Origin: Phoronis australis
Lineage: Eukaryota; Animalia; Phoronida
DNA: 64,000 nucleotides
Assembly (NCBI GenBank): GCA_002633005.1
Contig: NMRA01000008.1
Coordinates: 750,985-814,984, forward strand
Direction of reading: 5' to 3'
Shown here: one piece after another, positions 1 through 64,000 of the stretch
Layout: every line of letters starts with the position of its first letter
How positions within the stretch are numbered: position 1 is the first letter of the stretch
Notes under the pieces: generated by a model
Databases searched by the model: none
What the model was told of the DNA's origin: nothing
What the model saw: only the letters and a program-made list of their open reading frames with translations
Translations under genes and position numbers: made by a program

Positions 1-304
1 CTGTTGCACAGTATTGTGAGCCGACCCTGTTATAGTTACCAAAACGATATCGGGTCGGGGAAACCGCGGCGAGGCCACCAACCACGCGGCGGGTAAAAAG
101 ATAATCCAAAGACCCGACCTACCTCTGTCACTCCGAGTCTCCTGACAGACACACCGAAAACTGGATCATTTGACCTGCAGTCGGCCCGGGGCTCACGGCC
201 GTCGCATTGCGCTGAACCACATTCAATGGCCGCGCCGCACTCCGGTTTCCACACTCATAGTTGGCTGCCGGAGCTCCGTCATCGGTGGTGGATTTAGTAA
301 CTAA

Positions 305-1020
305 GTAAGCAAGCAAGTAAAATGTTTATTTTACTTAATGTTTATTTTACTTCGGTATAAAATAGTTTAATAGCAAAACAATAGCACAAGTGCTCAATAG
401 TGATCGATATAAAATGAGAAATCAACTTGTACTGAAAAGAGGTAGTCTAAGAGCTATGCAAATAAACTATACAAAGTTTAACATACTATGATGACTTATC
501 AAGCATCAAACAGCATACTTTGACAGCGCAGGTATTGTTGGCATTCACAAGCTTAGGACATTAATTATGCCTACAGCATCTAAACATCATGCGGAGTGAA
601 GTTTGATTTGGGCAGTTGATGGTCTACGACGACTGATCATAAAACAAATTTTAAGGGCCAGCGATATTGAATCTTGGGCTTTCGATAGGAACATAATCAA
701 TTTCACTGATAAAACCGTCTCCGGCAGTGAACGCTCCACAGGCATTTGTGACAGGTTTCGACACCAGTAAAGCACGGGAAAGGTAGTCGAATGCTTTTAG
801 TGACAATTCAAATTAGAATTAAAAAACCGATCTATGAGCCTTAAGAAAACATCTTCACAACTAAAACCTTTTCTAACTGAGGAGGCACGGCAGAGGTTTT
901 CAGTAAAAATTTCGTACACATGTAGTTGTTTACACATAAGTCTTTCAAAAGCTTGATTTACAGTGGATAAAACACTGGCACGCGTGTAACATGCCATGTC
1001 CAACTTTCACCTTTTTGAAA
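305..1020 (-). mobile_element. Degenerate non-LTR retrotransposon (LINE, CR1/L2-like) reverse transcriptase relic
   Basis: Minus-strand translations give RT-like motifs: SVLSTVNQAFERLMCKQL, RKGFSCEDVFLRLID, KAFDYLSRALLVSK (cf. DLSKAFD) and a degraded PQGSILGP-like region. The frame is broken, and a simple-repeat tail (taaaataaacat, cttg) lies near 305-350. Confidence 0.65.
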
Positions 1021-1232
1021 ACAGAGTGGCTGAGCCGCTGATGTGCGGTCACGGGCATGGATCGACTGCATGCTTTGGTGGTTGACAAGAGTTGAGGTGC
1101 CTTTAGTTTACGAACTTCCCAACTCTTCTAGGTAGCGCTGCGGCGATCTCTGAACTGGTTTCCTGCACGCCACTGCCCCGCCGATCATTCAAGAACCAGT
1201 CTAACAACATTTGGGCAGCCATATTGTCAAAG

Positions 1233-4200
1233 ATGTCACGCTACTCAAGGCCTCCTAATACTTCTCTTTATGTGCGCAACGTCGCCCCAGGAACTAGGTA
1301 GTTGCTGTTATCTGTGACATAGAATTGATCAGTTCTTGTAAATTACTTACCTAGGACGTTATGATTAAACGTTTTGGTTTATGAAACCGCCCGTGAGTGA
1401 GAGCTAGTTCTCGCCACAGGCGTCCTCAGGCTCAGCTTCTGATCGTCCCCAATACACTATATAATACTACAAGGTATGACACTCCGAGTGTCATACCTTT
1501 AGTATTATATGTAGTGTATTGGGGACGATCAGAAGCTGAGGACGCATGTGGTTCTCACATGAGCCATGACTGACGACGACGTACAAAATTTGAGTTCCCA
1601 TTTCTGAATTGCATGTATAGATATATCCAAATTTTACTCAAAAAGAGTCCGTGGACATGTGGATTTTTCTACCCAGGCAAGCACAATCACTGAATCTTAG
1701 CTACCCTGGTTCTCAAAAGGATTGCCAAATTGTCTTTGCTGTCAGTGACATAAACATTTTGAAACATTTGCCAAAGAGCCCAAACTCCCACAGACAGCTT
1801 AAGGCTAAGTTGCTTTAATGCCACTCTTAGGACAGTCTTGGGTTATTCGAAATTTTACACCACCCCGGTCTATGCTGGTCATTAAACTTATATGGACAAT
1901 TAGAGCTTACTGAGGTGCATGCTAAATCTGGGAGTCAACTGACACTCAACTCCCCCGTTAATCCATTAAAGTGAAAAACATTTTAAAAAATGTCATTTGG
2001 ATGCATGATTCTCCAGCTTTTGAAACAAAGCATGGTTTCTTGTCCACTTTGAGAACGGAATCTTTTTAAGTTCTTGACGTGTGAGACAAACTTCATCTTC
2101 TGTATGTTTGTAAAGTAAAAATAAGACTTAAGTTTAATTTTACTGGCTGAACAATTGAGTGTGGAATAATTGTAATTTCATGGGTGTGACCTTGACGGAC
2201 TTATATGTTTTCCATATCTGACTTACCAAACAATCACTGGGGTCTAAAATTTTGGTCAATAATATTGAGAAACAAATTAATAGAGATTGAAACTATTTTA
2301 ATTTTGATTGAAGCCTTTTGATATAACGAAACTTTTTGCACTTTTGTGGCAGANTGTGACCTGAAATTTCTGGGTGCCGTTTGCTGAAAAAAAGGCCATT
2401 TTTGAGGCTCTAAAATTCAAATAACTCGAGAACCACCGAACCGATTTGAAAAATTCAAAAAGTTTTATAAACGGCATGTCTAAAGCTATCATTTAACACT
2501 CTTTTCAAGTGTTTCTGATGAAATTTGTATTTGGGTTTGCTCACCCTACCAAAGAGCCCAAACTCCCACAGACAGCTTAAGGCTAAGTTGCTTTAACTTT
2601 AATGCCACTCTTAGGACAGTCTTGGGTTATTCGAAATTTTACACCACCCCGGTCTATGCTGGTCATTAAACTTATATGGACAATTAGAGCTTGCTGAGGT
2701 GCATGCTAAATCTGGGAGTCAACTGACACTCAACTCCCCCGTTAATCCATTAAAGTGAAAAACATTTTAAAAAATGTCATTTGGATGCATAATTCTCCAG
2801 CTTTTGAAACAAAGCATGGTTTCTTGTCCACTTTGAGAACGGAATCTTTTTAAGTTCTTGACGTGTGAGACAAACTTCATCTTCTGTACGTTTGTAAAGT
2901 AAAAATAAGACTTAAGTTTAATTTTACTGGCTGAATAATTGAGTATGGAATAATTGTAATTTCATGGGTGTGACCTTGATGGACTTATATGTTTTCCATA
3001 TCTGACTTACCAAACAATCACTGGGGTCTAAAATTTTGGTCAATAATATTGAGAAACAAATTAATAGAGATTGAAACTATTTTAATTTTGATTGAAGCCT
3101 TTTGATATAACGAAACTTTTTGCACTTTTGTGGCAGATATTGTCCTTTGACCCCAAGAGGTCAGTGATGTGCTATGGGTCAAATGATTTTTTTAGAAAGT
3201 TTAGGTTTCGTGTGATTGTACGAATTTGATAATATAGTGAAGTACCCATAAGTAGCTTATTTATGACAAAAGTTAGAAACACATATAAAATTTTTAGGCT
3301 CAAGTGACCTCCAAAAATGGGTTCGGTTATGGAAAAAATTGAAATTCAAATATGGGTGCTGAAACTGGGGAGACAGGGCTTTCAGATGTGACCAGAAATG
3401 TCAATCTAATCACATTTTCTGTCTCTTATATAGGTTGACCTTTTCATGCAATTACCCAAATGTTAATTTGACATGGACTGAAACGGAACAGTAGTGGACG
3501 TGGGGGGGGCTAAATATGGGCATGTGTACAGGATTGAATAGAAACAGTGGCAACTGATGGTAATCCTGATTGACGAATCCATTGATGTCGAGTTATCGAA
3601 CTCCTTTGTTTTGGCATGTGCTACTCGCTAATTTGTGGGTGTGAAAATTAAAAAAAAATGATTTATTTTTCCAGTATGTCTGTTTCTTCAGGGCTTGGAA
3701 TTTTCCGCAGAAACACGGATTTCCGCTTTTTGGAAATGTGCTTTTCGCTTTTTTTATAATATTTCCGCGTAAAAAAAATCGGATTTGATATGAAATTTCC
3801 GCGGCAAATTCCTTTCTTACCGCGGCGTTGCAGACGACGTTCACCTCGGAAAGCGGAAGTTGCTCTTTATGTTTCGGAGGAACGTAAATTGTCAACATTG
3901 CCGGGGCATCTGGGTAAAGCGTGGTGGGATTTTCAATGGCGGCTCGTGTTATTGTTAAGCGCGGCGACAAATACTACCGCTCTGCAGCCAAAATTGTGCG
4001 GGTTGGGAGTGGACGGGCGAGCGAAAAGGACGCAGACGCATGTTACAGATGGTGGTAACGTTTTTTTTTTTTTTTAGTCCTCCCGATTTTTGTCGCGGAA
4101 AGGTTCACATTGACCATTTCAAAGGCTGGTTATCCGGCATGATTTGGGCCGTAAAAGTTTCCGCGTTTTTTGTCATTGGTCATTCCAAGCCCTGGTTTCT

Positions 4201-7200
4201 TACAGATGCAACTAGATTCTTTTGTTGATTTTGAATACATGCTATATTGCTTAACAGTCATTTACATGGGTCCCGCATTTGGAGAACCAGTTTTCTCTAT
4301 TGAATGACTGGCAACAAACTGGTTCTCAGAATCTGGGACCCTGTAAATTACTTTTGCCCTATATTTATGGAATGTCATTGTGTTAACTAGTCTTTAGCTT
4401 GGCTTTGTTAATTGCAGTTCCACTCCGTTTATCTGTGTTCCCATTTTTGGTCTTATTCCAATGCCTGTTTGTGTTTTCTTTGTTTCTCAGACCCGAAGAG
4501 TTGCGCAGTTTATTCGGTAAATATGGTCACCTGTCAGACGTCTATATTCCACAAGACTATTATACAGGCAAGGAACGTGGGTTTGCTTACATACAATATC
4601 CTTCTGTATTTCCTATCAGAGACTGAATTGAATTTCAAAGTTCTGTTTTGTTGTAATTTTAAGAACTCTTTGATTTGTTTTTAGTAGAGAGTATGGAGCC
4701 GAGGTAAAGTTTACAAGCAAGTTCTTAGAGTATACTTGAAAGTGGCTTGGAAGCATTAAACTCGTACAAAAGCAGGCAAGAGTTTGCAAGCCCAAGTGCA
4801 AGATTTCTCATAGGGCGTCGTCTACCAATACAGTACAAGATCATTAAACAAGAAAAGCACGTATTTAAACAAGAAAAGTGTACTTGTGGGAATAACTGCT
4901 TTTGTAAGCTAAATAAATCTCGGCAAGTTAAAGTCACAGTCACAGATGAGAAGTCACCTAGAGCCACTAGTCGTCAAACAAGTTTTTTTCAGTACAAGTT
5001 GCCAGGACTGTCAAGTCAATATTCATTTAAGGGCAGTTTCAAAATCTTTAAATATGAGCCACAGGCTCGTTTCACTGATAAATCTTCAAAAAAAAATTCC
5101 ACTCTCTAGTTCCGGTTTGTCTTCCGAAGCGCCCTGTCAATCAAGGTCAAGTCACTGTAAAGGCACGTTGTCAAGGAAACGGAATGAATGATGCAAGCCA
5201 CAGCGCAGAATAATAAGTCCACTCGCGAGTAGGGTAAAAGTCTTAATTTGGAACGCTCCATCATTTAAATCTTGCAAGCAAGAAACAGTCCAGGCGAGAT
5301 TGGTGTATTGTCAAAAATCGCTAACTTCAAATGTAAGGTGAATTCTTGCGTAGAAAGGCAGGCTTCAGTGAGGTAAATCCTCCAGAGAAAATTTTCATGA
5401 ATTATTCACGCGACTTCTTAAAAATTGCTGGACGTCACTAAAGAGTATCGGACAAGCAAGAAAGAGCTTTACATCGAGGCAAAAAGTAGGCAAAATGGTA
5501 ACAAGATTTCCGTGTCCGAGAACAGTGGCTGGGGTGGGACATGGTGCATCAGACATCTTGGCTACTGATCGAACCAGTTCTATTATATCCTATTGTGTCT
5601 CGACATCTTTTTACAGACAAGTATTAAAATCATTCTTTTGCATTCTTCAAGTGAAATTACTTTAAACGCTTAGATGAAACTCTGAAGTGTAATTTTGTAG
5701 TCGATAATCAACAAGATCTGTTTTTTTTTTAGCTAATGACCTTTGTGCACTGGTCTCCATGTGATTCAAACTTTAAGTGCAACTTGAATTTTGACTATCT
5801 CTAAGTGATGAAATGTCTCAATTGTGTTTGATCAAAGGTTTAGTTGTAGCTGTGCCTTGTGTGTTTGATAACTCCTTAACAGTCAGAACATTTGACCACC
5901 CGCGAGATGCTGAGGATGCCCTGCACTACCTGGACAAGACACTACTTTATGGCAAGGAGCTGGAAATTGAGTTTGCCAGAGGAGACAGGAAAAGTAAGAT
6001 AATACGTTAATCAGTTCTAATCCTACGTTATTGTTTTCAACGTTTGCAATTGCGTATGAGGAATACATCTAGTCACAGAAGGCATCCTTACACCCATGAA
6101 CAGCGTTGTACTGTAGTGGAGTTGGGGAAAGGTTTATTTGGTATTTTGCTGTTATATTTTCACCTACGTTTGCACAGTTTTCTACATGCCATTATTTTCT
6201 TGTTTCGTCTCTTGTGTGCTTCTGATCAATGCAACGATTCAATTGTACTTGTGTTTTGCTTACTGGGATATTCGTTTTTCGACTGGGGGGCATTATGCTT
6301 TCTGTTCTTCGACATTCACTCTTCTTTTGCCCATGATAACCCCTAACTATTTCTCAATAATTAACCTCTAGTTAACTGATTTCTTCGCCAGCACCCCGTC
6401 AGATGGTTTCCAGAGAGCGCAGGAGGTCACCAATTGGTGATCGTTATGATCATCGTCGCAGGCGCCGGTCACGTAGTTACAGCCCAAGGTAATGGCTCAC
6501 GGCGGTCGACAACTGTGTTTATGTGTGTGTTTGTTGATTTCTATAATTGAGAGGTAAGATTTGTCTGCGTTTTACTCTTCTAGCTGCACATCAGATGCGA
6601 AGAAGAGAATCGGGTGGACGCATGGTTGGTCGAGGCAGACGTCCACGGTATGGCACTAGACTGCAAACTCATGTTTAAGTAGCAATGCCATACGCAATAG
6701 TACTGTTGCTCCTTTGTGTTCACGGTAATTTGCTTGGTCAATCACTGTTCCAGGCATAGATTTGACAAAATGAATTCTTGCTTGACGTTTGAAACACGAG
6801 TTTGTAGCTTTAAGCAATAACAGTTGTGTGTAAAACGGGAACTCTGCCATGTGGCACTGAATGTAGGCCTTGGATATGAACACAAAGCAGTCTACTTTTT
6901 AGGTGAATGGGTTTTTGCAGGCGTGGAATGCTGTTCAATAGGTGTGGCACCAATTGTTTATGATTTAGAGCTGCTAGTGTTTAAACATGCCATAAACCGT
7001 GTTTTGGTCGTGGGGTCCGGTCTTGATACTCAAAATTATTTTTAGCATTTTCCGTTCTTCTTTTTTTGTTTAAACGTAAGATAAGTGTGTATTAGTCTGT
7101 GCGCATGTACTTTATGGTTTGCGTATATGAGTTTCTAGTCCAAGTTTGCTCTTGATAATCGTTTGGTTCGAGCTACAAACTCTAGGATAAACACGAGATT

Positions 7201-10200
7201 TTTGCGTAAAAACTTTAAAAATTTGGGGTTCAGACTAAAAACTTCTAGCCTAATGGTGGAGTCATCAAGTTTCCCCTGGTGGCTGTTTTATTGTTTATGA
7301 TTTTGGCAAGTGGGTTCCGATCGAGGAGAGCATTGCTGACTTGCTATACACCACCTCGTGGCTTTTTAAGTTTGCTAGCATTGCTCCCTTTAGTGGGAAG
7401 TTTCGAGTGATCATCCCCTGTATCTGCACTGTATGCAATGCACATGGTGGGCACATATCAATGTTCCGTGTTGCTCTTGTGTTACAAATTGCCAATTCTT
7501 TCCGTTATTTGCCAGACAATCGCTGGAATCATGGCAGGTGACATTACCACCTATACATGCTTAATACAATCCACCTTTTATCGATTGGAGTTGGGCTTGG
7601 TTAGCATTGTATTTTGACTGTGACCGCAAAGGTTGCTACTTTGATTTCAGACTCGGGCTGATTTCAGAAGATTAGTTTTCTCACCAATAATGTCATTTTA
7701 AACACAACACTGTGTGACCGGGGCATGTCTGCTGGTAGTAGGCACTTACAGGGGTCTCGCATTTTGAGTTCAAGCAGTTTCCTACACTGAATAACGGCAC
7801 ATGAAGCTTGTTCTCAAAATTCTAGGCCCCAGCAGGTGACTTGCGAATGATATCTGCTTTCATCAGTGTGTTCTGATTCTTTCAACGCGAACTCATTTCA
7901 GGTATCGGTCCAGATCTAGAAGTCCATACCGCGGCAGGTGAGCATAACATCGCAGGCCAGAATAAAAGCAACTGTTTACCCTTCGGTTTCTGTTTTTTGT
8001 CGTTTTGATGCCTAAATTTTTTTATTTGATAAGGTTCGCCTTATTGCCAAATATTTACATTTTCTGAAAGTAAAAAACTTGTAGAATTTGATTTTTGACT
8101 TTATGCATATCTGTCGTTGATCAGGTCACATGACCATGTCTGTAGTAAAATTCTCGAATCAGTTTTCTGAATCTTTGTGTTATGCATGAAAATGCTGAAA
8201 TTTTTTTTTTAATGGCTCCTCATACAAAAGTGGGACGTTTTATAAACAATTCCAGCTGCGTTTTGGAGAACAGTCCTTAAATTGTAGCATCAGTAAGTTT
8301 CGTATGAATCCGATGAGCAATTTCTGAACTTTCATGTTCGGAAGTTGGCCAAACTTGGACATTTTCCCCTGCCATCTTCAGTTGAATGATTGTCTAGCTT
8401 TTTTGATACCAGTCATGTACTCCTAAGAGGCATGGACTTTTGCAAGTGTTTTTTTACTATAACTTAGAAGTCCTTATAGAGATGGTTTTGAGTAATGCCT
8501 GCCATCCAAGAGCTGGGTGTTTTGTGTCTTCCACTGTCTCCATTCACTAGACATTGGGTTAGGTAGTACTTACGAAGCATCCAAGGAAACACTGATGAAA
8601 AGACAGTTCTATTTCCTTTGTTTTGTATTATTTTGTTGTTCAAATGTGAATTACCCTCAGAGTGGTTTTCCTTACCTTCTGTTGTAGCAGACGACGTTCT
8701 TACAGTCGGTCGAAGAGTCGGTCCCGTTCATATGAACGTAAACGAAGTCCACATGAAAGTAAACGTAGTCCGTCGCCGAGAAGGTAGATTAATTTCTTTT
8801 CGAAGGGCTTTTTGTTCACGTAATCTTGTAAAATGTCACCAATTAATTTCATACCAAAATAATTGCATAAACTGGTCTTTTTTCTCTTTTCAAAGGCCTG
8901 TTTTAAATGCCCATAATATCTCAAAACAAAGCATTTTATCGGTGTTACTTAGTCGAGTAGTTTTCAAAATCAGATGCATTTTGACGGAACCTTACATCTT
9001 GCCAGAATTGTTTGGCACTTTAGTCTAGCATTTGTCGCCATAAAGTTTTTGTTGGTCTTGCGTCAGTTGAGACATTATTGCCTGCAGCTGCTAATTATTT
9101 ATTTACGTAATGTACTTAAGCAGTAAGCCATGATTTCATCAGCAAAAGGTGTCGAAATTAAACCAGAATTTGTTAGAGGCCCATGAGCATTGCTATCCAC
9201 GAAAAGAACCGCATAGACAGGAATTGGGCAAAAAAGTGATTATGATAAAAGCATAGCATTTTACAACGTAACACTACAAAAATGACAAAAAAGCCTAGAA
9301 AATGTGAAACAAGTTTAGCTGTTGGCATTTATGTGTTACCAAAAAATCAGAAATTGCTGCCTTGATGTTTCTTGAACACTTGCTGCATACTAGGAATAGC
9401 TACAAGTTCAAGCCTAAGTATTCACACACAAAAGGATCTGGAATTTCCCGTCATGGCTGCTGGGCAGATGCCAAATTCATCGGCTGAGTAGTCGTCTCTC
9501 ATGACCTAAGAATGAAGGGAAATTAACACGAAAGTTTTTTCTTATTTTTTTTCAATATAATACATACGGTACAGATCACACAATTACACAATGCAATAAA
9601 TTTTTTGTTTGTCAATGATCAGTTAAGGTCAATTTACAGTGCTGATATGTACAAAGGCAATTTAACATTAAAAGTAACTAGAAAGATTATTGTCACGGCG
9701 TGACAATAACGGACTCTGCGCGTGCGTATTACTGGAATTATTATGGGAAGTTACTGACAGCAACCCGTTTACCAATATGAAAAGGAATTCTTTAAAATTG
9801 TAGGAGAAATTACATATTAATTTTTTGATGACCTCTCCACTAATTGACCTCTTCCGGTGCATTATGAGCCCTGATGAGGGAGTAATTGTTAACTCGATTA
9901 AAAGTGTGGTTAATGCTAATAATCTCAGATGTTTTACTTTAAGCACTTCAGAATACAAGATGAATGAAGTGGTCAAACTTTCAGAAGAAAAATGCACCTA
10001 ATGACCCCATAGGTGCACCAAATGACCTGAAAATTTAGAATTCAAACTCAATCGCACTTAGTAAACAGATACGTAATTCTGAAGTCTCTAGCTCAAAATT
10101 TTAGTTTGCACTCAATGACCTTTGACCTATTTTTTCTGATTGGTTAGGCCTATTGCGAAGTAAAGTAGGGTATTCAATTGGCATGTTGACTTACACCAGT

Positions 10201-12470
10201 GTGCTGAAATTGAAAAGAATTCCTTGAAAAACGTAAGAGATATAACATTTTGAACGTTACATGACCTTTGCACTAATTGACCTTATCCGGTGCATTTTAA
10301 GCATCTTTAGGAGAATTATTGCAAAGCCCATGGAAAATGTGTTTAACGCTGAGAATCACAGTTGTCTAACGGTTGACACATCAGAATACTTGCTGATTGA
10401 AAAGGTCAAATTTTCAGAAGAAAAATGCACCTAATGACCCCATGTTTGCACTAAATGACCTGAAACTTTGGATTCCGATTTGATTTACCTGTGGCAATCA
10501 GACCTGTCAATTTGAAGTGTCTAGCTCAAAATTTTAGTTTGCACCTAATGACCTTTGACCTATTTCACCTGATTGGATGACCCGATTACTTAGAAAAGTA
10601 ATTTTTTAAATTGTCATGTTGACTTATACCTGTGCACCGAATTTGAAAAAGATAGCTTTAAAACTGAAGGAGGAGTAGCATTTTGAAAATTATATGACCT
10701 TTGCACCAAACGACCTCTTCCGGTGCAATATGGAATATGATTATATAACCAATCAAAATTTATATACTGTCAAAAGTCATATGCTGAATTTAAAGACCGT
10801 ACCTGCACCCAATTTGGAGTTATTAAGACTCAAAGTTGGTCGGAAGTAGAATAAGAATAAGAAGAATAAGAATAAAATTGAAGAAAACCCAGGAACAACA
10901 GTACTCTGTGCTTACACGCGCAGAGTAAAAAAACAAAAAAGGTCAAGAGCTTGCCAACGCTCTATAACTGAACCATACTTGATTTTGTTTATGTATACAT
11001 ATACTTTTCAGTAGAAATGTACAATGCAACTTTCTTTTTAAAACAGTGCAGGGCAGGGATTTTTACACTTCAGCCTTTGTTTATAAATGTGCTCCTTGCC
11101 AAGGCAAAGAACCATGCTTTGTAAAACTACTTCCACCTGAACACCAAACAGAACTGATTGGAAGGACATTTCTAAACTGTCCAACAGCATCTTCGAGCCA
11201 GTTATTTACATTAGTCCAAAACTGTTGAGCGATGTTACAAGACCAGTACACATGGACAATAGATTCACTTTCATCTATTAAAGCAAAAAGTGCACAATGA
11301 GCTATCAATTATGTCTGCCACCATTCTGTAGTATCCGGGAGATTTAATTTTTCTCTAACATTAACAGGAAAGATAGAATGGTGGCAAGCCATACCGTAAT
11401 TAGTTTTTGCGACCCTAATAGTTATTTCCAGTCAATATGTTTTAACAGGAGACAGTGTGGCTCAATGGTTAAGAGCTCCAGACTCCTGCATGAGAGACCT
11501 GGGTTCAAATCCTGGCTTCACTGGCTGACACTCGAGCATTGCACAATGATGTCCCTATTCCTCTGAACTCGGTCTTACTTGTGAATGTGTGCAAGAGAGT
11601 GAATGAGAACCTGTTCAGGACCATGCTGTATATTAGCCCTTGGCTAAAGCGCGTTTCCTTTATTTAAAAAAAAAAAAAACAGAATTAGCTGTTGTGACGA
11701 GGAAACAGGATCTTGTCTAATTATTGGTGTTTTGTACTGTATTTAGTCTTGGAAATTTATTTCGCGAATTTAAATTTCATCCAGCATTGTAGCTTGACTG
11801 GTTTTTATGCGCCCACATATTTATATGTGGTCGCATATTGCCGTCTTCTTTGTCTGGGCTTCCATCATCCACAGCTGTATCATATAAACCCCTCACGAGA
11901 TCTTGATGACATTTGGCAGATGTGTTCCTATGAAGCTGACGACGAATTTCGGACCGCTACAACTACTGGTGTGCCCCCTAGTTGCAATTTTAGTTTTTTA
12001 TGCTTACCTCTGTATCTTCGTAGGTCCTCGACGGATTTTCATAAAATTTGGCAGTGAGGCATCTTTTAGTGGTATGATTGTATCCTCCTGTTTCCGGATG
12101 GATTCGAGGTACTTTGCACCACCAAGTGGCCATTTTTACTGTTTTTGATTCTGTTTTTTGGCATCCAGCTCTATGGCTATTTTATGTTCAAATAAACACC
12201 CCCTAGAAGCACACCGTTTGCGGTGCATTTGTGGGCACATTTCAACGCTCCGTGTTGCTCCTGTTGTGGCCATTTTGTTTGGAACTGGTTTCACGTGATT
12301 GGACGTCACAGTGAGTGGTTGTAAATATTAGCTTGATGTAAATCATTTATACTGTTTCACCTAGGTCCAGATCATACAGCCACAGTCCCGCCCACGGAAA
12401 CGAAGGAGGTTCCCCTGCCCCCAGGCAGTCACGCAGTCGGTCACACAGCCGTAGCCGTACTCCTACCTAA
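1233..12470 (+). CDS. SRSF10: Serine/arginine-rich splicing factor SRSF10/12-like, paralogue 1 (RRM + RS domain; 202 aa with exon 4a, 191 aa with exon 4b)
   Basis: Exons: 1233-1297, 4491-4595, 5890-5993, 4a 6392-6488 or 4b 6584-6647, 7902-7937, 8688(or 8691)-8783, 12365-12470 (TAA). Translation [34 protein letters not shown]...[22 protein letters not shown]...[11 protein letters not shown], followed by RS/SP repeats. Splice phases are consistent, and the N-terminus and AT-AC intron position match the SRSF10 family. Confidence 0.93.
1414..1551. repeat. Foldback palindrome / hairpin MITE in intron 1
   Basis: Arms of ~60 bp (ctcagcttctgatcgtccccaatacacta...gtatgacactc c gagtgtcatac...tagtgtattggggacgatcagaagctgag) around a 1-nt centre. 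Confidence 0.8.
3689..4194. mobile_element. Non-autonomous DNA transposon (MITE) with CAGGGCTTGGAAT terminal inverted repeats
   Basis: Ends are cagggcttggaat...attccaagccctg, flanked by a GTTTCTT direct repeat on both sides. The interior repeats ttccgc/gcggaa motifs. Confidence 0.8.
4262..4348. mobile_element. Small (~90 bp) palindromic MITE; relatives at ~7747-7835 and ~21071-21170
   Basis: tttacatgggtcccgcatttggagaaccagttt...aaactggttctcagaatctgggaccctgtaaa. A similar ttttgaga...tctcaaaa core recurs at the other two sites. Confidence 0.55.
4596..5889 (+). other. U12-type (minor spliceosome) AT-AC intron, paralogue 1
   Basis: The 5' end is ATATCCTT (4596-4603), the branch point TCCTTAAC is at 5873-5880, and the terminal AC is at 5888-5889. 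Splicing CA|A restores Q-F in RNP1 (RGFAYIQF). Confidence 0.95.
4685..5630 (+). promoter_or_regulatory. Conserved CAAG-rich intronic element with a second U12 5' splice site (5585) and ATTAAA (5623); putative autoregulatory cassette
   Basis: Aligns by eye in several blocks with 17830-18750 of paralogue 2. About 22 CAAG by manual count, ATATCCT at 5585-5591 and ATTAAA at 5623-5628. Confidence 0.7.
9677..10928 (-). mobile_element. Non-autonomous Helitron/Helentron-like element (family A)
   Basis: The minus-strand 3' end has the hairpin TTATTGTCACGCCGTGACAATAA (9687-9709) shortly before CTAGT. It has subterminal inverted repeats actctgcgcgtg / cacgcgcagagt and an internal diverged tandem duplication. 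A second copy is at 31231-31825. Confidence 0.75.
11448..11679 (+). mobile_element. tRNA-derived SINE
   Basis: A box TGGCTCAATGG (11458), B box GGTTCAAATCC (11502) and an A-tail. A related copy is at 28868-29080. Confidence 0.75.
11802..12265 (+). mobile_element. Helentron/HINE-like non-autonomous element (family B)
   Basis: Starts tttttatgcgcccacatatttatatgtgg and ends gtgggcacatttcaacgctccgtgttgctcctgtt (subterminal inverted repeat plus 3' hairpin). The same ends occur at 21363-23331, at 34632-35877 (minus) and as a 3' fragment near 7275-7482. Confidence 0.7.
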
Positions 12471-15400
12471 TGACTGAACAAAAGAGCACATAATTTTGGA
12501 GCAGCACATTCGTGTACTGGATTGTTCTGTGACATTTTAAACCATTTTTAAAGGAACATTTATTTTGTAGTTGCGAAGTTTTTTTACTTTGTGTCATTGT
12601 GTAAGGTGTTGGCTTTCCATGGTTGAGACCTTGGTTTGCAATTGGTAATCCGTCTCGTTTCATTGTCAGTTATTGTAAATGTTATGAATTGTGAGAAAAT
12701 CTGTTGAACATAAGTTAGACTGTCATTGTATTCCCATTGGAATCTTTCAAAGCTGCAGTTAGCTTGTTCAATTTTTATTCGCATAATGTCTTTTGTAAAT
12801 ATGTGTTTAAATAGTAATAATGAACTTGAAATATTATACTGAATGTGTCTGATGTTAATTCATAAGACGGCAGAAATGCATTAAGGTGTTCGCCATGACT
12901 ATTGTTCTGATAAAGCAACCTGTCATGGGATGGTTTGTTTAATGTTAGTACTCATACTGACTATTCCTTGCAAAATGGCAATTTTTAATTGAAATTGTTG
13001 GTGGATACATTTGAAAGGTCAAAATATCTCCATTCATTCCAAAAGGAAATAGTAAGAGATGTTTATGACATACAACAGCCCTGGAAACTGGAAGACAGAT
13101 GTAACCGTCTTATTTCGTGTCTTGACTTGTATCTTTTGAGAAATACAAAACAGTGACTCAACGGTGAGATAGTGTCCCAGTAGACTCAAGGTATATGTAG
13201 TAATATCCTGTGGTTTGCATTCTTAGCTTCACTCAGGGAACTTATCAAGTTTTAACCAATCTCAGCAAACATGTGTTGATATTGTGTGAACAATCGCCAG
13301 GTCTGGGTCAAAGTCAAGAATTTTGAGTTAGAGGGCCCTGGATCGCTTTTTGTGTATGTAAATGAAGTGAACATCCTAAAATCAATTTATAAAATTTAGA
13401 GTCACAATACTGCAGTGAGATGCTGTTAGTAATAATTGTTTATTTTAAGTTACGTTGGTCGCTATTTGGGATGATCAAAAATAGCCAGTTTCAAATCAAG
13501 TTAAAGTAAGAATGAAACAATTAACCCAAAAATAACACTCATGTATTCCAACAACCGTACTGTCACAGAAAACGGGAAGTATTAAATTCCGTCTTATTCC
13601 AGCACTCTATTTTTGTGAGGTAGCACTGTCAGTGAAAGATGTCCCAAGAGTGGTACTCGTCTTGTCCATACAAGCGTAAGTGCATGATCCTATGTGTATG
13701 CGAAAGACCTAAGCAAAGTTTTCTTTAAGAAGTGCATTATTTCCGATACAGGAGCATGTGTAATGGGTATCGATTTTTGCTGGCTAATGTATCTACGTGC
13801 CGCACTGAAGCATCGTAAAAATGATAAGGTTTAAAATTGAAAAGATATAACAATTAGGCTGTATTCGCACTGTTTATAGTAGCTGGCTAGAAACGAAAAC
13901 CGGATTTGTCTTTACTCTCATAAAATATGTTTTAGCTCCTTAGCGTGATGGGATACCAAAACGTTATCAAAACTTTGATGAAGACCCGAGACCGTTCGCA
14001 AAGTTTAGAAAGCGCTTCAGAGCCGATTCCAGCCTTCAAAAATTTGTACATGCATTGTCGGTAACGGAAGGGAGTCCTGTCACCACCAGGAAGAATATGA
14101 GACCAGCTATGACCGTAAAAGAGCCAATTCGATTTTCATTTTTAACCAGATCAAAAACGACAAAATGCGGCCAAGCAGCTTCGTACAGCTGTATCCTCGA
14201 ATTCCATAGTAACATATGACATTACCAAAAACAGATATGATAGGTGAATTCTAATGCATGGCGCATGGCCAAATTCCGATGCACCCGATTTCTCACCGTG
14301 TGACCTATAATTGAAGTCGAGGCGGTGCAGGTGCATGCATGCAAGTGCGCAGTACTTGCATCGATCGATACGTAAGTACCACGGGGTATCCTGCAACCAA
14401 ATTTAGGAGCCTGCCGTCCTAAAGGCATAAAGCACCCCTCTTCCTCAGTGGTTGGTCCGGGGGGTCGGTAAAAATTTACGTTTTGTTCCACGACCGAATT
14501 GCTACACATGAACCCCGTTCATCCCAATCGTCTTACGAGCGTCAGTACTTGGGATCGAAACGCTGGACGTCGAAACTGTCGGAATTTAATCGCAAACCAG
14601 TTTACATATAATTATAAACTACAGTGGTAACTGGCAGGCATTTAATATATAGAGCGAAAGTTTTGTCGTTCCGCAAACTCGGCGCATTCACTGTCAGGGC
14701 CGTAGGAAGCGGGGGGACACGGCGCCACGAGCCCCCCCCAAAAAAAATTTCAGGTGTCGGGGTTAAACCGTGGCAACCGATATAGGCGTGGGCCAGGGAC
14801 AGTCGAGAAAGGAAAGACAGCGAAATACGTCGGATGAGAGAGAAAATTCAAAGAATATTTAACAACTCTACATCAGTGCATGGTTTACCTTTGAGGACCC
14901 TGGCCAGGACATTGTCGTTAGGGTCTCCGCTTTTGCAGCAAACGCGCTTGAAAATGTCGCACAAAAAATCGAGAAATTTTGTAAAGCGGAGCGTACTAAT
15001 TTACTGGATTTTTAAATTCAATAAGTCAATTTTGGGGGGTGCAAAACTATATTTTTCCAGATGCAAGAGATAACGGAGAGAACATTCGCTTTAGTCTCGA
15101 AACTATATCTTGAGAAAAATTGATGACCTGACAGAATCCATGCAATTGCTGCGTATTTCTTGATATTTGAAAATATAGATATTTTCATATTTAGGAGCCC
15201 CCCCCCCTCTTGAGGGAGGCCATAATGGTGACATTCAAGTGGCCACCTTAATTGTGTTCAGCATGGGGCCCGGCTCGAGAAGGCCCAATGTTGAATCGCC
15301 TTTACCCTCTATATATTCTGTTTTTTGTGACATCGTGCAACCGTGCGAATCAGATTTGTAACAAATTTCCTATAGGCCGATATCGATATTCCTATAGGAA

Positions 15401-16042
15401 TTACTATAGGAAATCTTGACCCTATAGAAATCCTATAGGACCCCATTCCTACAGGATCCTATATTTTCGTATAGGAATTCTTGGGCCTGCATTGTGGACA
15501 ACTGGCGATGGCCTCTTTAATAGTAAACTGTCTAATTTTCTACATAATCAGTTGTGCAATTATTCGCTCCGTCCCTTCTTCAAAAAAACACCCATGTTTT
15601 GACAAAACGAGGTTGCGGAAGCCCGGCGCAGTCGTGAAACGTGCGAGCGAGCATCCGATAGAACTCTGACTCAGTGAGAACCCGATCTACCCGATAAGCC
15701 TATAACGATTACCTCGTAAAACACGGACGTTTTTCTTACCACTGACAATTTACGAGCGTAAAAAATGGGCACCACTGAACTTTCCCCTCAAGGTCTAACC
15801 ATATCAGTCTTGCACTGTCCCGCCCGCTCATCCCGCTCTTGCTCTCTGGCTCTATCTATCACACCCAAAGACAGTTACCATAGTATCTTTGTCACACCGG
15901 ACAGTTTCGCGCCCTTGTTGTCGGACGCGGTCGGTCTTACACGAGTGTCGTCGGATAAACTGGTTCCCTCACAAGATTTGTATTGAAATTGTTTGTGATA
16001 ACCAGTCCTCCTCCATCTTTGTTCGCATCCATATTTGATAGA

Positions 16043-24621
<8,579 letters not shown>

Positions 24622-25672
24622 CTCGGAACGAGAACAATAGACTGTCGGATATTGCCTACGTGACAACAGGAGACACTCAATTTTATGTACTGGACTGTTT
24701 GTTATACTCGCACTCATTTTAATGGAGCATTTGCTATAGCAGAGATGTTTTTTGCTTCTTGTACGAGATGGAGATATGGTTGGTTGCTCTGCTTTGATCA
24801 TTGGCAGTCACAGAAGTAACCTATTGATCAGTTTGTGTTTGCCATCTTTTGTAAATACGTATGTTTTTAGGAACTATGAACTTGTAATAATATGTAGAGG
24901 TGTCACATTCTGTTAGATTCAAGTAACTAGCTACTGTCTAATGGTAACACTGCCAGCTAGACTAGCTACTGTCTAATGGTAACACTGCCAGCTAGTGCAG
25001 CATATACTTTCACTAAAATGTTTATAGGTGTATTGTGTAAATATAGTGTGACACAAGTAAGGTCCTATGGGACCCAGAAATTTTATGTGATTAAGGAAAA
25101 TCCAAAATAGTTCAAGACTAGAATTACCGCGTTTGGAAAATCCGACTTGTGCAACTTTTAGTGTATTAACAGTGTTTGTAACAAAATACTTGATGATTAC
25201 ATTTGACTTTTAATATAGGCATCACTCCAGTGTACTGTTTGGTTAATATTACTCTGACAATCTACGTGCAGGTTGTGGTAATGAAGTATAAGGAGTTACT
25301 TAATTGCAAAGTAGAATTGCCTTATTGACGAGGGCTAATCTAGGTTTGGAAGTAGTCAGTGAACACCTCCATTCAAAAAAATTGCATAAAATTTATTTCA
25401 TTGCCTCAATACTGCATAAATCTGAATTGAGTTGTACTTCAAAATTAAAATGTTACCAAGTTTTCCAAATATACATACACTAATTTTCCTTTCAATTTCA
25501 AGACATTGTTAAAATACAAATAAGAGACCACACTGCTCCTTGGGAGTGCTCCAGTAACACTTCCTAGTTGAAATACAGCAGCTAATCCTTGAAATACAAT
25601 CCTAAAAATATATTCCAATAACATTTGGCAAAAATCCACCTAGTGTGTAATTGATTTGCGAGGTGTTACTAT

Positions 25673-26174
25673 GGGGCCTTTCATACTAACGTCGACGTGT
25701 CTATGGTTTGGGGAGTTGCGGTCAGTATGAACGGTTAACTCCGGTCCTGGGTCGCAGTTAACAGCTCCAGTTTACATCGCTGTTAACAGGTGGATTTACG
25801 ACCGCAGCGTCGACGCTGCGGTGCAGTATGAACGCTTAACTCCGGTCCAAGTAATCGCTTGGTGCCACTGTTATCGTCAACAGTTACAGAGTAGTGCCGT
25901 CACTAATAACTACTTATTTTTTGCTATAATAATAACCAATCGATTTAAAAATAAGTTTAATGTCATTTAGCACATTTAAATGTTCCCAAATTGTTACATT
26001 GAAAAAAATTTTAGCATGCAGTGCTACCTTGCGGTAACTTCGATGACGTCCGCATCACCAACCCTTTACTTCGATGGTCATTAACTACCGAAGCCAGTAT
26101 GAATGATCCAGTTAACTGCACTGTTTACGTCGACACTCAGCTCAGACCGGAGTTAAGTCAATATGAAAGGGCCT
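25673..26174. mobile_element. MITE, possibly PIF/Harbinger-like
   Basis: Ends are ggggcctttcatactaac...gtcaatatgaaagggcct, flanked by tat/tat. The interior repeats cagtatgaa/gttaact motifs. Confidence 0.6.
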
Positions 26175-26936
26175 TATAGCTCTGTGTTGAGACATTCCAG
26201 CTAATGCTTGAAATACAATCCTAAAAAAATAAATGCTTGCATTTTAAAGATATTAACAATTACTAAAAACAAGATTGGACTGCATTTAGTCGTGTCAGAC
26301 GCAATGCACGTGTGATAATTGTGGGTACTACCTATTGAAAGCCCTAGTGTATCCATAAACCTCATCTCAACTTTTTAGATGTAACCTTAATTTTAAAGCC
26401 TTGTGCATTTCTAATTAGGTCAAGACGAAGTCACAAACTTCAAACGCGAATAAAGTACCATTGTGGAATTGTGTAACTAAGAAAACTAAATTTGCCCTCT
26501 GAAAAAACGAGAGTCCACTCAAAACATTGATCAAAACAATTATTTTCTGATAGTTCACTATGTGACATGATAAGATATACAGCAAACCTTCACCAAGGCA
26601 CTACAGTTCTCATTTATATGCAATTATACGTGAATTTATGCAGCACCAAATTTGTAAATTAGCAACACACGTCCTACGCATGCATTTGGGTCTTGAAGGG
26701 TGTTGTGCTCTACAAAATGTTCAATTTTACCTATGGTTGTAAATCAGCCTTCTAAATGTGGCTGGTGTTTATTGTCTGTTAAGTTGATCCCTGTTAAAAG
26801 TCAACACATCGCTTCATGATCATGGCTAATGAGAAAATGTTTTATTACCCACAGTTGATTTCAAATAACTGTACCCCAAATGCATACAAAGAAAGTGTGA
26901 TACAGGCACTGAAAATCATAGATCACGGTACTGTAC

Positions 26937-29900
26937 TTAAAGTCCTTTGTTGTAATACAGAAATTCACCCGTGCTTCTAGCTTGTAACTCATTCTCTAGC
27001 TTTGCCCGCTGAATCTGCAACAAGATTGATGAATAGGTCTCTCCACGAGCTCAAATTCTAAGAATCAATTTAACAAAACAGCAGTATGTTAAATGCTCTT
27101 CACTTTAGCACACTCAGTGGTCAAGTAACATCGGTACATAGAAATGTTTGGTAGTGTCTTAGAACCCCCTTTGTGTCCAACACTCGGCTTCAACATAAAT
27201 TAAAGCATGATAGCCCATTAAGCAGGTTCTGACTAGCTGCGATTCTAACCACTTGTGTAAGCTAATCGGTGCTGACAGTCTGAGGAAACGATTGATTTTT
27301 ACTCTCAGAGCCGCATTTCAATAAGAATCTATGATGAATAGGGTTGGCTTATGAAAGGAAAGCTAAAATAAGCATTTAACAGGCGAGAGAAAATCAATTT
27401 AATTTGCTGATTTCTAATGACAATATCTCAGAATATGAAGACAAAGCATGACATTGTACAGGTTATTTTGCATGCTGTTTTATGGGAAATGATTCATTTT
27501 TGACATTTCTTAGGAAAAACCAGTGCAACATTAAGTGGGCTCCATTTTAAATTTACCAAGTTAAGGCTGCTATAATGCAAAACTTGTAACTTCCATACCA
27601 AGCCCTGCAGGTAGATTTATTTTGATGTCTTCCCCCCATGTTTTTATGGTCAGTGAGTCTAATGGAGCTTAAGTTCGCATATGGTGGACAAATGGAACTT
27701 TATTTTGTCCTCTAGAAAAATAATCTAGTTGAAGTTGAATTATGTCAGTAGCGTGATTAGTTCGGTACTGTACAACTTTCAAAAACAAAAAAATATAAAG
27801 TAAAAGTTTGAGCAGTTTAAAAAGCCTTTGAAATATACAAAAACGGCAAATTCTGCCATTATTTTAGTGGGAAATTGAAAAAAATTACCAGTATAATTGT
27901 CTTTTTATTAGTACAATAAATAAATTTTGTAGCTGTAACATGAACAATGATCTCCACCTAGTGGGTAACTGTGTAATCACTTAAAAGTACGAATGCTAAC
28001 TCACTTGCATTGGTGCTTGGGACCAGCAGCTTGTTTCGTGAAAAGTGATTTAACTGGATAAAAAGGTCAGGCTAACTTGACAGTACGAAGATATTTTTTC
28101 TTGAACACAAAATCAGTTCTTGCCCATTGGTCTGAAGTTGGACAAAAATTAAGTCAGTCTTTGTGACTGTTATGTTTTTGCCACGGCTGTACTGCCTACG
28201 CTTTCGCCACCTGTTGAGGATTTGCAAGATTAAGGGAGGCAATGTGTGAAATCCACTTTTTGGAATAGTTGACTCTTCCGTTTCATATTGAGGATTTGAA
28301 AGTCATTTATTTGAGGAGATGCTGGCATAGCTGGAAAACATCACTTTGGAAGTTCAGCTATGAAGTCAAGGTGTTTTGCTGATTCTCCAACCGAATGCAA
28401 ACAATTCAAATTTGACATTATTTTGGGCCATGAGATTACAAAACAGTGAAAAATATGGACAAAGTTTGCTTAACAATACGTATCCAGTGATGAAAATTGT
28501 ATACTTTTTGTTATTTAGCAGGCTAAATTTCAGTCTCGGCTATGTAACTATTTATTTGTCGGTATACTAGCCTGTGGCTAATGTTTTCTCTTTTTTATTT
28601 TAAGCCGACTGTGAATAAAATGACTCGACTTGACTTGACTTGATCGACTAACTCAGTCTTAATTTTGGTCTCAAGATATTTCAGGAAATGGTATCTTTTG
28701 TAAGCTTGACTTCGGTCTAAGTTACCATTTCATAAAACGGGCCTCAAGCTCGAGAAGTTGGCTCGTTGCAGCACATCATTTATGTGATGTGCATGGCCCC
28801 ATGCAGCAATGCATTGTTAGTTCCTCCTAGAAAGCCCTTCACAGAACTCACTTCTCATCAAAGAGAGAAAGAGAGTGTGGCTCAGTGGTTTGAGCTCCGA
28901 ATTCCCGTTTGGGAGACCCGGGTTCGAATCCTGGCTTTACTGGCAGACAATCGAGCATTGCAAAGGTGTCTGCCACTCCTTTGAGCCCGTATTTGTACAG
29001 ATTGCATGCAAGGGAGTGAATCAAAAAACCTGGACACAGTGGAAAAGTGATTTCTGGTCGTGTCCTTATATTTAAAAAAATCAGAGTCACTGGTTTATTC
29101 TCACCTTTGAGTACTGAGGAAACAAAGCTATTGCAACTGGCAACGCTCCACCAAATGCTAAAGTGCACACTAGAGCATTCAAAGGCAGGTGCATCTTGGG
29201 GTAGGTCTTCAAAAACTTCGTTCTGAAATGAAAATGATTAACAAATTGTATGTAATTGTTTATGTGGTGACTACCGAAGTGCTAGGTTTTTGTTTTACAA
29301 CACTATTAATTTTAATTCAAAAATAATACAAACAAACAAAGGAATACCCATTCTCGATTGGCCAGTATTTGCAGACTAGCATTCACTCTACTCAGTTCAT
29401 TCTTTATGGTTCTAAGCCCAAAGAATTGCATGTTCACTACATTCTTTATCAGTAAAGCAACTGAAGTCAATTGAATTTTACAATTCAGTGAAAATGATTT
29501 GAAAATGTACTTAATGGAACACATTTCGTAACGCTTGTTAACTAAGTGCATGGCTTATTGAACTTCAGACGCTTCTAGGTTTGCAAGTGTTTAAAGTTGG
29601 CAGGAGTAAAACCTCATCTGACACCAGTGGAAATGAGGGTGGCAAATAATTGACCTTGATTTATCAACTATACAGGGTGCCTCAAATAATTCATTTTGAT
29701 TTATCAACTATACAGAGTATCTCAAATAATTGACCTTGATTTATCAACTATACAGGGTGACTCAAAATGATGGACTAAATTTGAGGGCAGAGGATTTCAT
29801 GATGGCACTGTAACAAAAACGTCTACTGACTGAAAAATCTCACCATATTTTTTAAGAAGACATCAAGTGCCACTTAAGTGATGCTCTATCAAGCATTTTA

Positions 29901-32900
29901 AAGATCTGGGGCCCGTTGTGAGAATTTGACTTAGGTTCTATGTTGACTTAAGCCTAAGATTTGTCTCAGCTTCCAAACTTTGAAGGCTTCCATACCCGGT
30001 AACTAAGTCGAACTTAAGACAAAACTTAAGCCAAACATAATAGCCTTCCTTGGAACGGATTTAAGACTAATTGGAAGTTTCATTTTAAAACTGACTTAAA
30101 TTTACTAAGATTTGTCTTAGCCTGGGAGTTTGATATTGGTCCTAGGTCTTAGCTAAGTCAGTTTTCATGGAACGTGCCCCTGGACTAGTTGTTATCAAAT
30201 AATATTTTGAAAAAACAGGGAGCCTTCACAACAATATTAGGAGCTTTTGAGAATTGAAAAGGGACAATTATGACAATCATTTTTGTCTGAAATCAATGAG
30301 ACTTTAGAATTTTTAAATGCTCATAGCATCCTCTACCTGCTCCACAAGATCAGTTCAATGTTGCAGACATGCAGCAGATTTCGATCCATGAAATAACCTA
30401 CAGAGTTTTCATAAATAGATGAAGCAATTATCACAAGAAGTCAACTTGAATCTTTTATAAACACCCCGTATAACTGGTGGTTGGAGAGATATATCAATTA
30501 CATGCAGGGTCCATCTTTTAACATCCCGTATAGCTGGTGGCTGTAGAGAAAAATCAATTGACCTATCGCAAGCACCGCCCCCTTGCGAAATGTCGACAAA
30601 CAAACGATAAGCTTTACCTGGCAACATGTTGTTTGTCGGGTAAAATGGCGACTTGGAAACGAAGGTGTGTCAAGAATGCTGCGAACTGATTGGTCACTTA
30701 AGCCATCACTCAAAGTCCTGGCGATAGGTCAATTACATGCCACATCCATGTTGTTGAATGTCTTGTAAATTTAATTTAGTTTCCAACAGCAAAGTTATAA
30801 CAAATTACAATTCAGGTCCATCGTTTAGATAAACCCTGAAGATTCAACACAATTTGCGACACCAGAGAATGACAAATCACAATTCAAATGCCTCTTTTGC
30901 AAAAAAGTGGTAGTAATGTTTTAATATATTCCACAATTAATTAAAAAATAAATATGTGCTATCATTACTGTAACTAAAAGTTGATCATTTTCTCTGACCA
31001 AAAGAGCTCATATACATCTGTTTATAAGCTCAGAACTAGTTTAGTTGTTTCATAGCTGCCACAAGAGTAATTCAGACATATGACTAAACAAGGTCCCAAG
31101 TTCTATAGTTAAACAGACACCAGTTCCACCTGGCTGCTGTTGATTCAATCTAATTTGCCATAAGAGATATAGCTATTTTAAGTCTGTCCATTTGAAACAT
31201 TCCACAAGTCCAGGGTACGACAAATTTCAAACTAGAAAGATTATTGTCACGGCGTGACAATAATGGACTCTGCGCGTGCGTATTACTGGAATTATTATGG
31301 GAAGTTACAGACAGCAACCAATATGAAAAGGAATTCTTTAAAATTGTAGGATAAATTACATATTAATTTTTTGATGACCCTTCCACTAATTGACCTCTTC
31401 CGGTGCATTATGAGCCCCGATGAGGAAGTAATTGCTAACTCGATTAAAAGTGTGGTTAATGCTAATAATCACAGATGTTTTACTTTAAGCACTTCAGAAT
31501 ACAAGATGAATGGTCAAACTTTCAGAAGAAAAATGCACCTAATGACCCCATGGGTGCACCAAATGACCTGAAAATTTAGAATTCAAACTCAATCACACTT
31601 TGTAAACAGATACGTAATTCTGAAGTCTCTAGCTCAAATATGGAATATGATTATATAACCAATCAAAATTTATATACTGTCAAAAGTCATATGCTGAATT
31701 TAAAGACCGTACCTGCACCCAATTTGGAGTTATTAAGCCTCAAAGTTGGTCGGAAGAAGAATAAGAAGAATAAAATTGAAGAAACCCAGGAACAACAGTA
31801 CTCTGCGCTTACACGCACAGAGTAATTAGGCCAATCTTTGACACCCGGCAGGTAGAGTTCGCAACACCTAGTGTAAATTCAGCATCGTTCATGATAGCAA
31901 AGTTCAAACCAGTCAGTCATTTTGAAACACCCCGTAGATGCAGCACTTACTTCTCCAGTAGTGTCATCACAGCAGGAGGTATGATGAGTATGGGTGCAGG
32001 CAAGAAGGCCCTCGTTAGAGCCGTCTCTTCCAGTGCCTGACAACAAGAAAAGAAAGTCACCATGAAAAGTTGACTGCGACCGGCATCAGACTGACCAGAT
32101 CAATGCCATCATTACGGTTGATACCGAGCAATGACTACGATTTTTGAAAAAATTGGTGCATTCCACAGCTAAACACAATCAGTTATTTCCTATTCATCAA
32201 ACAACAGTGCATAGATACGTGACATCAAACACTGGTGAGAACTCAAAGTGACTAGCTAGACGGGTAAAACAACATAAATACAATTGATGGAACAGAAACA
32301 TTCGACACACAACTCTTACTACCATAGTGGGAGCCCGAAGGTGACTTCTGGTCCATTCAGAATCATCAATGCTATAATGGTAAAAATTGTAAGGAAACCA
32401 ACAAAAATAATGGTAAATTGTTAGGAAATTGGCCAAAGACATTTTGATGGTTTTATATACGGAAAATGCTCACCATTGTTTGGAGGGCTACAGTATGGTC
32501 AAGTCAATCATCACTGTTTGGAGGGCTACAGCATGGTCAAGTCAATCTTCACTGTTTGGAGGGCTACAGCAGATGGTCAAGTCAATCATCACTGTTTGGA
32601 GGGCTACAGCATGGTCAAGTCAATCATCACAGTTTGGAGGGCTACAGCAGATGGTCAAGTCAGTCATCACTGTTTGGAGGACTACAGCATCGTCAAGTCA
32701 ATCATCACTGTTTGGAGGGCTACAGCAGATGGTCAAGTCAGTCATCACTGTTTGGAGGGCTACAGCATCGTCAAGTCAGTCATCACTGTTTGGAGGACTA
32801 CAGCAGATGGTCAAGTCAATCATCACTCCCATGTGCCAGGAGAATACCATGAAAATTCTCAAGTTTCGTAAAATAAAAAATTGATTATTTTGCTCTACGT

Positions 32901-35900
32901 CAGAGGTTGTATCAAATTTCAGAAATAGGCCAAGGCCAAATTCAAGAATTACAAGAAAAAATTACCTGGGCCCGGAATCTAATCTTTGTACTCGAAACGA
33001 ACTCGAAATTATTTTTGGCAATTTCTCTGCTACTTCTGTGCCCGAATACATCACAGTTTACACATATGAGTTTCTAATCCAACTTTGCTCTTGCTGACCC
33101 TTATATTTGTGCTACAAACTTGTCAAGTAAAAATTTGAANTTTCAGGTCGCAAATGCGACCTGCAGCTCGTTATGTCGAGCCCTGGATTATTTTGCTCTA
33201 CGTCAGAGGTTGTATCAAATTTCAGAAATAGGCCAAGGCCAAATTCAAGAATTACAAGAAAAAATTACCTGGGCCCGGAATCTAATCTTTGTACTCGAAA
33301 CGAACTCGAAATTATTTTTGGCAATTTCTCTGCTACTTCTGTGCCCGAATACATCACAGTTTACACATATGAGTTTCTAATCCAACTTTGCTCTTGCTGA
33401 CCCTTATATTTGTGCTACAAACTTGTCAAGTAAAAATTTGAAATTTCAAGTTCAAACTGGACTTTTTAGCCTTAATGTTGGGTTTATCAACAGTACTGCA
33501 AACTAGGACTAAAAAACTATCCATGTAAATCATTAAGTACTCAAGCTTAGAATAACAGACGCTTATCTTGAGTTTTTAGTTAGAGCCCAGGCCCTGGTCA
33601 TGATTTTGAATTCCATTGTCGGTGGCTATTCTGAACAATTACACGAATTACTGGGTCTGTTTTCCGACTCAGTTGACACAAGACAGTGTCCCATATTTGA
33701 GAAAAATCACCTCTGGCAGTCATCAGAATCAAGAAAACTCAATGTCAGTGTCCCAAATTTTAGAGACAGCCTAATCTGGAGAATTCTTACGGTACCGTAA
33801 ATGTGAGACTAGTATAATTGAATGATAACATACCTTCCTCGCAGCAATTTTGGAAGTGCCGACAACATTTCCGTCCTGATCCTCCACGTCTATGCCCTCC
33901 GACAGCTCGTTATTCCTCATCAACACGACATTACACACGCTGGCGCAAGCTGAAAGGCCAAAGGTCATGGAGACACAATATTACTAGTACTTAGGATACC
34001 TTTCATGACGTTTCTAGACTTGAAGACTACCTTCGAAAAAAATTTAGCATCGAGAAGCAAGAATATACATTTTGTAGTAATATTCTTAGTGAGCTTAGCA
34101 TTTTCAATATAAGATTTCGTCCACTTGGGTCTCTAAAACACAAAAACTTATCTTCAAGGAAGACAAAAATAACAGGATAAAAACTAGGTTCGAACTTCAA
34201 AGTTTTCAGCTCATCAACAAAAATTGAAGAACTATCAGGTTCATCAAGAGAACTGAAATAAAATTGTGAGAGATTGCGAAAGAATACAGTTTAAGTTTTA
34301 TATCTCAAACATGACTTAGTGACCTTCATTCCAACTCACATATCAAAAAACAGACAACGTGAACTAGTAAAGGTACATTATTTTCTGAAAGAAAAAAGAT
34401 CAGAGATTACAAAAATATGTTTTATATTTATGTGCCATTATCATTATTGCATTAACACCTTTTTAAGTCAAAATTTTCATTTTTAAGAAAGGTACAGTCA
34501 CAGCAAAATAACACCTCGGTCGATTTTAATGAAACCATTTTTTCAAAACTGACGCCCAGATATAATGCTTTCTAGTGCTTTCTGGACTCATCTCTTGTTA
34601 TTCTATATTGCGTTTTTTGTAATAAAATCCTAAACAAGAGCAACGCAGAGCGTTGAAATGCGCCCACAATTGCACCGTATATGGTATCCTTCTAGGGTTG
34701 TTTATTGGTACCATAAAGTAGCCAGTTGTACTTTGCAAAATGGAAAGGCATGGTCATTGTCTCCTCAATAGGCTAGGGGCAAAATGTGAGTGATCTTCAT
34801 AATACAAGCACATCCTATACATCAGTTGCTTAAAGNNNNNNNNNNNNNNNNNNNNNNNNNNNNNNNNNNNNNNNNNNNNNNNNNNNNNNNNNNNNNNNNN
34901 NNNNNNNNNNNNNNNNNNNNNNNNNNNNNNNNNNNNNNNNNNNNNNNNNNNNNNNNNNNNNNNNNNNNNNNNNNNNNNNNNNNNNNNNNNNNNNNNNNNN
35001 NNNNNNNNNNNNNNNNNNNNNNNNNNNNNNNNNNNNNNNNNNNNNNNNNNNNNNNNNNNNNNNNNNNNNNNNNNNNNNNNNNNNNNNNNNNNNNNNNNNN
35101 NNNNNNNNNNNNNNNNNNNNNNNNNNNNNNNNNNNNNNNNNNNNNNNNNNNNNNNNNNNNNNNNNNNNNNNNNNNNNNNNNNNNNNNNNNNNNNNNNNNN
35201 NNNNNNNNNNNNNNNNNNNNNNNNNNNNNNNNNNNNNNNNNNNNNNNNNNNNNNNNNNNNNNNNNNNNNNNNNNNNNNNNNNNNNNNNNNNNNNNNNNNN
35301 NNNNNNNNNNNNNNNNNNNNNNNNNNNNNNNNNNNNNNNNNNNNNNNNNNNNNNNNNNNNNNNNNNNNNNNNNNNNNNNNNNNNNNNNNNNNNNNNNNNN
35401 NNNNNNNNNNCTCTTTATAGTAAGCACATACATGCCAATTTTCACAATCATCCTTTGAGCGCTTTGGTTGATAGAGGGGTGGACGCAAAAATACAGACTC
35501 GAAAACAGTAAAAATGGCCACTAGGTGGCGCAAACTATGTCGAATCCATCTGAAAACGGGAGGACAGCGTCATCTCACTAATAGGTGCCTACATACCAAA
35601 TTTCATAAAAATCCGTTCAGGACTTTTCAAGATACAAAGGTAAGCGTAAAAAACTAAAATTGCCACTAGGGGGCACACCAGTAGTCGGATTCGTCTGAAA
35701 GTTCGCACATGCCGTCCCATTCATGAATGGAACATATGTGCCAAATTTCATGAACGTATGTCAAAGGGTTTTGGAGATAGAGCAGTGGACGCCGGACGTT
35801 GGACGGACGCCGCCCCTACGGACGGACGGAGATGACGGTATAATGAGTCCACATATAAATATGTGGGCGCATAAAAATGAAAACTTAACAGTTTGAGTGA

Positions 35901-38900
35901 CAGCTCTGTAACCTTTGACGTTGGGTAGAATGTAAACAAATTTCCACCCAGTGAAGGTAGTTCTGCCAAATCTTTTTTTCTCGCTACGCGGCATACATTT
36001 CATATTTGAAGTTTCCCAAGAATAAAGATAAGGTATTTTGCTAGACATACGAGAAATATTGTAAAAACGGTCAATATTTTTGTGAATTGGGTTTGAAATG
36101 TACTTAAATTCACAAATTCTTACCAACAGCAGGAAATGGAACAAATCTTTGAATGACAGATTTCATGCCAGGGCTGAATCCATTAGCTTTTCTTATGAGG
36201 ATGTTCAATCCGAGCTGTAAGGAAACATCAGAAATTTGTACTAAAACGTGAAACACAGGATACAAAAACAATCAGCAGCCAAAGCCTTAACACTCTTCAA
36301 GATTTCCCTGTTTAGGAATTATAAGAAAGGAGTAAAATGTTATTTTGAAATGAACACACAGACTTACCGCAATACCAACAGCAGTGCTCACGGCGCCCGT
36401 GTAGCCAGCTACAAATCTAGTGATCGGGGTCGGCTGTAACAGGGAGCAATACATGAACATGACAGAACATTTTTCAAAAGTCACCTCGCAGCAAGAACTG
36501 ACTTCGTTATTTACACAAAATTAAAATATCACACAATCATGCACGTTTTAAGATCACAAATTTTGTGAAAAGTCATATTCTGCTTTGAGCTTAAATTTCT
36601 AAAAAACCTCTTAACAGCAGGCAACTCTATATTTGAACTATATTTTTTGTCGGTCTATACACAGGGATATGCGCTTCAGACTTTTTATTTATCGCTCAAA
36701 TCTCTTTCAGGAACAATGTCCCAAGTCTCCACTTTTGATGATGAATAGAACCCTTGTTAGGTCAAAGGTCACACACATATAACAGGAGTAGAAGCATTGT
36801 GAGAATCATACAGAAAAAAATCACTGACCAAAATTATCAAAACCATTGGAAATTAGAACTGAAAACAGTCAATGGATTTTAGTCAACCTTAAAGTTGGTT
36901 GAGGTTTTTCAAACAATTCACACGTTTTGCACACATAAATAAAACACCGAATTTGGTAGCAATGAAAAATATCATACTATGTGCGATAAAGAACATCTTT
37001 TTATTGTACAAGACACAGTTGTATTAAAAAATCCACAGAAGGTAAAAAATTACAAATGAGCTGTCAAAACATTAGGAACATTACAGACATTACAGATTGA
37101 TAGAAAACTATGGTGGGTTAAGGTTATGTAAGATCTTATCAACAAGTCTGTGTACTTATAAAAACATCTACAAAACTAGACTTTTACTCAGTGAAAGTAC
37201 GTACTTTCTTTAAGCAGAAAGTCTATGGAATTCCATTTTGATCAATCTGTCATTGATTGTGTCATGTGACCATGTCTTTTTAGTAAAATTTAGCAAAAAG
37301 CAAGATGCATTGTAAAACAATGGTATAAATAACATGGACACATTTCATTTGATGTAAAATAAAACATTCAAGATAAAATCTCAAAAAACCTATTCTACAT
37401 TGTCCTTTTGTTTTCGTTTTATGCGACTTTCGCATTTTTTCATGAAAATCTTAAGCCCTATTTTTCGATGCCTCCTTGTAAAAAGTCCTCGTTTTCGATA
37501 GCCCCTCATACAAACGTGGAACTTTTTAAAAACAATTCCTATGTGAGTTTCAGAGAACAGTGCACAAAGCATTGCCTCTGAAAGTTTCATTACGAATATG
37601 AACAGTTATTTCTCAGATATCTGAACACTTTCCTACACAACCTTTACAATACGTCACAAACGCCATCTGTTGGAGTGGGCATGTCTTACACATTTCACAT
37701 AACTTGGTTGTACCACTAACTCCATCTATTGGTCAAGCGGGTATGTCTTACACATTTCACATACCTTGGTTGCATTCCGGTTAGCATAGTTAACACAAGC
37801 ATTATGACTCTGGTTGATCCATTGCCAGAAAACTGTCTGTGGCAGAGTGAGGTTGGGTAGCAGCATGCCCACAACAATTGGGGTACCAAACGGGACAAAC
37901 CCTGCAATGACATGACCAGTAATGTGGGATCAAGGTACAGCTCATATTTCGTGTTTTAGTAATAAAAAATTAACTCTTTCACACAAACTTGATTGAAAAC
38001 ACGACTGTACTGTCTTTCTGTTGGACAGTTAGTGTACAATTTCTGATCTTACGATGTGCAGTTGTAAAGCCGGACACTACAAACACTGCAGGAATAAGCT
38101 AAATTTAGTGACTAGTTCGAGAGTACATGTCCAATCCTCAGACACTTTGTAAAATGAACTGGTGGAAGTGAAATGAACATTGAAATAAACAGTGACATCA
38201 GACAGAAGAGCAGTCAAGCACAGAGTGTGAATGTAGCACAAAGCAGGAAGCCCACAAGCCTGACAGAACACAGCCAGCATGTGGTAACCACCTGTGAGCT
38301 GCTCATTCAGTACATTTTTTTTCATGACTGATTAACAGAGAATCCAAAATTTTTAACCGAAATGTGTCGTTTTCTACACAGCAAATAGTGGTATTGTCTA
38401 ACATTTCTTTTCCAGTTATTTTCCGGTCATGTTACCGTGTTGGGTGCAAAAAATTGAGTCTTTAATGTACCCAGTCTATAAATGCATGCAGGATACCGTG
38501 TGTTCAATGTAATGCTGTGAATGAGGATGAACACATTCATCCACACAACATGTGAATTTATAAACAATGTTACATTAAGCCACTGGTCCCAATCTTTCTC
38601 AACTGGTCAGGTGCTTTTACTAAAATGTAAAAGCCAGTACAAGTTAGACTACGGAACAACATCTGTTTGTAGCAACTTCAATCATAATAGTACATGGTGT
38701 ATGTTTTAACACTTTAATAAATCTACCAACAAATGTGCCAGGTGTAAATTATTTTCGTTATGTCATTTCATGCAATAAAATAAAGATTCGTATCTGTGGA
38801 AACTTGAGGTATCTGTTAACAATACTTCACCGAACAGCACAAATTATAATTTCGTGTCAAATTCGGCTCTGCAAAAATACTATTGTTTGTGAACAAGTCT

Positions 38901-41900
38901 AATTCTACAAACTACAGATTGTGCAAAGCAATAACTGTACCGGACATCCTGAAGGGCATGAAGATTTTCTCCCCTGTATCTGGGTGAATGATGGCCTGCT
39001 TGACCTTCTGAGCTTCCCATAGTTCTTTGTTGGTCACACCAGAGGGCAGTGCATTGTTGTTGAAGGCCTCTAACAGTTCCAAGCAGTTTTTCAATTTGGA
39101 CTAGGAAGAAGAAATAAGGATGTTGTTCACTTGACAACATTAAACCTCACTCATTTTTTGTTATTCTGAATGATTTAAATTATTCAGATAGTACCAGCAA
39201 TGCTTTAACAATACAAGACATTTACAACTATTATTAAAATCTCTTGGTCTATTTACACCGACCTCTTGTCTATTTACACAGTCACGACATTTCGGTCGGT
39301 CTATTCTCTGGCCATCGTCAGGTTTTCCCGCGTTCTTAGAAGAACGAGCACGGATATGTGGTACACTCATGGTGCGATTTTTTGTCCGTGCTCGTTCTTC
39401 TAAGAACGCTGGACCATCTGACGTTGGCTGGAGAATAAACCGACCGAAATGTCATGACAGTGTAAATAGACCAGAGGTCGGTGTAAATAGACCACGAGAT
39501 TTTAATAAAAGTTGTAACATGTCACCACCTCAGAGCAGTTTTTAGAAAGTCAATACAAGATATTTGGCTTAATACAGACTTGACGGCAAGTTCCTACATA
39601 ACTAGAGTGATACTAAACAGGACATATTCTGAGCACTTCTGTTTAAAGCATTTTCTAAAATATTTTTTAAAAAAATCATGAATCACATTACAAACATTCT
39701 TAGCAGCACTTTGGCTAACTGTGAACATGAAATCAGAAGCTTCATGTAATGAATCCGACCAGTCATTTCTGAAACTTCTGCCTCGGAATTAGTTAAATTC
39801 CAACCTTTGCCAGGGTTGAAGTACATGGTAACCACTTCTGTTTACATACTAGTACTATAGTAAATTAAATACAGAATTCCAGAATGTCCAAAAAGGCTAA
39901 CTTTGGAAACATTTCTCAGAAATGCGTGATCACATTAATGTGAAGAAAATACATACGCTTAATGCCCTGCTCTCCAAAACGTTGCTAGACATTATTCTTA
40001 AAATGTTTCACTTTTGCATGAGGAGCTATCAAAAAGAGGACTTCTACGATCTTCTAGAGAAAGCTCATAAGTTGTAATGGAAATGTAATAATTTAGAAAA
40101 CTGTAACAGCATTTTTGATAATTCATCTTGAACACTTATATTTATCGAAACTTGATCATGTCATTGATACCATTGTTATGCTATAAATGTAATTTTGTTT
40201 TTGCAAAAATTTGCTAAAAAACACAGCCACCTGACCCACCTAAAATGTCAGATTGGTAAAACGTCAAGAATCGAATTCTACAGATTTTCTAGCTCCAGAA
40301 AATACACTTACATACCTAGTTAAATCTAGTTCTGTAGATATTTGACTAAACACACAGACTTAGGAATAATGTCCCACATAACTTGACCTTGACAGGTTTG
40401 ACCTTGACAGGTTCACAGTACACTCATTCACTCCAGCATTGTCCAGGCCTGAACACCACTGTATATGCCAGACAATAGATGTTTACTCTACTGTTAAGCC
40501 AGGCATATTCTTGTGTAATAAATTGCAGAGGAATGTCTCTTTAGGGCAGACCTCAGTTATGAAGGCAAACATTCATACAGGGTGTTCCAAAAACAGGAAA
40601 CCTAAAGTAAATGGCTTCTTTTTAAAAATTGGTGTAATAAAACTGTTTTGTCCATGGACGTTTTCGATTTTACAAAAATTTCATTTTAAAATAAGACGGT
40701 GATAAATGAACATCCAACTCTATTGCAATAACATCCTGACAAGTAAAATTAATTGATATTTTGTGAACCAAAACTGGTGATTTTTCAAACTGTTTGGCTT
40801 TTGAAATCAAATTCCTTATAAAATTTAATATATAATCAGTTCTACCCAAAGCAATACTGACAACAGTAAAAATTCAGCAAAATAGACGTATCATAGGTTT
40901 AATTCTCTGATACCCTAACTGTTTGAGCCATGGTGGATAACTGGTTTTCCCGTCCTGAGGATACAAGAACACCAGAAACTTTAACAATGGACTATCCTAG
41001 ACTGATTTCTAGATTTAGGAACCTCTGTGGTCAGGAATTGAAATCAAACAGGAGATTTGAGTAAAGTAAAAGTTTCAACACCCTTGTGCAGTCACACTGA
41101 TGCAGAGACAGAAAACTTGTGTTGAGAAATTCAGTTGTTGATCTCTTGATTTGCACCTGTCACAAAAATGCCTTTGCGCATCATGATCTCAACACCTAAG
41201 AGTCAAGTCTAGGCTGAGTAGTACCTCACAAGCCTAGGGTAGTACCTGTGAGGTGAAGAGAGTCCTTGGATCAACAACGTCAAGAAAGTGTCGAAGTCGG
41301 CCACCAAAGGTTGTCTGCAAATGAATAGCATGAGTTTAGTAACTTAAAACCAACACAAAAACACATGGTAGAATCTAGGAAGCATGGCACTGGGTCAGGG
41401 CAACTATAGTTAGCAAATGGAAAATGTTCTCATAAGTGCCAGTCACTTTTTTCTGTTGGCTGGATAGACAGAAATAATTTAACCAGGCAGGAACGCAATA
41501 TTATTGGGAGGGGTAGGAATGATTGTCAACTCAGGGACTACTTCAATGGAGCCAAACAAAACAATGCATTGAAACGGGAGGGGGTTGCATTGAACGGGGG
41601 AGCAGGGCGTCCTAGTTGTACTCACCAACTAATGCCCCTGGACAGGTGGGGTCCCAGAACACCTGACTGAATCTGCCTAAGTAAAACAGATGTGCAGAGC
41701 AAAGACCTATACGCCAACTTCTAGTGAACCAAAACCAGAGAGTCTAGCCTTAGTCAACTGCTAAAATTTGAAACAATAAAATTTTGTGTCACAATACGGA
41801 CGACGAAGACACCTGACCTACAGGCTGAGGGCTGGCTAGACTCACACTCGTCACTCCCGTCAGTCACAGAGTCATAATCAGACCCTGATGGTCGACTGAA

Positions 41901-42004
41901 AAGAAATGTGAAGTGCCCCAGCGGACTGACTATGGGATGGCTACCTGGTCAAATCGTGACTTGTTGGGTTGAAAAGGTGGGTACATGGTGTTAGTGACAG
42001 ACAT
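26937..42004 (-). CDS. SFXN5: Sideroflexin-5 (mitochondrial inner membrane carrier), 326 aa
   Basis: Ten GT-AG exons on the minus strand: 42004-41945, 41314-41246, 39100-38941, 37901-37765, 36433-36368, 36214-36124, 33949-33834, 32036-31951, 29222-29105, 27014-26937. Motifs include [63 protein letters not shown] and C-terminal [14 protein letters not shown] and ANRNATKP are SFXN5-type. Confidence 0.95.
28868..29080 (+). mobile_element. tRNA-derived SINE, related to 11448-11679
   Basis: A box TGGCTCAGTGG, B box GGTTCGAATCC (28921), shared body ctggc..aca.tcgagcattgca and an A-tail. Confidence 0.75.
29645..29768. repeat. Three ~41-bp tandem units
   Basis: aataattgaccttgatttatcaactatacagggtgcctcaa is repeated three times with variation. 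Confidence 0.8.
29908..30180. mobile_element. MITE with GGGGC(C/A)CGTT termini and CTTAAG/CTAAG-rich interior
   Basis: Ends are ggggcccgtt...aacgtgcccc, with repeated gacttaag motifs inside. Confidence 0.6.
31231..31825 (-). mobile_element. Internally deleted copy of Helitron/Helentron-like family A
   Basis: Near-identical to 9677-10095 joined directly to 10729-10928, so about 630 bp are missing while both termini are intact. Confidence 0.8.
32471..32827. repeat. Minisatellite with alternating 38/40-bp units (about 9 copies)
   Basis: atggtcaagtcaatcatcactgtttggagggctacagc(ag) is repeated in tandem. Confidence 0.95.
34632..35877 (-). mobile_element. Helentron/HINE-like family B element spanning the assembly gap
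   Basis: Reverse-complement termini (aacaagagcaacgcagagcgttgaaatgcgcccac ... cacatataaatatgtgggcgcataaaaa) and a ggac microsatellite near 35800-35830. Confidence 0.7.
34836..35410. other. Assembly gap (N run)
   Basis: 575 consecutive n. Confidence 1.
39217..39550. mobile_element. ~300-bp foldback insertion, possibly Penelope-like retroelement derived
   Basis: Imperfect palindrome at 39217-39523 with arms of ~135 bp. The direct repeat CAATACAAGA occurs at 39209-39218 and 39551-39560, and a CTGACGA...CCGAAA motif lies in the arms. Confidence 0.6.
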
Positions 42005-43493
42005 GTCGCAGAGCTGAAAGTCTCTGCCCGTAGAGCGCGAGTATCACGATCAGTATCCCGGCGTCGGGTCGTTTAACGAGTTGCACGAACTGCAAGCGCA
42101 AGTGAAATGAATCCGTCCTAGGTGACTTCGAAGGACACACCCCAAAGTACACAAACCACACTGGAAGAAAAAAAAATCCGCGACCTGAGCGGTCAAAACT
42201 GAGTCAGCTCATAAGAGAACGTTCAGCTTTTACTGCATGACGAGGCAAATCACAGATCGTCCGCTACCCAGCAGCATCTGTCTGTTGTCGCAAGGACAAG
42301 TGGCATATGTTATTGACACATTGCGACATCTATCGGGTCGTTGTGAAAGGTCATCCGCAGCACGAACTCCTTGGTTCAGACGTGCGCTCAAGAGGCCTTA
42401 GTCTGAGCCCCGAACAATCGTGTTTCTTTTTTATATACAACTTGTTTTCAATACATGCTGTGTGTACATTATTTGAAAATAAATTAAAGTCTCTTTTGCA
42501 CTCAATGGAGATATTCTACTTACTAACTATAAGCCTATTTCTAAAGGGCGGCTCAGCTACAAGGTGCAGCATTGGACGGGAAAGGCGATTTCCATGAAAA
42601 AGTCACCTTTCCTTGGGGATTTGTAATGGAAACACCATCTTTTTGAGAGGCCGATTCCATAGCTTGTATAACATTTTCTTTTGTATTCTTGGACTGATGA
42701 ACAAGAAAAAGAGGGGCCGGGGGCCCACCGGGCCGGCTAGTTCGGTTAAAATGAGCAGACTAAATCATTTGCGCCACAGCATTTTGAAATATAAATAATA
42801 TTTGAAAACATTTCTGTAATTTTGAAAAGCTGGAATCAAAGTAAACCGTTTTTAAGGGAATTGAGACGAAAAAGTTAGTCCTTTCGCATGGAATTTTGTC
42901 GGAAACGGCACCTCCCGCAGGAATGCCCAGTCAGCCCCCGGCGGTGGCAACCGGAGCAGCCCCCGGCCTCTAGGGGAAGGGAGGGGGGGAAGTAGTCACA
43001 CTTGCATCGACTGTCCTAAGATAATGGTCTACAGTAAAAAAATAAAGTCAATAATACTGGAGTCCTATTTGATGCATGTCTGAGTCGGAACTTTGCCGGA
43101 CAAACTGTGATCCGTGACTATGACCGGCAACTAAAAGGAGCACGTTTGGTCGTTTGGTTCAAGATGCATTAAGTCTCACTGAATTGTTGATCCAACAATT
43201 AATGCATTGACCCTTCTTTAACTCATCTACTCAGTGAAGTCCCCTCCTTAAAACTCTACATCATCATCACGGTCAGTCTCCGTCGCCGATACGCGGAATA
43301 ATGTCTAGTTGTATTCTTCATGTACGGATTCGAGGTACCGGTACGTATTTGTCCAAGCTGCCGCGTGGTTGCAAACATTTCATCATCTATAGACGTACCT
43401 TGATGAAAAGGTCGATTTCTTAGAAGCTTCTTGGACTGATAACGCCAGAAGTCGTTTTGCTTTAGATGCAAAATAAATTCAGTGCTGACCTAG

Positions 43494-44450
43494 CAGTGGC
43501 GGATCTAGGATACCACAAGGGGGGCCCAACATTTTGTCCGGCTGTAAGCATTTGCGCAAACCACGATTGTAGATGCGCATAGCCCCGAATGGGGGGAGGT
43601 TGGGAGGGGGGCTCCACTCCCGCTCAGGAAATTTTTCTGTTTTTTCCTCTAAAAATCAAGCATTTTCCTAGATTCCTGAAGTATTATCCAAGAAAAAAAA
43701 TGGAGAACGTGTCAAACATGAAAAACTGCAATTATCAGAGACTCGAAATCACGACCCGGCGGATAGAGCGCGCGTGCTTCACCACTACACCACCACGACT
43801 AACTACTAATCCCATGATAAGAGGCCTTCTTGTTCATGGTCCACAGCGTTTGCGCGCGAAACCTACTTCTTTTTCTATTATACGTTTTATATTTTGTGCA
43901 ATCGGCTCTTAACAAATTTGCTGTGTTTAAAATAGTCTTCAAATGCCCAAAAGACCAAATCCGTTTTTCGTGTTGGCAATAATGACGGGATTGCTTTGGA
44001 AATCGTCTTTTAAGACTTAAAAGTTAAGGTTTGAGAAAGAGAGAATTATGAGTTTCTGAGTGATTCACTAAGGCTTCGATTAAAATTCACATCTTACCAG
44101 AAGCTTCTGTCTTTTCATCGTCACTCAGGTTCCATTTTCTTTAAAAATGAAGTAAATTTTCTTCATTGCACAGTGGAGCAGACGACGGAAACGGAGTGGT
44201 AGTGCGCAGCGCATCTGCCGGTCGCCTGGGATATCGCGGGAGAGCCTATACTTTGCCAAAGTTCCGTTACGAACACCGTGTTCCGAATTTAACAATTGAA
44301 ACTGCACACATTTAAATCTTGTTTCATCCGTATAATTTTAATTAACGGGGTTAATTAATAAACTCAACATTTCGCTACGCTCTTTTATTTTTTGTGGCAG
44401 CCAAGGGGGGGGGCGGGCCCCTGCCCCCCCCCCTCCTAAATCCGCCTATG
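43494..44450 (+). mobile_element. Non-autonomous DNA transposon with 5-bp TSD and an internal tRNA-like cassette
   Basis: Ends are cagtggcggatctagg...cctaaatccgcctatg with TSD CCTAG on both sides. An inverted copy is at 50113-51086. Confidence 0.85.
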
Positions 44451-46209
44451 CCTAGCTGCGACCCAAGTAACGAAGAAGGTGATTTAGTAAAAACTTCACC
44501 GGTTTATCACCGTCCTTTTGCCATCCACATTACTTAAAACGTTTGTGCTTCACTGAATTTACGCCGGCTACACTCAAACAAATCCCGTGCGTTGGTGTCT
44601 CGCGAAGCACGTCTGAACTTCATAAACGCCCGTGGGCTTCCGTCATCAAACACGGTACTTTCGAACTAGTGCCGGTCGGTCCTCGGGAATACATGACCCA
44701 GGGGAGGAACTGAGAGTTGCTTGCACTTCCCTCTGTTTCAACGCTCAAACAGGAGCAGTTCTTCATCCCCGGAGTATCTCTGGATTCCCGGCGTAACTCT
44801 GGAACTGAAATCAAGCGGAAAATACGCAGGTAATGATGCTCTCAATAAATGAAACGACAAAATAATACAAAATTTAGTTAAAAATCTTTAAAAAACTATA
44901 TTCAGCTGGAAGAGCCTCCGTAAATTAAGGAACCGAAGAGTGCCCTGCCAGAAACTAAATAAGAAAATATAAGGTTCTGAACTGCAATTCGGTGGCAGTA
45001 CACATTAAAAATAGATCAACAAGGTTCTTTTAAATAGTTGCCTACGAAACAGTTGGGACTGATTCACTCAAGGTCATTACTTTCAAAGCATAAATTTTAA
45101 AACAGATAATAACAGAAGGTTAATGAGAGAGTAAAAGATTTCTGTGAAACGCTATTTTCGGTGAGCCAGTTAGGACAGCCACCGAAAAAATTTGCTATTC
45201 TACTAGGGCAGATTAGTATTTCGCGGGTTGGAAGAGCAGCATTTTCAATATCCTAACTGAATCGCCGTACCATTGGGAAAATGCTAAAAAATTGGTAAGT
45301 CATTACGGATAGAATCTTTCGCAAATGATTTGAGTCAACGAAATGTATGTATGAAGATGTCGCTGTCTTTCATAATGTTGTTGACTAGACCCACGGGTAA
45401 TTAAACTAAACCTGTTATAATATGAAGGTTGAAATTTTGGAGCGTTTTCAGGGAAAAACAGATAAATACGGCAACATCATAAAATACTTTTTTTTAAGTA
45501 TTTCTGTAGCCTTATATAAAAGATGCGTATGAGCCATGATATATTGGATGGGAAAGTCCAAGCAACTTTCCAGTGCACAATTTCTATGTGGTTCACACCT
45601 TTCACAGTTATACATGGACTATGCCAAATTTAAAACGAGGTAAGACAAGGCTATTGTACAGAGTATTCACGGTTACCAAGGACGATTGCCTTTCATTTGG
45701 TGGACGATTTCATTGCACGTAGCTATTCACTTGATTAATTTCGTTTCAATTTGATGTGATCTAGATAACGTACGTTAGGTCGATTGATATATTATTTTAC
45801 GGTTCGTCTGCGTTTTTGTGAATGAGTTCTTGATTATTTGTGTGTTTTCTTTTATTTCATTTTAGTTAATGCAATGTTTGTGTTCATATTTTCTATTGTG
45901 CCAACACAATTGTTTCAATTATCACAATCAATAAAACTGCCAAGCTGTATTCGTTCTGAGTGAAACCTGTTTGAACGATTTCGCAGGACCGCCACAAGTA
46001 GTTTAGTAATATTACGCTCGTCGTCGATAAACTGTTCCGCCGCTTGTTGTGCTTCTACAGTCTACTCGTTCGATTTTATCCAGTCACCCGGAATTTCAAA
46101 CAGGACGCTTAAGAGAAAAGTATGAATAAAACGAAAGCCTTTATCGACGTCTCCTTCGCGTGAACTGATAGAACTTGAAAGGAAGGAAATCGCTTGTGAA
46201 AACTCCCTC

Positions 46210-49200
46210 ATGGTCTTGGATACTCACAATATGGCCTCTCTAGTCAGTTTCACGCTTTTCTTCTGTCTTAACATCCCAGGATTGGCGTCATCTTTCTCAG
46301 CGTAAGTGATTTTTTTTTTGTTTAAAATCTGTCAGTTTTTCAAGGCAGTGGATTTACCCTTCTCTTTGGCCGGCATGCGTATTTGTCAGTCAAAATGACG
46401 AGAGGGGTCTCGTAGGCTGATAGATTGTTTATTTTTCTTAAGTATTGCGCACTCCTCCATTTCTGGAGTACTCACAATGCAAATTATTCAACGACATTTT
46501 TGTGTCTGAATTAACTGGTATTTGACGGTAAACGTGGACCAAATGATCATGATATCACGGTGTTTTGAGAGTTTTATGTTACCGCAGATGGAACCGGAGT
46601 GTGGCTGAATACGCCGTGGTTGACCAACTGTTTGCAACTTACGACAAACGAATTCGACCTCAACCGGTTAACGGTAAGTTGAATAAACCCGTGCTTTTTG
46701 TCAAAAACAATTTTATTAACCTGGTCTGAAGAAATAAGGATATGGATCACCTCTAAATTGAACAAGTTTCTAAAGTTAGTGGCCTAAATGAAAACTTGTT
46801 GCATTAGGGTTGAATGAATGCCACTTTAGAAGTGTTACTTCTGTATACCGANATTGGCGTCATCTTTCTCAGCGTAAGTGATTTTTTTCTTGTTTAAAAT
46901 CTGTCAGTTTTTCAAGGCAGTGGATTTACCCTTCTCTTTGGCCGGCATGCGTATTTGTCAGTCAAAATGACGAGAGGGTCTCGTAGGCTGATAGATTGTT
47001 TATTTTTCTTAAGTATTGCGCACTCCTCCATTCCTGGAGTACTCACAGTGCAAATTATTCAACGACATTTTTGTGTCTGAATTAACTGGTATTTGACGGT
47101 AAACGTGGACCAAATGATCATGATATCACGGTGTTTTGAGAGTTTTATGTTACCGCAGATGGAACCGGAGTGTGGCTGAATACGCCGTTGTTGACCAACT
47201 GTTTGCAACTTACGACAAACGAATTCGACCTCAACCGGTTAACGGTAAGTTGAATAAACCCGTGCTTTTTGTCAAAAACAATTTTATTAACCTGGTCTGA
47301 AGAAATAAGGATATGGATCACCTCTAAATTGAACAAGTTTCTAAAGTTAGTGGCCTAAATGAAAACTTGTTGCATTAGGGTTGAATGAATGCCACTTTAG
47401 AAGTGTTACTTCTGTATACCGAGCATGGTTAGGGCTGGTGTGTCTACCTCATGAGATGCAACCGAAGGAGGCGCTTTTGAGTAACTTCTGTGCGTGAAGT
47501 AATTTTTAAACACTGTTTCCGGGGTCAAGTTCTTTTATATAAACATTTATGAAAGTTTCAATACTATTACACAAAGACAAATTATCCAAGACCTCAATCA
47601 ATGCATTTGGGTATAAAAAGAAATAATTAAGGGAGAATAAACATGTACCGGTACAATGGAACAAACAATCACATAGAAACTTAGCGAGGCTATAACAACG
47701 ATACTGTTATATAATAAAAAATTTAGTTTGTTATTATAAATAAATGTATTGTAATATCGTAATAATAATGTACAATATCGATTAGAAAAATGTTCAATTC
47801 GACTTTGAGTTGATGGGAGCCGGAAAGTTGAAATAAGTCACATTGATAATTGAGTGAATAAATAAATAATGGTCACAATAAATACAGGTCCGTAGCAGCA
47901 TTGCGCAGGGGGTGGTTCGAATTTCTCATGGTGGACCTTTGATACTTTGCAAACGTCGACACTGAGTTTTCATTAAGGCCCTCAGTTGACGCAGCTTAAT
48001 CAGGGGGAAGGAAATTTGTATACACAACGATGACTCTCAGTTCTATGTTTTTGAGATGAGACGGAATTAGTAATACCAGAGATGAGGATGCCGTGACGGC
48101 TCGCCGGTTCCCGGCGTGCCGCTAGGTGGTAGCCAGCACGCAGGTAGCAGGCAGTAGCACGCACTTTATCACTGGTTGATGTAATCTCGACAGTCATTGG
48201 TTAGCTTTACAACAAATTGAGAAAATGTCGGACTATGGACGATTTTTAGCCTTGTCCATGCAAGTGGCATGGCAGCAACTGTTTTGTTTCAGCAGTGGGC
48301 CTAATAGCCGCGTGCTCAGAAGCACATATATATATACAAGTACAATAAACAGGCAGTCATCTGGTCGATTTAATTAGTGTGCTATTCATTCTGTATAAAT
48401 ACAGGACAGTAGGCCTAATGAAAACAAAAGCCTGCGACATTAGGAACATGTAATCCGAAAGGCGCAACCACAATTTTCTGGGATTCATATTTCTTGAACA
48501 TGAATTTTAAGCACCCGATTTGTCTGTACAACAGACTACATCTACACTTCCTCCAACAGTCATGTCAATTTGTTTGGGTAAAGTGCTGCTTGCTGGGAAA
48601 TCGACCAGCCAATCAGAAACGCCGGTGTAAAAAAATCCCCGAGGAAAATTAAATGATCATACCAGGCTTGCTGGCTACCACCCAGCGTCACGCAGGGAAC
48701 AGTGACGGTTGCTCGCAAAACAATGGGACTCTCATTTCGGATGTAATGTAGTCCAAAACTTTTTCCTCGTTACTTCTTGCCAAATTTTCAAATCAGGCAT
48801 GCTTAAATGAGTGATTACACCTTCTCGGTCAGAAATATTTAGTCGGAGATTAACTTAACGAAACTTTTTATCTAGTTATATTTTTCGTGTTAACGGTATT
48901 GCGTTTTAAACAATTTGGAGTGAGAATAACCCCTCGAACCCCCATGGCTACCGGCCTGATAATATTGTGTTATTAATTTTGACTAGTAGAGTTCTAAGGT
49001 GAATGCGTTGAGTTTTTGTGATTTTATTCGCGCCGTTGTTCGCCAGATTCACTGCGTGTTTATTTCGGGATTTGGCTCAGCAGTAGACCGTTCGGCTGCT
49101 AGTAACTTCGATTTCGCGCTAGTGCTGGTTTCAATAAAATTTCTTTTCTCACCGATAATCTCCATTTAAATAGGGCATTCCAAAAACAAAATGATTTAGT

Positions 49201-52200
49201 TTAATAACGTACATTCTTTTCATTTCTTGCAAATTATGCCGACATTTTCAAACATCTGTACAGACTTGTCAATAAGGTGCTATAATCATAGGCGGATTTA
49301 GGGGGGGNGGGATTCATATTTCTTGAACATGAATTTTAAGCACCCGATTTGTCTGTACAACAGACTACATCTACACTTCCTCCAACAGTCATGTCAATTT
49401 GTTTGGGTAAAGTGCTGCTTGCTGGGAAATCGACCAGCCAATCAGAAACGCCGGTGTAAAAAAATTCCCGAGGAAAATTAAATGATCATACCAGGCTTGC
49501 TGGCTACCACCCAGCGTCACGCAGGGAACCGTGACGGTTGCTCGCAAAACAATGGGACTCATTTCGGATGTAATGTAGTCAAAAACTTTTTCCTCGTTAC
49601 TTCTTGCCAAATTTTCAAATCAGGCATGCTTAAATGAGTGATTACACCTTCTCGGTCAGAAATATTTAGTCGGAGATTAATTAACGAAACTTTTTATCTA
49701 CTTATATTTTTCGTGTTAACGGTATTGCGTTTTAAACAATTTGGAGTGAGAATAACCCCTCGAACCCCCATGGCTACCGGCCTGATAATATTGTTTTATT
49801 AATTTTGACTAGTAGAGTTCTAAGGTGAATGCGTTGAGTTTTTGTGATTTTATACGCGCCGTTGTTCGCCAGATTCACTGCGTGGTTATTTCGGGATTTG
49901 GCTCAGCAGTAGACCGTTCGGCTGCTAGTAACTTCGATTTCGCGCTAGTGCTGGTTTGAATAAAATTTCTTTTCTCACCGATAATCTCCATTTAAATAGG
50001 GCATTCCAAAAACAAAATGATTTAGCTTAATAACGTACATTCTTTTCATTTCTTGCAAATTATGCCGACATTTTCAAACATCTGTACAGACTTGTCAATA
50101 AGGTGCTATAATCATAGGCGGATTTAGGGGGGGAGGGCAGGGGGCCCGCCCTCCCTTGGCTGCCGCAAAAAAAATAAAACAGCAAGAGCGTAGGAAATGT
50201 TGAGTTTATTAATTAACCCCCGTAATTAAAATTATACGGATGAAACAAGATTTAAATGTGTGCAGTTTTAGTGTTGGGGGGGGCTCAGATCCAATTCCGA
50301 GTGTCAAATTCGGAACACGGCGCATTCGTAACGGAACTATGGCTAAGTACATGTATAAGCTCTCCCGCGATATCCCAGGCGACCGGCAATGGCGCTGCGC
50401 ACTATGACTCTGTTTCCGTCGTCAGCTCCACTGTGCAATAAGGAAAACTTACTTCATTTTTTAAAGAAAATGGAGCCTGAGTGACGATGAAAAAACAGAA
50501 ACTGCAGGTAAGATGTGAATTTTAATCGAAGCCCTGGTGAATCACTCAGAAACTCATAATTCTCTCTTTGTCAAACCGACGATTTCCAAAGCAATCCCGT
50601 CATTATTGCCAACACGAAAAACGGATTTGGTTTTTTGGGCATTTGAAGACTATTTTAAATACAACAAATTTGTTAAGAACCGATTGCACAAAATATAAAA
50701 CGTGTAACAAGCATTAAAAAACGAAGTAGGTTTCGCGTGCAAACGCTGTGGATCATAAACAAGTAGGTCTCTTAGCACAAGATTAGTAGTTAAATCCTGG
50801 TGGTGTAGTGGTAAAGCGCGCGCTTTATCCGCCAGGTTGTGAGTTCGAGTCTGTAGTACGTGCAATTTTTCCAGTTTGACACGTTCTCCGTGGTATTTTT
50901 TGTTTTTTTTTTCTTGGATAATACTTCAGGAATCAAGGAAAATGTATGTTTTTTAGAGGAAAAAACAAAAAAATTTCCCGACCTCCTCCCAATCGGTGCT
51001 ATACGCATCTACAGTCGTGGTTTGCGCAAATGCTTACAGCCGGACAAAATGTTGGGCCCCCTTATGATATCCTAGATCAGCTACTGATAATACTGTAAAC
51101 TTACGCTTTGGTACGAAGTAAGTTTTGATTGTATACACGCACTAGTCTTCTTTTAGTATGTTGTTGTTCTAACTATATAATACATGATTCAACTATTAGT
51201 TTTTTCAGTACATTTGTGTCTTATTTCATGTGCATGTGCCCTGTACATTTATGTCTCTTTAATGAAATGCGTACCACTGTTAGAGCTGTTATTATGCTTT
51301 CATGACTTAAAGATTATGTGAAATCACACGGTCATTATTCTTTTTTCTAAAAAATTCATTTACCCAGAAATTATGGTATGTAGATACGACGGGAGGTATG
51401 TGAACAAAATTATGTCGCGAACTGAAAATATAATAACAACTACAAATCAGATACAAATTATGAAAGAAACTCGTGTACATCCGGAAAAATTTTGAATGAG
51501 AGCACTGAGGCGCTTTAGTTCCACACGATCCCACTAGTGTTAAGTCTACTCAAGCGTGACGGGCGTAGAACTGAATGTCGGATTTACGATTTCGTAGAGG
51601 ACGTTTATTCGCAAAATCGTAAAAGGTGTGCGTCTTAGTTTTAAAATCACCTGAGTGTTCCTCGTCACAAAACGAAACTTTTAAGTGCTTATTTGCTACA
51701 GAGGCCATTCATAAAGGAGAGATAACGCACTAACATAAAACCCTCTATCCTCCCAATCATATATTCGCCACTGATTTTATTAGAGATTATCAAAGATCAT
51801 GATGTCCAGTAAACACAAAGTAGTGATATTGACGAATATTGAATCCAGTCTGCCGTCCACCCACAGACTTACCCTAGAACAAGTTACTCCTGGAATGAAT
51901 TGTCTCCAGGTTTGAGTGCTGTCTGGAAATTATTTAAACTAGCACAACCTACCCCACCGACAACTCACTCCACCATATCGAGGTGGGGTAATGTGTTGTG
52001 TCGATTAATTAATGCAATATATCTCCACACAGGTTCTGGTCCCGTTATTGTTGAAGTAGACATGTTTATAAACTCTTTGTCGGACGTCAACGAAATAGAA
52101 ATGGTAAGTTGCATCACTTTTAAAACTAGCTTTGAACCGCACTATAGATGATATCATCGACATGTCCTGTAGGGTCGTCACTGTAGTCATAGTGAACCAC

Positions 52201-55200
52201 GACATTCCCAAGAACTCATTCTATCTCAAAACCGTTGAAAACCCTAGGAAATTAAAAGAGTCTACGATTGACACAAGTGGCGGATTTTAAGAGGGGGAGA
52301 GGGGCCATGCCCCCGGCCGCCCCCTAAAATTCTTCCATATCCCATTTGGCACTTTGGGGAATGCGAATGTCTGACGGTCGGCAAAATCCTGGCTAATACT
52401 CTGCCCTGGCCCCCCGATCAAAATCCTGGATCCGCACCTGGACATTAACAATTCAAAGAGGCAACAATTAAATCTTGCCAGGCGATGTCACTAGCCCATT
52501 TGATTGTGCCACTTCATATCAACTATCAAATGATCTGTCAATACCGGCTTTTGGTCGTTAGTTGTATAAGTAGCGAGAAAAAAAAGTGAAACCTGCCTTT
52601 CAATGAATCGGCAGCTGGACAAATTTCCATTTTTAGGCCGTAGAAGTAGGCCCACAGAAAAAAACATACCCCAAACTCTGACTTCCGACAAATTAAAATT
52701 GAAATAAAAACACCAGCATACAGAAAGGTCAATGTTGCGTGACTGTGACCACAACGCGTCACGAAGTGGCGCTGGGGTGAAGAGTCTTCGGCGGCAATTG
52801 AGTCTCGCTGGTTCCCTGCGTGCGGGGAGGTAGCCGCGGCTGGGGCTAAGCCCGCAGGGAACCAGCGAGCAATTGACTATGCCACAGCTGGACACTTCCG
52901 TAACTCTGACGACATTATACCCTGGAAGCGGAATCGTTCGACAGGATTAATCTATAATTCATCTGTCGACAACGAGCGATTTTAAAGATAATTTCAGACG
53001 ATTTCCTCGCTAGATTGGGATTTTAATATACTCCGTTTCCTTGGCTTCAATTAACAGTGATCATGTTCGTCACTTGTCCGACCCTCGGGTGTCATCAAAA
53101 TATTTACACCTACTTACATTTCAATGTTTACAGGAATATTCCATGGACATATATTTGAGGTTGAGATGGACCGACGAAAGGTTGGATGTTTCCAAACATA
53201 ACATTACTAAAATGACGTTAACACCGGAAACAATTGCAAAACTGTGGAAACCTGATTTGTACATATCAAATTCTGTTGACGGAAAACGCCATGATATCGT
53301 CACATTAAACGAAGTCGTTTGGTTGGAGCGTGGTGGTGATATAATCTACAGTCAGCGGTAATTACGTAGACTATGGTTATGTTATTTTCTTCGTTTCTTC
53401 CCGTTTCAGTATTCATGGGTGATGCGAGAAGCGACTCGTGAAATGAAACGCCGAGGCATACACTGACTATAATCTTTGATCATTGTTTGAAAAGAGAAAT
53501 TTAATTTATGAATCATTTGTGATCACACAAATGAAATAGGAAATGTGTTAAGCTTACAAAGTAAAATCTACCATGGTGGTGATGAGTGGTTGCCAAATCT
53601 GTAAATCGCCAACAAAAGCTAAACAAGCTAGTATTGGACAAAAGTTTTAGTGCTGGAATTTTATTTTGTTTTTAAAGCGATTTGAAAACGATTGTATTGG
53701 TTTCGAATGTCTTCAGAGTTTGGTTCTCGATAAAGAAAATCAGGACTGAATAATAAAATTGACCGCCAAATATTTAATACCGTCACGTGACATGGCTATC
53801 GGTTCAATTGGTCAAATAAAAAATAAGCAACCTAGCCCAGATAAAAGTGTTTGCTAGTTAATAACTGCTTCAAATTACACAGTCTTAGACAGCCGGTATT
53901 TTTTTTTTGTTAATGACGGTCCATGTGTTTCAAAATTTTAGCATTTTCTACATTGTTGTCTTTTCAGGTTGTCTCTCACGCTGTCCTGCCCAATGCAGTT
54001 TCAGTTGTTTCCTGGCGATAACCAGACCTGCTCCTTCTTTGCCGAAAGCTGTAAGAGGCCGCATGATTTGTGGGGGATTGGTGGGGTGGTCTGATCCTTC
54101 CTGAACCCGGCATATTGCATATTGCAGTTTGCGTGGCTAACGTCAAAACAGCCGGTGCTACGCCCTCATTCTGTGAAATTTAGCAAACACTTTTACAATA
54201 CATGTAACTTATAACTTACAAAGGTTGTGCACCACTCATTAAAACGCGACACATGGTCTGTTGTGAATCGGAAGACAGAATTTTGAGATATGAAATTAAA
54301 AGCTGTTCCGTTCTAATTAAAATTATAGAATCATTATAAAGTTGCCTGTATGTATAAAAACCTTTTAAAAAACTTGGAATCAATGTTTAGCTGTCATGGT
54401 TTTATTTTATCTAACTCTATAGTGTTGCATTCCTGGCCATTTTAAAGTGTATTTTTGTTCCTCATTCGAACATTGTCACTTGCCGTTACAAATTGTCTCT
54501 CCTGGTGTCAAACAGGATGGGACGTGACGTGAATGTTGCAAATCGCGTGCTACATCGGCCAGAGTCTCCCATCATTTGAATAAGACCTCAACAACAGTCG
54601 GGTTTACACTTTCGCACACATCGTCGGATCTACACCAAACGTTAAATACAGAATGCCCACGGTTCGAAAGATGACTGTGGTGTGCAGCGTTATATTCAAA
54701 TAAAACAAAATAACAAAAATAGTGACATGTGAACACGAGCTCCCAACTTTCGTTGAGAGGATTAATTTGATATCCAAAATGTCTGCACCATAAAAGTGCA
54801 TGGTAATAGTTCTTGTTCGCCGTAGATTATTTTTTAACAGAGATGCTAGTCTAAGCAGAATATGAAACGGCTTTATTTTGTAGATGGGTATAAGACAGAC
54901 GACTTAGTATTCCAGTGGCACAAATACAAGAGCAGTGGTCAATCTGCGCTAGAATTTGTGGACATATCTCTTCCAGAATTCGACGTGGACCTCAAGACGG
55001 CACAGCTAGAGGACTGTACCAAGACTTTTTCAACCGGTATAGATTACATTCAATGTCTAAACTAAGGGAATTTAGTCATACTGAATTCTCCATTAGTGAT
55101 ACTAAATTCTTCATCAGTAATTGTACATTCTTTTACATCTAAGCACGTATTAGCTCACTTGTCGCCATCTTGTGGCCTGACTTCAGTGTGAGATTTTACC

Positions 55201-58200
55201 GTATTCCGGTTAGAATGACGTTGCTTTGCTCTAGCTGCCACCTGAGTTAGGGTTTCTGGAAAAAGAGTTTTCACAAAACGCCAACATAGTACTCCTAGCT
55301 CAACTTGGATTCGTTAGATAATTAAGATTTTCGAAGAATACCCCCACCAACATAATCAAATCGGAAAGAAGGACCGAAAAAGCGCTTTCGGAGCTCTTTT
55401 GGAATTCTTTTGGATTTCTGACAGATTTACAAGGTATGGAAAATGAAGCAAAATGTTCTCAAATTAAGTCCTTAAAAGGATCTTTAACATATTTCAAATT
55501 TATCGATGACAAGTCCGTCAACGGAGGCGCCACCGGCCTACTTCTGCAGTATAGTCTACCGATAAAATGAAACACGTCTCGTATTTCAAGTCAACTGAAG
55601 TCAAAATCTAAGAAAAAGAAATAAATCACCTCATCCGATTCCATCATTACTGTGTTGAATTTTTTAATCTTAAGTACAGTTACTTCTATCTCCCTCTTAC
55701 AGCACCTTTAAAGCCCACAGATAAATGAGGTTGTTGTCGCGGTCTCCACCACTTCGAAAGAGACCCCTTGCATAAGCTTGGTTTCTTCCCGTCACGGTTC
55801 TTGCGCCTACGTTATGTATACAAGGGGAACTGAACCCACTCAGCGTACGAAAAGGACGGACCCGAATAAAAATTTCCTCTGGCCTGGATATGTGCGTTGT
55901 TAAAGTGACCTCGTTTTAGAAATGTCAGGCTGATTCCAGGAGTCAGTGTCGGAATTTACCTCATCCTCAAACTTTTCTCAGGTTTATCTATGTTTCTGCC
56001 GCTACATTTACAGCCCACAGCACAGCAGTAATGTTTCGCCGGCATTGGAATGTCGGTTACATTTACTGAACTCGAGAAAAAATGAAAAAAACAAGGCACC
56101 AACTGAACAAATAAGATGAGAATCTCTACTGACGCCAAAATGAGGCCAGAGGATTGTTTGACGGATGTTGGCAGCAATGTGGGCAAATACCGTGAGATTT
56201 GAGTGCAATTCGGTATGAGGCAAAATGAATCCGATTGTCAATCATTCCCTTGAACCAATCAATGAATATCATTTGATCCTTAATTGGCATGTATCTGGTC
56301 GCATTTAAAAATGAAACGAAAGTTCCACTCCAAAACTATGACATTAGTGGACCAAAACAGCATTGAATAATAACATGTCTGACCTATTTCACAAAACGTC
56401 TACTTGCCGGGCTAGTTCTTTGATGTCACTGATACAGACTGACACGAATCATAACTTTTCAGAATGATCATTTACACACCGGTAAAGTTTCCTAACATAG
56501 GCATTTATAAGCCCACAAACGAGGATCTTATCCAGAAATTCCCAGTAACTCAGTCGTGAAGACGACATCTGGATGAACTACAGTCGGTCGTCCTAGTTTC
56601 AAGTTTCTGTCCACCAAAGTCATCTCGTTTGCAAATAATTGCAAGTGAGTTGGAGGTCAAACTTGAAGGATGAAGGTACATGTACTGAGGCCCCATGGAC
56701 TGGAAGAAGATATGCGAAAGGGTATTTGTCATACTTGATTTCTTATTGTAGGTAAATTCACGTGCATTGGCGTCAGATTCTTCTTGAAGCGCAACATTGG
56801 ATTCTACGTGACCCAAGTGTTTATACCATCCATGTTGACCGTTCTTCTCTCCTGGCTCTCGTTCTTTGTCGACGTCAAGGCGGCCCCAGCCAGAGTTTCC
56901 ATTGGTCTTCTCACAGTGCTAACGATCACCACTCAAACGTCTGGTATCCGGTCACAGCTGCCAAGAGTGGCGTACACCAAAGTAAAACATTTAAGAGTTT
57001 TGAACGCGTTACTGCTCATCTTTGCTTATATCTTAGTCTTTTATTTTCATCAACTTAAGGTTACTGTGTGGTCAAATTTTGAATGATTTAAATCCGCGTC
57101 GTCGGTACATTTATCATTGTCTAAGACCAAAGCTTGCATTACTATAGTACCATATCCCAGTCTCATTGCGAGGAAGGGCATAGATCTATCTAGAACTTAA
57201 TTCCATGAATTCTATTTGGGATGGCGCTGCACATTTTGCCACTCCATATACACGTACACGCAGCCTGCGTTTTAGGTGGATAGGATGGTGCAGCGCTGAA
57301 GACCAGGTGTCCATTTGTTTGTGTAGCCTACCTGAAAACGATATTGGTGATACCGTGCCTTGGTTCTAACTAGGTGTGGCAAAAATATAAACTTCCAACT
57401 TGTGAACGAACTCCATTCTCTCCGTTTTTACAGCGTGTTAACAGTACCTATTATCCAACAAATGGCGTTTTTCAAAGATGGCGACTTTTAAGAATGTTTG
57501 GGGATCTTTAGTCAGAACTATAGGTGTAGCACTCTAATTACGATCAGCATGAAATATGCACTTGTTGCTGGGCTTAGCTAGGTCTCGGTGGCCACTATGT
57601 CCTCTCTTCTGATGATGGTGTTTAATAATCGACACCGAAACATGTCAATCTGTTTTAAATCCGTTGTTGTTTTTATTAACATTCAATTAAACGGATGGAA
57701 CATGCAGCACCTCGTTTACGAACAAAAATTTGTTTTTCCAGGCAATCGACATATGGATGTCTGTATGTTTAGCGTTTGTCGTTCTTGCGTTCTTCGAGTA
57801 CGCTCTTGCAGCCAGTTACTCCGCAAAAGAGAACACAAAGAAGACGACTAAGCAGGAAAATGAATACAAGGAAAATCCAGCGTTCGAGGTGAGTGCTCGG
57901 TTATGGCCTGGCAACGATTTGCATTTCCAGGGTTTTGACCAGCAGGAGGTCTAAATTATGCCGGTTAAAGACCTAGACAGTGAACATAGTCGACTAGTTA
58001 ACGTTCAGCAGACTAAATAATCTGTTGCCATGACAGCAGTTCACGTGCATCTGATAAGACTAAAGCAATGCACAGGGCCACGCTGCCTCAACAGCTCAAT
58101 TAAAACAACTTCTGGGTTCAGTGGGTCAGCCTCTGTGGCTCAAATTATCAGATTTTGCTTGTAGCTACATTTGGATCTGTATTAAATGTACACAGTAGTG

Positions 58201-61200
58201 CAGGCCCCAATTGTCATAACGTTTCATGTTCCAGCGAAAAACGATTTGCTACAGTCGTGGTGTTTCACTACATAATGGAAACCGTTTGGTTTCAACTTTC
58301 AATTTTTAAATCGCGATACATCCTCAAAGATGCAGTAACCGGAGGAGGCAGAGTCGGAAAAATGGTTCCCATTGTTCAATAAAAGCGAACGAGAACTGGT
58401 CACTTTTTTAAACCTGGGCACATTTCGCGGTTAGGGTATGATTTTGCCAGTAGTGAGAATCATTTGCGAATTTCACTTTAAATAGGATGCCATAATGATG
58501 CACTGCTGTAATCATCATTTAGGGGGTAAAAAGATAACGTGAGAAAACCCTACCGTGAGCAGCGAAATCTTGAAAATCTGAAGAGAAACATCATCACCTC
58601 ATAATGAGTAGATGGAACTTCGGTCAGTTTCCTTTTATCTCCGAGAGTGAAAATGGCACGTGAAAATGTTATGAGTCACTAGTGTTAGGTTCCAATTTGG
58701 CGAAAAGACCACGGTGGGATCATGTATTGAAGAGATAGAGTGTGAGAGGGTACTGGTACGAGGCCTCTTGTACACTGCCTATTCCGTGAATTTTGGTTCA
58801 TTCAGTTAAAGCCTGTTAAACTTTCGCTTGAAGAGCCCTTGAAATCTTTGTAACTTACGATGGCTAGTACATGACCTTTGAGCACCTTCATTCGTGAACT
58901 AGGTGCTGTATACCCTCATGAAACATACTCCTGTCAATTTGATGGACATAGCGAGTTTCAAACGAACAACTCTCCGTAGTGATGCTTTGCTAATAACGAT
59001 ATGAAATACCGTTCGTGCACTTCTGATATTTTTATCGTTATAAGAAAGAGAGTATTGCCCTTGTGTAATTCACAAATCATGGTAGGCCTATTCAAGTTCA
59101 ATTACGAAAAATGCTGTTTCTTTTTCGGTGTTTTTGCCGGGGTGACGCTGCTATGCTTTGCATAAATATATCATTTGGTTTTCGTAACCTATTTGAAAAT
59201 TTTTCTACTTACCCTCATAAATGACAAATAGGGTCCCCGCCGTCAGAGCAAGGGCTCCTTAATAAGAAAGACAAGCTGCCTGAATACTCTAGTAGGAAAG
59301 GAACATGAGGTACGGATGACTTCATCATTAGGTCTACTTCACCTTCCTTCCATATCATTGGGTCACTTTCCTTAAAGGCGAAGGCAACCTTTTTTCATGT
59401 CATTTTTAGCAAAAATAAGGTTCGTTGATTATCCCAGACATATTTTTCACTTATTTACTGCTTTTCGTAATTTAAATAATTACTAGTCGTCTACTCCGGA
59501 AGTGACGTTTTGGGAGGCAAGAATTTCGCGCCAATTTCTTTTTATATAGTCTAACTGTGAGAGTAGTCGGGTCAGTCATTGTTCTACCTCGGTTGTGATA
59601 AGTTCGGTCGTCGTTTGGTTTTGCTTACAAGTCAGTCAACATGCCACGCTGTTGCTGCGTACTGGGGTGTACTCATTATCGTCTCACGTACACTGTACGT
59701 GAGACGATAATGAGTACACCCAGAGGAAGAACTGTCCCACTTGCCCGAGTGTCCCGCGACACACTCTCACTGGAAGGTGATCTGAGCACCCAAACTGCTT
59801 ACATCCCGCCGTGTGACTCCCGCGCCACACAGCTGGCACCTTCCAAATAGCTCCAATACAAGTCCACAATAAACTTATCAAACTTAGGCTCACCGATCTG
59901 TGCAGTGGATGACGAACTGTCCTCTTCACTGGGTGTCGAATTGGGCCTGTATTCACTCCCACTACTCAACATCGCTGCAGGGCTGCTTACAGGCTCTGGG
60001 CTAGAGACAACAGCAAAGGGCGAATCACTGCTAGTTCCCGGAATTGCACGCAATGGGGTACGTTCGGAGGGCACGGGTAACAGTAGATGAAGTGCTTCCA
60101 GTCACTGTATATAGTGGCCACAGCTCGCGAGGCTTCTCGCTTCAAAAACGCACTTCTCGGGGTTGGCGACGGGGCACTGCCGGGAATCAACAGCGACGGC
60201 ATGGTACCCTTCAAGCGTTGTTTCGCAGGGACCTTCATCAATTCAGCGTACATATCTGTCATAATCTGACGGCAGAAAATGCTTGCCACACACTCGGTAA
60301 CCCTCCATTGCTTTGTACGTTGCGTGGACGGGTAGCGCTGCGTTCTTCACATGAACGAGCTAGCCAAGTACGGCGAAGTGTGTCATCCTTCGGAAAGCGA
60401 CGCAAGGTACCCAAAGCGTGTGTGAGACGATAATGAGTACATCCCGGCACGCAGCAACAGCGTGGCATGTTGACTTACTTGTAAACAAAAGCAAACGACG
60501 ACCGAACTTATCACAAACGAGGTAGAACAATGACTGGCTCGACAGCTCTCACAGTCAGACTATAATGAAAAGAAATTGGCGCGAAACTCTTGCCTCCCAA
60601 AACGTCACTTCCGGAGTAGAGGACAAGAAATTAATCAAATTACGAAAAGCTGTAACTAAGTGAAAAATGTGTCTGGGATTATCAACGAACCTTATTTTTG
60701 CTAAAAGTGACATGAAAAAAGGTTGCCATCGCCTTTAATATGAAAGGTTGTAGGTTTTCATAAAAAAGGAAAGGAGAAGCACTTTGATTCCGTATTATTG
60801 GGAGCCCCACCGTGAATGGCCCCTTAAGAAAAAAGGATAAGAAAAACATGGAAAGCCGGGTAGCCACGGATGCCTTGAGTGGGCCTCGTGTAGAGCGGTG
60901 ATTTGCATCAAGTGGAAAAAAGAGAACAACCAAATATCAGTGCAGAAGCCAAAAATGAATAACTATAGAATTTTTTGTTTTTGCACAATAAGACTTTCTG
61001 GTTGTTTCAAGTACAATTGGCCTTGTCGAAGTATTTTAGCTGTAATCTTGACAATGCAAATTAAGGCCGCTTTTATGCAAAATTGTGCTTTTGCTTGTAA
61101 CACGTTGGTTACTTGCATGTTTTCACCCGTTTCCTTTGTCAGTGAAATTAATGGAGATAATTTGCAGGTAGATACACGGTAATGTATTCACATTTATACA

Positions 61201-62531
61201 AATTAAGGCCGCCGTTATTTAAAATCCAACATGTAAGGCTTATAGCTGAGGTACCTGGCACCTCCATATTTCTACGGCCAATTAGTTTTATGACATCAGT
61301 TTGTTGCATAATAAATTTGCATTATTCATGCAAATAGAAGCCTGTTTCTGAGTCATAAACCGCTCTCGGGGGCCACTACAAGTCTTGGGCGGCGCAGCAC
61401 TGAAACAAGTGAGGGAGAGGGGGTTATAGCCCCTGGCCCCTATGGTGCGCCGCCCATGCATGTAGATTACTTTGATATTCACACACGTTTTCGAAATCAC
61501 TGAACGTAATGAAATCAGTTTGCCGCTAGGTCATTACATGATAAATTTGCATAGTTAATGCTAATGAAGGCCAACATGTACTGGAAACAGAGGTGTTCCC
61601 CAGTTTCCAACATGTACGTCCCTGTTTAGTGAGGGAGGGGGGGCGGGGCGCTAGACTCTAACTTCATGAATAGGGGCACTCAAGCCCTCCCCCCTTCCTA
61701 CGCATATATTATTCTAAGCCTTGCGTTTATGGAGAGCAGCCCACAAGACCGAAGGTGCACTAGTCCGAAGGTGCACTAATAAGGCGGAACTGAGCCTTAA
61801 AACTTAAAAATGCAATTTTGTAGGCATTCTAGAACGCCCGGAAACCATTGCGAGATCTAGCTGCACTAAAAATCAAAAAAGCCTCGATTTGAGATTTTTT
61901 GTGAACGGCAAAATTCGATTCTGTGCGTCACCCTTCGTGACTCAGTTTTTTTTTTAAGTTTAATGAGCCATGATTCGCGATCAACAATTAGACTGTTCAC
62001 TTAGTTATCTTTCATAGCGAAAGCTGGTTAGTGCTCGGCACATTAAAGCATCGTCTTCGATGTCGCACGTGTGCAAACACAGTTTATGAATGTTTTAAGA
62101 TTTTTGTTCGTTATTCAGATATGTCCGGAAGAATCATGTGCGGAGGAACACGCACACTTTCGCACAAGTGCACCTTCTGGCTACTGCCGTGTAACCGCGT
62201 TCGTGTCTTCCTATCGTTATTTGTGAACCATTGTCATTGATACAAAAATATGGCGTTGCACTTACAGCCGGAATACGAGAACGGGGTTTCAGGTGGAGGC
62301 TTATCCGACAGGATTCAAGAAAGCAAAGCTTCTTACGACTGGGCACATCAGAAAAATGGGAGAACACTTTGGCCAGGCAGAACCCAGAAGAAATTTGATG
62401 ACGACTCATCTCAATGTGATCGACAAAGATGCAGCAACGCCATTTTAAAGAATATGGACTTCTACTCTAGATTCATTTTCCCAATGTGCTTCGTGGTGTT
62501 TAACATAACTTATTGGGTTTTATACTTTTAA
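46210..62531 (+). CDS. Cys-loop ligand-gated chloride channel subunit, glycine receptor alpha-like
   Basis: Exons: 46210-46301 (signal peptide), 46588-46673 (YDKRIRP; duplicate at 47159-47244), 52033-52103, 53134-53357 (LWKPDLY), 53968-54050 (Cys-loop CPMQFQLFPGDNQTC), 54884-55036, 56752-56981 (TM1, anion-type PAR motif, TM2), 57742-57888 (TM3, AIDIWM), possibly 62119-62190, and 62268-62531 (TM4, MDFYSRFIFP...NITYW). Loop C disulphide CTKTFSTGKFTC is present and phases are consistent. Confidence 0.92.
47885..48958. mobile_element. Probable non-autonomous DNA element
   Basis: Imperfect TIRs caggtccgtagc...gctaccggcctg with G/C-rich subterminal tracts. The TSD is not clearly resolved. Confidence 0.5.
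50113..51086 (-). mobile_element. Second, inverted copy of the 5-bp-TSD element
   Basis: Ends are cataggcggatttagg...cctagatcagctactg with TSD ATAAT on both sides. It is the reverse complement of 43494-44450 along its length. Confidence 0.85.
52274..52440. mobile_element. Short MITE with GCGGAT/ATCCGC termini
   Basis: caagtggcggatttt...aaaatcctggatccgcacctg with G/C tracts. Confidence 0.55.
59376..60734 (-). mobile_element. Palindromic Kolobok-type transposon derivative with ~312-bp inverted arms and a frameshifted THAP/zinc-finger transposase N-terminus
   Basis: TTAA|AGGCGA...TCGCCT|TTAA termini; arms 59376-59687 and 60422-60734. The minus strand from ATG 60468 reads, across frameshifts, MPRCCCVPGC..RRFPKD..RRTW..YRVCGKHF..RLKGTMPSL (THAP). 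It then reads KFIV..LELFGRCQLC..LGAQ..ECVAGHSGKWDSS (CCCH finger) and is truncated near 59722. Confidence 0.85.
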
Positions 62532-63625
62532 TGGTAGTCGACGTTGCCGGGTGAAGCCACTTCGTGATACACCGAACAAGCCTAGTGTGAAACAAATTTT
62601 TAGTTTTCGACAAATAATGTGCTTGGTGATTCAATTAGGAATGACCAGGCCGGTGCATATAAGCGTTTGAGATGCAGGTTTCCATTTTTACGATTTCCCA
62701 GCCTAATAGCTATGCGGGAGAGTCGATCGCCATATGAGATTTGTACACGTAATCTTAGTCTAAATGACAACTGTGAGGAATAAGGGTCAATAAATAATTA
62801 AAACGGAAACACGAAATACAGAATGTTAACAAAATTCCGACTCTTGTCTACCCAGGTCATTGTCACATTTTTTGAGTCTGAGAAACAACATAACCACCTC
62901 ATTAAAAGCCATTAATAGCTGCTATTTAATAAGTGGGAAACAATCAATTAGCCTGTAAGGAAGTACAGACAGCTGCCACCAGATGACTCTGCGTTAGGGG
63001 TTGTATTCACTAGACATTTTACACATTTATTGCACATAGCCAGAGATTTGACACATAACTTGTCGAATTCACTATTAACTGAAACTTAAAATTAAGTTTT
63101 AAATGTGACAGCAGTTCTACTTAATCTTGGGTATATGAGACAAAGCGGAAATGGTAAAATTTCCTAAATTTAAAACAGTCTTTTGTACTAACACCTTTTA
63201 TCATAAAAAGTCCTATCTATAAAACATTCTAAAATGCAGGTAACCATTAAACATGCCCTTTCTTTAACTTCACTAGCTAAGAACACAGAACTAGTCTTGT
63301 CAGTCGGGTTTGCACAAAAGTAAGAACATTTTGTGGATTACAGCCCTACATATGTTCACATTTTCTATTAAGAATTTTGTACACACCCATTCAACTGTGC
63401 CGCCATTTTGTTGGTGCACCACCCGAAATTCAAAATTCAACTTAACAATTCTCTATTAAATTATGTTTATTTTGAAAAAAATGAACATGTGTACAAAGGG
63501 CATTTTTTGAGAATAAGTTTTGACAAAACCAGTTCACAATAAAATTTGTTTTGTAATGTGTTTAACCAAAATGAAGGTGAAAGAGTATCTCAAAGTTTTA
63601 GGGAAGTAGTTACTTATTAGTGTTC

Positions 63626-63850
63626 CAAACAGACGAGGGTATACCAGGACTAAGTTACCTACAGGACAATAAACAGAGGAGGGTATACTGTGAATAAGTT
63701 ACCTACAAACAGAGGAGGGTATACTGTGAATAAGTTACCTACAGGACAATAAACAGAGGAGGGTATACCATGAATAAGTTACCTACAGGACACTAAACAG
63801 AGGAGGGTATACCATGAATAAGTTACCTGACCTACAGGACATTAAACAGA
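63626..63850. repeat. Minisatellite with a ~44-bp unit (about 5 copies)
   Basis: gaataagttacctacaggacaataaacagaggagggtatactgt and variants in tandem. Confidence 0.9.
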
Positions 63851-64000
63851 ATAATCAGAATAGTTAGAGAGCAAATGAAACAATGTTCAACACATGTCTA
63901 AAAACATTAGTACAAACATATGACTGGGTAGACCCTTATTTCAATCAACAGTTAAGCAAAGTGACAAGATTTTGATATAAGTGAATGGAAATATTGCTGC

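What the first reader, a model, noticed from the sequence alone, without database searches (positions are those of the whole stretch)
4596..5889. Candidate minor-spliceosome autoregulatory switch: a second U12 donor ~1 kb inside the AT-AC intron, preceded by a CAAG-dense block and retained in both SRSF10 paralogues
Seen: each AT-AC intron has a second ATATCCT, at 5585 (989 nt from the first donor) and 18729 (999 nt). Both lie in homologous context (catggt..tcttggc.actg.tc.a..ttATATCCT) and are followed by tATTAAAatc. The sequence between the two donors aligns in blocks between paralogues (acaagcaagt, gaaagtggcttggaa, caagcccaag.gcaaga, acagtacaagatcattaaaca, aaagtcacagtcacag, tcaaggtcaag..tcac), while most other intron interiors do not align and are full of TEs. 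It holds roughly 22 and 29 CAAG by manual count, against about 4 expected in ~900 nt. Reading past the first donor hits a stop at once (TAT CCT TAA in paralogue 2; TGA at 4624 in paralogue 1). Established: vertebrate SRSF10 has a minor intron here and autoregulates through a non-productive isoform; SR proteins favour a donor downstream of their binding sites; Drosophila Tra2 autoregulates through CAAGR repeats. Inference: SRSF10 or Tra2 coating the CAAG block shifts splicing to the distal U12 donor (an NMD target) or to intronic polyadenylation. That would be a U12-versus-U12 donor competition, unlike the major/minor competition known in vertebrates.
Basis: partly seen in the sequence, partly recalled or inferred. 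Interest (0 to 1): 0.9.

Follow-up and report, generated by a model that had tools for sequence, protein, structure and literature searches.

The report
Either-or poison exon in SRSF10
In both copies of the splicing-regulator gene SRSF10 of this invertebrate, RNA data show (strongly in one copy, thinly in the other) a hidden 895-base exon full of stop codons that is used instead of the normal second exon, and a similar repeat-rich block sits in the same rare minor-class intron in sequences that group with sponges, corals, molluscs, annelids and mammals, so it is likely a very old switch by which the protein limits its own amount.

Summary
The CAAG block is a separate exon (E2b, 895/894 nt) with its own major acceptor. 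Exon 1 splices to coding E2a (67 reads) or to E2b (68 reads); no E2a-E2b joint is listed. E2b brings a stop after 41-44 codons. This is the JNK-type interlocked U2/U12 either-or layout, here with a poison exon. 'Unlike vertebrates' is wrong: mammalian exon 3 also ends in a second minor donor (PMC7244321). New here: all 42 non-redundant complete SRSF10 U12 introns scored (sponge-, coral-, bivalve-, annelid-, mammal-like) hold a sense-strand [AC]AAG cluster, against 0 of 117 controls; one further 110-nt intron lacks it. Autoregulation, binding by SRSF10 and NMD are inferred, not shown; polyadenylation is unsupported. New variant of a known kind.

The parts
1233..1297 (+). Paralogue 1 exon 1, coding part (65 nt), GT donor at 1298
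   Evidence: its end is the loose sequence before both 4489 and 4688
4491..4595 (+). Paralogue 1 coding exon E2a (105 nt, RRM)
   Evidence: joint 4595^5890 in 6/12/22 reads and one contig
4596..4689 (+). Paralogue 1 hybrid gap (94 nt): U12 donor ATATCCTT at 4596, pyrimidine tract and major AG acceptor at 4688-4689
   Evidence: holds no CAAG; top-ranked acceptor region of 104 AGs in the intron (the profile picks the AG two bases upstream)
4690..5584 (+). Paralogue 1 poison exon E2b (895 nt, 22 CAAG, 34 [AC]AAG)
   Evidence: sense reads over most bins in 3 runs; contig joins exon 1 to its start; joint 5584^5890 in 4 reads of run X2 only; counts
4757..4759 (+). First in-frame stop (TAA) of the E1-E2b isoform, after 44 codons, 825 nt before the next junction
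5585..5889 (+). Paralogue 1 distal U12 intron (305 nt): donor ATATCCTA, ATTAAA at 5623, branch at 5872-5880, AC acceptor shared with the proximal donor
5890..5993 (+). Paralogue 1 exon 3 (104 nt)
16043..16107 (+). Paralogue 2 exon 1, coding part (65 nt)
   Evidence: joints to 17625 and 17835
17625..17729 (+). Paralogue 2 coding exon E2a (105 nt)
   Evidence: 16107^17625 in 16/15/36 reads; 17729^19260 in 37/12/38 reads
17730..17834 (+). Paralogue 2 hybrid gap (105 nt): U12 donor ATATCCTT, major AG acceptor at 17833-17834
   Evidence: no joint across it is listed
17835..18728 (+). Paralogue 2 poison exon E2b (894 nt, 29 CAAG, 42 [AC]AAG)
   Evidence: 16107^17835 in 26/28/14 reads; depth 9-33 across it, 1-7 beyond it; 18728^19260 in 20/7/4 reads
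17893..17895 (+). First in-frame stop (TGA) of the E1-E2b isoform, after 41 codons, 833 nt before the next junction
18729..19259 (+). Paralogue 2 distal U12 intron (531 nt): donor ATATCCTG, ATTAAA at 18743, branch at 19242-19250, AC acceptor
19260..19363 (+). Paralogue 2 exon 3 (104 nt)

Best explanation
The CAAG block is a stop-codon-bearing exon (E2b) that is spliced in instead of the coding exon E2a, and it likely serves as a feedback switch in which SRSF10 would bind the CAAG/AAAG repeats, favour E2b and so lower its own output. Shown by reads: exon 1 joins either E2a or E2b at major GT-AG sites, and each then joins exon 3 from its own AT-AC donor. Shown by sequence: the 94/105-nt gap between them has a minor donor and a major acceptor, and E2b stops translation after 41-44 codons. 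Inferred: the gap cannot be spliced because its ends belong to different spliceosomes, which enforces either-or use as in JNK; a 900-nt exon with a weaker donor needs the repeats as enhancers; the binder is SRSF10; the E2b message is destroyed by NMD or held back unspliced; E2b descends from the same ancestral cassette as mammalian exon 3.
For: Junctions in paralogue 2: E1-E2b 68 of 135 reads, E2b-E3 31 of 118, all sense strand, in each of 3 runs. Paralogue 1: contig joining exon 1 to E2b and 4 of 44 distal junction reads. No E2a-E2b joint listed in either call. All 22 and 29 CAAG lie inside E2b and none in the gap. E2b share differs between runs (62/65/28%, chi-square p=0.0003), as for a regulated event. 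A sense [AC]AAG cluster is in 42 of 42 non-redundant complete introns, and in 0 of 42 antisense, 0 of 36 upstream and 0 of 39 downstream controls; one of the three best acceptors of the intron lies just before it in 27 of 42 (6.3 expected). In the mammal-like locus L074 the cluster falls in a 362-nt cassette whose BsrGI site ends at +16 and which ends in GTATCCT, matching the exon 3 in which Meinke et al. mapped an SRSF10-dependent enhancer (PMC7244321). The SRSF10 selection motif AAAGACAAA (quoted in PMC8522700) occurs 21 times sense and 0 antisense, in 16 of 42 introns. Two co-occurring paralogue families use different words (CAAG:AAAG 202:2 against 50:214), easier to explain by self-recognition than by one outside factor.
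Against: No binding, knock-down or NMD-inhibition data. The E2b isoform is abundant at steady state (half of 5' junction reads in paralogue 2), which fits efficient NMD poorly. The window's E2b has 0 AAAGACAAA and only 1 and 3 AGAGAV, so a CAAG preference of this RRM is assumed. AAAG was added to the motif. The 42 introns are not independent (24 belong to two paralogue families; 12 of the 16 AAAGACAAA introns are one family). L060 has a 110-nt intron with no room for a cassette. Only the window has RNA evidence; the other cassettes are sequence predictions and do not align with E2b, so common descent is inferred from position and motif. Paralogue 1 evidence is thin. The paralogue 2 gap has a 7-of-9 match to a U12 branch motif, so joining is not excluded by sequence alone. 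The raw reads are 3 runs of one study, about 18-19% of each read.
Confidence: 0.68

Rival explanations
1. Same either-or poison exon, but the repeats are read by Tra2 or another SR-like protein, so this is cross-regulation rather than feedback.
For: Drosophila Tra2 acts through CAAGR repeats, and they work as an enhancer when placed in an exon (PMC3245930 passages). The window's block is CAAG-dominated and lacks the AAAGACAAA motif.
Against: No purine preference after CAAG (window 24:27; all introns A 227, T 219, C 172, G 65). The mammalian counterpart is SRSF10-dependent. Paralogue families found in the same assemblies use different words.
Confidence: 0.17
2. E2b transcripts are not mainly NMD substrates but a stable or nuclear-held pool (slow distal U12 splicing, decoy for the SR protein, or source of a 41-44-residue peptide).
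For: E2b is 50% of 5' junction reads but 26% of 3' ones (Fisher p=0.0001); reads continue into the distal intron at depth 1-7; both indels before the stop are 6 nt and keep the frame.
Against: Stops lie over 800 nt before the next junction. In X2 and X4 spliced plus retained reads account for most of the depth at the E2b end. First-stop position varies from codon 2 to 66 among the 7 cassettes with a distal U12 donor, so no peptide is conserved.
Confidence: 0.08
3. One reading: exon 2 is extended through to the distal U12 donor, or the RNA is polyadenylated just behind it.
For: The distal donor is used. ATTAAA follows it in both paralogues. In X3 only about half of the depth at the E2b end is explained by junction and retained reads. 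Short reads cannot phase whole molecules.
Against: 68 reads join exon 1 straight to 17835. Depth in the gap is about 1-5 by my subtraction bins (paralogue 1: 0-1.8) against 18-30 just inside E2b, like intron background. No end pile-up or poly(A) loose end is listed there.
Confidence: 0.05
4. A transposon remnant or neutral cryptic exon copied by the tandem duplication.
For: The neighbouring introns hold repeats; the two paralogues are sister genes.
Against: Single copy per paralogue in 64 kb; conserved where other intron interiors are not; reads only on the sense strand, unlike the both-strand pile-ups at 4310-4341 and 17017-17048; the same kind of cluster in distant animals. No whole genome was held, so genome-wide copy number is untested.
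Confidence: 0.02

Closest known systems
Mammalian SRSF10 exon 3 autoregulation (Meinke et al. 2020, PMC7244321; Neumann et al. 2020, PMC7726792)
   Same: Same gene and same AT-AC intron; an internal non-productive exon with a major acceptor, an AAG-rich enhancer region, and a second minor donor at its 3' end.
   Different: Mammals enter the exon from a downstream major donor that extends exon 2; here exon 1 enters it and the coding exon is skipped. In mammals the second minor donor is rarely used and polyadenylation dominates (with 3/4 splicing in hepatocytes); here it takes 31 of 118 AT-AC reads. So both outcomes end in minor-type splicing. The exon is about 895 nt against about 360, and CAAG-dominated.
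JNK (MAPK8/9) exons 6a/6b and TMEM87A/B: U2-U12 hybrid intron (Chang et al. 2007, PMC1874599; PMC8329584; 5 of 629 human clusters with U2/U12 incompatibility in PMC5740500)
   Same: Two major acceptors and two minor donors interlocked, with a hybrid intron between the two exons; either-or inclusion.
   Different: In JNK both exons are short coding alternatives and the pyrimidine tract sets the default. Here one exon is a long, non-homologous poison exon (no duplication signal) in a splicing-factor gene, so the layout sets amount, not isoform.
SR-gene poison exons; SRSF5 unproductive splicing conserved across animals (Lareau and Brenner 2015, PMC4379411)
   Same: Stop-bearing alternative exon in an SR gene, kept over long times.
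   Different: That paper does not contain the terms srsf10, srsf12, u12 or minor. Here conservation is of position and a short repeated word, not of alignable sequence, and it is tied to a minor intron.
Drosophila Tra2 M1 intron silencer (CAAGR repeats; PMC3245930)
   Same: Clustered CAAG in a splicing-factor pre-mRNA used for negative feedback.
   Different: M1 is an intronic silencer causing retention; here the repeats are exonic, show no purine preference at the fifth base, and the gene is SRSF10.

Membership tests
SRSF10/12 gene family | N-terminal RRM closest to SRSF10/12, followed by RS-rich exons | tested here: met
   Named hits of exon 3 are mostly SRSF10/12; tree places both paralogues as sisters (99/97) inside a lophotrochozoan group (96/92, 98/92); RS-rich exons downstream
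U12-type AT-AC intron | ATATCCT donor, TCCTTAAC branch near the 3' end, AC acceptor | tested here: met
U12-type AT-AC intron | Spliced at those ends in RNA | tested here: met
   four AT..AC joints
U12-type AT-AC intron | Dependence on U11/U12 snRNPs | not testable with these tools
   needs knock-down; inferred from the signals
JNK-type U2-U12 hybrid-intron mutually exclusive exons | One upstream major donor, two alternative major acceptors | tested here: met
   67 and 68 reads in paralogue 2; paralogue 1 by one contig for E2b
JNK-type U2-U12 hybrid-intron mutually exclusive exons | Two minor donors sharing one minor acceptor | tested here: met
   87 and 31 reads; 40 and 4 reads
JNK-type U2-U12 hybrid-intron mutually exclusive exons | The hybrid intron itself is not spliced | tested here: met
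   no such joint listed (threshold 3 reads at 2 starts); short reads only
JNK-type U2-U12 hybrid-intron mutually exclusive exons | Both exons are coding alternatives of like size | tested here: not met
   105 nt coding against 895 nt with 7 and 13 in-frame stops; no E2a/E2b similarity above shuffles. Works like it; not filed as a member.
Mammalian SRSF10 exon 3 circuit | Exon with a major acceptor inside the U12 intron, ending in a second minor donor | tested here: met
   L074 comparison
Mammalian SRSF10 exon 3 circuit | Entry from a downstream major donor that extends exon 2 | tested here: not met
   no joint from any GT in E2a or the gap is listed; entry is from exon 1
Mammalian SRSF10 exon 3 circuit | Dominant polyadenylation in the exon | tested here: inconclusive
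   ATTAAA present; no end pile-up there; part of X3 depth unexplained
Mammalian SRSF10 exon 3 circuit | SRSF10-dependent enhancer and negative feedback | not testable with these tools
   motif cluster only
SR-gene poison exon (AS-NMD) | Premature stop more than 50 nt before a downstream junction | tested here: met
   825 and 833 nt
SR-gene poison exon (AS-NMD) | Isoform rises when NMD is blocked | not testable with these tools
   no such run was offered
SR-gene poison exon (AS-NMD) | Ultraconserved sequence | tested here: not met
   about 71% between paralogues; no alignment to the 97 loci at E below 0.08
Tra2 M1-type CAAGR silencer | CAAGR repeats in an intron, causing retention | tested here: not met
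   repeats are exonic; no R preference

The most novel reading that the evidence does not exclude
The SRSF10 poison cassette inside the U12 intron is ancestral to all animals (sponges to mammals), kept for the whole of animal history by position and a short repeated word rather than by alignable sequence. Its wiring is plastic: either-or skipping through spliceosome incompatibility here, a downstream major donor in mammals, major-type end donors in corals and two other paralogue families. The repeated word (CAAG or AAAG) co-evolves with each paralogue's own RRM. It would be an old, regulatory reason for keeping a minor intron.
Probability: 0.5. Interest if true: 0.82.

Novelty: new variant of a known kind. 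Interest (0 to 1): 0.7.

Why it matters
It shows, with junction reads, a hybrid U2/U12 either-or layout used to switch a splicing regulator off rather than to change a protein isoform; my searches found no such case. It extends the SRSF10 minor-intron circuit, described in mammals, to a lophotrochozoan by RNA and by sequence pattern to coral-like and sponge-like genes. Deeply conserved unproductive splicing is described as rare (PMC4379411 abstract), and whether minor introns persist for regulatory or neutral reasons is debated (PMC10639083 passage); this gives a directly testable case in tractable invertebrates. Paralogues with different repeat words offer a natural test of RRM-target co-evolution. 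Practical point: several public SRSF10 gene models run through or around this intron wrongly.

Tried and rejected
No whole genome is held, so genome-wide copy number of E2b was not tested. The run search listed no holder on record as RNA; the three raw-read runs came in by species label and were judged by the lay itself. A coding role for the block: no frame is open in both paralogues; a 125-codon frame in paralogue 1 is not kept. Origin of E2b by duplication of E2a: scores 36 and 31, reached by 65 and 214 of 300 shuffles. Rfam: 0 matches in 1-26000. PDB search of exon 2 gave only generic RRMs, SRSF2 on top. Excess of internal RTATCCT across introns: 10 sense against 7 antisense, so the count alone shows nothing; 4 of 10 lie within -5..130 nt of the automatically drawn block end (1.07 expected), with L033 at -11 and W_p1, L005 missed because their blocks were drawn short. 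AGAGAV and GAAGAA are not enriched (43:40 and 22:19 sense:antisense). The third CAAG-rich window (32.4-32.8 kb) is a minisatellite. A link between one exon-3 residue and the CAAG share was looked at and dropped: few independent lineages, with exceptions. Look-ups of earlier scan notes: none on this exon.
Full report
1. Observation. The window holds two tandem SRSF10/12-family genes on the + strand (starts 1233 and 16043). Exon 3 hits named SRSF10/12 proteins of lophotrochozoans, and a 69-column tree places the two copies as sisters (99/97) within a lophotrochozoan group (few columns, 24 of 52 inner branches open). Each has an AT-AC intron (4596-5889, 17730-19259) with a TCCTTAAC branch 9 nt before the end and a second ATATCCT at 5585 and 18729. 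Between the donors lie 22 and 29 CAAG; dinucleotide shuffles give 8.7 and 7.9, maximum 18 of 1000. The stretch aligns between paralogues far above shuffles (452 against at most 113 in 30), and the other intron interiors tested do not.

2. RNA. One contig set (X1) and three stranded raw-read runs of one study (X2-X4, 18-19% of each read) were laid on each paralogue. On paralogue 2, 305 of 446, 230 of 380 and 216 of 494 reads were 99% or more alike, so the runs are this species or very close; the 90-95% class fits paralogue 1 cross-mapping and a repeat pile-up. Four joints are listed for paralogue 2: 16107^17625 (GT-AG; 16/15/36), 16107^17835 (GT-AG; 26/28/14), 17729^19260 (AT-AC; 37/12/38) and 18728^19260 (AT-AC; 20/7/4). 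Depth is 9-33 from 17807 to 18734 and 1-7 after the distal donor, sense strand only. No joint from E2a or from a GT in the gap to 17835 is listed (threshold: 3 reads at 2 starts). For paralogue 1: 4595^5890 in 6/12/22 reads, 5584^5890 in 4/0/0, and an X1 contig that carries the end of exon 1 directly before 4688, giving an exon start at 4690, in register with 17835. Exon 1 lay outside that laid stretch, so raw reads for this joint were not counted.

3. Anatomy. The block is an exon, E2b, of 895 and 894 nt. All CAAG lie in it and none in the 94/105-nt gap. After exon 1 it stops after 44 and 41 codons, 825 and 833 nt before the next junction, with 7 and 13 in-frame stops. The gap starts with a minor donor and ends with a major acceptor: the hybrid intron of JNK2 (PMC1874599, passages; PMC8329584, passages). 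One caution: the paralogue 2 gap has a 7-of-9 match to a recalled U12 branch consensus 25 nt before the AG. E2b takes 62, 65 and 28% of 5' junction reads and 35, 37 and 10% of 3' ones; runs differ (p=0.0003 and 0.009) and so do the two ends (p=0.0001). The samples' conditions are unknown.

4. Mammals. Meinke et al. (PMC7244321; parts 1-4 of 5 read; figures and supplement not seen, so the enhancer sequence of Fig. 1D was not seen) describe a poison exon 3 inside this intron, entered from a downstream major donor, with an SRSF10-dependent enhancer at nt 17-60 and a minor 5' splice site at its end that is rarely used. PMC7726792 (passages) and PMC8522700 (passages and section 5) add exon 3-4 splicing in hepatocytes, temperature control, and the motifs AGAGAV and AAAGACAAA.

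5. Other animals. A scan of metagenome contigs for the exon 2 end plus donor gave 97 loci. I dropped 7 whose upstream frame is not SRSF10 exon 2. Of 90, 50 held the whole intron by my first rule, collapsing to 40; with the window's two, 42 were scored. A sense [AC]AAG cluster (at most 2 of 200 shuffles reaching it) is in 42 of 42, against 0 of 42 antisense, 0 of 36 upstream and 0 of 39 downstream flanks. CAAG came from the finding; AAAG was added. A later check found one more whole intron, L060, of about 110 nt without a block; 39 loci are incomplete and were not scored, and in 3 of the 8 viewed (L007, L011, L043; 2.0-2.6 kb held, up to 1.5-2.3 kb read) I saw no block. A top-three acceptor lies just before the block in 27 of 42 (6.3 expected). 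By protein similarity L074 is mammalian SRSF10 (68 of 68), L008/022/041/059 stony coral (67-68), L033 bivalve-like (65), L005 and L031 closest to an annelid (63, 60), and L006/010/044/046 have sponges as top named hits and group with them at 94/89, below the starred level. L074's cassette has its BsrGI site ending at +16 and GTATCCT after 362 nt, matching Meinke's exon 3. The end of the cassette varies: a U12 donor in the window, L031, L033, L048, L074 and more loosely L005; a major-type donor in the four corals and in two unassigned protostome paralogue families; nothing clear in the sponge-like loci, L012, L028 and L049. Proximal donors read ATATCCTT in 41 of 42; 6 of these 7 distal donors lack that last T. 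Family B (14 of 14) and L005 also have a major-type donor 16-17 nt after the U12 donor, like the mammalian downstream donor. These cassettes are predictions; only the window has reads.

6. Which protein binds. For SRSF10: the mammalian precedent; AAAGACAAA 21 sense against 0 antisense, in 16 of 42 introns, 12 of them family B; family A cassettes use CAAG:AAAG 202:2 (10 of 10 anchored) and family B 50:214 (12 of 14 anchored), while loci of both families share 13 assembly prefixes (a metagenome may hold more than one animal). For Tra2: CAAGR repeats act as enhancers in exons (PMC3245930, passages). Against Tra2: no purine preference after CAAG. Against a simple SRSF10 reading: the window's E2b lacks AAAGACAAA.

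7. Mechanism. Shown: either-or splicing of E2a and E2b, use of both minor donors, early stops. Inferred: exclusion by spliceosome incompatibility (about 0.85); enhancer role of the repeats (0.85); SRSF10 as binder with negative feedback (0.7); NMD as the sink (0.6, given the isoform's abundance); common ancestry with mammalian exon 3 (0.7 within bilaterians, about 0.5 back to sponges). Because entry into E2b needs only the major spliceosome while E2a likely needs U11 for its definition, low minor-spliceosome activity would still push towards the dead end; this is inference.

8. Print. Ten full-text searches (open-licence PMC and bioRxiv only; listings read, not all papers) showed no paper on an SRSF10 poison exon outside vertebrates or on a hybrid-intron poison exon. 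PMC4379411 (abstract, and a term search with 0 hits) names SRSF5 as the rare deeply conserved case. PMC3173450 (passages) saw SRp38 only in bony vertebrates among its species. PMC10639083 (passages) cites Meinke only in its references. PMC5740500 (passages) counts 5 U2/U12 incompatibility cases. Supplements and subscription papers were not seen and may hold such an observation. Earlier scan notes hold nothing on this exon.

9. Verdict. Real, expressed and conserved. Every part has a known precedent, but the combination and its apparent age across animals were not found in print. New variant of a known kind; interest 0.7.

Noticed in passing
window 6392-6488 and 6584-6647; counterpart about 20030-20226 and 20330-20398: Paralogue 1 has a second alternative pair: exon 3 joins 6392 (4/2/1 reads) or 6584 (3/2/22 reads and a contig); both exons begin with similar residues and look duplicated. 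In paralogue 2 only the second appears in loose ends; the first seems interrupted, with its 3' end and donor still alignable.
   Followed up: partly
proteins P0010, P0007, P0092 (Capitella), P0100, P0106, P0107, P0125: Several public SRSF10 models appear mis-spliced at the U12 intron, carrying extra residues between exons 2 and 3. P0010 carries a Q/K/S-rich insert compatible with a CAAG block. Capitella also has two adjacent models on one scaffold.
   Followed up: partly
L006, L048, L060: The U12 intron ends in AA (L006, L060) or AG (L048) instead of AC; L060 is only about 110 nt and has a divergent protein.
   Followed up: no
window 4690-4759 and 17835-17895: Both indels between the paralogues before the first stop of E2b are 6 nt, so the short read-through peptides stay in frame and similar; E2b lengths differ by 1 nt despite many indels.
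   Followed up: partly
L008, L022, L041, L059: Coral-like introns have a long AAAG-rich block of about 900 nt ending in GTAAGT, and in L008 a second smaller AG-plus-repeat patch near the 3' end.
   Followed up: no
window 32460-32830: Minisatellite of about 41-43-nt units containing GTCAAGTC nine times; explains the third CAAG-rich window.
   Followed up: yes
window 1750-3140, 21880-22900, 9680-10900 and 31230-31820: Long local duplications and shared repeat copies in and between the genes; short repeat pieces at 4310-4341 and 17017-17048 draw reads from both strands.
   Followed up: no
window 23400-23536: An RS exon of paralogue 2 is lengthened by a 21-nt unit repeated about three times relative to paralogue 1 (8690-8783).
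   Followed up: no

Follow-up and report, generated by a model that had tools for sequence, protein, structure and literature searches.

A tandem pair of post-RRM exons used one at a time in an SRSF10-like gene of Phoronis australis

In Phoronis australis, a gene for an SRSF10/12-like SR protein carries two alternative exons directly after the exon that ends its RRM, exon 4a (positions 6392..6488) and exon 4b (6584..6647), and RNA reads confirm that these behave as a mutually exclusive pair at the available depth. Our preferred reading, which we consider probable, is that 4a and 4b are diverged copies of the post-RRM exon that are used singly, that joint inclusion is likely limited by a short intron together with NMD, and that the choice between the two likely sets the phosphorylatable serines next to the RRM. 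All features described here lie on the forward strand, and positions are counted within the window, the whole 64,000-nt stretch of contig NMRA01000008.1 (assembly GCA_002633005.1, 750,985 to 814,984) that was analysed.

The window holds only two SRSF10-like gene copies. Gene 1 (1233..12472), recognized from sequence and RNA junctions, has coding exons at 1233-1297, 4491-4595, 5890-5993, either 4a or 4b, 7902-7937, 8688-8783, and 12365 to the stop; its junctions between 4491 and 8783 are backed by RNA reads, and exon 1 and the last exon by loose read ends only. Gene 2 (16043..24621; 207 aa), recognized from RNA junctions and the tree, is its tandem paralogue. The two are sisters in a tree of 32 rows (support 98/88) whose bootstrap is not fully settled and which includes no outgroup SR family. 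Both encode a single N-terminal RRM most like that of SRSF10/12, followed by an RS domain. RRM identity to the top 25 matches is 73-79% over 91-92 aa, and proteins named SRSF10/12-like lead that set; a protein search for a close relative found none among 23 candidates, the best reaching 78% over exon 3. A U12-type AT-AC intron after exon 2 is spliced in both genes, at the position described in mouse. In gene 1 it leads to exon 3 (5890..5993), the common upstream exon that ends the RRM, with 4595^5890 seen in 5, 12, and 22 reads of runs X1, X2, and X3. RNA reads also mark exon 5 (7902..7937), the common downstream exon. In exon 6 of gene 2 (23439-23508) a perfect 21-nt repeat of 3.3 copies lengthens the RS domain. 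Elsewhere in the window, near-identical (98-99.6%) adjacent duplicates occur at 1771-3137, 21931-22911, 32883-33448, 46281-47422, and 48480-50137, with a single N at or near each join; these are likely unmerged scaffold overlaps, that is, assembly artefacts.

Exon 4a is of the ancestral type, and its 97 nt specify 33 aa with five RS/SR and two SP dipeptides. Exon 4b is the derived copy; its 64 nt specify 22 aa with four glycines, one serine, and no RS/SR or SP. As the first-pass annotation had described them, both run from phase 1 to phase 2 and lie 95 nt apart, their coordinates and translations proving correct. They are bounded by AG and GT. The intron between them (6489..6583) is 70% identical to the 83-nt paralogous intron of gene 2. 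Inclusion of one exon leaves the frame open, giving 202 aa with 4a and 191 aa with 4b. Inclusion of both shifts the frame, as had been foreseen, and a stop then arises 114 nt ahead of the last junction; skipping of both also causes a frameshift, and the stop then falls in the last exon. The available text of PMC5740500 recognizes mutually exclusive exons as neighbouring internal exons in the same frame, without an in-frame stop, whose lengths differ by a multiple of three and by no more than 60 nt. The 4a/4b pair agrees with these criteria for tandem-duplicated mutually exclusive exons in frame, length, and homology, the exons being neighbours in the same frame with no in-frame stop and a length difference of 33 nt.

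The RNA data comprise three raw-read runs (X1, X2, and X3) and one contig set (X4), all under the same species label. About 18-19% of each raw run was read, junctions of gene 1 were scored on 4450-8850, a match of at least 95% was required on both sides of a joint, and a junction was listed from three reads in a run upwards. All four junctions predicted in the first-pass annotation were found: 5993^6392 in 7 reads, 5993^6584 in 27, 6488^7902 in 7, and 6647^7902 in 18; one X4 contig has the 4b form. By run (X1/X2/X3), exon 3 is joined to 4a in 4/2/1 reads and to 4b in 3/2/22, and exon 5 is joined to 4a in 0/1/6 reads, a joint flagged 'between: not known', and to 4b in 4/4/10. Each exon joins both flanks and bypasses the other, which bears out their mutually exclusive use. 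The joint 6488^6584, expected to be rare, is listed in none of the four runs, at a low depth where up to two reads per raw run could be hidden. A double skip is likewise listed in none of the four, at the same low depth and the threshold of three reads per run.

Reads into 4a (7) equal the reads out of it to exon 5 (7), and these 14 start at 9 places. They make up 24% (95% CI 14-37%) of the 59 exon-4 junction reads of gene 1, and about 5% when both genes are combined, 4b taking about 95%. The share of 4a is 36, 33, and 18% in X1, X2, and X3; with both junctions counted, the runs do not differ significantly (p 0.20). Taken alone, the upstream junction does differ between runs (p 0.002), and in X3 the 4a:4b ratios upstream (1:22) and downstream (6:10) disagree (p 0.013). 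Since the overall difference is not significant and the X3 junctions conflict, the counts do not establish regulation.

In gene 2, exon 4b (20329..20395; 67 nt) is the only exon 4 for which use was seen; the first-pass annotation had noted neither this loss of 4a in the paralogue nor the dominance of 4b. It is entered by 95 reads (41/27/27 in X1/X2/X3) and left for exon 5 by 110 (40/38/32). Before it lies a decayed remnant of 4a (20198..20245), in which 34 of 48 nt are identical to gene 1 and the 5' half of the exon is not alignable; the RNA runs list no joint into this 4a-like sequence. All six CpGs of the arginine codons of gene-1 4a have become TG or CA in the remnant, where eight codon changes are non-synonymous and three synonymous. 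In the exons used by both genes, CpG is kept at 22 of 39 sites (Fisher p 0.02 against the remnant, and p 1e-4 for TG/CA changes). A change of CpG to TG or CA is the pattern expected from methyl-CpG decay of an unconstrained copy. Seen against this decay, the intact 4a of gene 1 looks constrained and would be held by selection. Differences outside CpG in the remnant (8/36) are of the same order as those at four-fold sites (12/36), so that the date at which gene 2 lost 4a cannot be set. Inclusion of the remnant would give an immediate stop, and a poison exon was considered here and rejected, as no junction is listed. X2 does cover 20054-20224, over the remnant, at a depth of 3.4, though no joint is listed there; 20234 is a loose end of an X4 contig.

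The first-pass annotation attributed the pair to tandem exon duplication, an origin supported by the shared exon start in a profile search and by the same order of elements in gene 2. The profile was made from the first 10 residues after the RRM in 55 distinct homologue 10-mers, and every AG site of the window, 7,111 in all, was given a score. The highest three scores belong to gene-2 4b (23.5 bits), 4a (21.5), and 4b (16.7), the next site reaching 3.9; the shared start [TS]-x-x-Q-M, to which attention had been drawn earlier as T-x-x-Q-M, is far above chance. From these ranks it appears that 4a and 4b both descend from a single conserved post-RRM exon of SRSF10/12. At the DNA level they resemble each other over roughly the first 14 nt only (about 10 residues are homologous), and in direct comparison 4a is not significantly similar to gene-1 4b (p 0.67), with p 0.02 against gene-2 4b. 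The order in gene 2 matches that in gene 1, namely the 3' half of 4a, a short intron (70% identical), and then 4b; in the flanking introns no alignable conserved block was found between the two genes. Because the order recurs and the genes are sisters, the exon duplication would be older than the gene duplication.

As to which copy has changed, 4a lies near the median of 169 distinct orthologous 22-mers, of which only four are like 4b in having at least four glycines and no RS/SR. The typical form of 4a and the rarity of 4b-like segments indicate that the ancestral type is represented by 4a, and that 4b is derived and now dominant; and because orthologues are arginine-rich in this segment, gene 1 would hold the ancestral state. 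The history may thus have begun with tandem duplication of the post-RRM exon, after which the 4b copy would have lost its RS/SP dipeptides and turned glycine-rich. The whole gene would then have been duplicated, and gene 2 would have fixed 4b as its 4a decayed, with both retained in gene 1.

The pair was not seen in other animals in 28 same-locus isoform sets (10 fish and 18 invertebrate), within each of which the 20 residues after the RRM are identical; the sets were grouped by hand from 120 listed matches of 280 and of 430, plus cluster members. Among the best 22 of 43 metagenome loci, nine have exactly one exon-4 copy (with 0.4-3.2 kb of downstream sequence covered), four are spliced transcripts, and nine gave no match; several of the nine single-copy genomic loci are close relatives of each other. 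The suggestion that vertebrate SRSF10 lacks the arrangement agrees with the human isoforms in the available part of PMC8522700 and with the 10 fish isoform sets. Three apparent parallels were rejected: in Pecten the two proteins are on different chromosomes, in Pinctada the protein repeats exon 3 plus exon 4, and in Haliotis the pair are separate genes. A literature search of the accessible texts gave no report of such an exon pair in SRSF10, and genome-wide supplementary tables could hold one; PMC10639083 names SRSF10 only in its references. Two further features of these loci may be recorded. Same-length annotated isoforms of Branchiostoma floridae (P0049/P0151) and Haliotis rubra (P0051/P0139) have all their differences within exon 2, a hint that exon 2 may be duplicated in other SRSF10 genes, or else that their annotations contain chimeras. 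A CTTAAC-type branch sequence precedes exon 3 at loci L001, L002, L005, L006, and L009-L018, with an AC end in nearly all, so that the AT-AC intron appears common to these animal loci; L020-L022 are without it.

How the two exons exclude each other can be considered in terms of the intron between them and of the fate of the products. Joint inclusion would likely be limited by the short 95-nt intron, and NMD would likely remove what is made. By the 50-nt rule, a stop more than 50 nt upstream of the last junction makes a transcript subject to NMD. Double inclusion, with its stop 114 nt before the last junction, falls under this rule, which is also cited in PMC7244321. NMD does not account for the absence of the double skip, whose stop is in the last exon. 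Branch-point candidates common to both genes are predicted at 6537 and 6546, 49 and 58 nt from the 4a donor; in gene 2 the shared candidates are at 41 and 50 nt, and other predicted candidates are at 11, 33, 62, 69, and 86 nt. The steric criterion in the available text of PMC5740500 is a distance from donor to branch point below 50 nt, by which steric hindrance would be a borderline block on joint inclusion. Docking and selector pairing of the Dscam type found no counterpart, there being no inverted repeat that shares one site between both exons, and the local RNA structure of 6340-6700 gives no signal (fold z 0.12).

The first-pass annotation also pointed to a donor-like GAG|GTA upstream of 4b in both genes. 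The motif does occur at 6554 and 20303, with seven of nine positions fitting the donor consensus in gene 1 and only five of nine in gene 2. No listed junction uses either position, and AGGTAAG is not rare in the window (8 observed, 6.5 expected). The gene-1 site (6551..6559, with GT at 6554) is thus a possible decoy, unseen in use. Two roles for 6554 were rejected, as no such junction is listed: that of a donor by which 4a would be lengthened, and that of an acceptor for a longer 4b. Read by hand, use as an acceptor would give an extended, in-frame 4b of 94 nt (6554-6647) in gene 1 only and not in gene 2. The site is stronger in gene 1, where 4b is alternative, than in gene 2, where 4b is the sole form seen, and this one comparison may fit a decoy role: with a strong donor-like site 30 nt ahead of it, the 4b acceptor of gene 1 may be weakened, leaving room for 4a.

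At the protein level, the switch had been described as one between a phosphorylatable RS-rich and a methylatable R/G-rich segment. The first half of this description stands, in that a serine-rich and a serine-poor segment alternate after the RRM, but the methylatable RG/GR reading of 4b is weak. The RGG/RG methylation motif consists of repeated, conserved RGG or RG. Neither 4b has such a motif, gene 1 having no RGG and one RG, and gene 2 having neither, so arginine methylation of the 4b segment would be a weak candidate for the effect of the swap. With RG absent from gene-2 4b, the property conserved between the paralogues is to be glycine-rich and serine-poor. The change from 4a to 4b removes only five of 30 RS/SR dipeptides and four of 29 serines of the tail, 25 of each being common to both isoforms. 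In an AlphaFold2 model of a chiton homologue, residues 93-101 form a helix (pLDDT about 69), and confidence is low beyond it; Met96 is invariant in 64 sequences. For the start kept by both exons, a short helix following the RRM is accordingly predicted, the swapped part being a predicted disordered stretch behind it. SRSF10 is described in the available text of PMC7244321 as a splicing activator when phosphorylated and a repressor when dephosphorylated. Given this dependence, changed phosphorylation is the likeliest effect of the swap, possibly a small one, the choice of exon likely setting the number of phosphorylatable serines beside the RRM.

Both genes also contain a stop-containing alternative exon in the AT-AC intron. 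In gene 1 it spans 4690..5584 (895 nt), its start being taken from one contig's loose end, and it ends in a U12-type donor, with 5584^5890 in four X1 reads. In gene 2 it spans 17835..18728 (894 nt) and is joined from exon 1 in 67 reads, as many as join exon 1 to exon 2, and to exon 3 in 30. The intron between exon 1 and these exons is of the GT-AG type, and the one that leads on to exon 3 is AT-AC. Because exon 2 ends in a U12 donor and the stop-containing exon starts with a U2 acceptor, the two likely cannot be joined, and they are likely a second exclusive choice in both genes. CAAG occurs 25-32 times per kb in 4690-5584 and 17835-18728 as against 4.6 in the window, and conserved blocks are common to both exons; these are possibly autoregulatory binding sites.

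The reading that competes most with ours, rather unlikely in our estimate, is that the pair is real but functionally near neutral, 4b having taken over and 4a being a leaky ancestral exon on its way out. Gene 2 has already lost 4a and does without the swap, linkers vary widely among orthologues, and most of the RS domain lies downstream and is common to both isoforms. The run-to-run 4a share does not differ significantly (p 0.20), and over both genes 4a has only about 5% of the exon-4 junction reads. However, 4a has about a quarter of those of gene 1 and is present in all three runs; its frame and its two splice sites are intact, and it has lost none of the six CpG arginine codons, all of which decayed in gene 2 during the same period. 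This retention of arginine codons points to constraint on the protein, and it therefore also speaks against the quite improbable view that 4a is mainly a poison cassette whose joint inclusion with 4b triggers decay and tunes the output of gene 1. The stop formed by double inclusion does fit the NMD rule, and NMD would hide such transcripts; poison exons are, moreover, common in SR genes according to the available text of PMC7244321. Yet the reads from 4a to exon 5 balance those into 4a, no 4a-4b joint is listed, and both genes already have a separate, heavily used stop-containing exon.

It is very improbable that the source of the 4a reads is a nearly identical copy of the gene, or a haplotype, elsewhere in the genome, so that 4a and 4b would not be alternatives in one transcription unit. 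The copy count covers the 64-kb window, a third copy elsewhere being possible, and assembly duplication artefacts do occur elsewhere in the window, but the window has two copies only, gene 2 shows the same tandem arrangement, the stretch from 2355 to 22423 is free of N, and the reads matched at least 95% on both sides of the joint. More can also be made of the pair than in our preferred reading of singly used, diverged copies. A speculative extension, on balance doubtful, is that a serine-poor, glycine-rich linker is the lineage default for SRSF10 and that the ancestral RS segment is kept only as a regulated minority exon in one paralogue. The swap would then turn a kinase-controlled activator/repressor switch on or off, and output would also be gated by the second exclusive choice through U2/U12 incompatibility.

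The 4a/4b pair is a new case of a known class of mechanism, of which U2AF1 is the closest example to compare. There too a splicing-factor gene has a tandem duplicated pair, exons Ab and 3 (U2AF35a/b), of 3n+1 length (67 nt in U2AF1), and inclusion or exclusion of both gives NMD targets, as far as the available text of PMC5224494 describes them. In gene 1, by contrast, the 50-nt rule does not make the double skip subject to NMD. The U2AF1 copies are distinguished by seven residues, which lie in a folded domain, and both have been retained throughout the vertebrates (PMC5224494, same text), unlike 4a and 4b, which share only about 10 residues, differ by 11 aa, affect a predicted disordered segment, and are found in one lineage only. 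Homologous mutually exclusive clusters in general are likewise formed by neighbouring, same-frame, homologous internal exons (PMC5740500, PMC4165533, in the parts available). Lengths not divisible by three are the commonest class there (377 of 629 human clusters; PMC5740500, PMC4165533), and 14 of 19 such clusters in worm rely partly on NMD (PMC4165533). In the present pair, unlike general clusters, only the 5' ends are homologous, and one of the two paralogues has reduced the pair to a single exon through loss of the other.

Human and mouse SRSF10 resemble the two genes in having one RRM and an RS domain, an AT-AC intron after exon 2, and inside it a poison exon with a minor-type donor. What distinguishes the mammalian isoforms is the 3' end, a NAGNAG site, or the poison exon, and the available portions of PMC8522700 and PMC7244321, on which these statements rest, describe no alternative post-RRM exon. 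In mammals, splicing into the poison exon starts from a second donor within exon 2, and the minor donor of the poison exon sees little use (PMC7244321, same portions); the stop-containing exon of genes 1 and 2 is instead spliced to exon 1, and its AT donor does serve in splicing. SRSF1 (SF2/ASF) also has an arginine-containing linker adjoining an RRM, where methylation can affect localization, but that linker is constitutive in the text available (PMC3195771), and RG is not conserved between genes 1 and 2.

Mechanisms of this class are common, and the protein may be little affected. The value of the case lies in a natural pair of isoforms that are identical except for the segment adjoining the RRM, which would offer a direct test of what that segment contributes. 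At the same locus a duplicated exon has met two different fates, retention as an alternative in gene 1 and decay in gene 2.
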